IMG/VR virus record: IMGVR_UViG_3300036668_000241
Location: 8,329 to 72,328 of that record
Length of the DNA stretch: 64,000 nucleotides
Source: a virus
Direction: 5' to 3' (one strand)
Part shown: in pieces, positions 1 to 64,000 of the stretch
How positions within the stretch are numbered: position 1 is the stretch's first letter
Layout: each line of letters starts with the position of its first letter
Translations under genes and position numbers: made by a program
Notes under the pieces: generated by a model
The model's database searches: none
Seen by the model: the letters and a program-made list of their open reading frames with translations, nothing else
Told to the model about the DNA's origin: nothing

Positions 1-2076
1 ACCGCTGCTCACAAAAACGCCTGCGATCTCAAGGTCTCTAGACTTTGCGTATACAACGGTCTGGCCTGACACATAGCCGTGGCTTGGCAAGTAGATAGAG
101 TCTTCAAGAAGGTTAACAACAGTAAAGATAAAACTATGACCAGTTCCTGTTCCTGCAGTTTGCAGGTCAATTTCAGGACCATTAAGAGACTGACTTAGTT
201 TAAATCTATTCTCATCAACAACTTCTTTAATGTAATAAGTAGCATTGTTTTGAAGAAGAACAACGTTAGTTCCTCCACCATTTGAGTATCTAACAGGCTG
301 ATTTGTTAAGAACCCGTGGTTAGGGATAGTTATTGTATTTGTGGAAATGTTTACAACAACACTACGGAATCCTTCAACACTTGCAGCGGAAGGACCTCTA
401 AGATTTACCGTTGTAAAATCGGGATCAGGAGTAAGGCTTAGTTTGAAAGTGTAACTGTCTACGAGCTCTACATAATAGACAGTAGATTGATTTAGATCTG
501 CTACAGGAGTGCCTGTGTGGAAATAAGTAATTGCTTCTCCATTGAACAGACCATGTGGAGATGTTGTGTTAATAGTTTCTCCGACGGTGTCTATTGTAAG
601 AGGAACTAAAGCGTGAAAAGAATTTCCATTTTGTGAAACTTCTACTGCAGCCACGTCATTGGCAGCATCTTCTGCTGTTTCATGAAGTGTAAATCCAAAC
701 ACAGAAGACTCAACTAGCTCAACAAAAACTTCACCCTCTACAGCACCAGTATTGTAGGCCGAAAGGTTTGTAATTGACTGACCAAGAATTGTCGTTGAGT
801 TTTCATAAAATCCACTAGATGTGGCAACGTTTGTTGCGGTTGGGAAAATATACGAACCGCCACCGCCACCAACAGTTGACGAAGCTGTAGCGTTTGTTGC
901 TCCACCACCGTACCCTCCAGCACCACCAGAGGATCCCCTGACTTGACCGTCCGACCCACCGCCTCCACCAAAGCCACCCCACGCGGAAGAAGTTCCTCCA
1001 GAAAATCCTCCTAGAAGACCGTTATTGAACCCGCCGCCTCCGCCGCCCACAGATGAGTTTCCTCCAGCCGAGAAAAAGCCACCGCCACCACCACCAGCGT
1101 TAATTCCTCCAGCACCGTTTCCGTTCTGTCCGCCTGTATATCCCTGAGCAGACGTTCCACCAATGGTGGTGAGTACGCCGTCACGCCCGCTATTAGCAGC
1201 TGCAGAAGAAGAACCACCGCCAGCAATAAAAAGTGGGATATTTCCTGCTTTACGAACTACAAAAGTTCCACCAGAGCTTGCGGCCCAAGCGAGGTTATTT
1301 GGAGGCAATTCTCCACGTTGCCCTACGGCAACAGTAATAGTTTCTCCTTTGTTAAGTCTAATACGTCCCTTAACAATCGCTCCACCCCCAGGAAGTGATT
1401 GTCCTTGACGACCAGGGGATCCTTTGACGGTAAACTCATAAATTCCATCTGTGGGAACAGTCCAGTCCTGATAGCCTTGATAAGATCCTTGAGCAAGGTA
1501 GTTTGTGGCCCAGGAAGCTCCGCCAGATGTGTAAGAGCTTTTAAGTTGACTAATAGTTGGACCTGTACGTCCAGTAGACCCAGCAGTGGTAAATGTATGT
1601 GACGTAAAAGTGTAGAGAGAAGATCCTCCAAGACCAGTAAGAAGGTTTTTTACGTAGTAAACCTGACCGGACTGAATGCCATTTATTGGGTTCCCGGAGG
1701 TCAAATACCTGACTGCTTGTTGGTTTTTATAAGAGACAAAAGAGATATTAAACTGATTGTTAAAGACAAAGGGAAAGTTAAACGTAGAAGAGCCTGGAGA
1801 GAAATTAGTAATGTCAATAGGATCACCATCAGGTTCATCAGTAAACTGTATGGAAAATCCATCACTTAAGGTGTAATAGACCTCTCCTGAAGTGATTCCC
1901 GTTAAATCTCCTGTAGTTTCACGGAATACCCACGCAGTGTTGTTCGTAACCTCTGTAGGGTACGCCGTCCCAGCATCCCTGTTGGGGAAATAGATAAAGT
2001 CCTCGTCAAGGTTTACATTCACCTTTTGAAGGCTGTGTGTGCCTGCTCCACCTACGGCAGTAATATTGATTGCCAT
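1..2076 (-). CDS. Virion/tail-associated protein with glycine-rich (ALK/LTK-like) domain, truncated by window edge
   Basis: Absent from the ORF track because it runs off the edge. ATG at 2076 after GGAG; reads MAINITAVGGAGTHSLQ... and contains WTVPTDGIYEFTVKG...GQRG...GGTFVV...LFIAGGG, typical of phage Gly-rich domains. Confidence 0.7.
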   Translation of the reverse strand, partial: MAINITAVGGAGTHSLQKVNVNLDEDFIYFPNRDAGTAYPTEVTNNTAWVFRETTGDLTGITSGEVYYTLSDGFSIQFTDEPDGDPIDITNFSPGSSTFNFPFVFNNQFNISFVSYKNQQAVRYLTSGNPINGIQSGQVYYVKNLLTGLGGSSLYTFTSHTFTTAGSTGRTGPTISQLKSSYTSGGASWATNYLAQGSYQGYQDWTVPTDGIYEFTVKGSPGRQGQSLPGGGAIVKGRIRLNKGETITVAVGQRGELPPNNLAWAASSGGTFVVRKAGNIPLFIAGGGSSSAAANSGRDGVLTTIGGTSAQGYTGGQNGNGAGGINAGGGGGGFFSAGGNSSVGGGGGGFNNGLLGGFSGGTSSAWGGFGGGGGSDGQVRGSSGGAGGYGGGATNATASSTVGGGGGSYIFPTATNVATSSGFYENSTTILGQSITNLSAYNTGAVEGEVFVELVESSVFGFTLHETAEDAANDVAAVEVSQNGNSFHALVPLTIDTVGETINTTSPHGLFNGEAITYFHTGTPVADLNQSTVYYVELVDSYTFKLSLTPDPDFTTVNLRGPSAASVEGFRSVVVNISTNTITIPNHGFLTNQPVRYSNGGGTNVVLLQNNATYYIKEVVDENRFKLSQSLNGPEIDLQTAGTGTGHSFIFTVVNLLEDSIYLPSHGYVSGQTVVYAKSRDLEIAGVFVSSG

Positions 2077-2116
2077 CTACAAAAAACTCCTTTTCGACAA
2101 TTGCATTCTACCGTAG

Positions 2117-4585
2117 TTATCTGACAAAGACTGCTAGACCAGTGAACGTTCTATTGGCTGCGCCATTAGAAGTAACTCCCTGGTTATACCAATTACCATG
2201 TGCCCGCCACTGGTTGTTAGTTGTGTAGCTAAAGCCGATGCCTCCACCCCATCTGCCACCTACAGTACTTGTTCCACCCATTCCGATCATGGAAACACCG
2301 TGGCCAGTTACAAGGTTTGATGTAGAAGTGCTGTAGCCGCCTGTTATGTAGCTATTTATAGCTCCGTAGTTATTGGCTCTATCCGAAAGAGTCTTAAATC
2401 CAAAAACTGTAGGGACTTGTGACTGAAATTGAGCAACACTAGTTACAGTTTGAAGTCTACGAACCCACGAGTACTCTTCTTGGGTCACTGTTGGGAACAG
2501 CCACTCATCACCATAGGTACTGAGGTTTGTTCCCCCTGTTACAGATCTCATATTTGGAATGGTTGAGTTATGACGCCATCCAAGTCTTCTAGAGGCGTCA
2601 TTAATTGAAACAACCATTATGTCGTTAAATGGAAGTTTGTAGAACAGCTTGCTGAAAGAGTCTACGTCATTGAAATTGGCATTACTAGCATCCGTAAATA
2701 GTGTTTCAAATGACGCATCTGAGTTCCATGCCCAGCCGTTCCAGTGAGGGGCAAAGGTAAACCCTGCTCCCACTCCAGAAACTCCAACACCGAGACCAGC
2801 AATACTATTTGTGAGGAGAGTACTACTAGACAGTTTCATAACCTGAGTCCAGCCGCCACTTTCAAGGGAGAAGTTGCAATAAGTTTGATGTGCAACAGAG
2901 CTTCCGACTGGCTTAATCCAGTAAGCACCATCTGGTGCGGTTGGGAATACCTCAAGAATGTCTACCGCACTTGCAGCTGCTCTAGCTTGTGTAGTTCCAT
3001 TAAGAACAAATCCTTTTTCATCTGTAAGTCTTACATGTACAGAGTTATATACTCTATCTATGTAATAGTAGTTAGAAGGAGACTCTACTGTAGTGAATGC
3101 CCCACTAACCGGATAATTGTATAGGACCATATCTGATTCTTCAAAATCATGTCCTGGGACCGCAAGTATGTTTCTATCAAGAGATACCGATACCGAAGCA
3201 AATGTCTGGGCACCCGTTCCCCCTGATGCGCTTGTGATTGTCGTTCCACCAGGCTCATCGGAGACGTTAATAATGGTTGTTGATGGGTTTGTTGCTGTGA
3301 CCCAGTAAGTGGTGTTGTTGGTTAGCCCTGTAGCAGCAACACCTGTAGTGCTATAAAAAACCATTTGGCCTTCAAGCCAGTCTGTTGCAGCACTTAAAGT
3401 AATGTTTCCTAGACCTGAAATAGAAGAAACAGTAAATGAATTTGATGCAGAGTTATCTCCATCAAACTCGTAAGCTGTTCCTCTAGTAAAACTTACGTTT
3501 GTTTGATTTTCAGTAGATTCATTATTTCCAGCAAATGAAGCTGCCAAGTCTGCTATTTGAAAAATTCCAGACATATTTGACGTTATATCTATTGCATCAC
3601 CATCTGGTACTTGACTAACTTGAAAAGTTGAGTTACTCGTCCCGAGAGTGTTATTAGTCTTTAAGAAGACAACACCTCTAGGATTTTGTTGAAAGTATCC
3701 AGAAGCGGAAGTCAGGTCATAGGAAAGAGCAGATCCAACAGAAAGACCATTAAAGTTTTCAGAAGTGTGAGCTACGGTAACGCTATCCTCTGACGTATTT
3801 ACTCCGGCCACAGCGCTTCCCACAGAGGAAGGACTGCTGGATGTTCTGTTTGTAAAGTTGTAGTTTTCCGAAGCTACGGTATTAGATCCGTCAAAAGTTC
3901 TAGCCGTTGAGTTATTTGATGCATCAAAAGTTTTTGCTTCTGTGTTAGTAGCGTCAAACTCTTGTTGAATAGTAGAGTTTAAGTTCAAGAAATAGAATGG
4001 AGTGTTTGGTCCAAAGCCATGTGGACTGTCTGTTCTAACTGTCAAAATGGAAGTTGCTTCAGCGTCTGTAACAATTCCGTCAGAGTCAGAAATTCTTACC
4101 TGAGAGCCTTGAAAGAATTCTCCAGTAATAATTGCTGTGTAGAGGTCCTCAATGGAAGCTGTAAAAAATTGATTTTCTTTGGCTAGATATGTAAAGGTTC
4201 TAGCAGTAGGAACCGAATTAATAATATATGAACCGTCTGCCGTTAAAGATTTAGTACCTGAGACGTTAATAGGAATGCCTACTGATAACCCATGATCCAA
4301 GGCGGTGCTAATAGTAATTTCTCTAGACCCTTGAATAGTTACAATAGATACAATATTTGGGATAGTGGTATCACCGGACTTTGAAAAGAATGAGGGAGTG
4401 TTGTTGATGAGTTCAACTGTTTCCCACTTAGTAGGCTGAAGGCCGTACTCGAAGTCAGTATCAATAAGGTTTTCGGGAGTAGAAACTCTAAGCTTTGTTA
4501 CAGGGTCAATAAACTGTTTAGGAAAAGTTATTTCACCGCCTGTGCCCCCGCTGCCTGACGAATTTCCACCAAGAAAACCTGGCAT
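2117..4585 (-). CDS. Virion structural/fibre protein with C-terminal fibrinogen-like domain
   Basis: 822 aa, Ser/Thr-rich beta repeats; DGAYWIKP...TYCNF...GGWTQVMK is the fibrinogen C-domain start motif. Confidence 0.65.
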   Translation of the reverse strand: MPGFLGGNSSGSGGTGGEITFPKQFIDPVTKLRVSTPENLIDTDFEYGLQPTKWETVELINNTPSFFSKSGDTTIPNIVSIVTIQGSREITISTALDHGLSVGIPINVSGTKSLTADGSYIINSVPTARTFTYLAKENQFFTASIEDLYTAIITGEFFQGSQVRISDSDGIVTDAEATSILTVRTDSPHGFGPNTPFYFLNLNSTIQQEFDATNTEAKTFDASNNSTARTFDGSNTVASENYNFTNRTSSSPSSVGSAVAGVNTSEDSVTVAHTSENFNGLSVGSALSYDLTSASGYFQQNPRGVVFLKTNNTLGTSNSTFQVSQVPDGDAIDITSNMSGIFQIADLAASFAGNNESTENQTNVSFTRGTAYEFDGDNSASNSFTVSSISGLGNITLSAATDWLEGQMVFYSTTGVAATGLTNNTTYWVTATNPSTTIINVSDEPGGTTITSASGGTGAQTFASVSVSLDRNILAVPGHDFEESDMVLYNYPVSGAFTTVESPSNYYYIDRVYNSVHVRLTDEKGFVLNGTTQARAAASAVDILEVFPTAPDGAYWIKPVGSSVAHQTYCNFSLESGGWTQVMKLSSSTLLTNSIAGLGVGVSGVGAGFTFAPHWNGWAWNSDASFETLFTDASNANFNDVDSFSKLFYKLPFNDIMVVSINDASRRLGWRHNSTIPNMRSVTGGTNLSTYGDEWLFPTVTQEEYSWVRRLQTVTSVAQFQSQVPTVFGFKTLSDRANNYGAINSYITGGYSTSTSNLVTGHGVSMIGMGGTSTVGGRWGGGIGFSYTTNNQWRAHGNWYNQGVTSNGAANRTFTGLAVFVR

Positions 4586-4657
4586 TATTAGATACCTCTT
4601 TCAGTCAGTGCGTAAACGGTGAAGGCGTCTAGCCAACGCTTGTATATCTTCATTAGA

Positions 4658-5308
4658 TTATACACCTAACCACCATGAAGTACTTATCTTATAGTTACCT
4701 TGACCGCCTGCTGGCCCCGTTGGACCGGCATTACCTCCAGCAGCTTGAACAAACACTCCTTCAAAGTAAACATATGTAATACCAGTACCTGTGTCAAACC
4801 AAGCGTCACCGTTAGTTGCAGTATCTAAAGAAGGTTGTGTGGGGCTTGCTGTAAATTTTCCGGGAGGACCCGTTGGGCCTAAAGGTCCTGGTATGTCAGA
4901 TGCCGCACCTGTTGGCCCGAGAGGTCCTGTAGCTCCGCGAGGGCCAGTGGGTCCAATCGGTCCAGTCACTCGAGAATCAGCACCCGTAGGTCCAGTTGAG
5001 CCAGTTGGTCCTTGCGCTCCTGTTGGCCCGAGAGGTCCTGTGGAACCTCGCTCACCTTGTGATCCTGTAGCTCCAGTTGGTCCTGCTACTGTGGAATCGG
5101 GTCCAGTAGGTCCTTGAATTCCATCAGGACCTGTTGGACCGGCTCCACCTGTTGCACCAGTAGGTCCAGTAGCACCTTGTGGGCCGGTAGGACCTAAAGG
5201 AGCCTGTCGAAGAACTTGCCAGTAAGTGCCATTATAAACCCATGTGCTGCCACCAGAAGTAAACTCCTCGCCTAATTCGGCGGGAGATGGAAAGTCAATG
5301 GCGGGCAT
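4658..5308 (-). CDS. Collagen-like fibre protein
   Basis: G-P-T triplets; N-terminal AIDFP...W-Y-G-W module; GDAWFD module. Confidence 0.8.
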
Positions 5309-5363
5309 CTACAAGCCTTCCTCTACTTTTGGATTATAAATATTGTACTATAGGTACCAAATA

Positions 5364-5537
5364 TCAAGTAGGATATTCGGGGCTAGCAAATCCCATATTT
5401 AATTTATTTGTCCAAGATGTCGCCCAGGTGCTGGCAGCTTCTTCCGACTCCCAGGGGCCGCTTTGATCAATAAGACTGCCGTCTGAGTATACCTTGCATA
5501 TAGGTGGATTTCCTGTTATTTGAAAAGAATATACCAT
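5364..5537 (-). CDS. Small hypothetical protein (57 aa)
   Basis: Read manually: MVYSFQITGNPPICKVYSDGSLIDQSGPWESEEAASTWA...; AAGGA upstream; fills the gap between fibre genes. Confidence 0.6.
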   Translation of the reverse strand: MVYSFQITGNPPICKVYSDGSLIDQSGPWESEEAASTWATSWTNKLNMGFASPEYPT

Positions 5538-5546
5538 ATCATTTCC

Positions 5547-6461
5547 TTAGAGTGAGTACGCCATTTTCCCAGAGTCACCGACTGCTAGGGCATAAGTATT
5601 CGTAAAAAGTAAATCATTTATTTTTGTAGACCCAAATGTAGAAGATCTTAGTGTCCAAGACTCTCCTGTAAATGAAGTTCCAAGTTTTCCGCTAAATCCT
5701 GCAACAATTGCGGATGAACTTTCATCTATACCTATCTTTACCGTTCGTAGTCCTGACACGTTAAAGGCGGTAGGAGCAGGTGACTGTACCCATGAGGTTG
5801 AGTTGGATGAGTATCCTATTTTTCCTGTATCTCCTACAGCTACATAAAAATTTTCAGAACCATGTATAGAATATATATTTGTTACAGAAAATGAAGAATT
5901 CCTTTGAGTCCACAAAATACCGTTAGTTGACGTAGATAACTTTCCTTCATTTCCTACAGCCAATACTGAAGAACTTCCAGAGTGTAAAGATCGTATAAAA
6001 CTTGTTCCAAACGAGGAAAGTCTCATAACCCAGTTCTCTCCATCTTCAGAAGTAGCAAGCTTTCCGCTTCCTCCTACTGCAACCCATAAATTGTTATTTT
6101 CGTAAAAACTAACATCAAGAATAACGCTGGACCCAAAGGAAGAATTTACCTGTATCCAAGTAATTCCATCTTCAGATATTGCCATTTTTCCTGTACTACC
6201 CGCCGCTATGAACTTTCCATCACCAAAAGCAACTGTATATATCGAACTAGTCCCAAAAGATGAAGTTCTTTGAGTCCATGTATCTAGATTTGCCGCTGTA
6301 GCTAGTTTTCCACCAGCTCCAACTGCAACAAAAATGTCATTATTTGTAGCAACTGAGAAGATATTGGACGTGTCAAAAGTTGTAATAGCTACCTGATTCC
6401 AAGAAACAGGGGTGAAAGGAAAAGGAATAGATGCCGATATGGGGTGGGTAGAGATCAGCAT
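5547..6461 (-). CDS. Beta-propeller repeat protein (BNR/YVTN-like), probably tail-associated
   Basis: About seven ~40-aa repeats of VAVG..GK.A.S.DG..W..R.SSFG. Confidence 0.75.
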   Translation of the reverse strand: MLISTHPISASIPFPFTPVSWNQVAITTFDTSNIFSVATNNDIFVAVGAGGKLATAANLDTWTQRTSSFGTSSIYTVAFGDGKFIAAGSTGKMAISEDGITWIQVNSSFGSSVILDVSFYENNNLWVAVGGSGKLATSEDGENWVMRLSSFGTSFIRSLHSGSSSVLAVGNEGKLSTSTNGILWTQRNSSFSVTNIYSIHGSENFYVAVGDTGKIGYSSNSTSWVQSPAPTAFNVSGLRTVKIGIDESSSAIVAGFSGKLGTSFTGESWTLRSSTFGSTKINDLLFTNTYALAVGDSGKMAYSL

Positions 6462-8129
6462 TTATACCACCAAACTACCGGTCAAGATCCACTGATTTGC
6501 TCCCAATTTTATCAAAGAAGCAACCGCGTACCGAGCTTTAGTGACTAGCCTTCCGCCTTCAGAGAATACAAAAACTCCCGATCCTGCAGCTACAGTAATT
6601 TGTCCAATACCGAGCTGCAAAATAACAATCTGTGTGCCAATAGGAAAGTTATATCCTGAATCTGGTTGGACTGTGAGATTCACACCAGAAGAACTATTTA
6701 TCTTTACTAGTGACGCTGCGTCAGCTTCTCCTAAAGTGTGAGAAGAAAAATATGTATCTCCAAGAAGTTCATAGAACGGAGGCCCTGTTGGGCCAGTGAC
6801 AGTAGACGCCGGTCCGGTAGGTCCGGTTGGCCCTAAAGGACCTGCAAGAGTAGACGCCGGTCCGGTAGGTCCGGTTGGACCTAATGGACCTTGCGAACCA
6901 GTAGGGCCAGTTACAGTACTTGCAGAACCAGTAGCACCTGTTGGACCGGTAGGTCCTCGATCTCCAGCAAGAGAAAATCTCCAAGCATTATATACCCCAG
7001 ATCCTGCAAAATTATCAATCGAGACAGTTATATCTGTCCCAGTTATATCTGTAATTACACCTTCCATATAGATAGTTGGCGCATCATCATAAGAGACTCG
7101 TACTCTATTTGCTTCTGCGTACGCTCCAACAGCTCCAACGGAAAAAAGTTGTAGTCCTACACCAATAGTTCTGTTTGTTGTTGAGAAAGTTACGTTGTAG
7201 TCATTACCTCTAGCACCAGTAGATCCTGTCGGACCTGTAGGTCCCGGTCCTCCTTCAGGTCCAGGTACAGCTGATGCAGCACCCGTAGGTCCTGTCGGAC
7301 CTGTAGAACCACGGATACCCGCGTCTCCTTGGGGTCCGGTTGGTCCTAAAGAACCAGTTGGTCCAGTTGGTCCGGTTGGGCCTCCTGACGGTCCTGTAGC
7401 TCCACTAGGACCAGTTGGTCCAGTTACTGATGCACCAGTAGGTCCAGTAGCACCTTGCACGCCAGTAATACCTACGAAACCTCTAGGCCCTGTTGGTCCT
7501 GTAACAGTAGAGTTAGCTCCTGTAGGACCAGTAGAACCTAAGGGTCCTTGTAATCCTTGGTTTCCTTGGTCTCCCTTATCACCTACTGGACCAGTTGGTC
7601 CTCGATCACCCTGCGGTCCAGTGACACCTTCAGATCCAGTAGGTCCAAGATCTCCTAATGGTCCAGTAGGACCAATAATTGATGCACCTGCTGGGCCAGT
7701 TTGACCTCTAGCACCTATGGGGCCGGTAAATCCTGTAGGACCTGTTGGTCCTGCAACAGTGCTGCTCTCCCCTGACGGTCCCGTGGGGCCTGTCGCTCCA
7801 GGAGGTCCAACGTTACTTGATGCCGACTCGACCCAAGCGGCGCTAGTTCCGTCATCGTAATAAACAAAAATTTGACCAGTTGCAGAGTTAAACCATGCAT
7901 CTCCACTGCCTGGATCGGAAGGAGGTACGTCAGATACTATGCTGAAATTTCCTGTTGATCCCGTTGAACCCGTAGGTCCAGTTACATTTGATCCAGCTCC
8001 AGTAGGTCCTGTAGGTCCCACCACTGTAGAAATGACAAGTTGCCACGCAGTTCCATCCCACTGCCAGCTCTGAGAGCCAGAGGTGAATACATCGTTAAGG
8101 TTTGGAGCGTTAGGAAAGTCGATAGCCAT
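6462..8129 (-). CDS. Collagen-like tail fibre protein
   Basis: MAIDFP N-terminal module, long GPT triplet tracts, C-terminal FPIGTQI...G.GQITV...LIK...W domain. Confidence 0.8.
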
Positions 8130-8141
8130 TTTCTACCTATC

Positions 8142-8813
8142 TTAAAGTTGAGCTTCATATTGAAACTGGACAAGAATTTTATCATTAGCACCAAAAACAA
8201 ATGGTGTCTCTGACGCTGCAGGAGCTCCTTCATCAAAAGTAGATGCTTGACTATGCATCCACATTTCTACTCTAGAATTATTGCTTTGATTAAAAATACA
8301 TGTGCCAAAATATGAAATTCCAGGTCCTTCATCTCGCATAACAACTTGACCTAAAGGTTGATAGTTATCAATCACTGCAAGGGTTGGTATTGAAAGGAAA
8401 TACGTTCCAGAGCCTCTAGAAAAACCTATAGTTCCAGCAGTTACTCTAATCTCTCCAATAATTAAAGAGCCTACAGCAATGTATCTGCCAGTAACTGCAG
8501 AGTTTCCTAGAGTTGGATTGGTAGTATTGGCAGTCCATTGGGGTGTGTAGTTCTGCCATGGAGAAGTTGTAAATGTTCCGGCGGGTCCAATTGCACCCGT
8601 TGGGCCAGTAACCGTTGAAGCTGGTCCTTGAGGACCTAAAGGTCCTGTCGGCCCTCCAACTGTGGAAGCTGGCCCGGTTGGACCTAAAGGACCTGTTGGC
8701 CCTACGGCGCTTGTTCTCACAAGTCTCCATAAAATTCCACTCCACACATATGTTTGTGTGTTGTATACGTACTGTTCCCCTATTTCAGGAGAGCTAGGAA
8801 AGTCTAATGCCAT
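8142..8813 (-). CDS. Collagen-like fibre protein with C-terminal receptor-binding-type domain
   Basis: Probable start MALDFP (ATG 8813, GGAGG upstream); GPT triplets; W..YTP.W...GRY domain. Confidence 0.75.
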   Translation of the reverse strand: MALDFPSSPEIGEQYVYNTQTYVWSGILWRLVRTSAVGPTGPLGPTGPASTVGGPTGPLGPQGPASTVTGPTGAIGPAGTFTTSPWQNYTPQWTANTTNPTLGNSAVTGRYIAVGSLIIGEIRVTAGTIGFSRGSGTYFLSIPTLAVIDNYQPLGQVVMRDEGPGISYFGTCIFNQSNNSRVEMWMHSQASTFDEGAPAASETPFVFGANDKILVQFQYEAQL

Positions 8814-8826
8814 GATTGTCTGCCTC

Positions 8827-10461
8827 CTATCCTGCATCCGCTATAAATGATCCGGAAATATGTAAAGTAGACGCAGTAGTAAGAGTTACTGGATTTGTAC
8901 CTGTTACTGCGGTTTTTATTCCGTTAGTTCCAGCATACCAAAGGGTCATAAAAGCTGACCCAAACTCGATGGCTCCATAAATAAGGTACTCTTCAGCTCC
9001 GTTATCTATACTTCCAAGAATTGTTTCTCGAGTAAATCCATCTGGAAGGAATGGAAGAGTTAAAGAGTACTGCCCTGTACCAAAATTGGTAACGTTAGTG
9101 AACACTATATTTACTCTAAAATGAACTAAATTACCTGTTCTAATCCAAACACCAGATCCTGGAGTTCCTAGGAATGTAAGACCTGTACCACTCCACTGGG
9201 GAGTGTATGTATTTGATGTAGGGCTTCCTGCTGGGCCCGAGGGACCGGTAGGGCCTGTAGGTCCTTGCTTATCAATAATGTCAATTACTCCAGCATTAGC
9301 TAAGTCGGTCACATCTTGATACAAAACTTGACTGGGAGCGTTTAGAGGAACATCATAGATAATTACTGGATCAGAGTCAGTAAGATTTCTTCCAAGAGTC
9401 GTGCTGTTGTTTGTTGTTCCAGGAATTGAAGAAGTATTTCCTGAGTTAAGTCGTAAGGCTACCGAGTTAGTTAGCAAGACCGCCGAAGCGTCAAAATAAA
9501 GTCTTTCTCCTCTAACTGCAACTAAAGTTGGGTTAGGCTCTGCTACTCCTTGAACGTTAAACTGAGACTCGTTAGAAGATACTAAATATGACACGCCACC
9601 TTTAGGTCCGATTGAACCTGTAGGTCCTGGAACGGTAGAAGGTTGCGTTGAAGTTGGGCCTGTAGGTCCGGTTGATCCGCTCGGTCCAGTAGGTCCGGGA
9701 ACAATACTGTCTGCACCGGTAGGTCCGGTTGGCCCTGTAGGTCCGGGAACAGTGGAGGGGGCTGTGGAAGTAGGTCCTGTTGAACCAGTGGGTCCAGTCG
9801 ATCCAATAAGAGCTCCGGCTTCAATCCATCCGTTACCTTCTGTAAAAATAAAAATAGTGTTTTCGTCGTAAATAACATAAAAATCTCCAACATCTGGAGT
9901 TAAAATCCCTAAGTCCTCTTCAAAATCTTGATAAGACTGATAAAAACCTTTTGCAGTACTTCCAAGTCCCTGAGGTCCTGAAGGTCCGGTTGCACCCGTA
10001 GCTCCAGTAGGTCCTATAGGTCCTCCAACCGTTGAGTCTTCCCCAGAATCTCCCTGAGGACCAGTAGGTCCGGTTGCACCGTCAGTACCATCTATTCCGT
10101 CTGGGCCAATTGGACCAGTTGCTCCGCCAAACTCAGTGGACCCCATCTCAATCCAGTATCCATCGTAAAAGGCATACAAAGCGCCATCTTCTGAGTTAAA
10201 CCAGACGTCACCTTCAGCTGGGTCTAATGGGGGGATGTTTGCTGCAATAGCAAATTCACCTTGCGGTCCAGTAGGACCAGTGGGGCCCGTAGGCCCGGTT
10301 GGTCCGGTAGATCCTGTGGGCCCTGTAGGTCCAGTAGGACCTGTGGGACCGACCACTTGTGATCTAACTACATCCCAAGTTGTTCCGTCCCACGACCAAC
10401 TTCTACCACTGACGGTAAAAACTTGACCAACTGTAGGAATGTTAGGAAAGTCAATAGCCAT
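8827..10461 (-). CDS. Collagen-like tail fibre protein
   Basis: MAIDFP module, GPT tracts, C-terminal YTP...[13 protein letters not shown] domain shared with the next gene. Confidence 0.8.
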
Positions 10462-10503
10462 TAGTTTCTACCTTTCTTTCCTAAATTTATTATTATAGCT
10501 CTA

Positions 10504-13500
10504 TTAAGGTGCAGCAATGTAAGTCCCTGAAATAAATATTTTATCTCCTGAGTCTATCGCTATAGGGTTAGATCCAGTTACTGTGTTATTAGTAAGAGTT
10601 GTTTGTCCTGAGAAGTCCGCTTCTGAGACAAAAAGGTCAATTCTTGAAGTAAAAGAGCCTTTCTTTATAATTCCATAGATTATGTAGTCTGTGTTTGAAC
10701 TAGACTCTTCTAAGTACCCAGTAAAAACAAAAGTTTTGTCAATAGGTGCAAATGGAAGAGTTAGACCATATTGACCGGACCCAAAGTTAGTGACATCTGT
10801 AAAATTAACTTCTATAGAGAAAGTAATCATTGCTCCAACTACTACATACACTCCACTTGCTGGGGTCCCTGTAGATTCAAGAGAAGCTCCTACGTCTGTA
10901 AAAGTAGGTGTATAGGTTAGAGCATCTGCTTGAACACTTCCTGAAGGACCTGTAGGACCTAAAGGACCTGTTGGTCCAGTTACAGAATTTCCCTGATCAC
11001 CTGTTGGACCAGTAGATCCAGTTGGCCCAGTGGCAGTTGACGGATCTCCTTGAGCACCTGTAGGACCTAAAGGACCTGTTGGTCCAGTTGGACCAGTAAC
11101 ATTGGATGCGTTTCCTGTAGGTCCTGTCGGACCTGTAGAACCAGTTGGACCCTCTACTGTTGAAGGTTGAGTAGATACTGGTCCAGTTGGGCCTGTGGGC
11201 CCTGTTGGGCCAATATCAGCGGAGGCAGCTTCAACCCAAAAGTTGTCGAAGTAGACATATGTTTTCCCGATTGAAGTGTCAAACCATGCGTCGCCAACAT
11301 AAGGATTGATAGGGGGAGTGTCTGATGCAAGAGTAAATGTCCCTATAGGGCCAGTTGATCCTGTCGGGCCTGTTGGTCCTGGAGCTGTTGAAGGTTCGGT
11401 AGAGACCGGGCCAGTTGGTCCAGTTGGTCCAGTTGGTCCAGTTGATCCAGTTGGTCCTCTATAACCCGTTGGGCCAGTGACCGTTGATGCTGCACCAGTC
11501 GAACCTGTTGGCCCGAGAGGTCCTAGTGGACCAGTGGGTCCAATTGGAGCGGCTCCTGTTTCAATCCAATATCCGTCATAGTAAACAAATATTTTTCCTG
11601 TTGTGCTATTGAACCATGCGTCTCCTATTTGCGGGTCAGCTGGAGGAATATCTGCTGAAATAGTGAACTGTCCTGAAGGTCCGGTTGGTCCTGCAATGCT
11701 TGAGTCAGCACCTGTTGGACCGGTAGGTCCGGTTGGGCCTTCAATATTCCCAACGTTGTCCCACTCTTGATTTACGTCATCCCAGACGAAAAGATTTCCG
11801 TCTATGAGGTACCCATCGCCGGGAGACCCTGTTAAAGGGAGTTCGCTTATGTCAGCAAGACTGCCAAGAATGGTTATTCCAGTACCTTGAATACCTTGCG
11901 AACCTGTGGGACCTGTGGGACCTGTAAGTCCTGTAGGACCAGTTACCGTAGAAGGAGCACCAATGGGACCTGTAGATCCTGTCGGACCTATATCTCCTGT
12001 TGAGCCAGTAGGTCCTGTCTCTCCAATCGAGCCTGTTGGTCCTGTTGAACCCGTTGGGCCTAGAGGTCCTGTAGGTCCTAAATCTCCAGTAGGTCCTGTA
12101 ACATTCGAATCTGCTCCAGTTGCACCTGTTGATCCTGTTGGGCCTAAATCCCCCGTTGGCCCAGTTGTCCCAACTAATCCTGTTGAGCCAGTAGGTCCTG
12201 TCGGACCTATATCTCCTGTTGAGCCAGTAGGTCCTGTCGGACCTATATCTCCTGTTGAGCCAGTAGGTCCTGTAACAGTTGATGCTGCACCAGTCGAACC
12301 TGTTGGCCCGAGAGGTCCTGTAGGTCCTGTAACAGTTGATGCAGCACCAGTCGAACCTATAGGGCCCGTGGGTCCAATTGAACCCGTAGGACCTGTAACT
12401 ATGCTGTCTGCGCCCGTTGGACCTAAAGGACCTTGCGAACCAGTAGGACCTGTAGGACCCTGTGAACCTGTAGGTCCTGTAACACCTTGAATACCTTGTG
12501 GACCAACATCTCCTGTACGAGCAAAGGTAATAATAATGTCTTCGTTGTTGTCAAAGCTTGATGCAAGACCAGACACCCACGAAACAGGAACTTTAAAATA
12601 TCCAGCTGCTTCTGTGATACTGCCAGTAATAGAAAAAAGTGCAAAGTCAGCAGTATTAGTTTTATTGCTAACTCGAAAGTGTCCTTTTAGTGGACTTGTT
12701 GAGTCATCAATTGTTTGAAGGAACGCTTGAATATCAATCGAGTTATCGTCTTCATCATCAATAAAAAGGAAATTAGCAAGCGTTACGTTTGCATTATTAA
12801 ATCTAAGTTTTCCTGTGCCAGGATCTGTATCACTGACAGAAGTATTAAACGTGTAGTCAAAGCTTGCTCCACCAAACACACCTGCGGGACCTTGTGTACC
12901 TGTTGCTCCAGTAGGTCCCTGTGAGCCTGTAGGTCCTGCAATACCCGTTGGGCCTGTAGGTCCTTGAACAGTGCTTGCTGCACCTGTTGGACCAGTCGAA
13001 CCTGTTGGCCCGAGAGGCCCAGTTGGTCCTGTAACAGTAGAGTTAGCACCTGTTAATCCTGTAGAACCAGTTGGTCCTGTAGCACCTTGTAAACCTGTTG
13101 GTCCCTGAATACCTATTGATCCAGTTGCACCAGTTGATCCTGTAGAACCAGTTGATCCTGTAGCACCTGTAGCACCTTGTGAACCTGTAACGCCTTGCGG
13201 ACCTATATCTCCTGTTGAGCCGGTAGGTCCTGGAGTAGTAGATATTGCACCAGTTGGTCCTGTTGGTCCTGTAACAGTTGATGCTGCACCTGTTGATCCA
13301 GTTACACCCTGTGGTCCTGTGTTGCCTATAGGACCCTGTGAACCTGTAGGTCCTGTAACACCTTGAATACCTTGTGGTCCGATATCACCTGTACGAGCAA
13401 AGGTAATAATAATGTCTTCGTTATTACTAAACTCTGTTGCTAATCCATTTAAATATGAAATAGGAATTGTAAAATATCCAGAATTTTCATTAATACTTCC

Positions 13501-15870
13501 AGTAATAGCAAACATTGCAAAATCTGAAGTGTTTGTTTTATTGCTAATTCTTATATGACCCTTGATTGGGCTTGTAGAATCATCAATAGTTCTTAGAAAA
13601 ACTTGAACATCAATTGCACCATCAGACTCGTCGTCAATAAACATGTTGCTAGACAATTGAAGATCTGCATTATTAAATCTAAGTTTTCCTGTGCCAGGAT
13701 CTGAGTCTGCAGTGCTACTGTTGAATGTATAGTCAAAGCTTGCTCCACCAAACACACCTGCGGGACCTTGTGTACCTGTTGCTCCAGTAGGTCCCTGTGA
13801 GCCTGTAGGTCCTGCAATACCCGTTGGGCCTGTAGGTCCTTGAACAGTGCTTGCTGCACCTGTTGGACCAGTCGAACCTGTTGGCCCGAGAGGCCCAGTT
13901 GGTCCTGTAACAGTAGAGTTAGCACCTGTTAATCCTGTAGAACCAGTTGGTCCTGTAGCACCTGTGGGACCTGTAAATCCTGTAGTACCTGTTGCGCCTG
14001 TCAACCCTGTAGGTCCAGTGACACCAATTAATCCTTGAGCACCTGTAGGTCCGGTTACTGTACTGGCAGCACCAGTAGCACCAATTAATCCTTGAGCACC
14101 TGTAGGTCCTTGAATTCCATCAGGACCCCTAAGACCTGTCGGACCTGTAACACCCTGACCTCCAGCTACTCCGGTAGGTCCAGTAGAACCAGTTGCTCCA
14201 TTAGCTCCAGGTTGACCAACAGCACCAGTAGGTCCAGTCCCGCCTGCAACACCTGTAGGTCCTGCTACACCTGCGGCACCTGTTGCACCAGCAGACCCAG
14301 GTTGGCCAACAGCACCTGTTGATCCTGTAGGACCTGTTACTGTCGAGGCTGCACCTGTTGGACCTGTAGGACCAGTAACACCCTGAGTACCCGCTGGACC
14401 CGTTACTGTCGAGGCTGCACCTGTTGGACCTTGCAAACCTGTTGCACCTGTTGCGCCTGTTGCACCTATAGAACCGTTAGTACCCGCTGGGCCCTGGGAT
14501 CCGGTAGGCCCTTGAGCCCCTGTTGGGCCAGCAACACCTTGTGCACCAGCAGAACCGGTAGAACCCGTTGGTCCGGTTACATTAGAGTCAGCACCCTGAG
14601 AGCCAGTAGGACCTGTTATACCAATAGATCCGGTTGCACCTGTTGGGCCTTGCGGTCCCATGTCTCCTGTGCGAGCAAAAGTAATAACGACATCTTCAGC
14701 AGAAGAAAAGTTAGCTGCCAGTCCGCTAACGTATGAAACAGGAACTTTGAAGTATCCTGTTGTTTCAGTTATAGTTCCAGTAATAGCAAAGAATGCAAAA
14801 TCATTTGCATCCTGTTTGTTAGCAACACGAAGGTGTCCTTTTATAGGAGAAGTGCTGTCATCAATTGTTCGCAAGAAAGCTTGAATGTCTATTGATCCAT
14901 CGGCTTCGTCATCAATAAACATAAATGTTGCGACAGGTAGACTTGCTTGGTTAAATTTTAAAGTTCCTGTTCCTGGATCAGAATCGTCTGTCTGAGTAGA
15001 GAACGTGTAGTCAAATGTTGCTCCGCCAAAAGATCCTGCTGCACCTGTTGCTCCAGTTGGTCCTTGAGTCCCTACTGCTCCGGTAGGTCCTGCAATACCC
15101 GTTGGGCCTGTAGGTCCGGGAGTAGTACTTACTGCTCCAGTAGGGCCAGTGGTCCCTTCAGGTCCTTGAACTCCCGTAGGACCTAGATTGCCTTGAATTC
15201 CCTGAACACCCTGTGGTCCTGTTACACCCTGTGGCCCTGTTACTCCTTGAGCACCTGTTGGACCTGTTAATCCTTGTGCTCCTATTGAGCCTGTGGGCCC
15301 GGTAAAGGGACCAACATTTTCCCAAGAAGATGTCTCTGTACTCCAGATATATAGGTTTAACCCAACAACATACGCATCACCAGCAGCACCTGTAGGGTGT
15401 GCAGTAGTTAGTGCACTCTCTGTTGCGTACTCTCCTAAAAGTTGAAAAGAATACCCGGCAGGTCCCGTTGGTCCTTGAGGCCCTAATGGTCCTCGCGCAA
15501 TGCCTGAACCGGCTGGCGTTACTGTAGATGGATCTGCAGTGTCGAGACGAGTAATGTCAACATCGCTCTCGTCACCTATAGGTAGATAGAATCTAAACTC
15601 GTAGGGCCTAGCACCTCTAATGCGAATTCTGGCGGTGTAGTACCAACCACGAGGACTTAAATCCCGATCGTCCGTGCAAGGAAGCTCTACCGAAAATTCA
15701 CCGTTAGCATTGAGTGTTGCTTGAACGGGACCAGAAAGAATTACCGCGTCATCAAGATCTTCAATACGACTAGACGCATTAAAAGTGATTGTCCCCGAGG
15801 CAGCTAGACCGTTCACTTTTGTGAATTGGCCAACAACTACTCTCGTGGATACGTCAACAGGGTAACTCAT
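10504..15870 (-). CDS. Large collagen-like tail fibre protein (1788 aa)
   Basis: Extensive G-X-T triplets, three copies of a FGGA.FDYTF...IITFARTGD domain, N-terminus like an actinophage minor-tail domain. Confidence 0.85.
12854..13963. repeat. 234-bp identical direct repeat (12854-13087 and 13730-13963) inside an 876-bp tandem duplication
   Basis: Direct base comparison; alternative-frame ORFs at 12783 and 13593 share an identical peptide. Confidence 0.85.
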
Positions 15871-15982
15871 ACACTCTCCAGCTCAGGCAGGTTGAAGAGA
15901 CTGAGGTTCTCAGTCTACTGGTACCATAAGTATTGTACGATCTTTTCGAGTATGCGAGATTCAAAAAAGGTCTAAATATCGC

Positions 15983-17185
15983 TTAAAGATGTGTTGATAT
16001 GATACTAATGTCTTTCCTTGGGTCGTGCCCGGCACCAATTACTAGGGACAAAATACCTGTAGAAGACTCTAAACCTTGACGATCCCTAAACCATGCAGAT
16101 CCAGGATCTGTAGTCGGGGCTTGTAGCCAGAATCGTTGACCTATATCCATAGTTTTGAAGTTATGAAAGTGTCCTGAGATCCACAAGTCAGCCATCCCTA
16201 AAGAGGTTTGACCGGCTGCTTGGCCAGATAGATATTTAATAACGTCTCTTCCGGCTTGATGCCCATGAAAAAGACCAAGCATTGTTCCATTAACGTCTAC
16301 GGTTAATGTCTGATGATCTTTGTCCGGATATCGGAATTCAATATGAGATAGTGATGGATTTTCCGCGCAAGCGTCTTGACATGCACTGGCAATCTCTACG
16401 TTCCAGCCGTCTGAGGGGTCTGCAATTACTTGTCTAGTAACTTCATCGTGATTACCGTTTACGACCGGGATGATCATTCTGTCGCACAAAGGAGCAAAGG
16501 CCTTAATTTGTGCCATAAGAAGTCTTCGTGCAACCCTTGTCTGCTCTGTTAGTCCTAAATCAGACGCAGCTTGAGACTGTAGTTTTCCATTTTGAGAGAC
16601 GTTACCTTCGACATGATCTCCAGGGAGGCCAATAACTATTGTCCCTATGTTTCGTCCAATTTTACGCAAATCCCTGAGCCGTTCTACGCCACCCTCAGTA
16701 CCGTTAAGAATCCGCTGAATAGATTGCTCTGTCCCACCGTTTCCGGTTTTTTTACCGATTTGCTGGTCGCTAGGTGCAAATACATATGCTAGGTCACCGG
16801 ACTTAAACTTTTCTGACTTTCTTGGACGCCATTTAGATACCTCATCAATTAGCTTCTCTACATCTAAATCGGTTTCTACATACATTTGCGCCGGTTGTAC
16901 AGAAACTCTAAAAGCCTCAAGCCATTCTCCTGAGTGACTCTGCCAACGAGATCTACGTAGTCCTACTACTTTCCACGACTCTGGGTTGAGATCAAACTCT
17001 TCTAAAATACCAGCAGCATCTGGCATTTCTCCAGCGTGTCGGGGGGTGGATATTAAAAATCCACCTTCAGCGTCTATTTCCATACGAGGACGCCACGACT
17101 CGGGGGTATTTAATGCTTTTACATCTGAGCCGCGTTTACCGGGGCTGGCTAGACGTTCTAAACGATTTGAAAGACTTTCATTCAT
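15983..17185 (-). CDS. Calcineurin-like metallophosphoesterase/nuclease (Mre11-like fold)
   Basis: SDQQIGK, GDHVEG, GNHD, FHGH and GHFH motifs; start MNESL overlaps the upstream stop. Confidence 0.8.
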   Translation of the reverse strand: MNESLSNRLERLASPGKRGSDVKALNTPESWRPRMEIDAEGGFLISTPRHAGEMPDAAGILEEFDLNPESWKVVGLRRSRWQSHSGEWLEAFRVSVQPAQMYVETDLDVEKLIDEVSKWRPRKSEKFKSGDLAYVFAPSDQQIGKKTGNGGTEQSIQRILNGTEGGVERLRDLRKIGRNIGTIVIGLPGDHVEGNVSQNGKLQSQAASDLGLTEQTRVARRLLMAQIKAFAPLCDRMIIPVVNGNHDEVTRQVIADPSDGWNVEIASACQDACAENPSLSHIEFRYPDKDHQTLTVDVNGTMLGLFHGHQAGRDVIKYLSGQAAGQTSLGMADLWISGHFHNFKTMDIGQRFWLQAPTTDPGSAWFRDRQGLESSTGILSLVIGAGHDPRKDISIISTHL

Positions 17186-17454
17186 ACGGATTGACTCTTT
17201 CGAACATCTCTGCCGATAAAGCACCGGCAGTTGTTTCTACGATGTAATGCTACAGATGAGTAGGCAATATCATAACCTTCATCAAGAAGTACTTGATGAA
17301 GTTGAACATTTGAAATGTTTCGTGGTTCGTCGAAAAGCACACTGTTTAAGGCTTTTTGATCACTCTCTGAGAGTTTTTCGAGGACTCGTGATACACCACA
17401 AGGGAGTCCAGACTTTTTTGGCTTTACTTCTGCAAGTCTCTTAGCAAGACTCAT
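17182..17454 (-). CDS. Small Cys/His protein, putative Zn-binding DNA-binding protein
   Basis: PCGV...HRRNNCRC; translationally coupled to the phosphoesterase. Confidence 0.6.
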   Translation of the reverse strand: MSLAKRLAEVKPKKSGLPCGVSRVLEKLSESDQKALNSVLFDEPRNISNVQLHQVLLDEGYDIAYSSVALHRRNNCRCFIGRDVRKSQSV

Positions 17455-17564
17455 ATCTACCTCTTCTGTAACTGCGTTATCTACTCAAGTAGTAAGAGTT
17501 GACACGACTTAACGGGTATCAGCAACCCCAACAGTAACAGAAGAATTAAGAAAATTACAGTAGT

Positions 17565-17945
17565 TTACTCATCTTTAATAAGATTTTTAAGTAATAGTCC
17601 CCAAGTTTCCCTATTGTCTTGATGCAAATCCGTGATCATTCCCTCTGAACGCTTAATATCTTCCTTTAAATCTGCTAGAGTGTATTCTAGCTTTTCAACT
17701 CTTCGAGAGATGTCTGGGAGACTATAGCCACCATTTGCTGTAGGTTGAATAGGCTTTGTGTATTCTATAACTTCTTCTTTGATAGTCTTTCTAAGCTGCT
17801 TTAGCCACCACCGGCCAAGTCCTGTTACAGCACCTATAACGGCAACAATAAATGCAAGAATTACTGCAAGATCTCCTACATCAACCTGACCTTGACTATT
17901 AGGTTCCCACCACGACTGGGACAGTAGTTCAAACATCACAGACAT
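17565..17945 (-). CDS. Single-TM membrane protein with coiled coil
   Basis: Hydrophobic LAVILAFIVAVIGAVTGL followed by a charged coiled coil. Confidence 0.6.
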   Translation of the reverse strand: MSVMFELLSQSWWEPNSQGQVDVGDLAVILAFIVAVIGAVTGLGRWWLKQLRKTIKEEVIEYTKPIQPTANGGYSLPDISRRVEKLEYTLADLKEDIKRSEGMITDLHQDNRETWGLLLKNLIKDE

Positions 17946-18172
17946 GTAATTCCAATCTAGATAGGTGTAGAAGGTTTTAGTCGTTAGCTGGACTTATATC
18001 CTTCTTAATGCTAGGGTCTCGACACTAACAATTCAAAATATTTTTACCTGAATTATTAATCTCTTATACTATTTTAACCCGCTTGATAAGATCTAATTTC
18101 CAAAGTGACTACTATAGATGGGGACAAAGTGATAAACTGGCAACTTACGAAAAATTTGATTGGTGACAATAT

Positions 18173-20812
18173 ATGAGTGATTGGGAAGAAGCCGATAACG
18201 GTAGAGTAGCCGATGGTGCTATGTGGTACGCAAGTCAGGGCTGGAAGGTTCTTCCTTGTTATGGGATTGTTGGGGGACGTTGTACATGCAACAGCACGCA
18301 CTCTGAACCGAAAGATGTTGGCAAACACCCAAAGCTTCCTGACTGGAGTACTGCTGCCTCGTCCGATGTAGATACTGTTCGTAAGTGGTGGGAAAGCGCC
18401 CCTGAATCGAACGTTGGTATCTACTGTAAAGGTTCGGGATTTCTTGTTATTGATATTGATCCAAGAAACGGCGGACCAGACTCCTTCGATAAATTTGAAG
18501 AACTCGTTGACGGGGAGCTTCCTATAACAGTGGAAGCAATTACTGGATCATACAATATTAATGGCCATCAAAGTAGGGGACGTCATCTTTTCTACAAATG
18601 TAATGAAGATGAACAGCTTCTTGGTAATTTAAATAAGTCTGGGCTAAAAGGTATTGATATCAAGCACAATGGGTATGTACTTGTTGCTCCCTCTAGACAT
18701 TTCTCAGGAAATTGTTATGAATGGGTTGAAGGTAAGGCTCCGTGGGAGATAGAAATTGCAGACGCTCCTGAGCAACTTTTAAACTCTTTAAGGAAGAGGT
18801 CTAGAAAAGCTACGTCTCTTGGTGAAAGCGATTGGTCTTCTATTTTTGGGGATCTAGATATTGGTAATGACCGAGTAGATATTGAAAGAATGCTTGAAGA
18901 AGGAATTGAAGAGGGCTCTCGAGCAGTAGATGTATACAAGATGACGTGTGCACTATCTAATAAATTTCCCGTGGCAACAGAAGTTGGTCGCATGGGAGTA
19001 GAAACTATGATGATTAGATTTAATGCTGAAAAGATTAGACCTCCGATGGATCTTGAAGGAAGCAACGGACTTCTTATGCACGTTCGTAACGCTATTAATT
19101 TTGTTCTTGATAACCCAAAAAGTGAGCGCATGTGGCCGGGGATTAGTAACTTTCAAAAAGACTGGGCCAATAAATCTACAAATGAGGCCAAACTTTCCAC
19201 AGAAAAAATTGAAAGAAAAATGATTCAGCCGATAACTGGTGTAGTTATGCCTAAGGAATACCCTGCTCAATTAGCGGGAACTGTTGGCGGAAAAGTGATT
19301 GAAAATCTCCAAGATATGGACTCGGTAGCTGATGCCGTAACACGCGGGAACATTGATATTCCTAAAGATCCTGACGCTCTTTTCGAAGAAGACGGTGGTG
19401 AGCCGGGCAAAAGAACTCTTTCTGATACTGGAAATGGTCGTAGATTAATTGACACATTCGGAACTGCAGTTCGATATACCCCCGGTCTTGGGTGGTTTCA
19501 TTGGTCTCAAGGGTATTGGAAGCCTGACGTAGAAGCACTAGAATTGCAAGAACTTTCTAAAAGACTCTCACCTATTATTGCTGCCGAAGTAGTTAATTAT
19601 GAGGATCCTGACAAGCAGGGTGAAGTAGTACGTTGGGCTATGCAATCAAAGTCTAATTCAAGAATAAAAGGAGCCATCGAAAATGCTAACTCTGACCCTA
19701 GAGTCTTAGTTGGTGTTGATCGTTGGGACGCAGATCAAAATTTATTTGGAGTAAGCAATGGCGTTATTGACCTCAAAACTGGTGAACTACTTCGCGGTCG
19801 TCCAGACCTCTACATTACTCGTCGTGCTCCTGTCGCCTACTCTCCTGGGATGCGAAATATCCGTTGGGAACAATTCCTAGACTTTGCAACAGACGGCGAT
19901 AAAGAATATCAAGACTGGCTGCAACGAGCAGCTGGGTACACTCTTACAGGCTCAAGTAAATACGACATCATGTTTCTAGTTTACGGTCCTCCAGGGTCTG
20001 GTAAAAATACTTTTGTTGAAGCTCTTGTAAAGGCTCTTGGTACTCAAGAATACGCATGGCCTCTGGATTCAAGTATTCTTGCTGCAAATGACGGACAATC
20101 AAACAGTTCAGATTTGTATCACTGGGCAATGCTTCGTGGTCGTCGTATGGTATGGGTTGATGAGCTTCCCGACTCTGAGCGACTAAAAGAGAACGCAGTA
20201 AAGAAGTTAACAGGTTCTTCTGAAATCTCTGCTCGATCACCAGGAGAAAAACCATTTACATTTGCCTCGCAAGCCAAGTTATGGGTGTCTACAAACCATA
20301 GGCCTATTATTACTGATGATGCCATGTGGCGACGTATTAGACCGATTCCGTTTACATGTATCCCCGAGGTCCCCGATCCAGACTTAAAAGAATATATCTT
20401 TGACCCAGAGGGTGCGCTACCTGCGGTACTTTCGTGGGCGGTTGAAGGAGCAATTAAATTACTTGGATCTTCCGCTAGAGATGGTCTCGGTTGGTGCACT
20501 CGGGTAGCAGAAGCTGCTGATATGTATAGAAAAAATGAAGATCGTATTGGAATTTTCTTTGATGAAGAAACTAATCAATCAGAAGGTGCCTCTGTCCCAG
20601 TTAAATCTATCTATACCCTCTACAGAATGTGGTCAGAAGAGCGTGGAGAAAGAGCTATGACTCAGATTGCATTCCAAAGAAAACTTGCAGACAGGAATAT
20701 GAATGTGGTAGGTCTAGGATCTAGAGCAATCATTCATGGATATTCTTTAGCTCCACGATCAGTGGAGACTGAGACTGTTGACTGGGGAACATTAAGCAGA
20801 TTTGCAAGATAA
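18173..20812 (+). CDS. Bifunctional primase-polymerase fused to D5-like SF3 helicase
   Basis: N-terminal GKHP, NVG, VIDIDPRNGG, GRHLFY, GYVLVAPSRH; C-terminal SDTGNGRR, Walker A GPPGSGKNT, TNHRP, WRR. Confidence 0.93.
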   Translation: MSDWEEADNGRVADGAMWYASQGWKVLPCYGIVGGRCTCNSTHSEPKDVGKHPKLPDWSTAASSDVDTVRKWWESAPESNVGIYCKGSGFLVIDIDPRNGGPDSFDKFEELVDGELPITVEAITGSYNINGHQSRGRHLFYKCNEDEQLLGNLNKSGLKGIDIKHNGYVLVAPSRHFSGNCYEWVEGKAPWEIEIADAPEQLLNSLRKRSRKATSLGESDWSSIFGDLDIGNDRVDIERMLEEGIEEGSRAVDVYKMTCALSNKFPVATEVGRMGVETMMIRFNAEKIRPPMDLEGSNGLLMHVRNAINFVLDNPKSERMWPGISNFQKDWANKSTNEAKLSTEKIERKMIQPITGVVMPKEYPAQLAGTVGGKVIENLQDMDSVADAVTRGNIDIPKDPDALFEEDGGEPGKRTLSDTGNGRRLIDTFGTAVRYTPGLGWFHWSQGYWKPDVEALELQELSKRLSPIIAAEVVNYEDPDKQGEVVRWAMQSKSNSRIKGAIENANSDPRVLVGVDRWDADQNLFGVSNGVIDLKTGELLRGRPDLYITRRAPVAYSPGMRNIRWEQFLDFATDGDKEYQDWLQRAAGYTLTGSSKYDIMFLVYGPPGSGKNTFVEALVKALGTQEYAWPLDSSILAANDGQSNSSDLYHWAMLRGRRMVWVDELPDSERLKENAVKKLTGSSEISARSPGEKPFTFASQAKLWVSTNHRPIITDDAMWRRIRPIPFTCIPEVPDPDLKEYIFDPEGALPAVLSWAVEGAIKLLGSSARDGLGWCTRVAEAADMYRKNEDRIGIFFDEETNQSEGASVPVKSIYTLYRMWSEERGERAMTQIAFQRKLADRNMNVVGLGSRAIIHGYSLAPRSVETETVDWGTLSRFAR

Positions 20813-20838
20813 GAATCTGATACTAAGCAGCTTGCTAT

Positions 20839-22263
20839 TTATCGAGCAGTAAAAATTTTTCCACCACGGTTAGGTGGTTTCCCGGAGTCTCTAATGTTTG
20901 GGATTCTTCTTGCCGCTGAAGATTTAGCTGTAAGTTTTCCACCAGTAAACCCAGGAGGTGGCTTGATAAGTAGAGCTGTCATTGCATGGACCAGTGCATC
21001 TACTCGGTCAGGAGACTTCTTAGTCTCTTCAGGTATCCACGAAGTCATCTGAGATTCAAGATCTGTAAGATATCCAATGTGATGAATTCTTTGTTGTTCG
21101 TATGCAAGGACTACAGGTTCTGCTCGTAAAGCTTTTCCATACTTAGAGTGAACTTCTAATACTTTAACTCCAGGGTCTATTGAGTTAATAGCGTTTCTTA
21201 CTAATGCTCCACCTTGATTAACTTCAGCAACTACAGGAGCACCCCAACGACGAGCCATCTCTACAACTCTACTTGCCCATACTTCAGGGGACCCATGAAT
21301 AGAAGCATCTTCCATAACCCACGCGTTGCGTTTGTATAAATCTCGATCTGCAGTTGCTGCGCACACAACAATTCCACATTCGTCTCGAGGATTCTCTGCT
21401 ACAGATGGGTCTACTCCAATACATCTAAGAGGTGCGGATGCAGGGAGCATCCCATGACGAGATTCTTCAATCATTTCAATTGTCCAGAGTGCTCCTTCAA
21501 CATCGCTCAGCATTTCTCCATAGAGTTCTTGCTGCGCAAGACGAGTTCCTTCGTAAACACCCATGATTGACTCAAGGTATGCCTCTGATAGGTTTCCAGC
21601 GTTGTCTAGGGTGCTACCTTTTGATATATAAACTTTACCTGTTCTCTCCGACTCTGCTAGTAGTGAATACAGAATCGGCACACGTTTAGGAGTAGTAGTT
21701 GCAATAATTTGCGGGTGTGGGCCAAGACGAGTTGCAACTCGTAAGTTATCCCAAGATGTCATACCTGCTGCGTCAGGGGACTGTCGCCACGCTGCTAGTT
21801 CATCTGCCCATGAATAGTTAGCCTGGACACCACGGAGGCCGTCAGGCTCATCAGCAGTAGCGAGTAGTGCGGTATTCCCGTTAGGCCATGTAAGACGACG
21901 CTTAGAGGGTTCGTAGTGCGGTCTTTCGGAAGGAGGAGATATATCTAATATGCCAGAGTTACCTTCAACGATTACATCTCGAACGTCAGCAGCAGTACGA
22001 GCAACCAAAAGAAATCTTAATTGACCCTCGTTTGTTAGTTTTGCTCGATCTCGTACCCACTCGGCGGCGGAACGTGTTTTTCCGCTTCCACGGCCCGCAA
22101 GATAAAGCCATACATTCCAGTCAAATCCGTCAGGAGGACGTTGCTCTGGACGCGCCCATGCAGACCAATCCCACATAAGCGCATCCATATCGACACCAGC
22201 AAGAATCGCTTCTCGTTCTTCTTTAGGCAGTGAGGCAAGCTGCTCCATCATGCTTTGGGCCAT
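20839..22263 (-). CDS. terL: Terminase large subunit
   Basis: AGRGSGKT Walker A, WADELAAW Walker B, TTTP motif C, GVDP and SPDRVDA nuclease motifs. Confidence 0.93.
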   Translation of the reverse strand: MAQSMMEQLASLPKEEREAILAGVDMDALMWDWSAWARPEQRPPDGFDWNVWLYLAGRGSGKTRSAAEWVRDRAKLTNEGQLRFLLVARTAADVRDVIVEGNSGILDISPPSERPHYEPSKRRLTWPNGNTALLATADEPDGLRGVQANYSWADELAAWRQSPDAAGMTSWDNLRVATRLGPHPQIIATTTPKRVPILYSLLAESERTGKVYISKGSTLDNAGNLSEAYLESIMGVYEGTRLAQQELYGEMLSDVEGALWTIEMIEESRHGMLPASAPLRCIGVDPSVAENPRDECGIVVCAATADRDLYKRNAWVMEDASIHGSPEVWASRVVEMARRWGAPVVAEVNQGGALVRNAINSIDPGVKVLEVHSKYGKALRAEPVVLAYEQQRIHHIGYLTDLESQMTSWIPEETKKSPDRVDALVHAMTALLIKPPPGFTGGKLTAKSSAARRIPNIRDSGKPPNRGGKIFTAR

Positions 22264-22271
22264 ATCACCTA

Positions 22272-22742
22272 CTACTGATCTGCAAAGTCTCTTCTTTGTA
22301 GACTTCTCTGTACCCCATAGTATAGCGGAGCAGCGGAGCTGAGGCCCATACCACGAGCGATAGCAGCTAGAGATACTCCTGATTCGTACTCATGAGCAAT
22401 GGAATTATGGTACTCCTCTGCTGTCCCACTTTTTGCTGCCTTAATTCTATTAATTGATTCTTCTATATTTTCAGTTTTTGATTTACTTTTTGGCTTAACA
22501 GAAGATACAACTACATGCTGCATCATAATTCTTCGACGAATCCCAGCGTAAGCAACATTTAATTCTTTAGAAAGCACTGGGAGACTGCCACCCTTATTAT
22601 AAAATTCAGTTAAAAGTCTTGTGTACTCCCGGCTAGCTATATGTGCTGGGGTGGTTTGATTTCTTGATCCGTATGCTTTTTTTGCTAGAGTTAGTAGTGG
22701 CTCTATTTTAGATTTATATTCTTCTACGAGTTCCGTATTCAC
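22272..22742 (-). CDS. Tandem helix-turn-helix DNA-binding protein
   Basis: Two related repeats: EFYNKGGSLPVLSKELNVAY and HEYESGVSLAAIARGMGLSS. Confidence 0.65.
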   Translation of the reverse strand: MNTELVEEYKSKIEPLLTLAKKAYGSRNQTTPAHIASREYTRLLTEFYNKGGSLPVLSKELNVAYAGIRRRIMMQHVVVSSVKPKSKSKTENIEESINRIKAAKSGTAEEYHNSIAHEYESGVSLAAIARGMGLSSAAPLYYGVQRSLQRRDFADQ

Positions 22743-22777
22743 TGTGTATCCTTTCGTCTTTATTAGGTCGAATGTGA

Positions 22778-22806
22778 ATCATACCTCAGGGGTGTTAGGC
22801 AGTCAA
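22778..22806 (-). promoter_or_regulatory. SigA-type promoter for the HTH gene and terL
   Basis: TTGACT-17 nt-TATGAT on the minus strand. Confidence 0.7.
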
Positions 22807-22814
22807 CTTACATC

Positions 22815-22935
22815 AAAAAACCCCCGTAAAGGGGGGTAAATTGACTAATGAAGGTATGTATCAAGTTAGGACCTCTGCGTCAGGCCCACCTTGAAAAATC
22901 TAGTGAACCACCTCCTACGACGCGAAAGTAACTAA
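22815..22935 (-). ncRNA. Candidate ~120-nt structured small RNA
   Basis: Extended -10 TGGTACTAT (22948-22940), nested stems, terminator ACCCCC-loop-GGGGGT-TTTTT; no substantial ORF. Confidence 0.45.
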
Positions 22936-22954
22936 AGAAATAGTACCATTGGAC

Positions 22955-23404
22955 TCACTCCTCTACCTTTTTGAAGAGTTCGTATATTCGGTCCAATTCT
23001 TCCGTGATCTTTATGGCATGTGGATTTTCTGGTTGATCCCTAAGGAATTTTACGAGTAGGTCTCCAACCGAGGGCTGAACAAACTGCAAATATTCTCCAG
23101 TTTCGCCCCAGAAAGTGATTATACTTCCCTCATCAAGAGAGCCATCTGGCAAGTTTTTATCACGTTTTAGACAATAAAAAAACATGAAAATTCTTTCTTT
23201 AAAAGACATCTTAAAAATCATACTTTGTTTTTTGGTTCCAGTAAGGAAACTCCACCCCTGTAGAAACCGATATTTCAATGTTTGATGTGTGTAATAGTCA
23301 GTGCTAAATCTAATACTCTCAATGTGCGTTTTGTTTGTAAAGATCCAGTCTCTATGTACAAAATGATTTGCTGAGAAATCTAAGTAATCTAAACCCTTGC
23401 TCAT
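22955..23404 (-). CDS. Hypothetical protein
   Basis: 149-aa ORF overlapping the thyX stop. Confidence 0.6.
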   Translation of the reverse strand: MSKGLDYLDFSANHFVHRDWIFTNKTHIESIRFSTDYYTHQTLKYRFLQGWSFLTGTKKQSMIFKMSFKERIFMFFYCLKRDKNLPDGSLDEGSIITFWGETGEYLQFVQPSVGDLLVKFLRDQPENPHAIKITEELDRIYELFKKVEE

Positions 23405-24114
23405 GGTGCAACCCTTCCATTTGCTGCAAATGCTGCATAAGTTATTGGCATATGCTCTTTTAAAATCTCTTCGTAACGTTCTGCAACCATTTCGATCTCG
23501 CGCTGGGGATAGGACGGAAAGTGTGAGCCCTCCACATGCTGTCGTAAACTAAGAAAATTCATAAGTGCTCGAGCATTCATAGTTACATACGCACTTGAGT
23601 ATATATTTAGAGGCAGCGCTATACGAGCCACCTCTTTAGCGATTCCGTTGGCTAAGAGTTGTTCATAGTTTTGATAGGCATCTATACACTGCTTCTCAAA
23701 AAGAACCTTAGTCATTGCGTATTGATCGTTAGTGCCCTCTATAAACTGATAGTGACCCGTTTTACCAATCTGCTGAAGGTTGCGTTCCCGCGCAGGAATG
23801 TAAAACTCTGGCTTTAAGACTGCATATCTACCGGACTCTTCGTTGTAACTTGCAATCCGGTGCCGCATGTGTTCGCGCCATACGAAAATAGGGGCTTTGA
23901 CATAAAATGTAAAGTATGAATGCTCAAAGGGGCTTCCGTGGCGATCACGCATTAGGTAGTTGATTAGCCCTGAAATCTTTGCTTCATCCTGTGTAACATC
24001 TTTTGAGGCTTCACCTTTTGTACTTACCCAAGCGGCTCTTGCTACATCTATATCTTGTGCGCTATATTTAATGAGCTCTACTATAACTTCCGAGCTATAT
24101 TGAACGGATTGCAC
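23401..24114 (-). CDS. thyX: Flavin-dependent thymidylate synthase ThyX
   Basis: HGSPFEH and RHRIASYNEESGRY signature, EVAR..LP; GTG start at 24114 after GGAGG. Confidence 0.95.
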   Translation of the reverse strand: MQSVQYSSEVIVELIKYSAQDIDVARAAWVSTKGEASKDVTQDEAKISGLINYLMRDRHGSPFEHSYFTFYVKAPIFVWREHMRHRIASYNEESGRYAVLKPEFYIPARERNLQQIGKTGHYQFIEGTNDQYAMTKVLFEKQCIDAYQNYEQLLANGIAKEVARIALPLNIYSSAYVTMNARALMNFLSLRQHVEGSHFPSYPQREIEMVAERYEEILKEHMPITYAAFAANGRVAP

Positions 24115-24397
24115 TAAGTTCCTCCATAAGTGATTCGTTTTCTTTTTCTGAGCCCTTGTTTCGTTTAGTTTCTGCACGTTGCGAAGCCTTGGTAATAACT
24201 TTTTCTAGTGTTTTTACAGCCTCTACTAACTCAACAGAGTCGTTACTAAAAGTAAAGTATTCGAAAGTAGCTTGAACCACTACCACTTCATTGCTAACTG
24301 AGCCGTCAGGGTACTCTAGAAATTTAACGGAGTCAATACGTTCTAACTTCAACAACTCTGGACTGCCAGGTTTTGGCTGTCTATATTTAGATCCCAC
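24095..24397 (-). CDS. Hypothetical protein
   Basis: ORF packed between co-oriented genes. Confidence 0.55.
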   Translation of the reverse strand: MGSKYRQPKPGSPELLKLERIDSVKFLEYPDGSVSNEVVVVQATFEYFTFSNDSVELVEAVKTLEKVITKASQRAETKRNKGSEKENESLMEELSAIRSI

Positions 24398-24767
24398 TGT
24401 CTTGTTCCTCTCTTATCGGATACATTTCTGCCATTCTTTTTGCTAGTTCTCGCATTTCTTCTATCGCTTCAGGAGTGTCTTTACCGTTTGACATTTCTTT
24501 CTGATGCCACTCTCTAACTGTTGCTAGGGCTTCAGCAGTAGAGGTCCATTCTTGCGAGCGTCCCTCAGTGCAGAATACAGAAGAGCAGATAGTGATGCTT
24601 TTAAATTTTATCGTACCCCCATCCTCTCTGTCCCAGACGTCCCCGTAGTCTACAGAAATATACCCCTCAGCAGACTTGCAAAAGGACTCGTACAGAAAGT
24701 AATGATTGTAGGACTCGCGCAAAAGTCTTTCAATTTCTTTAATGTCTTCATACTCTTCTGGCGTCAT
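24387..24767 (-). CDS. Hypothetical protein
   Basis: 126-aa ORF with phage-like composition. Confidence 0.6.
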   Translation of the reverse strand: MTPEEYEDIKEIERLLRESYNHYFLYESFCKSAEGYISVDYGDVWDREDGGTIKFKSITICSSVFCTEGRSQEWTSTAEALATVREWHQKEMSNGKDTPEAIEEMRELAKRMAEMYPIREEQDSGI

Positions 24768-24808
24768 GAGGATAGACTACCGTATGGTAGACAAGAAATA
24801 CTAGGGCC

Positions 24809-25075
24809 GTGTATAGTTTTTCTATGACATACTTTCAGATTGAAGATACTAAGTGGGCCGATGGTTTACAGTCTGGCCTTGAAGAATATATGATGACACT
24901 GCAAGAAAGTGCTTATGCCGAGGAAGAAAGGGAAGAGATCGAAGAGGTAGAGACAGCCTCTGGAATAGCCTTCTGTGGGTGCGACACTTGCTACTACCGA
25001 GAGATTCTCTGCTATCTAACTCCTCGCATTCTTGAAGGTGGAGCAGAGGGAAAAGTAACTCTTACGGATGGCTAG
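24809..25075 (+). CDS. Hypothetical protein with CGCDTC motif
   Basis: Acidic ORF, FCGCDTC..RE. Confidence 0.6.
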   Translation: MYSFSMTYFQIEDTKWADGLQSGLEEYMMTLQESAYAEEEREEIEEVETASGIAFCGCDTCYYREILCYLTPRILEGGAEGKVTLTDG

Positions 25076-25259
25076 GCTATTTGGCTGGTGTATGGACAAT
25101 CATCATGAAGGATGCAGGACTCATTACCGAGACCTGTATGAACCTGAGAAAATTATTGAATGCGAGTGCGAGTGTCACGTAGGCAAAAAGAAGAGACCAC
25201 TCCCAGAACCACATATCCCTCCTAAAGAACAAAAACTTCCTAGAAGATCCTCTCGTTGA
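25068..25259 (+). CDS. Small Cys-rich protein
   Basis: FGWC...H..C...CECECH. Confidence 0.55.
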   Translation: MARLFGWCMDNHHEGCRTHYRDLYEPEKIIECECECHVGKKKRPLPEPHIPPKEQKLPRRSSR

Positions 25260-25268
25260 TATCTACAA

Positions 25269-26996
25269 TTATCCCATGTTGTAGTAAGTGATACGGGATA
25301 CGCCAGTAATAGCGATAATTCCCGCTGCCGTGATAACCGTGAGGTTCTGGTAAGTAGCAACATGCGAACCGGGGTTTTGTGGAGCGAGAGCAGCCGCACC
25401 GATGAGGCTCAATGTTGCGCCAGAATCCGATCCTGCAACCGCAGCGCCGTAAGTGTACGCAGTGGGGATAGCCGCAATACCAACCTGATTTGCAGTCAGC
25501 ATAAGAATCTTGGCAGGAACACCGCCACCAAACGGATCAGCAAGACCAACGCGACCAGCAGCGTTCGGCACAGTCGTACCAGTCGTAATAACAGCGCCGT
25601 TGGCTTTCAGCCAAGTGATTGTTGCAGCCGTATCCCTAATCTTGTCTACGGCAACTGTCGAGTTAAATATTGCTCCCTTCGCAGCCGTAGATCCGAACAT
25701 GGCAGCACGATCAGCATCCGTAGCAGTAGCGCCAATCAGTCTTGTCATGGCTGCATTAGAACCAGCAAGAGCACCGATAGCAACCGGCTCAGAAAGAGCA
25801 ATAGCGAAGTTCCCAGCGTTACCAATTAGTGAAGTAATCGCGGTCGCGCTGCCAGCGAAGGCACTCATAACAGCAGCGTTACTTGCAACAAGTGCAAAGT
25901 TTGCGTGAGTTGCAAGGCTGTTCAACGCAGCAAGTGAACCACCAATTGCAGTGGCAAGAATCGGATTCGTTAAGGCAACCGTCAGGTTTCCATGAACAGC
26001 GAGTGCTTCAATACTAGCTGGTACAGCAGCAATTGCATTGACAATAGTGTTGCTAGGGAACACCAAAGACAAGTTCGGGCTTGTTGCTAGATATAGCATT
26101 GCGGTTGTGTCCGTTGCCATAAGTTGAGCAGCAGCAGGATTAGCAACAACTTTCCCCAGTTCGCTTGAACTGTCAATAATTGAGTTGACGCTAGGGAACG
26201 CACCAATAAGACCGGCGAGGCTAACAATTGCGGCAGGTCGCACATTTGAAAATTGACCTGAGCCTCTAAAGTTTGTCCAAGCAGTTCCATCGTTGTAGAT
26301 TGCAGACATAGCAACCGGGCTGGCACTAATGGCTGACATACCGACAGCGCTTGGAGTTATCTGCCCCATTGCTATCGTGTTTTGGGCCACGATAGCCATT
26401 GCAGAGGATGATCCAGCCACGATAGCAATAGAAGTCGCATCTGCTGCAACGTCACTCATCATACTGCCACTATTAGCCATCAAAGCAACGGTTGGTGAAC
26501 TAGCAACAACTGCCTCCATAGCAGGTCGGGAATTAGAAACGAGGTTGTTAGCAGGCCCGTTAGCAATAAGCAAAGACATTGATGCGAAAGGCGCGGTTCC
26601 CGCTAAAGTTTCAACCACATTTTTCACGTTAGTTTCATAATGAGCGCCCCCAGTAAACTGAAACCACGAAATAGGATTTGCTTCAATCACCGTCAACGTT
26701 GCAAGGCTAGTCGAAACCGTACCAACAGCAGTACTGTTAGCGATAATTGCCTGCGACGCAATACTGTTTTCAGTCGAAGCCTCAGCAAAAACTGCTTCAC
26801 GGGCAATAGGACTAGCGACAATAGCCGTAACCGTATTGCCACTTGCAGCAATGCGTCTAGCTTGACCGCGCATAGAAAGCAGAACCTTGAACTCGGCTAG
26901 TCGTCCACCATCAGTAAGAGAAGTTTGAAGTTGGGCACCTGAGTGCGTTCCACCTTCAACTGCGTTTAGCAGTCTAATTGCGCGTAACATTCCCAT
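25269..26996 (-). CDS. Ala-rich helical-repeat protein, probably virion-associated
   Basis: 575 aa with ~10-aa repeats (S..AM..I.A); within the fibre module. Confidence 0.6.
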   Translation of the reverse strand: MGMLRAIRLLNAVEGGTHSGAQLQTSLTDGGRLAEFKVLLSMRGQARRIAASGNTVTAIVASPIAREAVFAEASTENSIASQAIIANSTAVGTVSTSLATLTVIEANPISWFQFTGGAHYETNVKNVVETLAGTAPFASMSLLIANGPANNLVSNSRPAMEAVVASSPTVALMANSGSMMSDVAADATSIAIVAGSSSAMAIVAQNTIAMGQITPSAVGMSAISASPVAMSAIYNDGTAWTNFRGSGQFSNVRPAAIVSLAGLIGAFPSVNSIIDSSSELGKVVANPAAAQLMATDTTAMLYLATSPNLSLVFPSNTIVNAIAAVPASIEALAVHGNLTVALTNPILATAIGGSLAALNSLATHANFALVASNAAVMSAFAGSATAITSLIGNAGNFAIALSEPVAIGALAGSNAAMTRLIGATATDADRAAMFGSTAAKGAIFNSTVAVDKIRDTAATITWLKANGAVITTGTTVPNAAGRVGLADPFGGGVPAKILMLTANQVGIAAIPTAYTYGAAVAGSDSGATLSLIGAAALAPQNPGSHVATYQNLTVITAAGIIAITGVSRITYYNMG

Positions 26997-27008
26997 TTAC
27001 TTCTCCTA

Positions 27009-27608
27009 TTATTTAGCAACGAAGAAAGCAGACAGCCTGCTCACTTCATCTTCATCTAGTTCATCACGGATAGAACTTTCAATTAAATCGTTTGCACTCA
27101 ACCAATCGAAAGCGGGAACGGCAAGCAACCACTGACCTGAATCGTCCGAAGCCGTAAAGCACGTTTCATCGTCGTCCGGTTCAAGTGTTGAAGCAATGAA
27201 CTGAAACAATCCTATACCCTCTACAACCGTAGAGTCATCTGCCAGGGGTGCAGGAACACCAATAACTCTCAAGCTTGATCTGTCTTCATAGGCCAAATAT
27301 CGCAATGAAGTAGGCGCACTGAGAACAACAATGTCGCCCTCACCCAAAAGGTTAATTGTGTTAATGCTTTTTAGATTTATTCCTGAAACTAAATTAGCCT
27401 GTTTTAAGTTAAGTGCATTTTGTGCAGCAACACTGACCGGCTTATTAGAATCTGTCGTGTTGTCCACAAGGTTCAATGCATCAACACGGTTCTTCGTCGC
27501 CAACGCTGCCGCCTGCGCGTTAGTGGTAATCAGTTGATTAGCAATAACAGCGTTAGTTTGAGCAGTAACTGCCGTGGTTAGAAGGGCTACTTCTTGCTCG
27601 ATACTCAT
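27009..27608 (-). CDS. Tail-fibre-associated protein
   Basis: VDNTTDSNKPVSVA.Q.AL..KQ..LVSG.NLK.IN motif common in phage fibres. Confidence 0.65.
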   Translation of the reverse strand: MSIEQEVALLTTAVTAQTNAVIANQLITTNAQAAALATKNRVDALNLVDNTTDSNKPVSVAAQNALNLKQANLVSGINLKSINTINLLGEGDIVVLSAPTSLRYLAYEDRSSLRVIGVPAPLADDSTVVEGIGLFQFIASTLEPDDDETCFTASDDSGQWLLAVPAFDWLSANDLIESSIRDELDEDEVSRLSAFFVAK

Positions 27609-27817
27609 GCGTGGCCTCCGGTGAGATGATTAACAAAAAAAGTGTTCGTAGTTATTAGTGATGTTGCCATTTGAGTCAGTGGAACCTGTGAAGCGTTCTC
27701 AGATAACAGTACAGCGGAAGCAATTCTACTTTCAAGGGCCAGTTGAGCAGTAACAACAGTATCAAGCAGCTCAGTTGTCTGCGTTGTTAGGCTTACGAGG
27801 GACGCTTCGATAGTCAT
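27605..27817 (-). CDS. Small coiled-coil protein
   Basis: N-terminus resembles that of the downstream gene (IE..L..LTT..T). Confidence 0.55.
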   Translation of the reverse strand: MTIEASLVSLTTQTTELLDTVVTAQLALESRIASAVLLSENASQVPLTQMATSLITTNTFFVNHLTGGHA

Positions 27818-28027
27818 TTATGCACCTCTCGATTGTAGGATAAGTCTTTGTGTCTGTATTAGGTTTGATGCCTGCCATATTCGATACTCGTCTGACAGGT
27901 AGGTCCAACCATGTACGCCATACACTCCAGACTTTTGATCTACAGTGTCAAAGTACATCCACCCTTCTTCAGGACTGGCAGGAGGTTGAGAGACTAAAGC
28001 TAGTTTTAATGCGTTAAAGAACCTCAT
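27818..28027 (-). CDS. Small virion-associated protein
   Basis: PPASPEEGWMYFDT resembles the P..GD.WF module of the fibres. Confidence 0.55.
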   Translation of the reverse strand: MRFFNALKLALVSQPPASPEEGWMYFDTVDQKSGVYGVHGWTYLSDEYRIWQASNLIQTQRLILQSRGA

Positions 28028-28824
28028 CCGACCACCGAAACTCTAAATGTGCCTGAAGCCTGAGTTTCGGCTGCAACGACGGTGACTGTATTAATTCCAG
28101 TAACCGTGGCATTTAAATCTACAAGCTCTCCGGTATCTATCAATCGACACATAATAAGTACATCAAGTGAGTTTAGCCCGTGGGTTACGGTTACTGGTGT
28201 TCCTCCAGTAAGCGTTCCTATGTTTATTGCATATTTCCCAGTTGCGCCAATCTGTTGGCGAGTTGTTTTTATTCCTAGTTCGCTAACCGTTATAGAGGAA
28301 TCTTCAGCAAGAACGGAAAATACGTTTGCAGACGAAATAAGTCCGTTTCCGGTGGAGTATGTCTGCCCCGCTCCAAAACGTACCCATTCTATTGAAGTAA
28401 CTCCGATAGTAATGTTGACAGACGTTTGCGTAAATGCCTCGTTAGTGCCAATTGTTCCAGAAGTAATCAGAACAGTTGCACCTTTAAGCTCAGCAGGAGT
28501 ATCAGCGTCAACGCTACGAGTGGGAGCTCCAGTGGCATTTACTGTGTAGATACCGTTTTCTACGTTATTAGCTTGTGTTTTTATGAGAATACGGTCACCC
28601 GTTGTTAGACTAACTCCGTCAATAAACTGACCGTCGGTATAGCTAGTTGTCAAATCTCCGTCAGAAGTAGTGGCTACTCGCACTGAAGTCTTCCACGATA
28701 GACCCGCCGCGATATTGTCTACATATTGTTTGTTAGCAGCATCAGTACCAGTAGAAGGGTCAGCGACGTTAATACCTTTTTGATTTCTAAGGTCTACTCC
28801 ATTAAAAAATTTAGATGCAGCCAT
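28024..28824 (-). CDS. Head/tail fibre protein
   Basis: DAANKQYVD, WKTSVRVATT, GDRILIK.Q...ENGIY, THGL motifs. Confidence 0.75.
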   Translation of the reverse strand: MAASKFFNGVDLRNQKGINVADPSTGTDAANKQYVDNIAAGLSWKTSVRVATTSDGDLTTSYTDGQFIDGVSLTTGDRILIKTQANNVENGIYTVNATGAPTRSVDADTPAELKGATVLITSGTIGTNEAFTQTSVNITIGVTSIEWVRFGAGQTYSTGNGLISSANVFSVLAEDSSITVSELGIKTTRQQIGATGKYAINIGTLTGGTPVTVTHGLNSLDVLIMCRLIDTGELVDLNATVTGINTVTVVAAETQASGTFRVSVVG

Positions 28825-29285
28825 TATGAGAATATAACCTCTCCTACTTGTGGTGTTGCAAATGAAATATATGAAGTATTAATGTCAATGTGATTTATTG
28901 GGACCCCAATAACTTCTCCCTCTAGGATAACAGAAACGTTAGGTATCTTTCCGAGATTATGCACTATCGTCCAATCGCCAGATGCCAGCGATTGAATATG
29001 TTTGTAGTAAAAAATTGGGCCTGGAATACCCTGTATTCCCTGCTCACCCAAAAGACCTTCAGGCCCTATCGGACCATCAAATCCACGTAGCCCTACACCA
29101 GCGAATACTTCAATAATATTATTAATTGACTCTACTGTTACCATGCTAATCTCAGTGGGTATCTCTACAAGATTTGTTTCAATACTAACCTCAACGGAAG
29201 TGTTTGACTCGGGAGTTATCTCTACAAGATTTGTTTCAGTATTGACCTCAACCAAAGGTGTTAAATCGTCAGTGTTGAATGACAT
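28824..29285 (-). CDS. Short collagen-containing structural protein
   Basis: G-X-Y triplets then Y.H.Q...W.I.HNLG..P.V. Confidence 0.7.
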   Translation of the reverse strand: MSFNTDDLTPLVEVNTETNLVEITPESNTSVEVSIETNLVEIPTEISMVTVESINNIIEVFAGVGLRGFDGPIGPEGLLGEQGIQGIPGPIFYYKHIQSLASGDWTIVHNLGKIPNVSVILEGEVIGVPINHIDINTSYISFATPQVGEVIFS

Positions 29286-29287
29286 TT

Positions 29288-29626
29288 TTATGCACTTCTA
29301 ACTGTAAAATCTCCACGAACAATTCGCTCTTGTATGCCAGAGCTTTCCGTAAACTCCAAAGCGTATGTATATTTCCCCTCCGGCAAATTACTCATGACTG
29401 ATGGCGGAATATTGATAGAAACAGTGCCTCGAGCACCGTCAATATCTATGTAGTCACTTGTCGATATTTCTAAAAGAATTTGCCCGGATACTTCCTTGAT
29501 AGCCATATATGCAGTGGTATCTGTGATAACAATGGTACGCCGTTTAGAGTCTTTTCTAACTAGTGCACGAGAAAAAGTCATGCCAAAATCAGCTATGAAG
29601 TTATGTGATCCAGCCAGAGCAGCCAA
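29288..29626 (-). CDS. Baseplate/fibre-connector-like beta-sandwich protein
   Basis: TTG start; G.TF....AYM.I...G.VSI.I......L..G.Y.Y.LE...RI..G.F.V pattern. Confidence 0.55.
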   Translation of the reverse strand: MAALAGSHNFIADFGMTFSRALVRKDSKRRTIVITDTTAYMAIKEVSGQILLEISTSDYIDIDGARGTVSINIPPSVMSNLPEGKYTYALEFTESSGIQERIVRGDFTVRSA

Positions 29627-29718
29627 AGAATTCTCCTTTTTAGAGCTCAGCCTTACATTATGCCATGAAATACGTAAACCTATTCACATACAAGAGTGTG
29701 TTGGGGTAGGCTAACACT

Positions 29719-30027
29719 ATGACTAGAAAAAAGAAGGTAATGCCAACTCTGGAAGATGTTCACCCAGAGTGGATAATTTTTGACGAGATTCAAATAAATG
29801 GACGTAATATTATGTCGGGGACTGAAATCTCTATTACATCTGAAAAAGGAAGATTTAGATTTATCAAATACGTTAAAACCCCTTCCGCTGAATGGATAGA
29901 TGTTATTGGAGGCCCTAAAGGGTCCAAAATGTTTAGATCATTTAGGCCAGAACAAGTCAAAACAGTTCACTGGAAAAACAAGCTGCGAGAAAGCTTTAAA
30001 GACTCTGAAAAGTCTGTATCCAACTAG
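29719..30027 (+). CDS. Conserved actinophage-type hypothetical protein (SH3-like)
   Basis: GRFRFIKYV...EWIDVIGG...FRSF. Confidence 0.6.
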   Translation: MTRKKKVMPTLEDVHPEWIIFDEIQINGRNIMSGTEISITSEKGRFRFIKYVKTPSAEWIDVIGGPKGSKMFRSFRPEQVKTVHWKNKLRESFKDSEKSVSN

Positions 30028-30253
30028 CTAGCTCTTCAAGGCTAAGATTCATAGATATTTCTTCCCCTAATAGATTTTGTATCTTTTCTAAATACTCTTC
30101 TAGCTCTTCTTGAGTAATTCCTGTTACTTCTTTAAGATGTCTTTCCATCTCAGCGAGGGCATCAATAATAGTTTGAAGAGGCACAACTTGAAATCCTGAC
30201 TGAGTTACAAGACTAATTAGCCTGTCTTCTTTTTCTTCGGGCTCTTCAGACAT
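29996..30253 (-). CDS. Acidic hypothetical protein
   Basis: 85-aa ORF in operon context. Confidence 0.55.
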   Translation of the reverse strand: MSEEPEEKEDRLISLVTQSGFQVVPLQTIIDALAEMERHLKEVTGITQEELEEYLEKIQNLLGEEISMNLSLEELASWIQTFQSL

Positions 30254-30265
30254 AGGATAAATCTA

Positions 30266-30490
30266 TTAAATACTGTCGGAGTCCACGACAAGAGTCTTGT
30301 CAAGTAAATGTGATTGATCTATCACGTAGTAAGACAGTTCTCGAAGTGTCTCTTCATAACGAAGGAAATGATGCCGACAAAAATACAGCTCACCTGAGTC
30401 AAGAATAGTAAGAAAATATGCTTGCGAATAACATATATCGCAACGGTCTGATGAGTTGAGGATTTTTTCTTCTGCTTGTAAGCTGCTCAT
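30266..30490 (-). CDS. Small Zn-finger protein of an actinobacterial family
   Basis: DRCD.C..QAY......GEL.FC.HH. Confidence 0.65.
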   Translation of the reverse strand: MSSLQAEEKILNSSDRCDICYSQAYFLTILDSGELYFCRHHFLRYEETLRELSYYVIDQSHLLDKTLVVDSDSI

Positions 30491-30502
30491 TTGTAGATTC
30501 TA

Positions 30503-31462
30503 CTAGACAATTGCATTCATAATATTTAAAACATGATTTTTAGGGATAATAGCTAGATGTGAAGACACGTCATTTTTTCCAAATGATACAACAAAATTAT
30601 CATTTAGTTCAACCATTCCCCCTACAAACTCTATTCCAGGACCTACAAATTGAAATGCCTGAGAAGATTCTATTAATACGCCAAAACGATCAAATCGTAC
30701 AAAATAATGTCCGTAGTTTTTTACAACAAAATCCATCATGCCAAAATTATTAGGGCTATACCCTCGAGATTTGCTAACCCATAGTTTGTGCATAACTGCA
30801 ATATAGGTCCCATCTTTTTGCTCTATAAGATGAGAGTTCCCTCTAAGTCCAGAAATAAGATTATTGTCAGAGAAGTTGGTAATAATTTTATCGTTTTTAA
30901 TAATTGCTGTAGGTCCATAAACAAAATCAAAGTACTCAGTAGCTTTGAGATCAGGAACTAACCAGTTTTTTTCAGGCTTATCTGGACGAACACCAGGATA
31001 AATTTTCACATCAATAATCTTTGTGGCTTTGGGGTCAAGCTTACAAACACAAAAACGTGCAACCGGAGTGTGCTCTTCCATAACTACTCCTGCAATCATC
31101 CAACTATTATCTCTCCAGAAGAGTCGTGGATCTTCAATTCCTCGAGTGTACTTTAGGGGCAATTCGGGCATAGGAATCTGTCTAAAGTTTTTAAACTTGA
31201 AATTCTTATCTACTTCAGCAAAATAAATTCTATTACGAATCTTTCCACCGTTTGTCACATGAAGCTCGCCATGAGGAAGGACTACATAGTTAGAAGATCT
31301 AAAGGCCATTGCGTATCCTTTTTTAGGAGAATACCCAATAGATGGATTAAAACACGACCACTCTTTATTATTTTCTTCTGCTAGTCTTTTAAGATTTATT
31401 ATGTTATCGGTGATAGGGAGAAAAGTTGTAGGGTCTTCTTTTAACATGTTAATCCTTCTCAT
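30503..31462 (-). CDS. Five-bladed beta-propeller glycosidase/phosphorylase-like protein (GH130-like)
   Basis: FNPSI, GIEDPRL, EKNW, IEF..G, SFG..D motifs. Confidence 0.7.
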   Translation of the reverse strand: MRRINMLKEDPTTFLPITDNIINLKRLAEENNKEWSCFNPSIGYSPKKGYAMAFRSSNYVVLPHGELHVTNGGKIRNRIYFAEVDKNFKFKNFRQIPMPELPLKYTRGIEDPRLFWRDNSWMIAGVVMEEHTPVARFCVCKLDPKATKIIDVKIYPGVRPDKPEKNWLVPDLKATEYFDFVYGPTAIIKNDKIITNFSDNNLISGLRGNSHLIEQKDGTYIAVMHKLWVSKSRGYSPNNFGMMDFVVKNYGHYFVRFDRFGVLIESSQAFQFVGPGIEFVGGMVELNDNFVVSFGKNDVSSHLAIIPKNHVLNIMNAIV

Positions 31463-32240
31463 AAATTGCTTGCGGGTAACGATCTAACACAGGACTTTTC
31501 TTTTTAGCAATAGTAAATATGTTGTCTCCTGTATGTGTAATATTAAAACCAGCCGCATTCAGCCTTGCCACAACAGAAGGCATAGAATCTTCAAAACAAT
31601 CTTCTGTCCAGATACTCCCATCAAAACCCGCAGCTTTGACTACTTGCATAAGAGAATGTATAGAGTACTCATAGTTATGCCTGTACGGAGACCTATTAGT
31701 GTGGTACTGCATATAAAAGTATGGTTCTAGTCCGGACATCATTTTTGTAAGTCCTCGAGAACTAACCACATTTGGAGTTGTTAATAGCAAGCTTCCTTTA
31801 GGCTTTAGTACTCTATTAACTTCAGACATCATAAACATTGGATCAATATCCATGTGCTCAATTACTTCTGAACAAATAACCCAATCGTATGTTTTATCTT
31901 TTACTGGAATCTCATCAGACTCTAAATCAATAGCAAAAGCCGTAAAACTCCCTGAGTAGCTATGTATTGCTATTTCGTAGGTATGCACTGTTTCTTTGTT
32001 CATATCAAAATTAGTAACATCTATTGTAACTTTTGGTAAAAGAGCTTGAATTGCAAGAGTAATTACTCCACCAGTTCCTAATTCCAGGATACGACCTTTA
32101 GGTTTTTGATCAAGAAGGACCTGTAAAGTTCTTGCAATTCTCCTTGTGTGAGTTATATGGTAAGTATCTTCGGGTCTAATAAGTTCTTTCAGAACTTCTG
32201 CGACAGCAGGATAGATGTCTGTATACGGTCCGGTAAACAT
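31449..32240 (-). CDS. Class I SAM-dependent methyltransferase (type 11-like)
   Basis: ILELGTG, YDWVICSEVIEH, RVLKPKG.LLLTTPN; probable start MFTGP. Confidence 0.85.
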   Translation of the reverse strand: MFTGPYTDIYPAVAEVLKELIRPEDTYHITHTRRIARTLQVLLDQKPKGRILELGTGGVITLAIQALLPKVTIDVTNFDMNKETVHTYEIAIHSYSGSFTAFAIDLESDEIPVKDKTYDWVICSEVIEHMDIDPMFMMSEVNRVLKPKGSLLLTTPNVVSSRGLTKMMSGLEPYFYMQYHTNRSPYRHNYEYSIHSLMQVVKAAGFDGSIWTEDCFEDSMPSVVARLNAAGFNITHTGDNIFTIAKKKSPVLDRYPQAIYEKD

Positions 32241-32312
32241 AACTGCATTATGCCACAGAAAGGAAATTATCGGGCCCCCTTGCGGACATGTGATATTATT
32301 TATGAGATACAT

Positions 32313-32396
32313 GCCAGAGTCCCCTAGTGGCCGATGGGACCGATTTTGTAAGTCGGTACAAAAACAACGCAGGTTCGAATCCTGCCTCTGGCTCCA
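32313..32396 (+). tRNA. tRNA-Thr(TGT) with long variable loop
   Basis: Acceptor GCCAGAG/CTCTGGC, T discriminator + CCA, anticodon arm CCGAT-TTTGTAA-GTCGG, T arm GCAGG-TTCGAAT-CCTGC; extended -10 TGATATTAT upstream. Confidence 0.8.
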
Positions 32397-32468
32397 AGTA
32401 CATACAAGGCATTAAACAAGAATGGAAAGAGAAAATACAGAGCCGGGGGCTAAGGGGGCATATAAACC

Positions 32469-32683
32469 AAAAACCCCCTTGCGGAGGTTAGTGGGGTGAA
32501 TATCCGGGTTGCTTTTTACCGGAACGGCCTAGCCAGCAATCCATAGGTTTATGTACCGCTGTAGCCGATCTACCGTTTACTCCGCTAAGAGAAAGACCGC
32601 TAAGTCCCGATAGTGCGTTTCTCGCCCCTACTGGCACAGAGCTTGATTCCGCCATATTCCACTCGGACCGTCGCCCTTATGTT
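32469..32683 (-). ncRNA. Candidate ~215-nt highly structured non-coding RNA
   Basis: Extended -10 TGCTACTAT (32698-32690), at least six stems, terminator AACCTCC-GCAA-GGGGGTT-TTT. Confidence 0.6.
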
Positions 32684-32787
32684 GCGAGAATAGTAGCACA
32701 GATACTTAATAATTAATACACGGAGGTATATTCTTATTGTCCTTACACGAATTAGGTGTAAAATACAAGTAATCAAAGGAGTTATTA

Positions 32788-33084
32788 ATGAAGTGTGAAA
32801 TTTGCTATTGGGCCGAAATGCCTGACAGTGTTCCATCTATGTCTAGGCATATTGGTACATATCATCAAGACATTGTTCCAGATCAAGTAATTGTATGGAA
32901 GAACTCAGAAATGATTCTTGTTGAAAAGTACAATGGAAAAGATCAACTTATTAATGTCTATGTACAAAAAGTTGTTCCTTCTCCTAAAGAAAAGCCACTT
33001 TTTGATTATGTCCCTCTAGAAACGGAAACTGTTAAAGACTTTGAAGACACTCCCACTGTTATTGATCTAGACGAATTACCTTAA
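32788..33084 (+). CDS. Hypothetical protein with N-terminal C2H2-like motif
   Basis: CEIC...RHI...H; AAGGAG RBS. Confidence 0.6.
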   Translation: MKCEICYWAEMPDSVPSMSRHIGTYHQDIVPDQVIVWKNSEMILVEKYNGKDQLINVYVQKVVPSPKEKPLFDYVPLETETVKDFEDTPTVIDLDELP

Positions 33085-33112
33085 GCACTACAAAACAACG
33101 GTACGACTCAAA

Positions 33113-33161
33113 GGCTGACGCAGAAGGATTCGAACCTTCAACCATCCGATTAACAGTCTGA
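33113..33161 (-). pseudogene. 3' half of tRNA-Asn(GTT)
   Basis: TCAGA-CTGTTAA-TCGGA, T arm GAAGG-TTCGAAT-CCTTC, acceptor strand TGCGTCA + G; no D arm or 5' acceptor strand upstream. Confidence 0.7.
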
Positions 33162-33365
33162 TTTTCTTACAGTCTTGTTATTTTTCCGCTTGGAATAGCG
33201 TTTAAGTTCTCTAGGTTGCATATCCCGCACCACAGGTTGTTTGTTATTTTGGAATATTTCGCGTTCTCTGTTTCTCTTTGATCTACTAAAACGCCACAAG
33301 AATCGCACAGGTCTTCTGTTATTGACATACCCGGACTTACTCCTTTGTTTCATACTTCTCTTCAA
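33150..33365 (-). CDS. Basic hypothetical protein
   Basis: Overlaps the GNAT stop; its stop lies in the tRNA-Asn anticodon loop. Confidence 0.4.
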   Translation of the reverse strand: MKRSMKQRSKSGYVNNRRPVRFLWRFSRSKRNREREIFQNNKQPVVRDMQPRELKRYSKRKNNKTVRKSDC

Positions 33366-33924
33366 TATAATCTACTAAAGATAATTCTTCTTGGTCGGTA
33401 GGTTTTAACTGTAGGTACAGCTCATGGAGTATAGGAAATCCATCTACTCCCGTAAATGTTTCGTACCCCGCCAAAGAGAAATAAAGTTTCTGAATAAGAT
33501 CTTTACTTGCCTCATTCTGTTCTTGAATAGGAGCTTCTACTTCTTCAAGACCTAGAATATTAAAAGCATACTCTACAGTCAAAGCAACAGCCGTACTTGC
33601 AATTCCTTTATTTCTATGCGACTCGTCAATCCAATAACTAATGTAGCAATGGTTTTTTGTTATATTCCACAAAGTTACTTCACCTACGGGTGCAGCTTTA
33701 TGATAGACACCAAAAGGAATCTTAGGTTTTTTAACCGTTTCAATTATTTGATATGGAGATATTGAATCCAAGTTTTTTTCCCGCAGAGCAGCAAACATCA
33801 TTGAATCGTTCAGAGATAAAGTATTGACGAATACTGTGCCAAAGTTTAAATGTGCTGGCTCTATCTTATATTCTTCGTCCAAGTCTCGAATTCTAATGTT
33901 AGATGTGGGCATGTCCATGTTCAA
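33337..33924 (-). CDS. GNAT acetyltransferase (RimJ/RimL-like)
   Basis: ISYWID..HRNKGIAS.AV...AF..LGL..VEA.I...N.AS. Confidence 0.85.
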   Translation of the reverse strand: MNMDMPTSNIRIRDLDEEYKIEPAHLNFGTVFVNTLSLNDSMMFAALREKNLDSISPYQIIETVKKPKIPFGVYHKAAPVGEVTLWNITKNHCYISYWIDESHRNKGIASTAVALTVEYAFNILGLEEVEAPIQEQNEASKDLIQKLYFSLAGYETFTGVDGFPILHELYLQLKPTDQEELSLVDYIEEKYETKE

Positions 33925-34132
33925 TTTCTTTCATCTTTATATATAAACTGTTCAGGCAGTCAAGTGAACATGCGTGACTATCTATTGAAGATTGTCCTTC
34001 TTGCTGACCCTGCCAAGTAGCAACAGATATCCAGTTCTTTCTTGGAAAGTCTTCTAAGTTAGTTCCATCAACAGTTGCGTCTGCATCTACGGCTCCGCAA
34101 CCATCGCAGACAACTCCAACAATATATGTCAT
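33899..34132 (-). CDS. Small Zn-binding protein
   Basis: CDGCG...HACSLDC; start MTYIV after GAAGGG. Confidence 0.6.
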   Translation of the reverse strand: MTYIVGVVCDGCGAVDADATVDGTNLEDFPRKNWISVATWQGQQEGQSSIDSHACSLDCLNSLYIKMKEIEHGHAHI

Positions 34133-34172
34133 TACAGTCCCTTCGTTATGTAGTAGTAGCAAAACTCTACCA

Positions 34173-34352
34173 CTAACCTCCGTTAGAGTAAAACCCTCGG
34201 CCTTTAAACATGACAACAGTATTGTCAAACTTTCTTTTTAGTTTCTTAGCGCAGTCAGGTTTCGGGCAAGTAGTTCTTTGTTGAGGATCTGAGATCCCTC
34301 TAGTCTCGATATAAGGATGTCCAATCTCGCATACATATGAATATGTAGGCAT
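34173..34352 (-). CDS. FmdB-family zinc-ribbon protein (59 aa)
   Basis: Read manually: MPTYSYVCEIGH...CPKPDC...FKGRGFYSN. Confidence 0.75.
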   Translation of the reverse strand: MPTYSYVCEIGHPYIETRGISDPQQRTTCPKPDCAKKLKRKFDNTVVMFKGRGFYSNGG

Positions 34353-34486
34353 TAGATATGATGTCCTTCTATTTCGTTGGGAGCCTGCTTTAGTGGAGAG
34401 GTAGAGTATTCACATCTCATACAGATGTCTATACCTCTCCACACCTCAATGTCGTGACCTTGAGCGCAAGGATTTTCTTTAGGCAT
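34352..34486 (-). CDS. Small hypothetical protein (44 aa)
   Basis: MPKENPCAQGH...CMRC; coupled to flanking genes. Confidence 0.45.
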   Translation of the reverse strand: MPKENPCAQGHDIEVWRGIDICMRCEYSTSPLKQAPNEIEGHHI

Positions 34487-37400
34487 TTTTCTTTTCTTTA
34501 GCAATATCCGTAATCATTCTAACCTCGCAACTATCCGTGCTACAGAAAGCTTCTCCGATAGCATCAGATGCCATACCTGCGTAGACTCCCGCAAAGTCAA
34601 TCTGAAAGAGTTTCATTGTGTAGTCGTTATACTCTTCCTCAGTGATTTGACCGTAGGGCATCTGGGGATAAGTATCGTTTCCTTGGGGTAGGAATGAAAC
34701 TGTCTTCATCTGACCGTCATACATATGAAGAACAGATCCGACATGCTTGCTTTCTGTCTCTGCATTAAACGAAATCGTAACACTAACAGAGTTGTCAGAC
34801 CAGTATCGCTGTGCTTGTGCTGCTAGTGCCATTTTCTCGAAGATGGTAACTTCTTTGTCAGACCTAGATGAGTTTGAAGCAATTGGAAAGTAAACAACGG
34901 AGGTAGTGTCTGGAGATTCGAACGCTGGTTCGACCCGGTAATTAGCCATCTTGAATAGAGGAAGCATCGGATCACTGTTAGCGAAGCGAATCGTGCGCAG
35001 AAAATACTTACCACCGGGAGTCCAATGTACACCAGGGGACTCACCAGCAAGAATAGAAACTGTTCCCGAAGGCTTAACGGTTGTTGTTTTAATCGACTCC
35101 CGAATCCCAAGCCATTCCGAGTAGATGGTGTCGTAATATTTGATAGTTCCGTATCCTTCATCCATCCATGTTCTCAGAGTTGGGAGACCCTGATTATCTG
35201 CAAAGTCTGCTACGCCCGACATTGACGCTCCAATACGACGGTTACGCTGCATGATTGCGTTGGTCTCTTCCCAGTGGGTGGGGAGGAGAGTGACAGTCTT
35301 AGCGTAGAGATAAGCAAACTTTAAAGTGCGCTTGTAGTCTTCTAGAGTGTCGTGCCGATTTAGGTAAGTCTCTACAAGGGTGCACATCTCGAAGGACTCA
35401 AGAGATTGTTCGGCGCAATTGTGAACGTACAGCCCATTGGCATCAAAAGCGTGAACTTTCTCTACGGTGACATCATAAACCGATGCAGTTCCAAAAGGAG
35501 TCAATGACTTGAACGTTGCATAAAATGGCTTAGTGTATACGGCCTTGCTTCGGAGACTGTTGATACGAAACCACTTATCACTCTTCTCTAAATCACAAAA
35601 GCCGATGCGATCCATATACCTATGAGCACTCTGCGCTGAAATCATTAGTCGCCAAGTTGCCTTGGTAGCATAAATTTGATAGTCGCCTGTGCCATTATTC
35701 TTTGGTAGAGACATTTCGCCTGCGGTTCGGTTCATTGCTACGGTTGATTGAATGCCTAACCGCAAGAGCATACGCTGGACCCGCTTAAGTTGCTCTTTAT
35801 CAGACTGATGTAGACGAATACTTACGCCCTTCTCTAGGTTTCCTTCTACTGAACCGTCAGCATCAAATGCGCCACGGAGGAACCCGACGTAAAACTCTGA
35901 AGACATCTGCTCAAGATCGTCTGTAATCTTCTTAGATCCCGGGCTCATACCTACAGAGTCAGCAAGATGTGCAATAGATGCACTCTTCAATCTATACTCA
36001 TTCCGTCCCGGAACTTCCATAAATCCCTGCCAGTCAGACCTGTGTGAAAGTGTAGATGCTGCTGTAAAGACTGCTTCTTTGACCTCTGGGTGGTCGCCCC
36101 AGACACTTAGCACAGCACTTTTATTGTTGAAAGTTCCGTCTCCCCAGAGTTGACCAATAAGATATCCCTCTTGTTCGGAGCCAGCACCTCCCCACACACT
36201 TAATGTTCCATGATCGTGCAGGACAATCTTATCTTCGTGAGTAAGATTTCCCGCTTCTACCCACCCACGTTGGGTCATCACTTGGTGGTTGTCTGTGATC
36301 CTAAGTGTGTGTCCCTCTACCGTTGTCAAATCAAAGACCTGACGATCATGGTCTGTAAGGAAGAATCCATCTGACTCGGTTCGATACTTCTCTCCATCTA
36401 CAATCGCTACGAACGGGGTGCCAACCAAGTCGCGCACCTGCCTCGGACCATCTTCAGTCAATACCCACGAATCATCAGTGATGCAAGGGTTGTAGCCTAC
36501 GACGCGATGATCTTTGTTATTTGGTGCATCTGCAAGACGACCGTACGCACGCGACACATCCATCCACAAAACTCCGGGCTCACCGTTGCGAACTACTCCA
36601 TCAAGAATTGGAGATAAGTCTTCTCCAACTTTTACATCTACTGAGTTGTTAGACATCCAGCCAAACTCTTGACGATCTGCTGCAGGTCCAGGAGTGAACT
36701 TACCTTTGTCATCATAGGTTCCATAATTCTTGAGGTTCAAAAACTCTTCGTCATCAATAGAACCAATGAGAAGTTCGGCTGAGCGACGCACGTTACCTGA
36801 GACAACGCAGACGCCAATCATATTTCCAATATTGGCAATGTCTGTTCGAGTTACCATTTCGCCACCTCTACCACTAAACAACTTAGTAATATGGTTGTGT
36901 AGTTTTTCTAATGGCTGATGTCCCGCTGCGGTCCCACCAAAAATCTTAATTGGTACGCCTGCAGGACGGATTAATGAGTAGTCAAACTTCACTGATTTTT
37001 GATCTGACTTAAGGTAAGAGTTAATTTGCATGGTCAAAGATTCAACCCAACCCTCTCGGGTATCAGGAATCTCATATACAACTGACTCTTCTAATGGATT
37101 GTAGATATTGAAGTTTTTGTCAGCACCCTTATTGTCGAAACCAACGCCAACGCCAAGCATGGAAGCTTCCATAAGATATGCAAATGGTTTTGCTGGATTG
37201 TTCTTGGTCATTTCCATGCTACTAACAAAGGCACAGTTTTGAAGGGCTGCGCTATTGCGCTGCTCATTTACAAGACGAGTTCCCATAACCCAAAGACCTC
37301 TGCCAGGTGGAGTCCACTTCAGATTAAAGAGACGGTCAAAACCTTCTTTGGCTGATGATTGAGCCTTCTGGTCATTCCACGGTAAACGATTAGTTTTGCA

Positions 37401-37619
37401 GTGATCTTTTTGAAGAGAGTACATGCCATTGATGACACGCTCACATACATCTGTCCACGTCTCTTTAGTGCCGTCTTCTTTGATCCTTGAGTAAGTTCTT
37501 AAGAATGTAATTTCCCCAACAGAGTTGCCTCCTGCGTCTCTATAACCAAACGGTGCTTTCTTATCTGCATAAGTAGCAACAAAGTCTTCAGAAAGCCGAA
37601 AAGAAAATAAAAGTGACAC
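34479..37619 (-). CDS. nrdJ: Class II (adenosylcobalamin-dependent) ribonucleotide reductase, intein-containing
   Basis: RTYSR, PPGRGLW, NCAF, GNVRRSA, NP/CAEQ, TVKPSGT motifs. Confidence 0.93.
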   Translation of the reverse strand: MSLLFSFRLSEDFVATYADKKAPFGYRDAGGNSVGEITFLRTYSRIKEDGTKETWTDVCERVINGMYSLQKDHCKTNRLPWNDQKAQSSAKEGFDRLFNLKWTPPGRGLWVMGTRLVNEQRNSAALQNCAFVSSMEMTKNNPAKPFAYLMEASMLGVGVGFDNKGADKNFNIYNPLEESVVYEIPDTREGWVESLTMQINSYLKSDQKSVKFDYSLIRPAGVPIKIFGGTAAGHQPLEKLHNHITKLFSGRGGEMVTRTDIANIGNMIGVCVVSGNVRRSAELLIGSIDDEEFLNLKNYGTYDDKGKFTPGPAADRQEFGWMSNNSVDVKVGEDLSPILDGVVRNGEPGVLWMDVSRAYGRLADAPNNKDHRVVGYNPCITDDSWVLTEDGPRQVRDLVGTPFVAIVDGEKYRTESDGFFLTDHDRQVFDLTTVEGHTLRITDNHQVMTQRGWVEAGNLTHEDKIVLHDHGTLSVWGGAGSEQEGYLIGQLWGDGTFNNKSAVLSVWGDHPEVKEAVFTAASTLSHRSDWQGFMEVPGRNEYRLKSASIAHLADSVGMSPGSKKITDDLEQMSSEFYVGFLRGAFDADGSVEGNLEKGVSIRLHQSDKEQLKRVQRMLLRLGIQSTVAMNRTAGEMSLPKNNGTGDYQIYATKATWRLMISAQSAHRYMDRIGFCDLEKSDKWFRINSLRSKAVYTKPFYATFKSLTPFGTASVYDVTVEKVHAFDANGLYVHNCAEQSLESFEMCTLVETYLNRHDTLEDYKRTLKFAYLYAKTVTLLPTHWEETNAIMQRNRRIGASMSGVADFADNQGLPTLRTWMDEGYGTIKYYDTIYSEWLGIRESIKTTTVKPSGTVSILAGESPGVHWTPGGKYFLRTIRFANSDPMLPLFKMANYRVEPAFESPDTTSVVYFPIASNSSRSDKEVTIFEKMALAAQAQRYWSDNSVSVTISFNAETESKHVGSVLHMYDGQMKTVSFLPQGNDTYPQMPYGQITEEEYNDYTMKLFQIDFAGVYAGMASDAIGEAFCSTDSCEVRMITDIAKEKKNA
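35418..36485 (-). mobile_element. Intein (356 aa) with LAGLIDADG homing endonuclease
   Basis: Starts CITDDSWV, block B TDNHQV, YLIGQLWGDG and FLRGAFDADG, ends VYDVTV...VHN before Cys. Confidence 0.93.
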
Positions 37620-37671
37620 AAAGCCTGCCTTAAATAGTTAGTGGTTGTTGGGTTACTAGAGTACTAGAAGC

Positions 37672-37908
37672 CTAGAACAGTTTGTCTTGAGACGCAGTAT
37701 CTGTAGTATCGGGAATTACATTATCTCTATAGAGAACTAAAAGTCGAGCTCGTTCCATCCCTTGAATGTACTCGCTTGAAAAATCATTTTCTCTATATTT
37801 TGCAATGTGTTTTTCTAAATCTATTACTACTTTGTTTCTACATTCGCTTTCTAGTTGGTTTTTAGCTAGCTCATATTCCGACCAACGTACGGCTGTATTT
37901 TCACACAT
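37672..37908 (-). CDS. Hypothetical protein
   Basis: ORF with GGAG RBS. Confidence 0.5.
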   Translation of the reverse strand: MCENTAVRWSEYELAKNQLESECRNKVVIDLEKHIAKYRENDFSSEYIQGMERARLLVLYRDNVIPDTTDTASQDKLF

Positions 37909-37936
37909 AAATGCTCCAAATCTTTATTCTATAAGT

Positions 37937-38440
37937 TCATACCGTACGAAACTTTATATAACATTTGTGAGGTTCAGGAGATATGCAGTAGTCCTCGTAG
38001 TTACATTCACCGCATGAAGTTCGTTCTGCATACGACTTGTCCAACTTTACTGCCATAGATAGGTGTCCGTCAATAAGAGTATCGTCAGAAGTTTTTAGAT
38101 CTTCAAGCTGTGCAACAAACTCTTTTAGATCTGCGTAGGTAGACATGTCTCCCAGAGACACATGAATGACAGTTCTAGAGTTAAAACCGTTAGGTATTGC
38201 TTTGACGTCTATAGAAGCTTTAAGACAGTCTTCATAATTGTTTGAGCCAAACGCTCCCATTTCTTCTAACGTCTCAATAGTAAAAGCTACGTCTTCAAAA
38301 ACCATAGCAATTTGACTGTCTTTAACATTTATGTCAAGTTCTAGATTGTAACCTTTGGCATCTAGGTCATGACCATGCTTCTTCATTGTTTTTCTAGTTA
38401 CTTCATAGGCATAGTTATTAAAATTCTTCATTAATATCAT
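37937..38440 (-). CDS. Hypothetical protein
   Basis: 167-aa ORF with C-terminal Cys cluster. Confidence 0.55.
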   Translation of the reverse strand: MILMKNFNNYAYEVTRKTMKKHGHDLDAKGYNLELDINVKDSQIAMVFEDVAFTIETLEEMGAFGSNNYEDCLKASIDVKAIPNGFNSRTVIHVSLGDMSTYADLKEFVAQLEDLKTSDDTLIDGHLSMAVKLDKSYAERTSCGECNYEDYCISPEPHKCYIKFRTV

Positions 38441-38690
38441 CTCTTTTCTGTTTGTTTAAATCTTTTTTATCTCGATCGGTAATTTCTTGCAGTAATCTAT
38501 CGTCTACATAATCTGGAACATAGTTTCCTTTTTTTCTATGTGCTTTTATATGTTCAAGCATCTCTTCCTCCGTATCCGATATAAAAGATTCGAAGAGTTC
38601 TTCAGACAAAGAGCACGCGCAACACTCGAATTTATTTTTAAAAGTTCCAAAGATATAAACATCCGCCTCAACGAATCTACAGTAGCTCAT
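38418..38690 (-). CDS. Conserved phage hypothetical Zn-binding protein
   Basis: MSYCRF...DVYI...ECCAC...H...H...G..VP. Confidence 0.65.
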   Translation of the reverse strand: MSYCRFVEADVYIFGTFKNKFECCACSLSEELFESFISDTEEEMLEHIKAHRKKGNYVPDYVDDRLLQEITDRDKKDLNKQKRDDINEEF

Positions 38691-38746
38691 ATCTAACGTT
38701 CCTTCTTCCAGGTTAATTAACTAATTAATTATAACTCCAGTTATAC

Positions 38747-39151
38747 TTAATTTGATAGTTGATAGTTCTGCTCTTTCTCTTTCTCTTTCTCTTTTATCAT
38801 AGATTTATGGCACGGGGCGCATAGTATTTGTAAATTGTCTTGATGGTTTAGACATGTCATATATAAAGGATTAAATCCACTAAGTGTTTCGAGGTGTTGA
38901 ACCACAAGGTTTCTAGTTTTTGTTCTAGTTCTCCTGCAGATATTACATACAGGAACGTCAACAATACGAAATTTAGCTTGCCTAGCTTCTTTCGGACTAT
39001 GGTTGTTGTACCAATCTATTCGACATTTAGGAGAGCAGTACACTCTATTCTTTCCAGGATTATCCTTGCCACAGGTTGGACACCCAGTTTCATGATGTTC
39101 TTCTACCATTTTAAATCCTTTTCTGTAGTGCTCAACGGTACGCCACACCAT
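38747..39151 (-). CDS. HNH-endonuclease-like Zn-finger protein
   Basis: CPTC...YCSPKC, CNIC...H...N..DNLQILCAPCH. Confidence 0.6.
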   Translation of the reverse strand: MVWRTVEHYRKGFKMVEEHHETGCPTCGKDNPGKNRVYCSPKCRIDWYNNHSPKEARQAKFRIVDVPVCNICRRTRTKTRNLVVQHLETLSGFNPLYMTCLNHQDNLQILCAPCHKSMIKEKEKEKEQNYQLSN

Positions 39152-39194
39152 GCCCGATAGGGCATATTCTGGCGTACTATTCTAGTTAGGTTTA

Positions 39195-39476
39195 TCATTC
39201 CACTTTTACCCATCTAATCGCGGTTTCAATACGAACTCGTCGCACTAAATCACCATCAGGATCTTGTCGTAAGTTTCCATCTTCATTGACGCAGTAACCC
39301 CAAATGTTTTCAACGATGTCTAGGCACCGTACACGCTCAGTCTCAACAGCAGCCTTGATAGCGGCAGCGTGATCTTCATGCCTCACCCATAAACCTTTGT
39401 TTGAAGACTCGCCCTCGTACAAGTCCATCTTATAACGCGGAATGTCGCTCATCACTTCACCTCCGGTGGGTCGCAT
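39195..39476 (-). CDS. Hypothetical protein
   Basis: ORF coupled to the ligase gene; probable start MSDIP after GGAGGT. Confidence 0.55.
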   Translation of the reverse strand: MRPTGGEVMSDIPRYKMDLYEGESSNKGLWVRHEDHAAAIKAAVETERVRCLDIVENIWGYCVNEDGNLRQDPDGDLVRRVRIETAIRWVKVE

Positions 39477-40876
39477 CGTTCTATGTGAGTAATGTCTTCG
39501 TTTACTCCGTGATCATCACTTATCAGAGAATACATCCCTGCAGCAAGTTCACCTTGTTGATTCGTATTGTAAATAGCCCAAGGCCCAAAGGGTGTGTCAT
39601 ACCACTTTCCCTTTACCCATTCATGCTCAACGAGGGTCGGGATTAGTTCGGCGGGGGTCGGTGCGACGTAGAGGGTGAGTGTTCTAGAATCGCATTGACT
39701 CTGCCCACCCTTATCCCACGCCACCCAAAACTCATCAACTTGATCGTCATATGTTTCAATGGAAGTTACTGTCCCGATGAACATATCATTCCGTACCCGA
39801 TCCCCAACCTTGAACTTAGGCTCAGGTGTAGGTGGGATGTAGAGGTCAAGACGAGAGGCACTTACGCGTGTTACCGGCATCCCTGTCGTTGTGCAGACAT
39901 CGTATGACCAGTCACTTGCGACGCTGCTGCTACCCAATATTCCGGTGATGACCAAGATTTCGCAGTGCTCATCTAGCAGCACCCGATCCCCCAAGTTAAA
40001 CTTTGGCTTAGATGTCAGTGATTTCTTGACGTAACCACCTGAGCAGCCACACGAGGTAATTTCTGGTAGGACGTACAGGGTTAGATCGTCTTCATTTATA
40101 CGCCAGTTTTCGTTTGAGTAGTACCATTGATCGGATTCATTAACGTATTCGGCTTTAGTAATTTCCCAAAAAAGATGACCTGAGAATGGGTCTACCACGG
40201 GATCTCCAACTTTGAATTTTGGTTTCGGGGACATCTTTACTTCACCTTTAAACTCTCGTTTCGGGTAGATCGTTACTCCACCTTTTGAGCCGACGTTCGC
40301 CAACGTTACTATTGTGTCGTCTAACAGATACGCTTTTGATGTGTGATCATCTTCAACTGTGACCTTGAACATCTGATTGGCTGCAGAGTGATAAATAATA
40401 ATTCCTTCTGGTCTATCAAACCCTCGAGCTGCTACGCTGCCCTGATATTTAAATGACTGGATGCAGTCTTTTGCAGCGTCTGTGTGAAACGGACCTTCGT
40501 ACAAAGTAGGAACTACAGTAAGCCCGTATTCAGTGAGACCGACATCCTTCCAACGCTTCACATTAAATAGTGAAAACCTTCGTTCTCCTTGTAATAGTCC
40601 GTATCCTCGTTGGATTCCATGCCCCCACCATTCACCAAAGTGAAGTCCAGGTCCCAGCGTTGAAATGAGTTCTAGTTTGTTTTTGCTAACCCATGCAGCA
40701 AACCCAAAGTTGTCTTCCTCAAGAGTGATAACTTTTTTACGGGATTGAGCGTAGATATCCCCATCTACGGTAATTCCGATGGCTGCATTAGTTCCATCAA
40801 TTTTTTCCGTGATAACTATGTCTCGGTTGAGACGTGGAATCTTTGGGAAAGCGTTAAATTCAATTAAATTTGTCAT
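39452..40876 (-). CDS. RNA ligase (Rnl2-like adenylation domain) fused to three SH3/KOW-like repeats
   Basis: FPKIPRL, TEKIDGTNA, GEWWG.GIQR.Y, PEG...FK; then PKFKVGDPV, PKFNLGDRV, PKFKVGDRV. Confidence 0.8.
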   Translation of the reverse strand: MTNLIEFNAFPKIPRLNRDIVITEKIDGTNAAIGITVDGDIYAQSRKKVITLEEDNFGFAAWVSKNKLELISTLGPGLHFGEWWGHGIQRGYGLLQGERRFSLFNVKRWKDVGLTEYGLTVVPTLYEGPFHTDAAKDCIQSFKYQGSVAARGFDRPEGIIIYHSAANQMFKVTVEDDHTSKAYLLDDTIVTLANVGSKGGVTIYPKREFKGEVKMSPKPKFKVGDPVVDPFSGHLFWEITKAEYVNESDQWYYSNENWRINEDDLTLYVLPEITSCGCSGGYVKKSLTSKPKFNLGDRVLLDEHCEILVITGILGSSSVASDWSYDVCTTTGMPVTRVSASRLDLYIPPTPEPKFKVGDRVRNDMFIGTVTSIETYDDQVDEFWVAWDKGGQSQCDSRTLTLYVAPTPAELIPTLVEHEWVKGKWYDTPFGPWAIYNTNQQGELAAGMYSLISDDHGVNEDITHIERCDPPEVK

Positions 40877-40933
40877 TGGGTTCCTTTTGTTTTTTTGTCT
40901 TTTGTCTTATCTGCTAGGTTCGGTAAAAATATA

Positions 40934-41380
40934 TCATACTAGAATTTTATATTCAAGTGCTTCTTTGATAACTTCTGCTATGGCTCTGTCCCTATCTACA
41001 TATGTGTCAAATGTTTCTAGGACTCTAGTGGCAAAATATACTCCCTGTCTTACTCCAAAGTCGATTGCTTGCTCTTCAGAATTGAATTGGGTGTCGGTCT
41101 GAGTTTTTGAGAACTCATATCCCTGCATGAATCCTTCGTCGTAGTCCACGTTGTTGTCTTTACTCGCGTCTAAGTCTTCTTTTTTATTTGTTCTACTTAT
41201 TTTCATGTTTTCTTTTATTCGACGTTCGGTTTCAAGTAGTCCAACGTAGGACGTAGATTCAATAACTACTGCTATGCCATCGCTGGCAACTCTTTTTAAT
41301 TCGATTAGCGCGTCTCGAGCGCCGTCTTCATACCCGCCGTAATATCCTTCGTCGTAATCCACGTTGCCATCTTTAATCAT
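40934..41380 (-). CDS. Hypothetical protein with internal NVDYDEG repeat
   Basis: Two NVDYDEG...GYE units. Confidence 0.55.
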   Translation of the reverse strand: MIKDGNVDYDEGYYGGYEDGARDALIELKRVASDGIAVVIESTSYVGLLETERRIKENMKISRTNKKEDLDASKDNNVDYDEGFMQGYEFSKTQTDTQFNSEEQAIDFGVRQGVYFATRVLETFDTYVDRDRAIAEVIKEALEYKILV

Positions 41381-41805
41381 CTCAAGAAACCTTCTTTACG
41401 AGCCTTAGCTACCCAACGGGCAGAGGTACTGTGTGGTGCACCTGTTGCTTTAGAGATTGCTACTAAGGGACGTTCGTTTCGTGTTAGGGCATCAATATAG
41501 AAATGAGACAAGTTCTTAAGAAAGACATCATTAAGAGAGTTAGGACGGTCTAACGATGGACGAGTCTTAGCCGGTTGTGCGCTGGACCTGTTCTTGATAA
41601 TTGTCTCTACTGCACCGAGTGGAAACTCTCGCAGATCATATGCAGACATTGACTTATTTACTTGCGTCTTAAACTTTACCTCAGAGATTGAGCCTTTATT
41701 ATCTGTAAGAATAGTAGCGGACCCCGTGAAGTTAGAATATTTAACCGTGTAGATATTCTTTTCTGTCTCTGACTTCTTAACAGTTATTGTTTCTTGAAAA
41801 CTCAT
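41377..41805 (-). CDS. Putative DNA-binding protein with C-terminal HTH
   Basis: PLVAISKATGAPHSTSARWVAKARKEGFL; TTGACA-18-TAGACT promoter upstream. Confidence 0.65.
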   Translation of the reverse strand: MSFQETITVKKSETEKNIYTVKYSNFTGSATILTDNKGSISEVKFKTQVNKSMSAYDLREFPLGAVETIIKNRSSAQPAKTRPSLDRPNSLNDVFLKNLSHFYIDALTRNERPLVAISKATGAPHSTSARWVAKARKEGFLR

Positions 41806-41884
41806 TGTTTGTGCCCTTCGTCATAGATTAATTATCTTTATTGCTTAAGAGTAAGTCTAAACACATAACCGTTTACTTGTCAAC

Positions 41885-42541
41885 TTATTCTTCTATTGTT
41901 TCTGTGTAGTTAAGATTTTTACCACAGGGAGGACATAAAGTTTTAAGCCAGTGGCTCTGCGTAAGAACCTCTCCATGTAAACTTGAACAAACTTCACATG
42001 TGCGGGATGAAAGTTCTTCGTACTTTTCTACTATATTTGACATCTCTTCATATAGATTGCTTTGACGTAGACCCTCTGGTTCATACGCCTTTAGTGTTGC
42101 TTCATGTTCTGCGCTATCAAAGTGCGGACAGTATTCTGTGTGAAACCACTCCGACAGTTTGTATTGCATCTCGATTGTTCTAAGGCTCCTATCCTCTTTA
42201 GTAAGATATGCAGGATTAACTGGGCCTCTGGCTGGCGCTAGGTTATCAATATCTTTGCAGCATTGATGCTCAGGGGATGGTAGTCCGAAATAATAGCGAA
42301 GGGTAGCGTATTTTTCCTTGACTTGGTGGATCTCGTAGTCTGGATATATGGCCGAAAGTTTTTTGTCGAGTTCTATTATTAAAGGGTACCAACCTTTGTT
42401 ACATGAAATCCATTTTCCCCAGCCGTCGGGAATGCGATTAAGGATTACTAACAAATCCTCTGAGTATTCTCCTGCATCTTTTGGCAGGTGAACGGTATCT
42501 CTAAAAGATTTAACTTTTTCTTCTTCTTGATTATTTATCAT
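41885..42541 (-). CDS. Conserved phage hypothetical protein
   Basis: GWYPLI...QVKEKYATLRYY...S.RTCEVC...TLC. Confidence 0.65.
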   Translation of the reverse strand: MINNQEEEKVKSFRDTVHLPKDAGEYSEDLLVILNRIPDGWGKWISCNKGWYPLIIELDKKLSAIYPDYEIHQVKEKYATLRYYFGLPSPEHQCCKDIDNLAPARGPVNPAYLTKEDRSLRTIEMQYKLSEWFHTEYCPHFDSAEHEATLKAYEPEGLRQSNLYEEMSNIVEKYEELSSRTCEVCSSLHGEVLTQSHWLKTLCPPCGKNLNYTETIEE

Positions 42542-42863
42542 TGTTGGTAATCCTTAACTCGGTTTCTATGTCATATGGTCTAGCACAACAGCCGTCGCAA
42601 CCGTGGACGGATTCAAACTCGTCCATAGATTTCTGATCGTCCGGGTCAGGATGACCAATACCGTGTGGGCAGATGCGCTCCATTAGGGCTCTGTCGCTAC
42701 GCCAGTTTTGGGGCCACGAGTCCATGTGGTGGTTGGAATTGTAATGGACCGGGCACCAGTAACCTCTGCAACGTCCTATGGCGTGAGCGATAATTTTCTG
42801 GCCACCTACCAGTATTGATGGCTCCAGCGCATTCATATCGTAGTAGGTCTCGTCCTTGCTCAT
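42531..42863 (-). CDS. Conserved phage Cys/His-rich protein
   Basis: MERICPHGIGHPDPD...HGCDGCC. Confidence 0.65.
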   Translation of the reverse strand: MSKDETYYDMNALEPSILVGGQKIIAHAIGRCRGYWCPVHYNSNHHMDSWPQNWRSDRALMERICPHGIGHPDPDDQKSMDEFESVHGCDGCCARPYDIETELRITNNDK

Positions 42864-42911
42864 TTTAATCCTATCTAGTTTAAGTATTTAAACCTTACCA
42901 CTAGATAGGAC

Positions 42912-42950
42912 AAAACAAAAGTCCCTGCATAGAGTAGAAAATGCAGGGAC
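42912..42950 (-). terminator. Intrinsic terminator after the lysin genes
   Basis: 10-bp stem GTCCCTGCAT/ATGCAGGGAC followed by TTTTGTTTT on the minus strand. Confidence 0.75.
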
Positions 42951-42967
42951 CTTATAGAGATATTATA

Positions 42968-43582
42968 CTACAAGTTGCAGGTTCTTCCGGGAACAGTCTC
43001 ATTCCAGTGGTGCCTGCCAGACCATTTGCTCTCGTAGTTGAGTGCAGTAAAAAATGCTCGGTCCTGGAATTCACGAGCCCATTTGTTGATCGGGGTCTTC
43101 TGCAGTTTGGTACGGATTTTCTTGGCGACTGGTTTGCCGTAGTCCTTCTTGAGTTCTGGGTAGATCATATGAGGAAGTCCATTTCTCCAGCTTCGATCCA
43201 GGAATTGATATGCGCCAGCAGCAGTTGAGGTTGGGTAATTAGTAGCTCCATATGTGTTGCGGGATTCTCGGTACATTACGCATTCGCGGAAATGCTCTTG
43301 AGATTTGTTGTAGAACTTGCCGGTGTAGACGCTCTTCTCATATCCATGCATGGACGGATGTTTATACTTCCGAGTGACCGTTGGCATCTGAACTCGAGCA
43401 ATCGTAGGGACCGAGGTGACTGCCATAGCGGTAGTGAAAGTTATTCCCCGGGCATCCTTTGGGACTGGCGTAACAGCCGTGGAAGTTGCAAGTGAAGATG
43501 CTGAAAGCAGAGTGACAACGGATAGTAGAAATAGGAGTACACTAAGCTTGCCTGCTACTTGGGTATATTGATGGTTGAACAT
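42968..43582 (-). CDS. Secreted lytic transglycosylase (Rpf/SLT-like)
   Basis: Hydrophobic signal peptide; CVMYRES...N..STAAGAYQF...W...QD. Confidence 0.75.
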   Translation of the reverse strand: MFNHQYTQVAGKLSVLLFLLSVVTLLSASSLATSTAVTPVPKDARGITFTTAMAVTSVPTIARVQMPTVTRKYKHPSMHGYEKSVYTGKFYNKSQEHFRECVMYRESRNTYGATNYPTSTAAGAYQFLDRSWRNGLPHMIYPELKKDYGKPVAKKIRTKLQKTPINKWAREFQDRAFFTALNYESKWSGRHHWNETVPGRTCNL

Positions 43583-43670
43583 ATCTTTCCTTCCGTGGTG
43601 GTCGGTTAGTTGTGATGGTAAAAGGTTGAGCCCCTCCTCTTCTGGCGAAGATCGGGGGCCCAATTTTAGT

Positions 43671-44705
43671 TTAAGTTGCTTTCACGGTAAAACCATTTTT
43701 CTTTCCTAGCTTTATAAGTGAAGCTCTACCAGGGATTCCGTCAGCGTCTGCGCCTGTGTAACCCAGCTTTTTCTGCCACTTGGCGTAGGCTGCCTTAGTA
43801 GCAGCATTAAATACGGGAGAGACTTGCTTGGCTAGTCCTACCTCCTTTTGAAGGGCTTCTTGTACCGTGCCGACCGAAGCGTTCTTTTGCCGTGGCTTTA
43901 GATCGCTAAGCTTTACGACTGGCTTCGGTGCTGGCTTTGGCTTGGCTGGCACCACTTCACACACAACTACTGCTGGTGGGTCGGACTTTGGGATTTTTCC
44001 AACAATAATCTGTTCTGGCTCTGGTGTTGGGGTGGGTTTGACAACCAAGACGCCTTTTGAATTGGCTTTTACAAAGGCAGTGACTTCTCTGCGCGTCTTC
44101 TCTGAATCTATTACGTTCCTTCGGGCGATTCCTACGACCTGATGCCACCAATCGAGATCCTGCTTGACATCGGGTTTGCGGGTAGTCCAATCTTGATGAC
44201 GGATCACTCGATCTACTGGGTACGACAGGTTGAATGGGCGCAGGGCGTTAAGTAACGCAGCGGAGAGCAAAGCTGTAGATATCACCTGCTCGAGGGTCAT
44301 GCCACCTTTAGTTCCGTTGATGGCTGCCGTTGTACCAAGAGATTCGATTTCGATTCCGTACAGGTACTCGTTACCTTGATCCTTGGGAACGGTAACGTCG
44401 GGAAGTGTTTTTCTTTTGAAAGTTACAGGTCCGCCTGAACCAGCATGATAGGCGCTGGTACCTGAAACAACTTCAACGGTACCGTCGCGGTTTACGAGGA
44501 AGTGACATGCGCGCACTGGAGCATAAGGGTTGCCGTTGACAATCCAGTTAAGGGAGTTCGTGCCAGCCGTGTGGTGGAGAACTACGCCGACACTCGGGGA
44601 CGTTCCGTAAACGTCAATCTTCTTGGAATCCCAGCCGTCAATGAACTTTGTGGGAACTCCGTACTTCTTGAGTTTGTACTTGAGCCTTCGTTGTGAAACT
44701 CTCAT
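43671..44705 (-). CDS. Endolysin: N-acetylmuramoyl-L-alanine amidase with peptidoglycan-binding domain
   Basis: VLHHTAG, HAG, GIEIE, RHQDW..RKPD; Pro/Lys linker; VQEAL...WQKKLG...ADGIPG. Confidence 0.9.
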   Translation of the reverse strand: MRVSQRRLKYKLKKYGVPTKFIDGWDSKKIDVYGTSPSVGVVLHHTAGTNSLNWIVNGNPYAPVRACHFLVNRDGTVEVVSGTSAYHAGSGGPVTFKRKTLPDVTVPKDQGNEYLYGIEIESLGTTAAINGTKGGMTLEQVISTALLSAALLNALRPFNLSYPVDRVIRHQDWTTRKPDVKQDLDWWHQVVGIARRNVIDSEKTRREVTAFVKANSKGVLVVKPTPTPEPEQIIVGKIPKSDPPAVVVCEVVPAKPKPAPKPVVKLSDLKPRQKNASVGTVQEALQKEVGLAKQVSPVFNAATKAAYAKWQKKLGYTGADADGIPGRASLIKLGKKNGFTVKAT

Positions 44706-45081
44706 TTTACTCCTCTACAATCTGTGTAATGATTTTGGTCATCTTTTAATCATACAGCAGAATGTCTTGGTTTATCAAGGTAGATCGGATTTTTATTACT
44801 TTTTATCGAAAACTTTGAGGTGTCCCTGTTGGCAAAAACATAACACTTTCATTGTGTTTCTGTAGAGAGTCTCCCCTTCTGCGGTTGCGGCGGCGGAAGA
44901 ATCCGGGGTTGTTTAGGCCCTTTATTTGTGGCTAGTATTTCTATTATTGATGAAGCTATATGATAGAAAATCATCGTTTTTTAGACTTAAGTGGGACCAT
45001 TCAACTAAAGAATTAGAGGCGGATATGGATGTGTGTAGGGTAAAAAGTTACTTACGTCAAATGATGAGTTTGCGTGAGATA

Positions 45082-45266
45082 GGTGTAAGTACAAATTAGT
45101 GAGTTACTAGCAGGAAAAAATATATGTAAGTTGTTGTTTGGTGTAAGTGGAAACCATTCATCTATATCAACTGTATGCAATATGAACTATTTTTACAGTA
45201 CACGCGTACGCGCGCGCCTATGGGCTCTACTAGAAAATAGTTCATATTAGCGACAGCTGATATAGA
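45082..45266. other. Candidate replication origin: three TGTAAGT repeats and a 33-bp imperfect inverted repeat
   Basis: Arms 45161-45193 and 45234-45266 match at 28/33; CG-rich core; located at the strand switch. Confidence 0.5.
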
Positions 45267-45420
45267 AGTATAGTTTTTGTTATTGTTCGTGGATTTATAT
45301 AGGTACTAATAGACGACGTAGAAACATAGAGTATTGGTAAGTAAGGTCCACTTTAAATGTCTTTCGCTAAAAATAGCTGTTTTAGTTGACTTGTTTCTAC
45401 TTCGGGTGTAGGATGAGCGC

Positions 45421-45999
45421 ATGATCCTCTTTTACGGGCTGAACGGTGAGACGATTTCTGAGAAAGAGTGGAGCAAACTATTTGGGAGTCCGGATCGAAT
45501 TGTGGCGAAGATGAACCTGCCGGACCAAGGAGTTGTAGTTTCAACTATTTGGATAGGACTTTCTTTTTCAGATGAGCTAGCGACAGGAGATCGACCGCTG
45601 ATATATGAGACGATGGTCTTTCCAGAGAATGATTACCTTGAGATAGAGTGTTTCCGTTGGGCTACTCGCTATGAGGCAGCGCAGGGCCATGCAGAAGTAG
45701 TTGACAAGGTAGTCTCTGGAGAGATATCCTTGGGAGTAGATCTGGCTCGAGGTCTTCAATCTGATATTGATCTTGAGTACAAAGAGTTAATATCTAGGAA
45801 GTCTGCCGAAGTAGATGCTTCAGGAGTTCCTACTGCTGGGTGTCCGATATGCGGAGACCGCTGGATTTTAGTTCCGATGCTTTTTGATGAAGAGACGTAT
45901 GATGTTGCTGCGTGGGGCACAGAAGGAACGTGCTACTCATGTGGGACAAAGGTGACTGTCTGTACCCCGCTGGATGCAGAAGGTCTAGGAGAGGATTAA
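45421..45999 (+). CDS. Hypothetical protein with C-terminal Zn ribbon
   Basis: VSTIWIGL...ETMVF...A..GH; CPIC...CYSC. Confidence 0.65.
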   Translation: MILFYGLNGETISEKEWSKLFGSPDRIVAKMNLPDQGVVVSTIWIGLSFSDELATGDRPLIYETMVFPENDYLEIECFRWATRYEAAQGHAEVVDKVVSGEISLGVDLARGLQSDIDLEYKELISRKSAEVDASGVPTAGCPICGDRWILVPMLFDEETYDVAAWGTEGTCYSCGTKVTVCTPLDAEGLGED

Positions 46000-46000
46000 A

Positions 46001-46300
46001 ATGCTTACCAAAGCGATGACCCAACACGGAACCTACTACCTAATTGATCTTGCGCAAGGAAAAGCTAAGAGAGTTCCTGCACAGAGACGAGGGGCTATGC
46101 ACGAAGATCTCGAGTGGTTTAATTTCTATGACGTAATGGCTTTTGACTCTGAGTCACTTGAAATACAGGGACCGATTATGGTTGGGAAAAGAATGTACTT
46201 TCGAGTTACACATGGAAATTTCTATGATTGGCGAGTCTCAACTGAGGTGATGTCTTTGGAGTCGGTTAACGAAGAAGGGACGGGAAAGACCAATGGATAA
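46001..46300 (+). CDS. Hypothetical protein
   Basis: GAGG RBS, coupled ORF. Confidence 0.6.
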   Translation: MLTKAMTQHGTYYLIDLAQGKAKRVPAQRRGAMHEDLEWFNFYDVMAFDSESLEIQGPIMVGKRMYFRVTHGNFYDWRVSTEVMSLESVNEEGTGKTNG

Positions 46301-46676
46301 GGTTCACGACAATCTGTGTTCATACAAGGTTCATCACTATCTTGCAGGAAAGTGCAATTGTGATGTAATAGAGGCAGTCATTGCGCGAGAGGCAGAGAAG
46401 ACGCAACTGAAGTTACAGCGCGCTTATGAACAGGGACGAATGGTAACGGTGCGCGAACGCAAGAGAAGTCAGACCTTTTCGTTAGTTAAAAATATTGATG
46501 TCAGTGGCCTCAATGGGATAGGAGTTGTTGCTTTAGGGGTAGAGTTTCCCGACGGTACAGTGGTCCTGCGCTGGTTAGGAGAGTACCCAACAACAACTAT
46601 TCATGGCAAGGGAATAATCTCGGTGGAGGCTATTGAAGGTCATGAAGGTACGATTTGGATTGAGTGGGACCTATGA
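46293..46676 (+). CDS. Conserved actinophage-type hypothetical protein
   Basis: DVSG..G.GVVA.GVEFPDG.VVLRW. Confidence 0.65.
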   Translation: MDKVHDNLCSYKVHHYLAGKCNCDVIEAVIAREAEKTQLKLQRAYEQGRMVTVRERKRSQTFSLVKNIDVSGLNGIGVVALGVEFPDGTVVLRWLGEYPTTTIHGKGIISVEAIEGHEGTIWIEWDL

Positions 46677-46939
46677 GCAAAGAGCAGTATATTCAACTAA
46701 GATCTTCTGAGATTGTTGATAGGGATTCGGCATTCTTTAATGCCGATGGTCGAAGACGAGCGATGGTCGAACAGGTGGCGAATAATTTATTTGCTACATG
46801 GTTCCCTGACTATGAAACAGGTGGCGGTCCTAAAGGTGACGACTTCCAAAACTGGCACGATATTGCCTGTCTAGATGCACAGGTAGCCGTAGAAACTTTA
46901 ATAAGAAACGCATGGATCGACGATCCGACAATGGACTGA
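46673..46939 (+). CDS. Hypothetical protein
   Basis: ATGA overlap with the upstream stop. Confidence 0.55.
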   Translation: MSKEQYIQLRSSEIVDRDSAFFNADGRRRAMVEQVANNLFATWFPDYETGGGPKGDDFQNWHDIACLDAQVAVETLIRNAWIDDPTMD

Positions 46940-46949
46940 ACTGAGAGGT

Positions 46950-47171
46950 ATGAGGATGGAACTGAGCATATGGGACACGGCAATGATCGCTGCTTGGATT
47001 GTGGTATGGCTATCGGTAGCGATGATCTTTTTTGGCATCATTGGAGCAATGGCAAAGTCACGAAAGCAAAAGAATCAGGTCTATAATAAACTCCGCAAGG
47101 CAGTCAAAACCGAAGCGGAGTTCGATCGGATTGTCAAGACGATGAAAGATGGAGATGGGGACACTAAATGA
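46950..47171 (+). CDS. Small membrane protein
   Basis: One TM helix followed by a basic tail. Confidence 0.6.
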   Translation: MRMELSIWDTAMIAAWIVVWLSVAMIFFGIIGAMAKSRKQKNQVYNKLRKAVKTEAEFDRIVKTMKDGDGDTK

Positions 47172-47632
47172 ATACCGCCTCCGCAGCCCTCGCTGCTCTG
47201 GGAATGGATCTCGAAGAAGTAGTGGAGATGGATTCGGTGCTTCGGACACGCCCGGCGCAAAGGGACGGACGGATCTGTCTTTGTGGTCATGGGGTCATGA
47301 AGCACTCAGAGTTTGGTGGTCATGTGAACTGCAAACCTTCAAAGATGGACTGTCCATGCAAACGGATTCGACCAGTCATTGATGTCGAAGACACCAGACC
47401 GTTCTTGAGAAAGACTCAAGGCGCTGGCCCCATGCACGCATTGTCTAGAGGGCTAGCAGCTTTGGCTGTATCTGGCAAAGAAGCGGAATGGATCGTGGAC
47501 TTGGTGTGTGACCGTTGCGAAGAGGAGAGTGCAATTTTGTATCCTGTTCCTGTTACCCAAAGCGGTTTCGCTTCAACGGAAGCCACTGGCTATGACGCTC
47601 TGCTGTGTATAAAATGCCGAGAGCAGATCTGA
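47168..47632 (+). CDS. Cys-rich Zn-binding protein
   Basis: CLCGH...H...C...CPC; CDRC; CIKC. Confidence 0.65.
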   Translation: MNTASAALAALGMDLEEVVEMDSVLRTRPAQRDGRICLCGHGVMKHSEFGGHVNCKPSKMDCPCKRIRPVIDVEDTRPFLRKTQGAGPMHALSRGLAALAVSGKEAEWIVDLVCDRCEEESAILYPVPVTQSGFASTEATGYDALLCIKCREQI

Positions 47633-47636
47633 TCTG

Positions 47637-47906
47637 ATGGAAAGTCGTTATGAGATGTATTCAACTAATTTAAATAACTATCTAGAAGACTTATTTACTA
47701 AAGGTGTAATAACTTCTGACGGATTAGAAGATGTAAAAACTTATTCAAAAAAAGAGATCTTCTCTATGAAGGGTAATCTTGAGAAGGATATTAAAGATAA
47801 GATCATTGAATGGGAAAAGATTGTTTCAACTGGAGATGATCGTTTGTATTCTCTAGGTCTTAGACATGCACTTGATATAATTTCTGGAGAAAATGCGACC
47901 GATTAG
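47637..47906 (+). CDS. Hypothetical protein
   Basis: LYSLGLRHALDII motif. Confidence 0.55.
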   Translation: MESRYEMYSTNLNNYLEDLFTKGVITSDGLEDVKTYSKKEIFSMKGNLEKDIKDKIIEWEKIVSTGDDRLYSLGLRHALDIISGENATD

Positions 47907-47958
47907 GATGTATAGAATCACTTCTTAAAAATCGGTAAACCATAAATATGCCTTGTTT

Positions 47959-47997
47959 CTATAATAGATCTGCTACTAAGTAGTGGGTCTATTATAG
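47959..47997 (+). terminator. 18-bp RNA hairpin (terminator or processing site)
   Basis: CTATAATAGATCTGCTAC-TAA-GTAGTGGGTCTATTATAG pairs fully with three G-U pairs; T-rich tail. Confidence 0.65.
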
Positions 47998-48115
47998 TTT
48001 ATGTTTATAAAATCCCCAAAAAGCTGCTCGCTCTCTCTAAACTCGACAAAAAACGTCCTGGAATTGCGCTACGATGTACTTTCGTAAACTTTACGAAAGA
48101 ATGGAGCTAGCTGTA

Positions 48116-48376
48116 ATGTTCAACAACAATTTCTGGATCGCAGCTTCCGAACGTGCCATCAAGACTTTTGCACAAGCCTTGCTTGCCCTTATCGGAACTG
48201 ATATGGTAGGGATTACTTCCCTTGACTGGCCTGCACTTCTCGCGGCCTCCGCAACGGCGACTCTGCTCTCCGTTCTCTCATCCGTAGGTTCCGCTAACTT
48301 CGGCAAGAACCCTGGACCGTCTCTTGCAGACGAGACAACCGAGTCGAAAACAACCTTTATTGAAAACGTAAAATAA
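48116..48376 (+). CDS. Holin, phage r1t family
   Basis: FW.AA.ERAIKTFAQ...DW...A.LLSVL.S......GPSL. Confidence 0.85.
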   Translation: MFNNNFWIAASERAIKTFAQALLALIGTDMVGITSLDWPALLAASATATLLSVLSSVGSANFGKNPGPSLADETTESKTTFIENVK

Positions 48377-48391
48377 CAAGTAGATAACGAA

Positions 48392-49447
48392 ATGTCTGAA
48401 CTCTTAAAGAGTATTGAAGTTGGCGATGGCGGCCCGGATAACAACAACAACACGCCCGATGATTACTCCGAGCCGCTGGAACCTGCTGTTGATGAACCGT
48501 TAGACATGCGGCCCGACCTATCCGATATAGGTATTATAGAGATGGAACGGGGTGTTTGTGAGGACACTTTCGAAAACCGTTCTACTCTACGCCGAGCTAA
48601 GCTCAACTGGCAACCGGTCTATGACCAGAGCGGCGTGCCCACCGGACTAATCGCGGCCCGCTCCGCTGAAGCAATGAAGGAACGACGGATACTATCTCTA
48701 GCCGAGAAGAAACCGCTCCTGGTTGACCCAACAAACAGAAACTCTGACTACTGCACCGGTCTCGAGCTCCTCCTTGAGGACAAAGCTATAAGAATTACTC
48801 CACCGTGGGTAATCGGCGCGACTAAGGCCTGGCGTGCCGAGCAAGAAGCTGGCGGCCCGCCAACAAACCGGCGCGCTCCTAAAGGCTTGCCACACCGCTG
48901 CCGTGTGATAAAGAGTGACGGTATCCGCTGTCTCCTGTGGGGTTCAGGACGCCCGAAAGATGACGGCTTGTGCCGCGTACATTTACGTAATAACCGTAAG
49001 CCTGGAGAAGACGTCGAGCGTGCACGTCGAAAGATTATTCAAGCCGCTCCCTATGCCGTTGATGTTCTCGAAGACCTCATGGAAAACGCTGAGTCTGAAC
49101 CGGTTCGCCTCAAAGCGAGCACCGAAATCCTTGACCGAGCTGGGATACGAGGAGGACAAGATCTTAATGTTGAGATCGAAATAACCGAGGCGCGGCCTGC
49201 ATCTATGGTCGTTGCCGAACGGCTCGCCCGCCTAGCTGAGGGTGCCCTCTCAATGACGGCCCGCCTCCACGCAATAGCCGAGCAAGCAGAAAACTCAGAC
49301 ATAGTTGACGGTGAAGTAGTTGACGAGGAAGAACCAGGGCCCGCAGCTCAGACAACCGTAAACTTTACCGAAGTAGTAGCTCCTGGCACGCCATCTGATG
49401 AACCGATCGAAAAATTCGAAGACCTAGACGAGGAGTCAATGCAGTGA
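48392..49447 (+). CDS. Putative terminase small subunit / DNA-binding protein
   Basis: RC...G.RC...LCRVH followed by RAR..I...A..AV..L..L....ESE.VRLKA..EILDRAG. Confidence 0.55.
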   Translation: MSELLKSIEVGDGGPDNNNNTPDDYSEPLEPAVDEPLDMRPDLSDIGIIEMERGVCEDTFENRSTLRRAKLNWQPVYDQSGVPTGLIAARSAEAMKERRILSLAEKKPLLVDPTNRNSDYCTGLELLLEDKAIRITPPWVIGATKAWRAEQEAGGPPTNRRAPKGLPHRCRVIKSDGIRCLLWGSGRPKDDGLCRVHLRNNRKPGEDVERARRKIIQAAPYAVDVLEDLMENAESEPVRLKASTEILDRAGIRGGQDLNVEIEITEARPASMVVAERLARLAEGALSMTARLHAIAEQAENSDIVDGEVVDEEEPGPAAQTTVNFTEVVAPGTPSDEPIEKFEDLDEESMQ

Positions 49448-49717
49448 TTGATGTGACAGCCGAACAACTTCTCGAAGCGGCCCGGGAGTTAGCTACCAAT
49501 CTATTCAACGATGTCGATTTGTGCACAACCAGGCAGGAGCACATCCGCGTAACTTCTCGAGCGAATGCTGCCGCAGCTTTGTACAACGGATTAAGTAGCG
49601 AAGATGGACCTTTTGGGTTAACTTTTACGTTTGACTCTGAAGACGGAGATATTATGTTTACTGCTGAGGAAGACCCGAGAAACGACGATTTGTAGCTTGA
49701 GCTGCAGCTGCGGCCCG
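48429..49717 (+). repeat. Six co-oriented GCGGCCCG octamers
   Basis: At 48429, 48508, 48653, 48852, 49477, 49710. Confidence 0.7.
49444..49695 (+). CDS. Hypothetical protein
   Basis: GTGA overlap, GGAG RBS. Confidence 0.55.
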   Translation: MIDVTAEQLLEAARELATNLFNDVDLCTTRQEHIRVTSRANAAAALYNGLSSEDGPFGLTFTFDSEDGDIMFTAEEDPRNDDL

Positions 49718-49805
49718 ATCAGAGAAACTTTATCGAAGTTGGTCTCGAGCTCGACCTAAATCTAAAATACTTGACTTTATAAAAGCGGCGCGCTAAGGTG
49801 CGGAA

Positions 49806-50087
49806 ATGTCTTACCCAATAGAGATACTTCAGTTCACCCGTAGGGGCGATGCTACAAATTCAGAACAGAGGTATGTTTTTATTGTCAGCCGAGATCGTCT
49901 TTTCATCAGAACAACCTGGACCTTTAAAGATGAACTAGGAAGTACTGTGGGTCCGGACACGGCCACTTTCACAGACATTAGACAACTCGAGAAGATTCTC
50001 AGGCTCAGAACGGATGCCCTCGTGAGTAAAAACTTTGTGCTCGATGAATACGCCAAAGACATTCTAGAAATGCAATCCGCCAGGTAA
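49806..50087 (+). CDS. Hypothetical protein, likely leaderless
   Basis: TTGACT-17-TAAGGT (49771-49799) ends 6 nt before the ATG. Confidence 0.55.
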   Translation: MSYPIEILQFTRRGDATNSEQRYVFIVSRDRLFIRTTWTFKDELGSTVGPDTATFTDIRQLEKILRLRTDALVSKNFVLDEYAKDILEMQSAR

Positions 50088-50105
50088 TCAATAAGGAGAA
50101 ACAAT

Positions 50106-50393
50106 ATGGATGTTGAAAGAAGCTACGTAGATATCTCAGTATCAAAAAAGAAAGACGTAAAGTCGGCGGGGTGGCTCGTCGAGTTTAAATCGGACATTCC
50201 CGAAAACCGTGTTGTTGAGGCATTCACCACATCGACGGCTGCTAAGACATACGCCGTCTCGTTTTTCAATTCGATTTCCGGCGAGGACCGCAAGCGGCTA
50301 CCCTGGAGCGACTCATCAACAGGATTAGATACAGCGTTCGATACTAGTTATGACATCTCCGCCCGAGGAAAAGCAATCTTCCGTAAAGATTGA
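50106..50393 (+). CDS. Hypothetical protein
   Basis: AAGGAG RBS. Confidence 0.6.
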   Translation: MDVERSYVDISVSKKKDVKSAGWLVEFKSDIPENRVVEAFTTSTAAKTYAVSFFNSISGEDRKRLPWSDSSTGLDTAFDTSYDISARGKAIFRKD

Positions 50394-50440
50394 CAAACGG
50401 CCTGCCGCGTGCAAGACTTCCAGGAGCAGTTATACTGTTA

Positions 50441-50514
50441 GGGGCGGTAGCTCAGCTGGTTAGAGCCCCGAACTCATAATTCGGTCGTCGTCGGTTCGAG
50501 CCCGACCCGCCCCA
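50441..50514 (+). tRNA. tRNA with CAT anticodon (probably Ile2, otherwise elongator Met)
   Basis: GGGGCGG/CCGCCCC acceptor, GCTC/GAGC D arm, CCGAA-CTCATAA-TTCGG, GTCGG-TTCGAGC-CCGAC; CCA not encoded. Confidence 0.9.
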
Positions 50515-50586
50515 CCCGTGTCTCTTAGTAGCAAAACGAATATACTTAAAAAGACAAAACGACAAACTACGATTGGAAATCCAATT

Positions 50587-50913
50587 ATGTTTTTAGAAGC
50601 CCTAATTCTTGGAGCCTTATACCGTCAAGAGAGTGACGCAATAGAGTATGCATATGAACAGCCTAAGTCAGAGAAAGAACGAGACGAACTTATTTTTTCT
50701 TATGTCGGTTTAGGATTTCTTATCTGGCCTCTTCTTTCCTGTATCGGCTTGTTTAAGTCTAAATGCAGATGGTATGTTTCTATACTTCCCGTCGTGTTCG
50801 GCGCGATCCTTTTATATGTAGGATATTCAAACGGGGCATGGACTTATTACTTCACTTTCAGTGCTCTCTGGGCGCTTGTTGCATTTTTTGTACTAGGACT
50901 TACAACACCTTAA
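50587..50913 (+). CDS. Membrane protein (three TM helices)
   Basis: Hydrophobic segments; probable start MFLEAL. Confidence 0.55.
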   Translation: MFLEALILGALYRQESDAIEYAYEQPKSEKERDELIFSYVGLGFLIWPLLSCIGLFKSKCRWYVSILPVVFGAILLYVGYSNGAWTYYFTFSALWALVAFFVLGLTTP

Positions 50914-50925
50914 GGGAGAATAATA

Positions 50926-51246
50926 ATGTTATTGCGAAACTACATCGGATCCGAGATCCGGCGCGCCCGTGTTGACAAAGACATGACTTTGCGAAGTATG
51001 GCGATTGTATCCAATGTAACTATGAGTTATATTTCCGAAGTTGAGCGCGGCCTGAAGGAACCGAGTTCCGAGGTACTTCGTTCCCTATGCACCGCACTTG
51101 ACTATCCGGTTTCCTCCCTACTGACTGAGGTTAGTAGCAAGATGTTGATACATGAGATCGAACTGGAGTTGAAGCTCGGCAGCTACCCAACGTCAATAAA
51201 GTATTCCAAAGTGATCCAGGATGGCGGGTTGACAACCGTCGGATAA
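50926..51246 (+). CDS. XRE-family HTH regulator, ClgR-like
   Basis: LLR..IG..IRRAR....TLR......YISEVERG.KE.SSE.L...C.ALD. Confidence 0.8.
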   Translation: MLLRNYIGSEIRRARVDKDMTLRSMAIVSNVTMSYISEVERGLKEPSSEVLRSLCTALDYPVSSLLTEVSSKMLIHEIELELKLGSYPTSIKYSKVIQDGGLTTVG

Positions 51247-51257
51247 AGTTCTATAAT
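51229..51257 (+). promoter_or_regulatory. Consensus SigA promoter
   Basis: TTGACA-17-TATAAT. Confidence 0.85.
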
Positions 51258-51311
51258 AAAAGACGGAATGACAAAAGACAAACAACACCTATATCTACAC
51301 AAAGGGACATC

Positions 51312-52049
51312 ATGACAACAGGACTTAAGTTGAGCAAAGATCGCAAGGTTGCCAACATCGTAAATAAAGCAGGCACGCAAGCCGCTATGCACAACGCATT
51401 CGGGTTACCGGCAGGCGATCAATTCTCGTGCGGAGGCATGACAGATGTATGCGGCTCGATTTGCTACGCAAACAAACTAGAGAAGTTATTTCCTTCTGTT
51501 CGCGTATTGCTGATGCACAACTGGAACCTGCTAAAAGATGCGGATTTCGACACAATGGTCAACCTACTTGATGAAGTTATTTGCAAGTTTGAATCAGAGT
51601 GCGAGAAACGTTCCGCCAAAAAGATATTCAGAATTCACTGGGACGGCGACTTCTTTAGCATTGACTACGCTCGAGCATGGATCGAAGTTATCCGTTGTCA
51701 TCCTGATATACAATTCTGGTCATACACTCGGCAGGCGTTCGCTGCAGTTGAATTACATAAGTCTGGACTTATCAACGTAGCAAACTATTTCAGCGCGGAT
51801 AGTGCAAACTTGCCTATAGCAACAATGCTACGAAAGACCTACGGCATACGCCTAGCAATGCTTGCTGATAATTTCCAAGACGGTCAAGCCGTTATGCGTG
51901 AGATCACCGGCAAGGTTGGTGCAAAGTGCCCAGAGAATAATAAAGCGCAGGCGTTCGGATTAATCACAACCGAAGGATCGGCATGTAGTAGGTGCCGCCT
52001 ATGTGTGTTCGGCAAGGCTGACATAGTATTCAGCGCGACTAAAAAATAG
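51312..52049 (+). CDS. Mycobacteriophage gp88-like protein (radical-SAM-like Cys motif)
   Basis: NAFGLPAG...C...T..C...CYA, FRIHWDGDF, FWSYTR, C..C.LC. Confidence 0.75.
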   Translation: MTTGLKLSKDRKVANIVNKAGTQAAMHNAFGLPAGDQFSCGGMTDVCGSICYANKLEKLFPSVRVLLMHNWNLLKDADFDTMVNLLDEVICKFESECEKRSAKKIFRIHWDGDFFSIDYARAWIEVIRCHPDIQFWSYTRQAFAAVELHKSGLINVANYFSADSANLPIATMLRKTYGIRLAMLADNFQDGQAVMREITGKVGAKCPENNKAQAFGLITTEGSACSRCRLCVFGKADIVFSATKK

Positions 52050-52089
52050 TTTAGGCAGAGGGACTGCCACCAAATGACGGGAGTACGGA

Positions 52090-52332
52090 ATGAAAGTAAA
52101 AGATCTAATTCAGCAACTTAACGACCACTACAAACCGGAGGACGATATCTTCTTGATTTCTTGGGACAAGACCTTCGGAGCCGGTATGACAGAAGACGGC
52201 GTGCTAAGCGATGAGCAATGGGAAACCGCTGTTGCACTTATGGAGTTTAGAGAGCACAGAGATATGGAAAACGTAAACGGAGAGATGACAGAACTAATCC
52301 GTGAGAGAGTAAACGAAGCACTAGAGGACTGA
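52090..52332 (+). CDS. Hypothetical protein
   Basis: MKVKDLIQQL; GGAG RBS. Confidence 0.6.
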   Translation: MKVKDLIQQLNDHYKPEDDIFLISWDKTFGAGMTEDGVLSDEQWETAVALMEFREHRDMENVNGEMTELIRERVNEALED

Positions 52333-52481
52333 GATGTTTCTTAGTAGCACGAGTTAGAAGGTTGACAACCGCCAGAAAAAATGTAATAATAGAACTTGTA
52401 CGGCGAGGGTATGCGACCCCTAACGACTCGCTCCTTCGCCGTACAACCAAATGACAATTACAATACGACGGGAGCAAGACA

Positions 52482-52976
52482 ATGGGTTTAGATCAGTTCT
52501 TGAGAGTAAGTAAGACCTTCGGCTCGTATATCAACGACACCGAATCCGCTTCATACGACGCAATTAAGGCGGCGGCAGGGCTGGATAAGATCGGTAATTC
52601 GAACAGCAAATATGTCACAGTGGAAGTAACCGCACTCTACTGGCGCAAGGCAAACGCGATCCACGGCTGGTTTGTCAACGAACTGGCAGGCGGCGAGGAC
52701 GAGTGCCAAGTAATTCCAGTAACCCGTGAAAACATAACTACGTTGCGCGATCTTTGCGTAGACGCTATGAGTGTTCCAGCAGGTATGTCTCTTGATACTC
52801 ATGCGCGTACGGTGCTTCCCCCATCCGATGGGTTCTTCTTCGGTGGGTCAGAAATTGACGATTACTATATTCAAGATCTGAAGGACACAATCGAAGGTAT
52901 AAACCGTATCCTCGAAGAACTTCCAGAAACCGGCGAGAGCTGGGACTGGAGTTTGACATATCAAGCATCGTGGTGA
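52482..52976 (+). CDS. Conserved phage early protein
   Basis: MGLD...YWRKANAIHGWFV...GFFFG...YQASW. Confidence 0.7.
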   Translation: MGLDQFLRVSKTFGSYINDTESASYDAIKAAAGLDKIGNSNSKYVTVEVTALYWRKANAIHGWFVNELAGGEDECQVIPVTRENITTLRDLCVDAMSVPAGMSLDTHARTVLPPSDGFFFGGSEIDDYYIQDLKDTIEGINRILEELPETGESWDWSLTYQASW

Positions 52977-53155
52977 CACGGCTTGACAACGGGCAACCGA
53001 TTCGGTAGCCTCTAATCTTGTTGGTAGAGAACCCCCCTTCTCCCAACAACGAGTCCCGTCAGAGTTCTCCCCCGTCCTCTGGCGGGACTCACCTTTCTTA
53101 GTAGCACGAAAAAACAAACGACAAAACGACAAAAACTAGAAACCAGGAGTATACA

Positions 53156-53299
53156 ATGCCAATCTTTATCGAAGTTGAAGACACGGACGGCACGATCTTC
53201 GAGTGGGTAACAGACAGCGAAACTTTAGACAAGTTGCGCGGCCATCTTGGAGAACCGCAAAATGTCTACTCTTTAGTAGCAAGTGATCTCGCGGCTTGA
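53156..53299 (+). CDS. Small hypothetical protein (47 aa)
   Basis: AGGAG RBS; MPIFIEVEDTDG...; TTGACA-17-TAGCCT at 52983-53011. Confidence 0.55.
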   Translation: MPIFIEVEDTDGTIFEWVTDSETLDKLRGHLGEPQNVYSLVASDLAA

Positions 53300-53324
53300 C
53301 CGCGTGAAAGTAAACCTCTATAAT
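53296..53324 (+). promoter_or_regulatory. SigA promoter
   Basis: TTGACC-17-TATAAT. Confidence 0.8.
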
Positions 53325-53355
53325 AGGTAAACACCTACAAGATATGGAGAACAAG

Positions 53356-54018
53356 ATGCCAAACTGGGTTCATAACAGCCTAAACATTACCGGAGACAAA
53401 GAGCAGATCACGCGCCTAATCGCGCAGGTTTCTGCCCCCTACACCACAAAAGGTTCTGAGTGGGTAGACGGCAAGATGATTACGGTAGATGCCGTAGTCA
53501 CAGATCAAGATTTCTCATTCTGGAATATCTCACGGCCTGAAGGCGAGGACTTGGATAAGTACAACGAGTCTATGGGAGGTGGCACACACGCAACCCCTTT
53601 CTGGTACGAATGGAATAACACCCACTGGAATACTAAGTGGGAAGCCTGTGATGCCGTGAGTGACCTAATCCACGGAGAGAAGGAGAGTCAGGTTTCCTAC
53701 CACTTCCAAACGGCGTGGAGTCCACCAACTATCGTACTTGTTAAGTTGGCACAGCAATACCCAACGCTAAACATGACATTCTTCTGGGAAGAAGAGCAGG
53801 GTTTCGGTGAGGACTTAGAGATTACCGGCGGGGAGATTGTCGTCAATGATTCGTGGGATATCCCAGAGACACATGAGGACACAATGAAACGGCGCGACTA
53901 CTGCTATTGCGAAGATGCAGAAGATCAAGATGATATTCCGTTTGATGATTGCCCGACTAAGTTTGATCCGAATATGATAATTGACAAAAACGAAATAGAA
54001 ATGGAGGCACTAATATGA
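53356..54018 (+). CDS. DUF1281/Api92-like ferredoxin-fold protein
   Basis: MPNW..N.L.I.G...WYEW...HW.TKW...F.TAWSPP. Confidence 0.75.
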   Translation: MPNWVHNSLNITGDKEQITRLIAQVSAPYTTKGSEWVDGKMITVDAVVTDQDFSFWNISRPEGEDLDKYNESMGGGTHATPFWYEWNNTHWNTKWEACDAVSDLIHGEKESQVSYHFQTAWSPPTIVLVKLAQQYPTLNMTFFWEEEQGFGEDLEITGGEIVVNDSWDIPETHEDTMKRRDYCYCEDAEDQDDIPFDDCPTKFDPNMIIDKNEIEMEALI

Positions 54019-54248
54019 GTAACGTGACATCACTTACTTACTTCGCAACTGACGGGAACTACGGGAACGCAGGAGGTCTCACCGTTGTAGATACGTCTGC
54101 ATGGACAGACCTTGACTTCGAGTTGCTAGATGGCGTGACAGATGAGTTGCGCCCTACTGCCGGTCGAACGATCTCCGATTGGATTGAGGGTGGTCGAACA
54201 GATGACTACAATACTTACTTCCAGAAATTGGGAATAGATATTCCTTAG
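54015..54248 (+). CDS. Hypothetical protein
   Basis: YFATDGNYG; stop codon lies inside a TTAGTAGCA copy. Confidence 0.6.
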   Translation: MSNVTSLTYFATDGNYGNAGGLTVVDTSAWTDLDFELLDGVTDELRPTAGRTISDWIEGGRTDDYNTYFQKLGIDIP

Positions 54249-54426
54249 TAGCACGATTTATATGATCGTCCCTGCCGTGAGGTGGGGACTTTCGTATTTA
54301 GTAGCAAAGTTGCGTATCTACTTAGTAGCAACACGCAAACTTCGATATAGATTTGACAAGTACTCGAATAACCTGTAAGTTTGCTCTTGTAAGGAAAACA
54401 CCTACTAAACGACAGAAGGAAATAAA

Positions 54427-54918
54427 ATGGACGTTACTAAGTCAGTTCAGGGGATCGCCGTCTATGGTGAGTTTGTACGCCCCGGTACTACCACGCAGGT
54501 TATTGTTACTCCTGACGGACGCAACACATCAGGCGACAAGGTTGAGATGCACATTGTGCGCCGAACAATCAGCCTATCTACACCACGCAAGCAATGGCGT
54601 TTCAGCACACTATCTACCACTGACCCAATTACAACCTACGCAGGGTCAAACGTAGACGCTCTAAAAGAGATCTACTGCGACAATCGCATGAGGTACGCCT
54701 CGTCATTGTTCGAGCAACTGGCACGCGGAGATTGGTTCTTAGTAGCAGATCCAATTCTGGTTGAGGTCTCCAAAATGGATATGGATCATATCTCCATAAA
54801 CAAGACACCTACCAAATTGCTTTATCGCATCACGCAATCCCGTCTAATGATTCCGGGATATCCAACTGACGTTGTAAATGAAGAAATAACCACAACACCT
54901 ACACTTGCCACTATTTAG
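54427..54918 (+). CDS. Hypothetical protein
   Basis: TTGACA-17-TAAGTT (54353-54381), AAGGA RBS; stop inside a motif copy. Confidence 0.65.
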   Translation: MDVTKSVQGIAVYGEFVRPGTTTQVIVTPDGRNTSGDKVEMHIVRRTISLSTPRKQWRFSTLSTTDPITTYAGSNVDALKEIYCDNRMRYASSLFEQLARGDWFLVADPILVEVSKMDMDHISINKTPTKLLYRITQSRLMIPGYPTDVVNEEITTTPTLATI

Positions 54919-55984
54919 TAGCAACGAGCCGAAGGATAAAAAAATGTTATCAGAAAAGTTTGCAAATATCGGATCAGTCTCAGAGCCAACAAAGTTCTGG
55001 AGCATGGTTGTCGAAGTCGCTGCACAAATGGACGTACCAGAGTCTGCTATGAAATTGTCATCAGAGGTATTGCCACAGGGTCGGTACGTCGAACGTGCTG
55101 CAAATGGGACACGCAAGCCAAAGACTCCAAAGGCACTCCCCACCGTTGAGTCATTAGATGCAGATACCGAATATCTGCGACCTAATGGAATGATCTATCA
55201 CACCCGCGAATGGGGAGAGCATGGAGATGTCGCTGCCCTACGCAAGGCGCGTGAAGTTACGGCGCAAGCCTTCACAGAAAGTTCCGGCTCTCCAATGTTC
55301 TCGCTGCTCTACGGCGCACCCGGCTGCGGAAAGACTGCACTAGTTGAGGCTGCTTTCGGTGAGAATATCTACACGATCTTGGGGACTGGCGATACCGAAG
55401 TGGCAGACATGATCGGTGGATATATTCAGACACCTAGTGGTGGCTTCGAGTGGTTGGACGGCGACCTATTAAAGGCTGCCGAAAATGGTGGAGTCTACTT
55501 CATAGATGAGGTCGGACTCATTGACCCGAAGGTTCTCTCCATTGTGTACGGACTCATGGACGGACGGCGCGAGATCACTGTCACCGCAAACCCAGAGCGA
55601 GGCACAGTCAAGGCTCACCCAGAGTTCTATGTAATCGCTGCTACTAACCCAAACGCACCCGGCGTTCGGTTGTCAGAGGCTTTGCTGTCGCGGTTCACTA
55701 TTCAGGCAGAGATGACAACAGATTGGAGTCTGTCACGCAAACTAGGCGTAAGCACCACTATGGTGACGGCTGCACAGAATCTAGCCAAGAAGCAAGCGAG
55801 CCACGAAGTTTCATGGTCTCCACAAATGCGCGAACTACTAGCCTTCCGCGATATATCCGTATCGTTCGGAGTCCCGTTCGCCATATCAAACCTACTCGCT
55901 GCTGCACCCGAAATTGACCGCCCAGTCGTCGCTGACGTACTGACGCGAGCGTTCGGTAGTGAGTGCAAGCCTGCCAAGATCTAA
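54905..55984 (+). CDS. MoxR/CbbQ/CobS-like AAA+ ATPase
   Basis: GAPGCGKT, FIDEV, AATNP, ALLSRF; true start uncertain. Confidence 0.88.
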   Translation: MPLFSSNEPKDKKMLSEKFANIGSVSEPTKFWSMVVEVAAQMDVPESAMKLSSEVLPQGRYVERAANGTRKPKTPKALPTVESLDADTEYLRPNGMIYHTREWGEHGDVAALRKAREVTAQAFTESSGSPMFSLLYGAPGCGKTALVEAAFGENIYTILGTGDTEVADMIGGYIQTPSGGFEWLDGDLLKAAENGGVYFIDEVGLIDPKVLSIVYGLMDGRREITVTANPERGTVKAHPEFYVIAATNPNAPGVRLSEALLSRFTIQAEMTTDWSLSRKLGVSTTMVTAAQNLAKKQASHEVSWSPQMRELLAFRDISVSFGVPFAISNLLAAAPEIDRPVVADVLTRAFGSECKPAKI

Positions 55985-56103
55985 TCCTTCGATCTGGCAG
56001 ATCGGGGGAGTCGGTGTAGGTGCTGACTCCCCCACCCTTCCATTCTTAGTAGCATGGTGATACGCTCTCCATAAGTAATCGGACACTAAACAAAGGACAC
56101 AAA

Positions 56104-57903
56104 ATGGGACACTACAAAATTGACGGAACACGCGCAGAGATGACAGACCCTAAGTGGTTGAGAGTTGGCAGTCAGGTTGGCGCACTCGCAAATGAGTGGT
56201 CAGATCGGTCAGACATTATTGCCTACGTTGGATCTGGTGCTGGTGGAGAAGCCCCTGCATGTTTCATACCTGCAAGCGCAGAGGTTGAGGTGAACGTAGA
56301 CGTTGCTTTTGGGTATGGCGTAGAGCCTGCCGACATTGACTTGACTACGCGGTCAGGACGCTACGAGTTTCCATGCGCTGTCGGTGCGATCTTGCATGAA
56401 GCCTTTCATGCAAAGTTCTCAAAGTGGGATCTACTAAAGGCACGAAAAGATCTAAAGAAAGATGAGTTTGAGGCTTTGATGCTGCTAGAGGAAAGTCGGA
56501 TCGAAGCACACGGTATTCGGTCGAAGCCAAAAGCAAAGCCTTTCCTTGAGACTTGCGCTATGGAAATTGTTATCGCAGATGCTGGCGAACAGTTTGCAGA
56601 AATGAGTAGCACAGAGAAGGCTGCCCTACTGGTCGCATTAGTTTGGGCGCGTGTTGATCTTGGGATTCTAAAGTTTCGAGATGTCGCAAAAGTTACGGAC
56701 TTGATTGACGAATACTTAGGGCTAGATGTGATTGCAGAGTTGCGCGATCTTGCTACTAAGGCACAGAGGCATGGCGATCATTATGACGCTACCGACATGT
56801 ACCCGATTGCGATTGAGTGGGCAAAGATTGTGCGCGAGGTCGCAGAGGAAAAAGGCGAAGGTTCCCCAGACTCTGGCGAAGGCGAAGGCGAAGGCGAAGG
56901 CGAAGGCGAAGGCAACGAGTTTATGGATAATCTTATGGACGCATTAAACGAGGCTGCCGACAACGTATCCGTTAGTAACAGTGACTCACTTGGCGACGCG
57001 GAGACAATGGAAAAGTATGAAGAAGTTGTCAAAGAAAAGTCAGACAAATCCAAAGAGAGAAAAGATGCCAAAGAAATGGCGAGCAAAATCTTTGGATCTG
57101 GTACGGCAGAAGTTGTTGGAGCCGGAACATTCTCTACGTTGAAAGAGACCCGAAATCCACGGTCAGATGAACGGATCGCTGCAACAATTATTGCTACTAA
57201 GTTGGAGAAGGCAAAGTACCGCGACCGTGATGTGACCAAGGTGTCAAGCATTACGCCACCCGGACGGCTTCGCGCACGAACAGCGGTTCAAGGTGCTGCC
57301 ATGAAATCGCGCGGAGTGATGACACAACCAGAAGCATGGCGCAAGAAGGTTCGCAAACAAACGGACGAACCCACATTGACTATCGGAGTCATGGTGGATA
57401 TCTCCGGCTCAATGGGCGACGCTATGGAGCCAATGGCAACTATGGCATATGTCTTGAGCGAGGCTGCCGTCCGTGTTCAGGGCAAGGCTGCAATGGTCTA
57501 CTACGGCAACACGGTATTTCCCACACTTCGACCCGGCGAGCGCATGGATCAGGTCAAGGTCTATACCGCTTCCGACGCAACCGAAAAGTTTAATGACGCT
57601 TTCCTTGCTCTTGACGGTTCGATCAACCTGCTAAACGGCGAGGGTGCAAGACTGCTGGTAGTTGTTAGTGACGGTCACTATGTCAGGGACGAGGCGGTCG
57701 CTGCCCAACGCTGGGTCAAGCGGTGCGCTGAACAGGGCGTGGCGGTTGTATGGCTACCGTTTGACGAAGGTTCAACGGCTAGGGCATTGGCTGGTGACAA
57801 CGCGGTCGTACTATCCGGCAGGTTTAGCCCAACGGCTGCTGCCGACAAGATCGGTGCTGCATGTGAAAAAGCGATCTCAAGCGCAACGGCGCGCAAGATG
57901 TAG
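56104..57903 (+). CDS. VWA-domain partner protein (CobT-like) with HExxH motif
   Basis: HEAFH, LEESRIE, acidic GE linker, MIDAS DISGS, VVSDG. Confidence 0.85.
   Translation: MGHYKIDGTRAEMTDPKWLRVGSQVGALANEWSDRSDIIAYVGSGAGGEAPACFIPASAEVEVNVDVAFGYGVEPADIDLTTRSGRYEFPCAVGAILHEAFHAKFSKWDLLKARKDLKKDEFEALMLLEESRIEAHGIRSKPKAKPFLETCAMEIVIADAGEQFAEMSSTEKAALLVALVWARVDLGILKFRDVAKVTDLIDEYLGLDVIAELRDLATKAQRHGDHYDATDMYPIAIEWAKIVREVAEEKGEGSPDSGEGEGEGEGEGEGNEFMDNLMDALNEAADNVSVSNSDSLGDAETMEKYEEVVKEKSDKSKERKDAKEMASKIFGSGTAEVVGAGTFSTLKETRNPRSDERIAATIIATKLEKAKYRDRDVTKVSSITPPGRLRARTAVQGAAMKSRGVMTQPEAWRKKVRKQTDEPTLTIGVMVDISGSMGDAMEPMATMAYVLSEAAVRVQGKAAMVYYGNTVFPTLRPGERMDQVKVYTASDATEKFNDAFLALDGSINLLNGEGARLLVVVSDGHYVRDEAVAAQRWVKRCAEQGVAVVWLPFDEGSTARALAGDNAVVLSGRFSPTAAADKIGAACEKAISSATARKM
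56875..56910 (+). repeat. (GGCGAA)6 in-frame microsatellite
   Basis: Encodes the GEGEGE linker. Confidence 0.85.
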
Positions 57904-58110
57904 CGCGTGCTACTAAGAAGGTTGTCCCCTTCGTGTCCGGCACGCGCACAAAGTCACCCCCCATGTTTAGGCGTGGGGGGTTTGACTTGTCTGACGTTAG
58001 TAGCACGACACGGCGCGCGATCAAGTTTCGATAACGGCTTGCATGTTGGACTCTACTTTGCTAAACTGAACACATCACGGACAGCCCGTGGTGATGAGCA
58101 AGGAGTCCAC

Positions 58111-58503
58111 ATGGCTATACGCAAAACGAACAAGGGAACCGTATCGGTATCCCATAAGGGCGCGCTGGTTGCAACCGGCGAGGTAGCCGAAGCAGTAGCA
58201 GTCATCAGTAACATGCGTGCTACTAAGAAACAATGCACGAACAAAGAAAAGACTGCCAAGGATCTTGTGGAGCAGGCTGCTGGGAACCGCGCTCGAATTA
58301 TCCTCAATGAGGACGGGGACGTAATTTGCGAGATCATCAAAGTTGTTGCCGAAACAACCAAACTTGATGACTTCATTATTGAACTAGAACGGCTGTACCC
58401 AAAAGAGTGGGCGGTACTCATGGACTCCGACCCCAGGGCGATTGAACTGACCAAGGTCGCTGCTACTAAAGAGGGAGTGAGTTACAGAGTTATGCCGAAG
58501 TAA
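58111..58503 (+). CDS. Hypothetical protein, paralog of 63393-63785
   Basis: AAGGAG RBS, MAIRK...; TTGCAT-17-TAAACT (58039-58067). Confidence 0.7.
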   Translation: MAIRKTNKGTVSVSHKGALVATGEVAEAVAVISNMRATKKQCTNKEKTAKDLVEQAAGNRARIILNEDGDVICEIIKVVAETTKLDDFIIELERLYPKEWAVLMDSDPRAIELTKVAATKEGVSYRVMPK

Positions 58504-58636
58504 TCGGAGCGTGAGGGGATCCCCAATCGGGATCCTCTCACAATCGGTTAGTAGCACGACACGGCGCGCAGGGGGCAGGCTTGCATTGTCGGTCAGAACT
58601 GATAAACTGGACACACCACCTACGAAAGGACACCAG

Positions 58637-58870
58637 ATGACAACAATCTTGAATCCACAAAGCAGTCGGATACGGTTATTCGTTTCCATGCAAGCACTGG
58701 ACATGTATCTAAAGAGCAACGGGGCGATGGAACTCACTCGCAACGGATCACGAAACGCGGTTGCGATTATCGAGGAAGCAACCGGCAAGACATACAAGCG
58801 GTCAATGAAAGGCAAGCGCGAAGCACTAACGGACGTTAAGGACTTGCTGGGCGAGGGGATATCATCATGA
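58637..58870 (+). CDS. Hypothetical protein
   Basis: GAAAGGA RBS, MTTILNP. Confidence 0.6.
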   Translation: MTTILNPQSSRIRLFVSMQALDMYLKSNGAMELTRNGSRNAVAIIEEATGKTYKRSMKGKREALTDVKDLLGEGISS

Positions 58871-59256
58871 GTCGCAGGTACGAAACAACAAAGACCGACC
58901 TAGACAACTATCGGTTAATCACGGACAAAGTGCGCGAGGATCTGCGCGAGGAGTTTGGTTTAGTTGCTACTAAGTATGACGGCGTAGAGGTGCTAACAAT
59001 TAGAGGAGACCTAGGCGTATGCACAGAGTGCCTACGGAAAGACCGCGCAGAATCTGAAACAGACGTCTCCACAGTCGTCTACAACTTGATTGTGCCGGTG
59101 CAAGAGGATCACGGCGTGGACTGGACAGAAGGCGAGACAGTCTGTGATGAGTGCGGTGAGATTAGTTGGTGTTCAACAATGGACGAACTTGATGAGTCCA
59201 ACCGTCAAGATGCAGGCGAGGCGCGCTACGAACAGATGAAAGATGAGGGGTGGTGA
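58867..59256 (+). CDS. Zn-binding hypothetical protein
   Basis: CTEC...CDECG. Confidence 0.6.
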   Translation: MSRRYETTKTDLDNYRLITDKVREDLREEFGLVATKYDGVEVLTIRGDLGVCTECLRKDRAESETDVSTVVYNLIVPVQEDHGVDWTEGETVCDECGEISWCSTMDELDESNRQDAGEARYEQMKDEGW

Positions 59257-59387
59257 ACACGGTGACCCTCACGGAGAAGGGAGAAAACGTGCTACTAAGA
59301 GTATGGGCAACCGTCAAGGTGACGGGCGCGATAGGTGGGATCCTTGCAATCATGTTGGTTGCAGGCGCGATAGAAGCGGGCGGTTGA
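59253..59387 (+). CDS. Small membrane peptide (44 aa)
   Basis: GTGA overlap; hydrophobic C-terminal half. Confidence 0.45.
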   Translation: MNTVTLTEKGENVLLRVWATVKVTGAIGGILAIMLVAGAIEAGG

Positions 59388-59388
59388 A

Positions 59389-59661
59389 ATGAACGGATAT
59401 GCAGTTGCTACTAAGAGAGTGAACTTCGAGATTGAGAACGGATCCGAAGTCTGGGAGATAATGATGCAGGTAATGAGTGACGGAATGACTTTTGTATTCG
59501 CAGAAACAGAATATGAATCGCCATTCGGAGTACAGCGCGACATTCACGACGGACTGGACTTCGATACCGCGCCGACAGTTGCAGACATTCTGATGCGGAT
59601 AGACGAAGAACGCGAGAATCTCTGGGATCAAGAGCAGGAGAGATCCCAAGCACCTGATTAA
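59389..59661 (+). CDS. Acidic hypothetical protein
   Basis: Coupled ORF. Confidence 0.55.
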   Translation: MNGYAVATKRVNFEIENGSEVWEIMMQVMSDGMTFVFAETEYESPFGVQRDIHDGLDFDTAPTVADILMRIDEERENLWDQEQERSQAPD

Positions 59662-59824
59662 GTAGCACGACAGGGGAAGGAGAAATCCTTCCCCAGTTGT
59701 GTCGGTAACCCCTAAAAAACGTTTTTTGGGGACAGACCTTTTTTTGCTTAGGCTTGCACTTAGTGTCGAGTTCGCGTATTCTCTTAGTAGCACAAACAAT
59801 CACCTACAACGAAGGAGAGACATC

Positions 59825-60130
59825 ATGGCACTAAGTTACGCGGGCATTAAGGGCAAGATCTCCGAGCGCGAAATCTTTACCGGCAACAGCATGACTGCCG
59901 AGTACGTCCAGAATGAATACGCCTCATTAGGGCGACTCCCAACCCATGACGCAAGCGTCCTACGCGCCGACATTCAACGCGCAAAAGACAATGCCGACAG
60001 CGTTTATGTAATCTATTCGTATGCCACGCCGATTGCATGGGCATACGGTGACACGGTGCGCGTACCAGAGGTTAAGTACAGCGTTACCACGTCGAAGCAA
60101 CAGAGTCTAGTGCGCGGATACCTAAGGTAG
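59825..60130 (+). CDS. Conserved phage protein (YSY.TPIA...YSVTTSK.Q type)
   Basis: AAGGAG RBS; TTGCAC-17-TATTCT (59754-59782). Confidence 0.7.
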   Translation: MALSYAGIKGKISEREIFTGNSMTAEYVQNEYASLGRLPTHDASVLRADIQRAKDNADSVYVIYSYATPIAWAYGDTVRVPEVKYSVTTSKQQSLVRGYLR

Positions 60131-60139
60131 ACTTGCATC

Positions 60140-60313
60140 ATGGCTAATCGTGCTACTAAGAAGGACAGGGGGCGCACCTTGTACGGGGTAGGTGCGCCCG
60201 GAAACTTCGCGCTCAATACTCACGCGCCACGCTTTGCCGACAGGCGCACGAAACGAAACAGATCACGCGCCGAAATCGAGCGCAAAGCAGTTAATGAGTC
60301 TAAGTCTAGTTAG
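60140..60313 (+). CDS. Small basic protein (57 aa)
   Basis: Read manually: MANRATKK...DRRTKRNRSRAEIERKA; motif copies near start and at stop. Confidence 0.55.
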   Translation: MANRATKKDRGRTLYGVGAPGNFALNTHAPRFADRRTKRNRSRAEIERKAVNESKSS

Positions 60314-60393
60314 TAGCAGGCAGTCTTGCACTTGTCAGAGAATACTGATACGCTGGATACATACCGCAAAGCGCGGTCAAGATAGGGGACATC

Positions 60394-60588
60394 ATGATTA
60401 TTAAAGTTCAAGATTATCATTTTGATTGGATATGGCACATCATGTATCAGCCACACATGGAGATGATCACGCTACCCCAAGGGGGGGAAGTCATGTTTCT
60501 ATCTGATGAAACCAAATCAATCCGGTTGGACACAATTAAAAAGATTAAGTTCGTGGCCGAACTTCCAATAGTTGCTACTAAGAGATAG
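60394..60588 (+). CDS. Hypothetical protein
   Basis: TTGCAC-17-TACGCT (60326-60354), AGGGGA RBS. Confidence 0.5.
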   Translation: MIIKVQDYHFDWIWHIMYQPHMEMITLPQGGEVMFLSDETKSIRLDTIKKIKFVAELPIVATKR

Positions 60589-60948
60589 GGATCAAATGAA
60601 AAAGACGAGCGAATTCGCCACACTCGAAGAGTATGACGCATACCTTGACATTTTGATAGGAGACAGGTCGGGGATCCATACTCGTTGCGAGGACTTTCCG
60701 TGCTGCGGTCACGGACAAGACGGCTGCCACAATAAACAGACGTAAAGTCTCAAAGACCAAGCCCTCACCCTCACAGCTGTGGGCTTGGTCTTTTGGTAGC
60801 AGGGGATGGAACCCCAAATTTCATTTTTTGGGGGTAGAGGGCGAATTAGGTGCTCGTTGCGGTCAAGCTTGCTTTTGTCAGTCCCATGTGGTGTACTTCT
60901 CTTAGTAGCAGTTCTGCGAAATACGCGGATCGAAAGGGGCGGGGAGAT

Positions 60949-61158
60949 ATGCCAAAGCAAGGGACAGTCACAGTAGTTTCAGTCCGACCATTCTGTGACT
61001 TTGGATGCACGTCAGAGGCAAAAATTGACGGGCGCACCCAAATGGGATCATGGGCGAATATGTGCTTAAATCATTGGCTCATGTACGGCTGCGGGAAATT
61101 GGGCGTGGGGCACGGTCAAAAGCTGGCACTTGCCCCTAAGAATGAAGGGGGCGAGTGA
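60949..61158 (+). CDS. Small Zn-binding protein
   Basis: CDFGC...DG.T..GSWANMC..H...LG.G.GQ. Confidence 0.65.
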   Translation: MPKQGTVTVVSVRPFCDFGCTSEAKIDGRTQMGSWANMCLNHWLMYGCGKLGVGHGQKLALAPKNEGGE

Positions 61159-61159
61159 T

Positions 61160-61498
61160 ATGGGATTCGACATGAGTCTGGACTACGCCAATGGGACATG
61201 TTTACAGGGGCGCATAGACATAACTAGAGCGCGTATCGAAGAGGTGTTTGGCGCACCTCTGTACGACAGCACCGACAATGACGAAAAAGTCATGACAGAG
61301 TGGGGCATCATGTTTGATGATGGAACATGCGCGACTATCTATGACTGGAAACGCTACGAAATGGGCGCGGTTGGATTCCATGAAGTTTATGACTGGCACA
61401 TAGGTGGAACTAGCCATGATGCTATGGACAAGGTTACAGCGTTGCTACTAAAGAGAGGGGGTGAGCGAGATGACTGGAGTTACATTAACAATTCATGA
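61160..61498 (+). CDS. Conserved phage protein
   Basis: GT.LQG...KV..EW...ATIYDWK...WHIGG. Confidence 0.7.
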   Translation: MGFDMSLDYANGTCLQGRIDITRARIEEVFGAPLYDSTDNDEKVMTEWGIMFDDGTCATIYDWKRYEMGAVGFHEVYDWHIGGTSHDAMDKVTALLLKRGGERDDWSYINNS

Positions 61499-62042
61499 TC
61501 AGGCTAAGGGGATTGCTCCGACACAAACTTTCACGTTTGAGTGCCATAGTCCCGAAAGACTGGCAGAAATTGTTCAGGGCACGTTCGACAACATGCCAGA
61601 GAGTGCGCGGATTACGCAGATTCATGTGAACTAATTAGATTTACTTAGTAGCACGACACCTACCTTAAGGTGTTGCCTAAGTAATTAGGATTCGGAGAGG
61701 GGGACACGCGCCCCCTCTCCACACCATAACAGTGTGCTACTAAGAGAGAGAGACATCATGACAACAGACAAAGCAAAGACGATTACAGGGGTAGTCCTAT
61801 CCTTGGCCATAGTTGGGACGCTGGTAGGCATGGTTATGTCCATGCAAAGTCACGGACTACTTTGGTAGCACGCGAAAATTAAAGGGGAGTCGCGGAGATT
61901 CGTGGCTCCCGTTTAGTTTCGAGGAACCAGAAAAAATGTTTTTTCTGACATCCCCGCCGCGCGGTCAGACTTGACAGATAATTATTTTCATGATGTAATT
62001 CTTCTATCACTCCAAGGGGGGTGATCAACGAAAGGACACAGC

Positions 62043-62417
62043 ATGAGGGCATTGACAGTGAACGCAGAGACACTAGAAACAACTCTGATTGACCTGCCAC
62101 GCGAGGGCGCACTTGCACAATTACAGCATGAAGTTGGCGGATATATCGAAGCGGTACGGTTAGAAGAGTTTGATTTCTATCTCAATGAAGAGGGCAAGAT
62201 GATTGGCCTACCTCTCAATGAAGTGGGCACGCTGCTTTGGGAGAGCGTATATGGTCAGACCGACGTGATCATGGGTAATATCGTTGTCGTAGGTAAGCCT
62301 GATGATGAGGGCTACGAAACAGAGTTAAGTTTAGAGAGCGCGCAAGAGATTCAGAATATCGCCATTACGTTGCAAGTCACGCGGTTTGGTAATGCGCTTA
62401 TGGCGCGCGGTAACTAA
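62043..62417 (+). CDS. DUF3846-like protein
   Basis: LQ..VGGYIE...NEEGK..GLPLN...D.I.G..V..G; TTGACA-17-TGTAAT (61971-61999). Confidence 0.75.
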   Translation: MRALTVNAETLETTLIDLPREGALAQLQHEVGGYIEAVRLEEFDFYLNEEGKMIGLPLNEVGTLLWESVYGQTDVIMGNIVVVGKPDDEGYETELSLESAQEIQNIAITLQVTRFGNALMARGN

Positions 62418-62861
62418 TCCTAGTCAAGGGGAGAGAGTGCATGTCTGACATTCTCTCCCCCTACACTTTAGTAGCACGATTTATATGCTACTAAGAAAGA
62501 CACGCAAAGCGTCGCTCAGCAAAGAGTAAGGCTCGCGCACGTCGCGCATCACGCAACCAACGCCCATTGACAGGCGTGGACATCATTGGCGGTATCGCCC
62601 TCATGTTCGGATTCATATTGTTCGTAGCACTATTCGTTTAATCGTGCTACTAAGAGAAGGGGAGATCATGACAACACAGACACAGACACTTTGCAAGGAT
62701 TGCAATATGTATCCTGCGATTCAGATTCAGCCGGAATACACAGAGCGTTGCCGGTACTGCCACAATAAATTGTGGAAGAAATAATCATGCTACTAAGAGG
62801 GAGCACGATGATGATTTATGTTCCCATTATTCATGCTACTAAGAGAGAGAGTGACAAAGAG

Positions 62862-63134
62862 ATGACAACACCATTGATATTTATCACAGATCCTGGACAT
62901 GGTTGGCTAGAGGTAGACCTAGCAGATTTCCCAGAAGCATTTGATTGTGGGACAGGATACGGATACATAGACGAAGCGCGCGGAAAGATATACCTCGAAG
63001 AGGATACAGAGCTTTGGGCATTCTTGAAGACTCACCCAGAGATTAACGACCGCATTACAGAGAAGGTGTGGGCAGACAGAGACGCACCATTGCGAAGCCT
63101 GCCAAGGAACGAGGCCAGACTTGTGAGGGCGTAG
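62862..63134 (+). CDS. Conserved phage protein (DPGHGWL...YLEED)
   Basis: Motif recognition; probable start MTTPL. Confidence 0.65.
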   Translation: MTTPLIFITDPGHGWLEVDLADFPEAFDCGTGYGYIDEARGKIYLEEDTELWAFLKTHPEINDRITEKVWADRDAPLRSLPRNEARLVRA

Positions 63135-63392
63135 GTATTAGTAGCGAGGGGGCGTGGCGAGAGTCGCGCAGCGAGACTTACGCGGATCATTGTCGCGTAA
63201 CCCATCAGCCCACAGAGTGACCCACAGAGATTATCTGTGGGTTGCTGTGTTATCAGTAGCAAAGCCCCCTAACCCCAAAAAATGTTTTTTAGGGCTGGTG
63301 TTTTTTCGAGGTTTGACTTGCTTATTGTTTCAATTCATGGCACAATTGACCTATCGCCGAAAGACGGTGGTGAACGACGAAGGGACAGGCTC

Positions 63393-63785
63393 ATGGCCGT
63401 AAGAAAAAGTGTTAGGGGCACAGTCACTGTGACCAAGCAAGGCGCGATCGTCGCAAATGAGATCGTGACAAAAGCAATCGCAGACATCAGCAACATGCGT
63501 GCTACTAAGAGAGAGTGCACTAAGGCTGAGGACGCTGCCAAGGTGGTTGTCTATCAGGCGGTCGGGGATCGTGCTCGCATGATTCTTGATCTCGAAGGTA
63601 ACCTAATCTGCGAGGTCAAAGAGGTCATGACTAACAAAGTCACTGTCGATGCCTTCGTGGACGCGCTGGAGACCTTATTTCCCACAGTCTGGATCGCTTT
63701 GATGGACATCAACCCTCACGCGGTAGAGAGTGCTAAAAAGTTGGCGAATGAGCAGGACAGTTACCTAAAAGTCCTCCCCAAATAA
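63393..63785 (+). CDS. Hypothetical protein, paralog of 58111-58503
   Basis: MAVRK...ISNMRATK; TTGCTT-17-CACAAT (63318-63346). Confidence 0.7.
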   Translation: MAVRKSVRGTVTVTKQGAIVANEIVTKAIADISNMRATKRECTKAEDAAKVVVYQAVGDRARMILDLEGNLICEVKEVMTNKVTVDAFVDALETLFPTVWIALMDINPHAVESAKKLANEQDSYLKVLPK

Positions 63786-64000
63786 TTCAGCCGAGGGGGG
63801 AGGGCGTGAGTCCTCTCCCCTAGTAGCAGGGGCGTGGCGAGAGTCGCGCCCCTTCTCTGATGGGGAATCCCCAAATTTCATTTTTTGGGGATCCACAAAC
63901 TGCGCGGATAGCTTCCTAGGTGCTCGCTTGCTTGCTCGTTCCTCTCCCCGTTTTTTGGGGGCCTTCTCCCTCGAGTGAGCTCGCTCCTCCTCCTCTCTCC

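Follow-up and report, generated by a model that had tools for sequence, protein, structure and literature searches.

What is encoded at positions 32469-32698 of a viral DNA of 64,000 nucleotides (IMG/VR record IMGVR_UViG_3300036668_000241, positions 8,329 to 72,328; the whole analysed stretch is called the window below), and to which kind of RNA, if any, does the product belong? A first-pass annotation, made from the letters alone, had read the locus as a stand-alone structured RNA of about 215 nt, converging on a tRNA-Thr gene and representing a possibly novel class. The stretch is a self-contained gene for a folded RNA of ~218 nt from a salt-lake phage, and the 186-nt core of this RNA is most likely related to the manA RNA motif (Rfam RF01745), as a remote and reduced form. 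The evidence supports a discrete, non-coding, structured RNA of ~215-220 nt that has its own −10 box and terminator and adjoins tRNA genes.

Anatomy of the gene

The signals that delimit the gene were assigned as follows:
32690-32698, minus strand: extended −10 box TGCTACTAT, read from the sequence
32466-32683, minus strand: predicted transcript of ~218 nt, start placed by the −10 spacing and a conservation boundary, end by the T-run of the terminator
32462-32489, minus strand: intrinsic terminator with a 7-bp stem and a GCAA loop, followed by UUUUUGGUUUAU (terminator scan)

All literal sequence elements listed in the first-pass annotation were recovered on the minus strand, i.e. the −10 box at 32698-32690, the strings of the stems GUCCGA/UCGGGAC, UGGC/GCCA, UAGGGGCG-AGAAA-CGCACUA, AGCGGUCU/AGGCCGUU and CUCU-UAGC-GGAG, the long hairpin CAGCGGU..AUUGCUG, the hairpin UCCGG..CCGGA, and the GCAA-capped terminator. 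The latter was also called by the terminator scan (AACCTCCGCAAGGGGGTT plus T-run; −10 kcal/mol, z −2.39) and has the GC-rich stem-loop (7 pairs, GCAA loop) and T-run of a Rho-independent terminator. A sigma-70 scan returned no promoter at 32700, because a good −35 box is absent in the window; TTGACA-N18-TAGGAT was found at the equivalent place in two related contigs (L100 and L102). Among the four copies of the locus, the 6 nt from the −10 box to ~32683 vary and the ~230 nt after them are identical. Judged from these sequence features, the transcript ends probably lie at 32683 and 32466. The promoter and the terminator exactly bracket a GC-rich core (GC 0.54 vs 0.36-0.39 in the flanks). None of the 22 runs listed as holders is an RNA dataset, and four runs were examined, as contigs only.

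The case for the element being real does not rest on folding energy: the minimum-energy fold of the whole RNA had a z of −0.52, and 55 of 200 shuffles folded equally well. The element was taken to be more than chance because of the covariance-model match described below, the conservation that sets in sharply at the predicted start and the identical module in four contexts. The fold drawn by eye in the first-pass annotation was not confirmed: energies were about −31.7 kcal/mol for it (approximate coding), −30.5 for the manA-type fold and −58.1 for the computed optimum. Of the drawn fold, CUCU-UAGC-GGAG, the long hairpin, UCCGG..CCGGA and the terminator agree with the homology-based fold, whereas both long-range stems (GUCCGA/UCGGGAC and AGCGGUCU/AGGCCGUU) clash with it.

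Two overlapping reading frames of 55 and 78 aa cover the locus, and neither matches any protein family. The 55-aa frame (32488-32655) is not preceded by a clear ribosome-binding site; the 78-aa frame is impossible in L100 or L102, where the sequence upstream of 32700 differs. Each of three natural substitutions is amino-acid-changing in whichever frame contains it. These results weigh against the view that the locus makes no functional RNA and is either a recombination module of recent spread or a gene for a small protein (the 55-aa frame), conserved for no reason other than its young age. Identical copies, divergent flanks and the location of both module ends in tRNA genes do point to recent exchange, but the exact bracketing of the core by promoter and terminator and the covariance-model match favour an RNA, and we regard the non-functional alternative as highly improbable.

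Known RNA classes were compared with the locus as well. No tmRNA, RNase P or SRP RNA, hallmarks of which had not been seen by eye either, was matched in Rfam at the gathering threshold or at E up to 10, and ARAGORN gave no tmRNA. GOLLD and ROOL RNAs, to which the locus had been likened, are phage-borne and frequently lie near tRNA genes, two features that the window RNA shares; they are several times longer, however, and the window gave no Rfam match to either.

Relation to the manA motif

The match to RF01745 was obtained with lax filters in a 701-nt slice (39.1 bits, E 1.6e-8, or ~1.5e-6 when rescaled to the whole window), in which it was the only non-tRNA match below E 1 and extended end to end over model positions 1-192. 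Its score lies below the Rfam gathering cut-off of 55.2 bits, and RF01745 gave no match at the gathering threshold, none in a 64-kb E-value scan with stricter filters, and none over the window's own genome, where the prefilter passed no candidates. Novelty would thus be upheld at the curated cut-off and is contradicted by the clear sub-threshold match; since the best and only such match is a full-length manA alignment, the idea of a possibly novel class is not supported. The parts of the core were assigned as follows:

32493-32678, minus strand: manA-like core, 186 nt (RF01745, 39.1 bits, E 1.6e-8, model positions 1-192)
32665-32676, minus strand: P1 hairpin GGGC-GACG-GUCC (RF01745 alignment)
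32655-32659, minus strand: 5' strand of the pseudoknot, GAAUA, pairing with 32498-32502
32639-32654, minus strand: conserved junction strand UGGCGGAAUCAAGCUC (canonical UGACUGAAUAAACUU; RF01745 alignment)
32621-32638, minus strand: hairpin at the canonical P3 place, loop AGUAGG, one G-A mismatch (RF01745 alignment)
32571-32612, minus strand: multi-branch stem around the hairpins GAC-UUAGCG-GUC and CUCU-UAGC-GGAG (RF01745 alignment)
32525-32567, minus strand: long irregular hairpin at the canonical P8 place, loop AACC (alignment, also in the centroid fold)
32503-32523, minus strand: hairpin UCCGG-UAAAAAGCAAC-CCGGA at the canonical P9 place, 11-nt loop (alignment, matches GGUAnAnAGnAAnCC)
32498-32502, minus strand: 3' strand of the pseudoknot, UAUUC, with the conserved ACC(CC) tail behind it (32493-32497)

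The likeness to manA concerns size (186 nt vs 192 model positions), a 5' hairpin with a GACG-type loop (some canonical copies carry GGGGCGACGGTCTC at the P1 position), a pseudoknot between the 3' end and the strand that follows P1, a largely retained junction strand, a multi-branch stem, a long hairpin, a hairpin with UA.A.AG.AA in its 11-nt loop, the ACC tail, a promoter directly upstream and, in some members, a tRNA-Thr(UGU) neighbour; canonical manA starts 1 nt after this tRNA gene in L069 and L073. The pseudoknot GAAUA/UAUUC is Watson-Crick in 5 of 5 pairs at the aligned columns, which the covariance model does not score as pairs; the chance of this is ~0.001 for Watson-Crick pairs only and ~0.007 with G-U allowed. 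The segments UG.C.GAAU.AA.CU and GGUA.A.AG.AA.CC + 7 nt + CACC are both present. In the two most conserved single-stranded segments, 11/15 and 11/12 of the canonical invariant letters are matched: the junction strand keeps 11/15 relative to canonical UGaCUGAAUAAaCUU, with one inserted base (manual count), and the last hairpin, with the 11-nt loop GGUAnACAGnAAnCC + 7 nt + CACC, keeps all specified letters but for ACAG, which is AAAG. The P9-like hairpin differs from the Rfam consensus on both sides in 3 of its 5 pairs, with pairing retained.

The third canonical hairpin of the multi-branch stem (ACCA loop) is absent from the window RNA, the GUGGUG loop is replaced by UUAGCG, the GNRA-type loop by UAGC, and CUGUAG/UACAG by AACC and UAAAAAG; the pseudoknot is GAAUA/UAUUC instead of canonical GGGAG/CUCCC. 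The GUGGUG and ACCA loops, which are complementary, are invariant in all 26 canonical copies aligned. Genomic position differs, too: an ORF starts 15-71 nt downstream in 30/33 canonical contexts, with a terminator in 0/33, whereas the window RNA has no 5' UTR position and is followed by its terminator and then a tRNA gene or tRNA remnant. Canonical members belong to marine T4-like cyanophages and Photobacterium; the window RNA comes from an actinophage-like salt-lake phage, outside marine T4-like cyanophages, marine metagenomes and gamma-proteobacteria.

A pattern made from the conserved unpaired letters matched 48 IMG/VR stretches, every one a canonical-looking manA; 13/13 canonical loci tested with Rfam (12 of these among the 26 aligned copies) scored 171-187 bits. 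In the reverse direction, a model built from the window RNA only (R1) was run with filters off and had its best match on the manA element in 12/12 canonical loci (6.7-23.0 bits), a search that is not independent, as the structure of the model was taken from the manA alignment. Seven of the 12 scores exceeded the highest values in the controls, which were 8.6 bits over 96.6 kb and, with the three identical copies set aside, 8.3 bits over 73.8 kb. A sequence-only profile from the 26 canonical copies failed to recover the locus, with E allowed to rise to 100. MAFFT misaligned the 5' half of the window RNA with canonical manA, and in an alignment of canonical copies guided by R1 the 5' half was too uneven for pairs to be counted. 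RNAalifold on the 26 canonical copies gave a structure unlike that of Rfam, with UGGU pairing with ACCA inside one molecule.

The contrary reading, a new structured-RNA class without manA kinship whose sub-threshold match would come from a similar size, a similar arrangement of hairpins and a few motifs shared by chance, draws on the score under the Rfam cut-off, the failure of sequence-only searches, the loss of one hairpin and of both kissing-loop pairs that we infer for manA, a host range, habitat and gene layout unlike all described manA RNAs, and the reuse of manA architecture in the R1 search. Even after scaling to the window, the E-value speaks against it, as do the 5/5 unscored pseudoknot pairs, the matches to invariant single-stranded letters and the tRNA-Thr(UGU) adjacency common to both, and we consider a separate class improbable. 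Kinship with manA is the preferred interpretation.

All four copies of the RNA are identical and show no covariation. Natural variation is confined to the three substitutions, two of which fit the manA-type and the computed optimum fold alike: the double change 32610/32611 preserves both outer-stem pairs and is equally compatible with the computed optimum. The third, G>A at RNA position 53, disrupts the pair that closes the loop of the P3-like hairpin.

tRNA-Thr neighbourhood and spread of the module

The convergent tRNA-Thr of the first-pass annotation was confirmed in the window, as tRNA-Thr(UGU). Comparison with other contigs resolved the region behind the RNA as follows:
32451-32459, minus strand: remnant GCCCCCTTA, the initial 9 nt of an older tRNA-Thr(UGU) gene co-oriented with the RNA (contig comparison: L100, L101, L102)
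32287-32450, no strand assigned: 164-nt insert that replaces the middle of the older tRNA gene (comparison; one X3 contig joins 32286 to 32451)
32313-32396, plus strand: tRNA-Thr(UGU) inside the 164-nt insert (tRNA call)
32274-32286, minus strand: remnant TCCGCAAGGGGGC, the final 13 nt of the older tRNA-Thr gene (contig comparison)
31449-32267, minus strand: methyltransferase gene, following the older tRNA-Thr remnant

In 3/3 other contigs with the RNA, the next gene is an intact, co-oriented tRNA-Thr(UGU), which the RNA precedes by 12 nt; the convergent tRNA of the window is therefore a later insertion, and convergence, although correctly described, is a secondary state. The window RNA is intact although the tRNA behind it has been destroyed. 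Sub-threshold matches to Plastid-ycf2 were dismissed as artefacts, being antisense to tRNA genes.

A single metagenome scan gave 3 contigs, all with the identical RNA, and the core is identical in L100, L101 and L102. The GNAT and methyltransferase proteins of L100 are only 34% and 63% identical to those of the window. Such identity across contexts can be due to recent transfer and does not require selection. In one run, 3 substitutions were counted in the 186 nt of the RNA and 14 in 495 nt at 31900-32394 (mostly methyltransferase), two rates that are not clearly different. Contig depth over the RNA was 2-5 times that of the flanks in 3 of 4 runs examined (X2, X3 and X14, not X11).

The holders of the RNA are salt-lake metagenomes (four runs examined in detail), and the nearest catalogued phage relatives are actinophages, not cyanophages. 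A cyanophage assignment, suggested by a weak DUF1392 match and the manA link, was given up on the same ground. A blastn search with the RNA gave no match among 50,697 phage records, the whole record of phage DSL-LC01 gave 0 matches, and a strict pattern had 0 matches in IMG/VR and 0 in GTDB genomes. Matches to a looser pattern were attributed to chance: one falls within coding sequence in a Blastocatellales MAG, and three IMG/VR stretches had only local R1 matches of ≤8.3 bits. At 51 loci encoding the neighbouring methyltransferase, blastn, nhmmer and R1 with default filters were all empty; R1 with filters off gave nothing above 8.6 bits in the 11 of these loci searched, and the whole records of 50 of the 51 contained 0 matches to the RNA. 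The syntenic gap in L005 and L016 holds an ORF of 159 or 202 aa.

Mode of action

At a probability of about 55%, the locus is an independent structured-RNA gene, a reduced relative of manA whose product acts in trans as a discrete molecule. The gene would be a mobile module among mosaic salt-lake phages with actinophages as nearest catalogued relatives, and its original arrangement would be that with the RNA 12 nt upstream of tRNA-Thr(UGU). Transcription would start ~7 nt past the −10 box, near 32683, and stop at the GCAA-capped terminator, giving ~218 nt. Of the manA architecture, the RNA would have kept the 5' hairpin, the 5'-3' pseudoknot and the junction strand, together with the multi-branch stem, the long hairpin, the hairpin with the 11-nt loop and the ACC tail; it would have lost one peripheral hairpin and both loop-loop complementarities. 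Termination may release it as a discrete stable molecule; alternatively, RNase P may cut a read-through RNA-tRNA precursor, with a hairpin protecting the new 3' end. The folded particle would then work in trans, rather than switching a protein gene.

For this layout, the tRNA cluster of phage T4 offers an analogy: the small stable RNAs species 1 and 2 are reportedly produced there together with the tRNAs. They are phage non-tRNA RNAs of 100-200 nt, presumably freed by tRNA-processing enzymes, and resemble the window RNA in lying, as phage non-tRNA RNAs, in or beside a tRNA cluster, a resemblance of layout only.

A role in cis was weighed against action in trans. Here the core would be an attenuator or riboswitch that senses a ligand or condition and governs terminator read-through into the same-strand tRNA-Thr and methyltransferase operon. 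Weinberg 2010 (PMC2864571) put manA forward as a riboswitch candidate, and the terminator lies directly 3' of the aptamer-like core. In L101 and L102, tRNA-Thr and methyltransferase genes of the same orientation follow the RNA with no convincing promoter in between, and the tRNA therefore needs read-through; a tRNA gene that lacks a promoter of its own and lies past a terminator would suit a terminator that leaks or is regulated, which makes a cis role conceivable. CCCC at 32493-32496 could in principle pair with GGGGG of the terminator, but this alternative is weak (4-5 bp across a 14-nt loop vs the 7-bp GCAA-capped stem), and the 3' domain consists of the P9-like hairpin and the terminator, with no anti-terminator in the optimum or centroid fold. 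Moreover, the RNA is unchanged in the window, where its downstream tRNA has been destroyed and has given way to a gene on the other strand, and the literature searched gave no ligand for any manA RNA. Regulation in cis was accordingly rated as unlikely, and action in trans is preferred.

According to a preprint (10.64898/2026.07.01.735769), manA RNAs self-assemble into cages in vitro, and decamer-forming manA RNAs are covered as well; the core helices appear to be common with the window RNA. The preprint's numbering L3, L5, L6 (GNRA), L7, L8 and L9 probably follows the hairpin order of the Rfam consensus. In canonical manA, UGGU is complementary to ACCA and CUGUA to UACAG; on that numbering, these pairs would correspond to the reported L5-L7' and L8-L9' contacts. 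The window RNA has neither loop-loop complementarity, and the cage interfaces proposed in this way for canonical manA thus appear not to be conserved in it.

New is most likely the reduced, distant manA relative beside tRNA genes; the manA family itself is known. That family has been an orphan since 2010 and is classed as cis-regulatory, and a probable reduced natural relative is now available that has its own gene with a terminator by tRNA-Thr, in a different phage lineage and habitat. It also lacks the loop pairs that would hold the cages together, and these traits combined could offer a comparison for which parts of the fold carry function. Distant members of the manA family are concealed by the Rfam cut-off and default filters.

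A wider and rather doubtful extension is that manA-type RNAs form a broad superfamily of trans-acting phage RNAs, which travel with tRNAs, are cut free by tRNA-processing enzymes and are not riboswitches; the actinophage type would be a minimal core without kissing loops, either monomeric or rewired (e.g. through UAGG/CCUA). If so, core function would be separable from cage formation. UAGG, in the P3-like loop, and CCUA, made up of the P8-like loop and two stem bases, were the sole loop-loop complementarity noticed in the window RNA.

A terminator-ended RNA gene beside tRNA-Thr

The minus-strand RNA under study (predicted transcript 32683–32466) lies in a stretch with a GC content of 0.54, compared with 0.36–0.39 in the surrounding 2-kb bins. 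Its flanking elements were assigned as follows:

32698–32690, minus: −10 box TGCTACTAT, read from the sequence
6 nt directly 3′ of the −10 box, minus: spacer, read from the sequence
32489–32472, minus: terminator called by terminator scan; AACCUCCGCAAGGGGGUU followed by UUUGGUUUAU, the last element of the region
32313–32396, plus: tRNA-Thr(UGU), called by ARAGORN and Rfam, convergent with the RNA

Together they bracket a unit that runs from promoter to terminator around a manA-like core (32678–32493); it is linked to tRNA-Thr and has no protein gene to lead. All stems named in the first-pass annotation were located in the minus-strand sequence. The terminator had a folding energy of −10 kcal/mol (z −2.39); that of the whole RNA gave no support (236 nt at −74.7 kcal/mol; shuffled sequences, −72.4 ± 4.45; z −0.52). 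Several of the 6 spacer nucleotides, which end at approximately 32683, vary among four copies, followed by no variation over ~230 nt, so that function was taken to start near 32683. The non-coding reading of that annotation was supported: minus-strand frames of 55 and 78 aa over the RNA had no Pfam or PHROG family match, and the 78-aa frame is impossible in L100 and L102, two metagenome contigs carrying the RNA.

Divergent from the RNA promoter, a 98-aa ORF (32788–33084, plus) with a good ribosome-binding site was observed, which had no Pfam or PHROG match and is present in L101, a third such contig, and absent from L100 and L102.

Relationship to manA

At gathering thresholds, Rfam returned nothing in the window except its two tRNAs. 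Using a 701-nt slice and lax filters, positions 1–192 of the manA model (RF01745) aligned to 32678–32493 at 39.1 bits (E 1.6e-8; ~1.5e-6 when scaled to the window), below the family cut-off of 55.2 bits; the match was dropped in a 64-kb scan with stricter filters and likewise by the genome-search prefilter. The possibly novel class initially proposed is not supported, as a clear match exists, although only below the curated cut-off. The following elements, all on the minus strand, are kept in it:

5′ hairpin GGGC-GACG-GUCC
junction strand UGGCGGAAUCAAGCUC (canonical form UGACUGAAUAAACUU)
hairpin at the P3 place of canonical manA
multi-branch stem with two small hairpins
long hairpin
hairpin UCCGG-UAAAAAGCAAC-CCGGA (canonical loop region GGUAcACAGgAAuCC)
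ACC tail

The hairpin with the ACCA loop of canonical copies is deleted. The manA pseudoknot is annotated in the family, yet not scored as pairs by Infernal, and hence served as a check outside the model score: its columns read GAAUA/UAUUC in the window RNA (5/5 Watson–Crick pairs) vs. GGGAG/CUCCC in canonical manA.

The pattern of letters common to the window RNA and the consensus was found in 48 IMG/VR stretches, all typical manA by inspection, and Rfam scored 13/13 canonical loci (12 of the 26 aligned copies plus locus L073) at 171–187 bits. A reverse model was built from a single sequence, the window RNA, with manA-type pairing imposed (46 pairs, all standard). With default filters, its sole match in 672 kb was the window RNA itself; with filters off, the best match lay exactly at the manA element in 12/12 canonical loci (23.0–6.7 bits, E < 0.01 for five). 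Since control maxima were 8.6 bits in 96.6 kb of unrelated or chance-pattern phage DNA and 8.3 bits in a second set of 73.8 kb (three identical copies excepted), 7 of these 12 exceed the control maximum; the test is not independent, because the imposed structure derives from the manA alignment. Three results count against homology: a sequence-only profile of the 26 canonical copies did not find the window locus at E up to 100, the 5′ half was shifted in a MAFFT alignment, and the manA-type fold reached −30.5 kcal/mol vs. −58.1 for the computed optimum. The chance that the window RNA is a true manA relative is estimated at about three in four.

Canonical manA RNAs in the sample are mRNA leaders, whereas the window RNA leads into a terminator and then a tRNA. 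A near-consensus sigma-70 promoter was present in 32/35 distinct upstream contexts of canonical manA (one context, L078, is unreliable, being cut by a contig end), an ORF started 15–71 nt downstream in 30/33, and a terminator-like hairpin with T-run within 90 nt downstream was found in 0/33. Clear promoter exceptions include L069 (1634–1899, 177 bits) and L073 (4696–4961, 174 bits), in which manA starts 1 nt after a tRNA-Thr(UGU) that closes a tRNA array; these two manA copies lack their own promoter and are followed by an ORF start at 62–71 nt. The tRNA-Thr adjacency is common to these loci and the window RNA.

In canonical copies, UGGU (loop GUGGUG) is complementary to ACCA and CUGUA to UACAG, all being invariant in 26/26, whereas the window RNA has neither loop–loop complementarity. 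A preprint (10.64898/2026.07.01.735769) describes manA 60-mer cages, decamers and octamers, with pentamers formed by L5–L7′ and L8–L9′ kissing loops, or by L3–L8′ with a GNRA–receptor contact. As in-order hairpin numbering makes the GNRA-capped hairpin L6, we infer that the two complementarities correspond to the reported L5–L7′ and L8–L9′ contacts. In the literature searched, manA is described as a 5′-UTR element of marine cyanophages and Photobacterium (PMC2864571, PMC9964418), and no mention was found there of a reduced variant that ends in a terminator, is linked to a tRNA and occurs in phages of the actinophage type.

Replacement of the tRNA and exchange of the module

A metagenome search yielded three contigs, L100, L101 and L102, whose RNA is identical to that of the window from predicted start through terminator. 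In all three, an intact co-oriented tRNA-Thr(UGU) begins 12 nt past the T-run, with a methyltransferase gene next in L101 and L102. Comparison with these contigs resolved the window locus as follows:

32274–32459, minus: older tRNA-Thr(UGU) gene, split, intact in the three contigs
32459–32451, minus: its first 9 nt
32286–32274, minus: its last 13 nt
32287–32450: 164-nt insert carrying the plus-strand tRNA-Thr(UGU), different from the older gene

The inserted tRNA comprises 84 nt, its variable region being longer by ~9 bases. Among salt-lake metagenome runs aligned to the window (X2, X3, X11, X14), one X3 contig joins 32286 to 32451, and X2 contigs span the window's own junctions. Convergence on tRNA-Thr, as first annotated, therefore applies to the window but is a derived state, because the co-oriented tRNA is intact elsewhere and only remnants surround the insert.

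The window RNA is unchanged despite this replacement. As the main alternative, were the terminator a regulated platform governing the tRNA-Thr and methyltransferase operon, the lack of a separate tRNA-Thr promoter would fit; this is nevertheless rather unlikely, as folds of the 3′ domain gave no credible anti-terminator, a weak CCCC/GGGG pairing aside, and the RNA persisted after its tRNA was lost. With a probability slightly above one half (about 0.55), the RNA is set free as a stable ~218-nt molecule, which would fold into a particle and function in trans. Either termination would free it, or RNase P would cut it from a read-through precursor while the hairpin shields the 3′ end.

Upstream of the RNA, the L101 flank is of the window type, and L100 and L102 share a different one with TTGACA-N18-TAGGAT. 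Gene order is common to L100 and the window (RNR, GNAT, RNA, tRNA-Thr, methyltransferase), at 34% protein identity for GNAT, 63% for the methyltransferase and 100% identity for the RNA. In the comparison of the three contigs with window positions 31449–33924, L102 combines an L100-type left with a window-type right flank and looks like a recombinant of the two. RNA identity across contigs points to recent exchange and is therefore not evidence of selection. Each end of the common module falls within a tRNA gene, suggesting recombination at such genes. Contig depth over the RNA was 2–5× that of the flanks in 3/4 runs (X2, X3 and X14, not X11), consistent with several co-occurring genotypes with a common module.

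Only three natural substitutions were seen in the RNA, each altering the amino acid in whichever frame it falls. Variants 32610 A>G and 32611 T>C (X11, X14) convert A-U to G-U and G-U to C-G in the outer multi-branch stem, and suit the computed optimum fold just as well as the manA-type fold; 32626 C>T (X14) breaks a loop-closing pair.

Phage identity and neighbouring genes

The window phage DNA occurs in salt-lake metagenomes. A cyanophage identity was ruled out by relatives of the primase-helicase (69% identity across 67% of the protein in DSL-LC01, an Actinomycetia phage assembled from a metagenome, and ~50% in Microbacterium phages) and of the methyltransferase, whose sole catalogued homologue is in DSL-LC01. 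Short megablast matches to Gordonia phage tRNA-Asn are due to a 5′-truncated tRNA-Asn(GUU) remnant (33113–33158, minus), for which L101 holds the full gene (1154–1227).

Within the class II (B12-dependent) ribonucleotide reductase (1046 aa; 34479–37619, minus) lies an intein that has a LAGLIDADG domain; its L100 and L102 counterparts are 647 aa long and show no intein domain. An RNA ligase gene (PF09414; 39452–40876, minus) could serve tRNA repair, and the phage has several tRNA genes and tRNA remnants. Sub-threshold Rfam matches to Plastid-ycf2 5UTR (50441–50515, minus, 44.2 bits; 32313–32394, minus, 15.6 bits) lie exactly antisense to two tRNA genes and were rejected as most likely model artefacts.

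Follow-up and report, generated by a model that had tools for sequence, protein, structure and literature searches.

The 9-mer array and its gene neighborhood

The window analyzed here (a stretch of 64,000 nucleotides) comes from a contig of an uncultured salt-lake actinophage, which represents only a fragment, about 55% (CheckV 55%), of a roughly 130-kb phage. Its right-hand part is a one-directional block of small accessory genes, in which all credible genes lie on the + strand, about 81% of the sequence is coding, and the small genes and host-type promoters suggest an early-type region (gene map and promoter calls being heuristic throughout). Within this zone, whose in-window part spans 50525-63508, there are 36 exact copies of a 9-mer in 13 kb against ~0.1 expected, 18 reading TTAGTAGCA ('+' copies) and 18 reading TGCTACTAA ('-' copies) on the + strand, with a mean spacing of 371 (sd 290). 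The whole window has 40 copies, as against 0.50 expected and a largest value of 2 in 100 dinucleotide-preserving shuffles of it. Exact copies (36) are accompanied in the zone by 9 one-mismatch copies (3.0 expected from 30 shuffles), a sharper distribution than transcription factor sites usually display, which speaks against reading the word as such a site.

All copy coordinates listed in the initial annotation are exact matches, and the one-mismatch copies that it named (59659, 60793, 61862, 63138 and 63820) are all present. Its count of only two copies in the first 50 kb has to be raised to four (37217, 41458, 43795 and 47971), the last of which (47971-47979, '-') lies inside a terminator-like hairpin with an 18-bp stem (47959-47997). 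The distribution is nevertheless strongly uneven, as had been proposed, and confined to the zone; the 8.3 kb of the contig preceding the window have no copies. Nor does the zone lie at a genome end: the contig is a fragment, and the array continues for ~4 kb further in 98%-identical contigs, two independent ones having 42-43 copies over ~17-18 kb, ending before the portal gene. In distant relatives the word is absent.

The left edge of the zone is formed by a tRNA-Met gene (50441-50516, + strand), 8 nt after which the first '+' copy begins (50525-50533, intergenic). The next '+' copy, 51131-51139, is within a gene coding for a ClgR-like protein (as VSS), 107 nt ahead of the stop codon and 89 nt ahead of the -35 box of a sigma-70-like promoter (51229-51257, TTGACA-17-TATAAT). 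The '+' copy at 52341-52349 lies 8 nt past a stop codon, with the -35 box of a further such promoter (52362-52390, TTGACA-17-AATAAT, a TG preceding the second hexamer) 12 nt downstream; 53098-53106 ('+') is intergenic and directly 3' of a -28 kcal/mol hairpin; and 53273-53281 ('+') lies at the 3' end of a 47-aa ORF (as LVA), with the -35 box of a third (53296-53324, TTGACC-17-TATAAT) 14 nt downstream. Five more '+' copies follow: 54245-54253, whose TAG terminates gene 54015-54248; 54298-54306, intergenic and 8 nt past a terminator-like hairpin (54268-54289); 54322-54330, 24 nt from the preceding copy, with the -35 box of a promoter-like site (54353-54381, TTGACA-17-TAAGTT) 22 nt downstream; 54739-54747, within gene 54427-54918 (as LVA); and 54915-54923, whose TAG is the stop of that same gene, with the start codon of an ATPase gene 20 nt on.

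The first '-' copy, 55639-55647, is in this AAA_5 ATPase gene, over the conserved residues A-T-N, where codon choice might have produced it by chance. An intergenic '+' copy past a -27 kcal/mol hairpin (56046-56054) precedes by 49 nt a CobT-like gene, which bears two '-' copies (56751-56759 and 57192-57200, both as ATK) at substitutions relative to four homologues. Four nt past its stop codon lies 57908-57916 ('-'), the inverted partner across a hairpin of 57997-58005 ('+'), which follows a hairpin of -26 kcal/mol and precedes by 32 nt the CTTGCA of a promoter-like cassette (58038-58067, CTTGCA-18-TAAACT). A 130-aa gene carries '-' copies at 58218-58226 (as RATK), the position equal to that of 63500-63508 ('-', RATK) in its 155-aa paralogue, and at 58461-58469 (as ATK, stop codon 34 nt on); the latter is the inverted partner of 58548-58556 ('+'), again past a -26 kcal/mol hairpin and 23 nt upstream of a cassette (58580-58608, CTTGCA-17-TAAACT). 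Three further '-' copies, each read as ATK, lie within a 129-aa gene (58965-58973), a doubtful 49-aa ORF (59290-59298) and codons 7-9 of a 90-aa gene (59406-59414). The '+' copy 59784-59792 starts 1 nt past the -10 box TATTCT of a cassette (59753-59782, CTTGCA-18-TATTCT), and thus lies over the transcription start. A basic 57-aa gene has a '-' copy at codons 5-7 (60151-60159, RATK) and its TAG stop codon within a '+' copy (60310-60318), 6 nt upstream of another cassette (60325-60354, CTTGCA-18-TACGCT); these eight promoters and promoter-like elements are all on the + strand.

Further right, 60573-60581 ('-') forms the last codons of a 64-aa gene (as ATK), with the next ATG 14 nt on; 60902-60910 ('+') is directly past a promoter-like CTTGCT...TACTTCT, at a mosaic breakpoint with respect to the relative L121; and 61443-61451 ('-') is in a 112-aa gene (as LLK), the next ATG following 18 nt on. 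The '+' copy 61645-61653, 10 nt past a stop codon and at a mosaic breakpoint, is the inverted partner of 61735-61743 ('-'), which lies past a -23 kcal/mol hairpin and 14 nt before an ATG. Past another -23 kcal/mol hairpin, 62468-62476 ('+') and 62486-62494 ('-', at a mosaic breakpoint) are the two 9-bp arms of an inverted repeat, 9 nt apart. The remaining '-' copies are 62645-62653 (ATG 14 nt on), 62788-62796 (3 nt past a stop codon, at a mosaic breakpoint) and 62834-62842 (19 nt to the ATG at 62862).

Evidence for selection on the DNA

The array is real and shows selection on the DNA itself. The initial annotation had proposed selection on the DNA rather than the protein, and its reading frames are correct on our heuristic gene map. 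In-gene copies number 15, whereas 500 synonymous-codon shuffles leave 0.73 on average and never more than 4, so that the enrichment survives a test that abolishes such copies. The motif is read as ATK or ATN 11 times, as LLK once, LVA twice and VSS once, and its TAG serves three times as a stop codon. Owing to it Ala-Thr-Lys is the commonest tripeptide (11 ATK vs 1.2 expected, 10 of the 11 encoded by the motif). In the conserved 599-aa CobT-like protein both copies arose via amino-acid-changing substitutions, standing in a gapless alignment where the four homologues have ARK/IEK/WLE/WNE and AQM/AKA/ARL/GQL. In close relatives the motif is kept, with 0 mismatches in 309 positions aligned to L121, as against 241 in 15,675 other aligned positions (p = 0.008). 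Given the results of codon shuffling, the conservation and the uneven distribution, the original finding stands.

The flanks further support this view. A C precedes the core in 25 of the 36 copies ('+' 10/18, '-' 15/18; background 22%), and CG follows it in 13 ('+' 7/18, '-' 6/18; background 6%), giving an extended consensus of roughly yTC-TTAGTAGCA-CGa, with flanks weaker than the core. These flanks are the same for both orientations, and the two orientations coexist (18/18) even though the credible genes are all on the + strand, as are 13 of 14 promoter-like sites, which suggests that the word is read in double-stranded DNA.

Orientation and context of the copies

The two orientations differ in context. 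The '+' copies are found at gene ends, downstream of hairpins and adjoining host-type promoters, while the '-' copies are within genes or shortly ahead of start codons; an intergenic or stop-codon position is taken by 15 of the 18 '+' copies and by 6 of the 18 '-' copies (Fisher p = 0.006). Hairpins at least as strong as -15 kcal/mol lie at most 50 nt before six of the 18 '+' copies and one of the 18 '-' copies, and before 8% of 400 random positions. Between -55 and +31 of the eight regex-defined promoters of the zone, '+' copies occur at six and '-' copies at none; a ninth, at 52362, has its '+' copy 12 nt upstream. The distances from copy to -35 box vary (6, 12, 14, 22, 23, 32 and 89 nt), and only two copies, 59784 and 60902, cover a transcription start.

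Superimposed on this is a regional asymmetry: the left part of the zone has 10 '+' and 0 '-' copies, the right part 8 and 18 (p = 0.0003), and the orientation switches sharply between 54915 and 55639, with the direction of transcription unchanged. Since three '+' copies of the left part are within genes, the context rule accounts only partly for its being all '+'.

Candidates for a binding protein

The sole recognizable DNA-binding gene in the zone encodes a 106-aa HTH_3 protein, a homologue of ClgR (50926-51246, + strand; E 2e-16). It was one of three HTH proteins proposed as binders, and is indeed an HTH protein. The published site of ClgR is a different, roughly symmetric word (PMC2905415), for which the window shows no enrichment (6 matches vs 8.9 expected), leaving this homologue a weak candidate. 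The other two, the ORFs at 22272 and 41377, have neither an HTH family match nor an informative solved relative. Searches of ~70 proteins from the window and close relatives against Pfam and/or PHROGs, taking in a 2843-aa ORF that enters the window from upstream, recovered no other repressor-like match, and neither a phage RNA polymerase nor any sigma factor or L5-type repressor was detected. Neither of two records (G000 and G001) contained the PF00940 RNA polymerase or sigma-70 region 2 or region 4; the sigma families were positive in 11-14 of 14 control genomes and PF00940 in none, so its negative result is weak.

Alternative explanations

The motif with its flanks might supply short shared homologies at which co-infecting relatives swap, insert or delete cassettes, the array persisting by keeping a hyperplastic accessory region shuffleable. 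Four of the six junctions inside the zone with the 98%-identical L121 (60892, ~61654, ~62505 and ~62809) are at most 20 nt from an exact copy and a fifth is 27 nt from a one-mismatch copy; cassettes found only in the relative bear their own copies at the same places; joints in contigs of other runs (61753>62810, 59796>60916 and 61658>63492) have copies beside both ends; and the '-' copies are mutually direct repeats, as are the '+' copies. The PeSL cassettes of T4-type phages, for which PMC2839356 proposes cassette exchange, offer a precedent. Yet the coincidence is confounded, as mosaic joints in most phages and copies here both lie at gene boundaries, and in metagenome contigs joints placed at 80% likeness cannot be relied on. 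Moreover, a stretch of 9-13 bp offers very little length for homologous exchange, and a boundary function leaves unexplained the 15 copies within genes, two of them made by amino-acid-changing substitutions in the 599-aa gene; we regard this explanation as unlikely. A signal in RNA appears somewhat less probable still: UGCUACUAA beside a ribosome-binding site, comparable to the start-associated sequences of Cluster K, might be read by a translational regulator or nuclease, or the two orientations might pair through a 9-nt seed. An exact word suits base pairing, and five '-' copies (60573, 61443, 61735, 62645 and 62834) have a start codon 14-19 nt past their end, separated from it by a purine-rich ribosome-binding site. 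Copy 62788 would bring these to six of the 18, were its gene to start at the ATG at 62808 (11 nt) instead of 65 nt on at 62862 as in the heuristic map. There are also four inverted pairs within 100 nt (57908/57997, 58461/58548, 61645/61735 and 62468/62486), three of them 87-90 nt apart and flanking a hairpin. But the seven adjacent pairs closer than 100 nt comprise four inverted and three direct ones, and hence no bias; 12 '-' copies are not start-proximal; and half of all copies have the opposite orientation, with the same flanks, in a block transcribed in one direction. Many '+' copies occupy stretches expected to yield little RNA, past terminator hairpins or ahead of promoters, and at 59784 and 60902, which begin ~1 nt past a -10 box, the RNA would start inside the copy.

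The orientation switch between 54915 and 55639 would be natural for a polar signal turning near 55.3 kb, read in the manner of Chi, KOPS or Ter by an enzyme travelling along DNA, such as a helicase-nuclease of host or phage, a translocase, a replication fork or a packaging motor. Promoter-side '+' copies aside, genic copies are all '+' left of the turn and '-' right of it, and both the spacing given above and the making of copies inside long genes look as if density along the DNA counted. The known Chi and KOPS words are shorter than this 9-mer. The turning point, inside the ATPase gene, shows nothing special, and one would not expect a signal for repair or replication to be restricted to ~17 kb in a genome of roughly 130 kb; such a role is quite improbable. 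Least credible is a phage-specific promoter, or an element of one, that would be recognized by an RNA polymerase, a sigma factor or an activator of the phage. The arrangement of TCGTGCTACTAAGAGAG followed by a start codon may superficially resemble the promoters of single-subunit phage polymerases, and in relatives the same zone contains promoter cassettes of a single orientation in 9-17 copies; against this stand both orientations on a one-directional gene block, the lack of a fixed distance to starts or -10 boxes, the ~10 host-type promoters with which the zone is provided already (in a ratio similar to that in DSL-LC01), and the negative polymerase and sigma factor searches in G000 and G001 (0/2).

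Proposed function

Our preferred reading, to which we assign a probability of about 45%, is that the 9-mer is the site of one sequence-specific binder of double-stranded DNA, probably phage-encoded, that punctuates transcription units in an orientation-dependent manner; we infer the binding, the polarity of its action and its timing from the context of the copies. The 9-mer with its weaker flanks would be the recognition site, DNA carrying TCTTAGTAGCACGA being the predicted target, and such sites would be written at ~370 bp mean spacing through a ~17-kb early-type block. On the coding strand TTAGTAGCA would mark the ends of transcription units, at or past stop codons, past terminator hairpins, and ahead of or over host-type promoters, with the opposite orientation placed inside genes and shortly ahead of ribosome-binding sites.

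The analogies drawn earlier to stoperators and start-associated sequences hold in part only: the array is similar to known phage repeat systems without matching them. In L5-type phages a monomeric repressor acts on asymmetric sites, its orientation-dependent action being established (PMC9283540). The bound protein might act on RNA polymerase as a block or insulator whose effect depends on orientation, shutting promoters whose start site it covers and backing up the terminators between units, while in the permissive orientation it would merely mark or load the region. Such a block at promoters and terminators would give this phage a function resembling that of the operator/stoperator network of the Cluster A mycobacteriophages.

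The repeated word and its distribution

The asymmetric 9-mer TTAGTAGCA occurs in 40 exact copies in the 64-kb window when both strands are searched, against a mean of 0.50 and a maximum of 2 copies in 100 dinucleotide-preserving shuffles. Thirty-six of these are packed into a block of small genes at 50525-63508 (hereafter the zone), where 18 read as TTAGTAGCA on the + strand ('+' copies) and 18 as its reverse complement ('-' copies). An exact copy was recovered at every zone coordinate listed in the initial annotation, while its list for the first 50 kb was incomplete, having missed two (41458 and 43795) of the four scattered copies there. No copy is present in the 8.3 kb of contig preceding the window, and outside the zone the remaining 59 kb of the contig contain just 4 copies. 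An outlying copy is situated inside a terminator-like hairpin with an 18-bp stem (47959-47997), between a small gene and an r1t-type holin gene (48116-48376). The word is non-palindromic, and against the at least 20 copies of an asymmetric site taken as the criterion for stoperators it has 36 in the zone of the window and 42-43 in the relatives.

The word is also sharply defined, with only 9 one-mismatch copies in the zone against the 36 exact ones (3.0 expected from 30 shuffles). The base preceding the core is C in 25 of the 36 copies, and the dinucleotide CG follows it immediately in 13 (background 6%). This weaker flank information, present in both orientations, indicates a full site of approximately yTC-TTAGTAGCA-CGa. 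The spacing between neighboring copies has a mean of 371 (sd 290). An artefact or chance origin is ruled out by the above shuffles and by the codon shuffle described below, and the array is found in several independent assemblies. Other abundant k-mers of the contig, such as GGACCTAC (55 copies), derive from the collagen-like Gly-X-Y repeats of the tail-fibre genes at 6462-15870 and are unrelated to the array.

The phage and the limits of the array

The source contig (G000) is a single virus contig of 72,328 bp, of which the window comprises bases 8329-72328, and is estimated by CheckV to be 55% complete. Its predicted proteins suggest a tailed phage of Actinobacteria; the phage genes code for collagen-like tail fibres, the large terminase subunit, a ribonucleotide reductase, ThyX and an RNA ligase. 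The primase-helicase shares about 50% identity with the primase-helicases of large Microbacterium phages and, over the matched part, 69% with that of the Actinomycetia phage DSL-LC01, a 129-kb metagenome-assembled phage that is the nearest named genome. The stretch was found in public runs from salt-lake, aquatic and ice metagenomes, with no RNA run listed among them. The ribonucleotide reductase has only one relative among genome contigs (56% identity), on the 106-kb contig L144 (JBDNFI010000028.1) in a Cyclobacteriaceae MAG bin. L144 is probably a mis-binned phage contig rather than host DNA; TTAGTAGCA occurs in this MAG at background frequency (43 copies, against 39 of a control word).

Two IMG/VR contigs with 98% identity to the source, G001 and G002, contain 43 and 46 copies of the word, respectively. 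In G001 the array spans 416-16342 and then ends, with 1 more copy in the remaining 39 kb, which encode the portal protein, a 3770-aa protein and other virion genes; in G002 it comprises 43 copies over 17.1 kb. Given that the source contig is only 55% complete, and that the array and its neighboring genes continue in G001 and G002, the zone is not a genome end. It begins right after a tRNA-Met gene (50441-50516) and is located between this gene and the portal module, i.e. in the non-structural part of the genome. Two giant ORFs were also noted in these contigs: one of 2843 aa on the - strand of the source contig (G000:C1:1873-10404), with only weak ubiquitin-related Pfam matches, and the 3770-aa ORF of G001 (24354-35666), in which residues 1781-2198 match a helicase-family PHROG (first 2382 residues scanned).

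Selection acts on the DNA

A heuristic gene map of 50518-63785 yielded 28 genes, which all lie on the + strand and together occupy 81% of its length. When placed on this map, 15 of the 36 zone copies are wholly within genes, 18 are wholly between them and 3 supply a TAG stop codon. Shuffling synonymous codons within each gene (500 rounds) left a mean of 0.73 and a maximum of 4 in-gene copies, against the 15 observed. The genic '-' copies share a single reading frame in 11 of 12 cases, in which they encode Ala-Thr-Lys or Ala-Thr-Asn, and ATK is the commonest tripeptide of the zone proteins (11 occurrences against 1.2 expected), 10 of the 11 being spelled by the motif. Two such ATK tripeptides in a 599-aa CobT-like protein align without gaps to ARK/IEK/WLE/WNE and AQM/AKA/ARL/GQL in four distant homologs; as judged from these alignments, the copies in this gene were made by amino-acid-changing point substitutions and not by insertion. 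An in-frame 9-nt insertion that wrote the word into place is excluded, the copies in the CobT-like gene and in the gene of the neighboring ATPase both aligning to four homologs without gaps. The ATPase-gene copy coincides with a conserved A-T-N and might have arisen by chance from codon choice. In the comparison with L121, a 98%-identical locus, none of the 309 aligned motif positions is mismatched, against 241 of 15,675 other aligned positions (1.54%; p = 0.008), the four close relatives being so nearly identical in sequence that this conservation test amounts to one comparison. Selection on the word thus operates at the level of the DNA.

The zone additionally contains two to three paralogous small genes (58111-58503 and 63318-63785 in the window; about 15966 in L121), which are approximately 60-70% identical and each carry the word at the same RATK position. 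The family received no family or Atlas name, the 155-aa paralog matching only unnamed viral clusters in the Atlas.

Orientation and transcriptional context

All credible genes between 45 and 64 kb are on the + strand, as are 13 of the -35/-10 pairs recovered with a regular expression, with 1 on the opposite strand. On this one-direction background the orientation of the word is distributed unevenly. To the left of about 55.3 kb there are 10 '+' and no '-' copies, and to the right 8 '+' and 18 '-' copies (Fisher p = 0.0003). Intergenic or stop-codon positions are occupied by 15 of the 18 '+' copies versus 6 of the 18 '-' copies (p = 0.006). Relative to the -35 box, a '+' copy falls in the interval from -55 to +31 in 6 of the 8 regex-defined promoters of the zone, and a '-' copy in none. 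A consensus scan added a further promoter, at 52362, which has a '+' copy located 12 nt upstream of it, and the '+' copies at 59784 and 60902 start one base past a -10 box and span the probable start of transcription. Distances from copy to -35 box vary (6, 12, 14, 22, 23, 32 and 89 nt). Strong hairpins (-15 kcal/mol or below) precede 6 of the 18 '+' copies within 50 nt, compared to 1 of the 18 '-' copies and 8% of 400 random positions. As for the '-' copies, six end 14-19 nt ahead of a start codon, from which they are separated by a purine-rich ribosome-binding site, two are within the first nine codons, and the remaining ones are mid-gene or near gene ends. Inverted pairs within 100 nt number four, three of them 87-90 nt apart and flanking a hairpin; one inverted pair constitutes a 9-bp inverted repeat with a 9-nt spacer.

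Several conventional identities of the word were considered and rejected. A -10 or extended -10 element for the host sigma-70, as a reading of TGCTACTAA, fails by inspection, no TAnnnT hexamer being present on either strand. A MotA-box-like element would be expected at a fixed distance from the -10 box, which is not seen here. MITE-like elements are similarly not supported: the three inverted pairs enclose 96-99 bp with interiors that appear unrelated by eye, and one pair has the opposite end orientation.

Some further features of the block were observed alongside. Six ORFs of the zone (including those at 61758, 62668 and 62862) start with the same ATGACAACA (Met-Thr-Thr), often 14-19 nt past a '-' copy. 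At 52983-53106 a promoter-like TTGACA-17-TAGCCT precedes a hairpin of -28 kcal/mol, the end of which lies immediately ahead of the copy at 53098; this stretch is a candidate small RNA, for which no Rfam family reached its gathering score. In G001 (13323-13340) a '-' copy abuts a one-mismatch '+' copy to form a near-palindromic 18-mer, which is followed by a sequence with an apparent tRNA-like T-arm.

Relatives and mosaic junctions

The close relatives are mosaic with respect to the window inside the zone. In the comparison with L121 there are six junctions, of which four have an exact copy no more than 20 nt away and another is 27 nt from a one-mismatch copy. Cassettes present only in the relatives bring their own copies, in the usual places. 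Contigs from four other runs furnished further joints with both ends beside copies (61753>62810, 59796>60916 and 61658>63492), which, from alignments at 80% likeness, are unreliable; the coincidence is moreover confounded, phage mosaic joints usually occurring at gene boundaries anyway.

Distant relatives (DSL-LC01, L124-L128 and L140) share the syntenic block around the AAA_5 ATPase/CobT-like pair (47-69% amino-acid identity), including the surrounding small genes. Such relatives have 0-5 copies of TTAGTAGCA, with none in the 129 kb of DSL-LC01 and 5 in the 127 kb of the relative G004. DSL-LC01 (OQ999401.1, 14313-44127) instead displays a promoter-like word gaTTCTAAAGATGTTATAaT in 17 one-strand copies, each after a GC-rich terminator hairpin, and a leader word AACGACGAAAGGACAA, whose core is present in 16-18 one-strand copies ahead of start codons. 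Unlike the two-strand array of TTAGTAGCA, the words of the distant relatives are confined to a single strand at fixed positions with respect to starts, and resemble ordinary promoters and leaders. Given the low copy number of the 9-mer and the one-strand words found in its place, the two-strand array is specific to the present lineage.

Protein-anchored scans of viral and metagenome contigs recovered relatives of the 599-aa protein at 97-99% or at no more than 59% amino-acid identity, with none intermediate. L096 is 86% identical in nucleotides over the aligned parts and is a 5.4-kb fragment. A 14-mer scan of viral contigs returned mostly unrelated contigs; seven of these, from other phages, had a pair of copies separated by 24 nt within conserved coding sequence, a pairing taken as coincidence.

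Candidate readers of the word

About 70 proteins from the window and the close relatives, including the 2843-aa ORF, were scanned against Pfam and/or PHROGs. The sole DNA-binding family recovered in the zone was HTH_3, in a 106-aa protein (50926-51246) homologous to ClgR, the regulator of Clp genes in Actinobacteria (E 2e-16 against solved ClgR chains). The ClgR site given in the available part of the published account, WNNWMGCYNNNRGCGWWS (PMC2905415), differs from the 9-mer, and a scan of the window allowing one mismatch showed no enrichment of it (6 matches, 8.9 expected). Homologs of the 106-aa protein are also present in relatives devoid of the array (38% identity in the distant relative L127), and it is unlikely to be the binder of the 9-mer. 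Two further proteins, at 22272 and 41377, had been put forward by the initial annotation as HTH proteins; neither matched an HTH family, and comparison of the ORFs at 41377, 22272 and 63318 with solved structures gave no useful match. With regard to the immunity role that stoperators have in temperate phages, no integrase or partition gene was detected among the scanned proteins, which represent part of the ORFs in the about 115 of approximately 130 kb available.

The zone also encodes, at 54944-57903, an AAA_5 (MoxR-like) ATPase beside the CobT-like protein, and an HslV-family peptidase is found in the close relative (G001 14755-15345; L129:3256-3846). Together with the ClgR homolog, these look like a module directed at host control of proteolysis.

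Comparison with known repeat systems

The initial annotation had likened the array to the stoperators of Cluster A and the start-associated sequences (SAS) of Cluster K. What holds of these analogies is the repetition of a short word through the non-structural part of the genome; the defining features of orientation and placement and, for SAS, the Shine-Dalgarno core do not carry over. The Cluster A operators/stoperators of the L5 gp71 type, as presented in the available part of their description (PMC9283540), are likewise short asymmetric words in tens of copies in actinobacteriophages, placed at promoters and short intergenic gaps, with an orientation that matters to function. However, their core is 13-14 bp against 9 bp here, and they run one way relative to transcription, whereas the present block is transcribed rightward with 18 copies in either orientation and an orientation that tracks context. 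According to the same account they are distributed genome-wide and mostly in intergenic regions, whereas the present copies occupy about 17 kb of about 130 kb, with 15 of 36 in genes. They are also read by a known two-domain monomeric repressor (an HTH and a stoperator domain), and family scans of approximately 70 proteins of this incomplete genome revealed no such repressor.

The SAS/ESAS of Cluster K, in the portion of the source available (PMC3203893), are 13 bp long, contain the Shine-Dalgarno core, are located 3-7 bp from the start codon, and number 11-19 copies, nearly all in one orientation. They resemble the present word in being asymmetric, restricted to the non-structural region, placed in a subset of cases ahead of start codons and of obscure function; in contrast to them, the present core is devoid of a Shine-Dalgarno sequence, half of the 36 copies are in the reverse orientation, and a start codon follows at 14-19 nt in only 6. 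The PeSLs of T4-type phages, from the part of their description consulted (PMC2839356), are similar in the hyperplastic small non-essential genes, the sigma-70-like promoters, the terminator stem-loops and the repeats at indel or replacement boundaries between close relatives. The PeSL unit, though, is a whole promoter plus terminator cassette, while here only 9-13 bp are held in common, the promoter and hairpin sequences vary and the word also occurs in genes. The SPBRE of the Bacillus prophage SPbeta, as reported in the available part of PMC10516654, is a 15-bp element of about 10 promoter regions in a temperate phage, and is bound by the master repressor MrpR. It was predicted in silico long before its binder, which proved to be a dead tyrosine recombinase of unexpected fold, a precedent cautioning that the present binder might not resemble a regulator. 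The array resembles all four in general kind, each being a short word that recurs across the non-structural region of a phage. Searches of a paper library on stoperators and start-associated sequences, on DSL-LC01 and on two-orientation 9-bp repeats in early phage genes yielded no description of the word or its lineage, which is not proof of absence.

Functional implications

The sharing of flanks by the two orientations within a unidirectionally transcribed block, the creation of the word in a conserved gene and its confinement to one module favor recognition of double-stranded DNA, and argue against an RNA element or a promoter. Moreover, one orientation prefers unit ends, terminator hairpins and promoters and the other gene interiors, which suggests that RNA polymerase is affected in an orientation-dependent manner. 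There is a parallel in the monomeric L5-type repressors, for which reversal of the site is reported to abolish repression (available part of PMC9283540). Hence, we tentatively favor, with a probability of roughly 45%, punctuation of the zone's transcription units by a phage protein bound to these sites, its binding, polarity and timing all being our inference. Under the proposed mechanism one protein would read the exact 9-mer, of which over 40 copies have been written into a hyperplastic accessory region. Occupied sites of one orientation would stop or insulate RNA polymerase at unit ends and promoters, and those of the other would be permissive and only mark the DNA. The same sites might further act as joints for cassette exchange, by which newly gained genes would automatically fall under the same control. 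That the array is this entire device, with a binder of no recognizable family and a 9-mer written partly at the cost of the phage's own protein sequence, is unlikely; such a combined regulatory and evolvability device would be one not described for any phage.

The alternatives differ in which of the contextual observations they accommodate. Should the copies be recombination joints of a hyperplastic region, comparable to PeSLs (available part of PMC2839356), the proximity of most junctions with L121 to copies would be explained, but the same proximity is confounded with gene boundaries, and we consider this improbable as the function of the array. An RNA-level signal, either start-associated as in the available account of Cluster K (PMC3203893) or acting by pairing, would fit the '-' copies ahead of start codons, yet it faces the evidence for recognition of duplex DNA and has a rather small chance of being correct. 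The switch in orientation at about 55.3 kb raises the prospect of a polar signal for a DNA-tracking enzyme, of the Chi, KOPS or Ter type, to which we accord a low probability. A phage-specific promoter is very improbable: both orientations are present, and the offsets to gene starts and -10 boxes vary. Furthermore, no matching polymerase or sigma factor was recovered, searches for the single-subunit RNA polymerase (PF00940) and for sigma-70 regions 2 and 4 (PF04542 and PF04545) being negative in both records, G000 and G001, of this incomplete genome, with sigma controls positive in 11-14 of 14 control genomes and the PF00940 control positive in none.

Dense arrays of a single word are among the few handles on the control of unknown small-gene blocks in uncultured phages. 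The present array is unusually clean, in that the word is exact, confined to one module, tied in its orientation to context and forced into coding sequence by amino-acid changes. As a result, binding, roadblock and recombination experiments would be simple to design around a 14-bp oligonucleotide. If a polar roadblock protein does exist, the stoperator principle would no longer be limited to temperate mycobacteriophages but would also apply to large, aquatic and probably lytic actinophages, and a compact orientation-dependent transcription insulator would be gained. If the sites are instead recombination joints, they would show how the accessory regions of such phages remain shuffleable.
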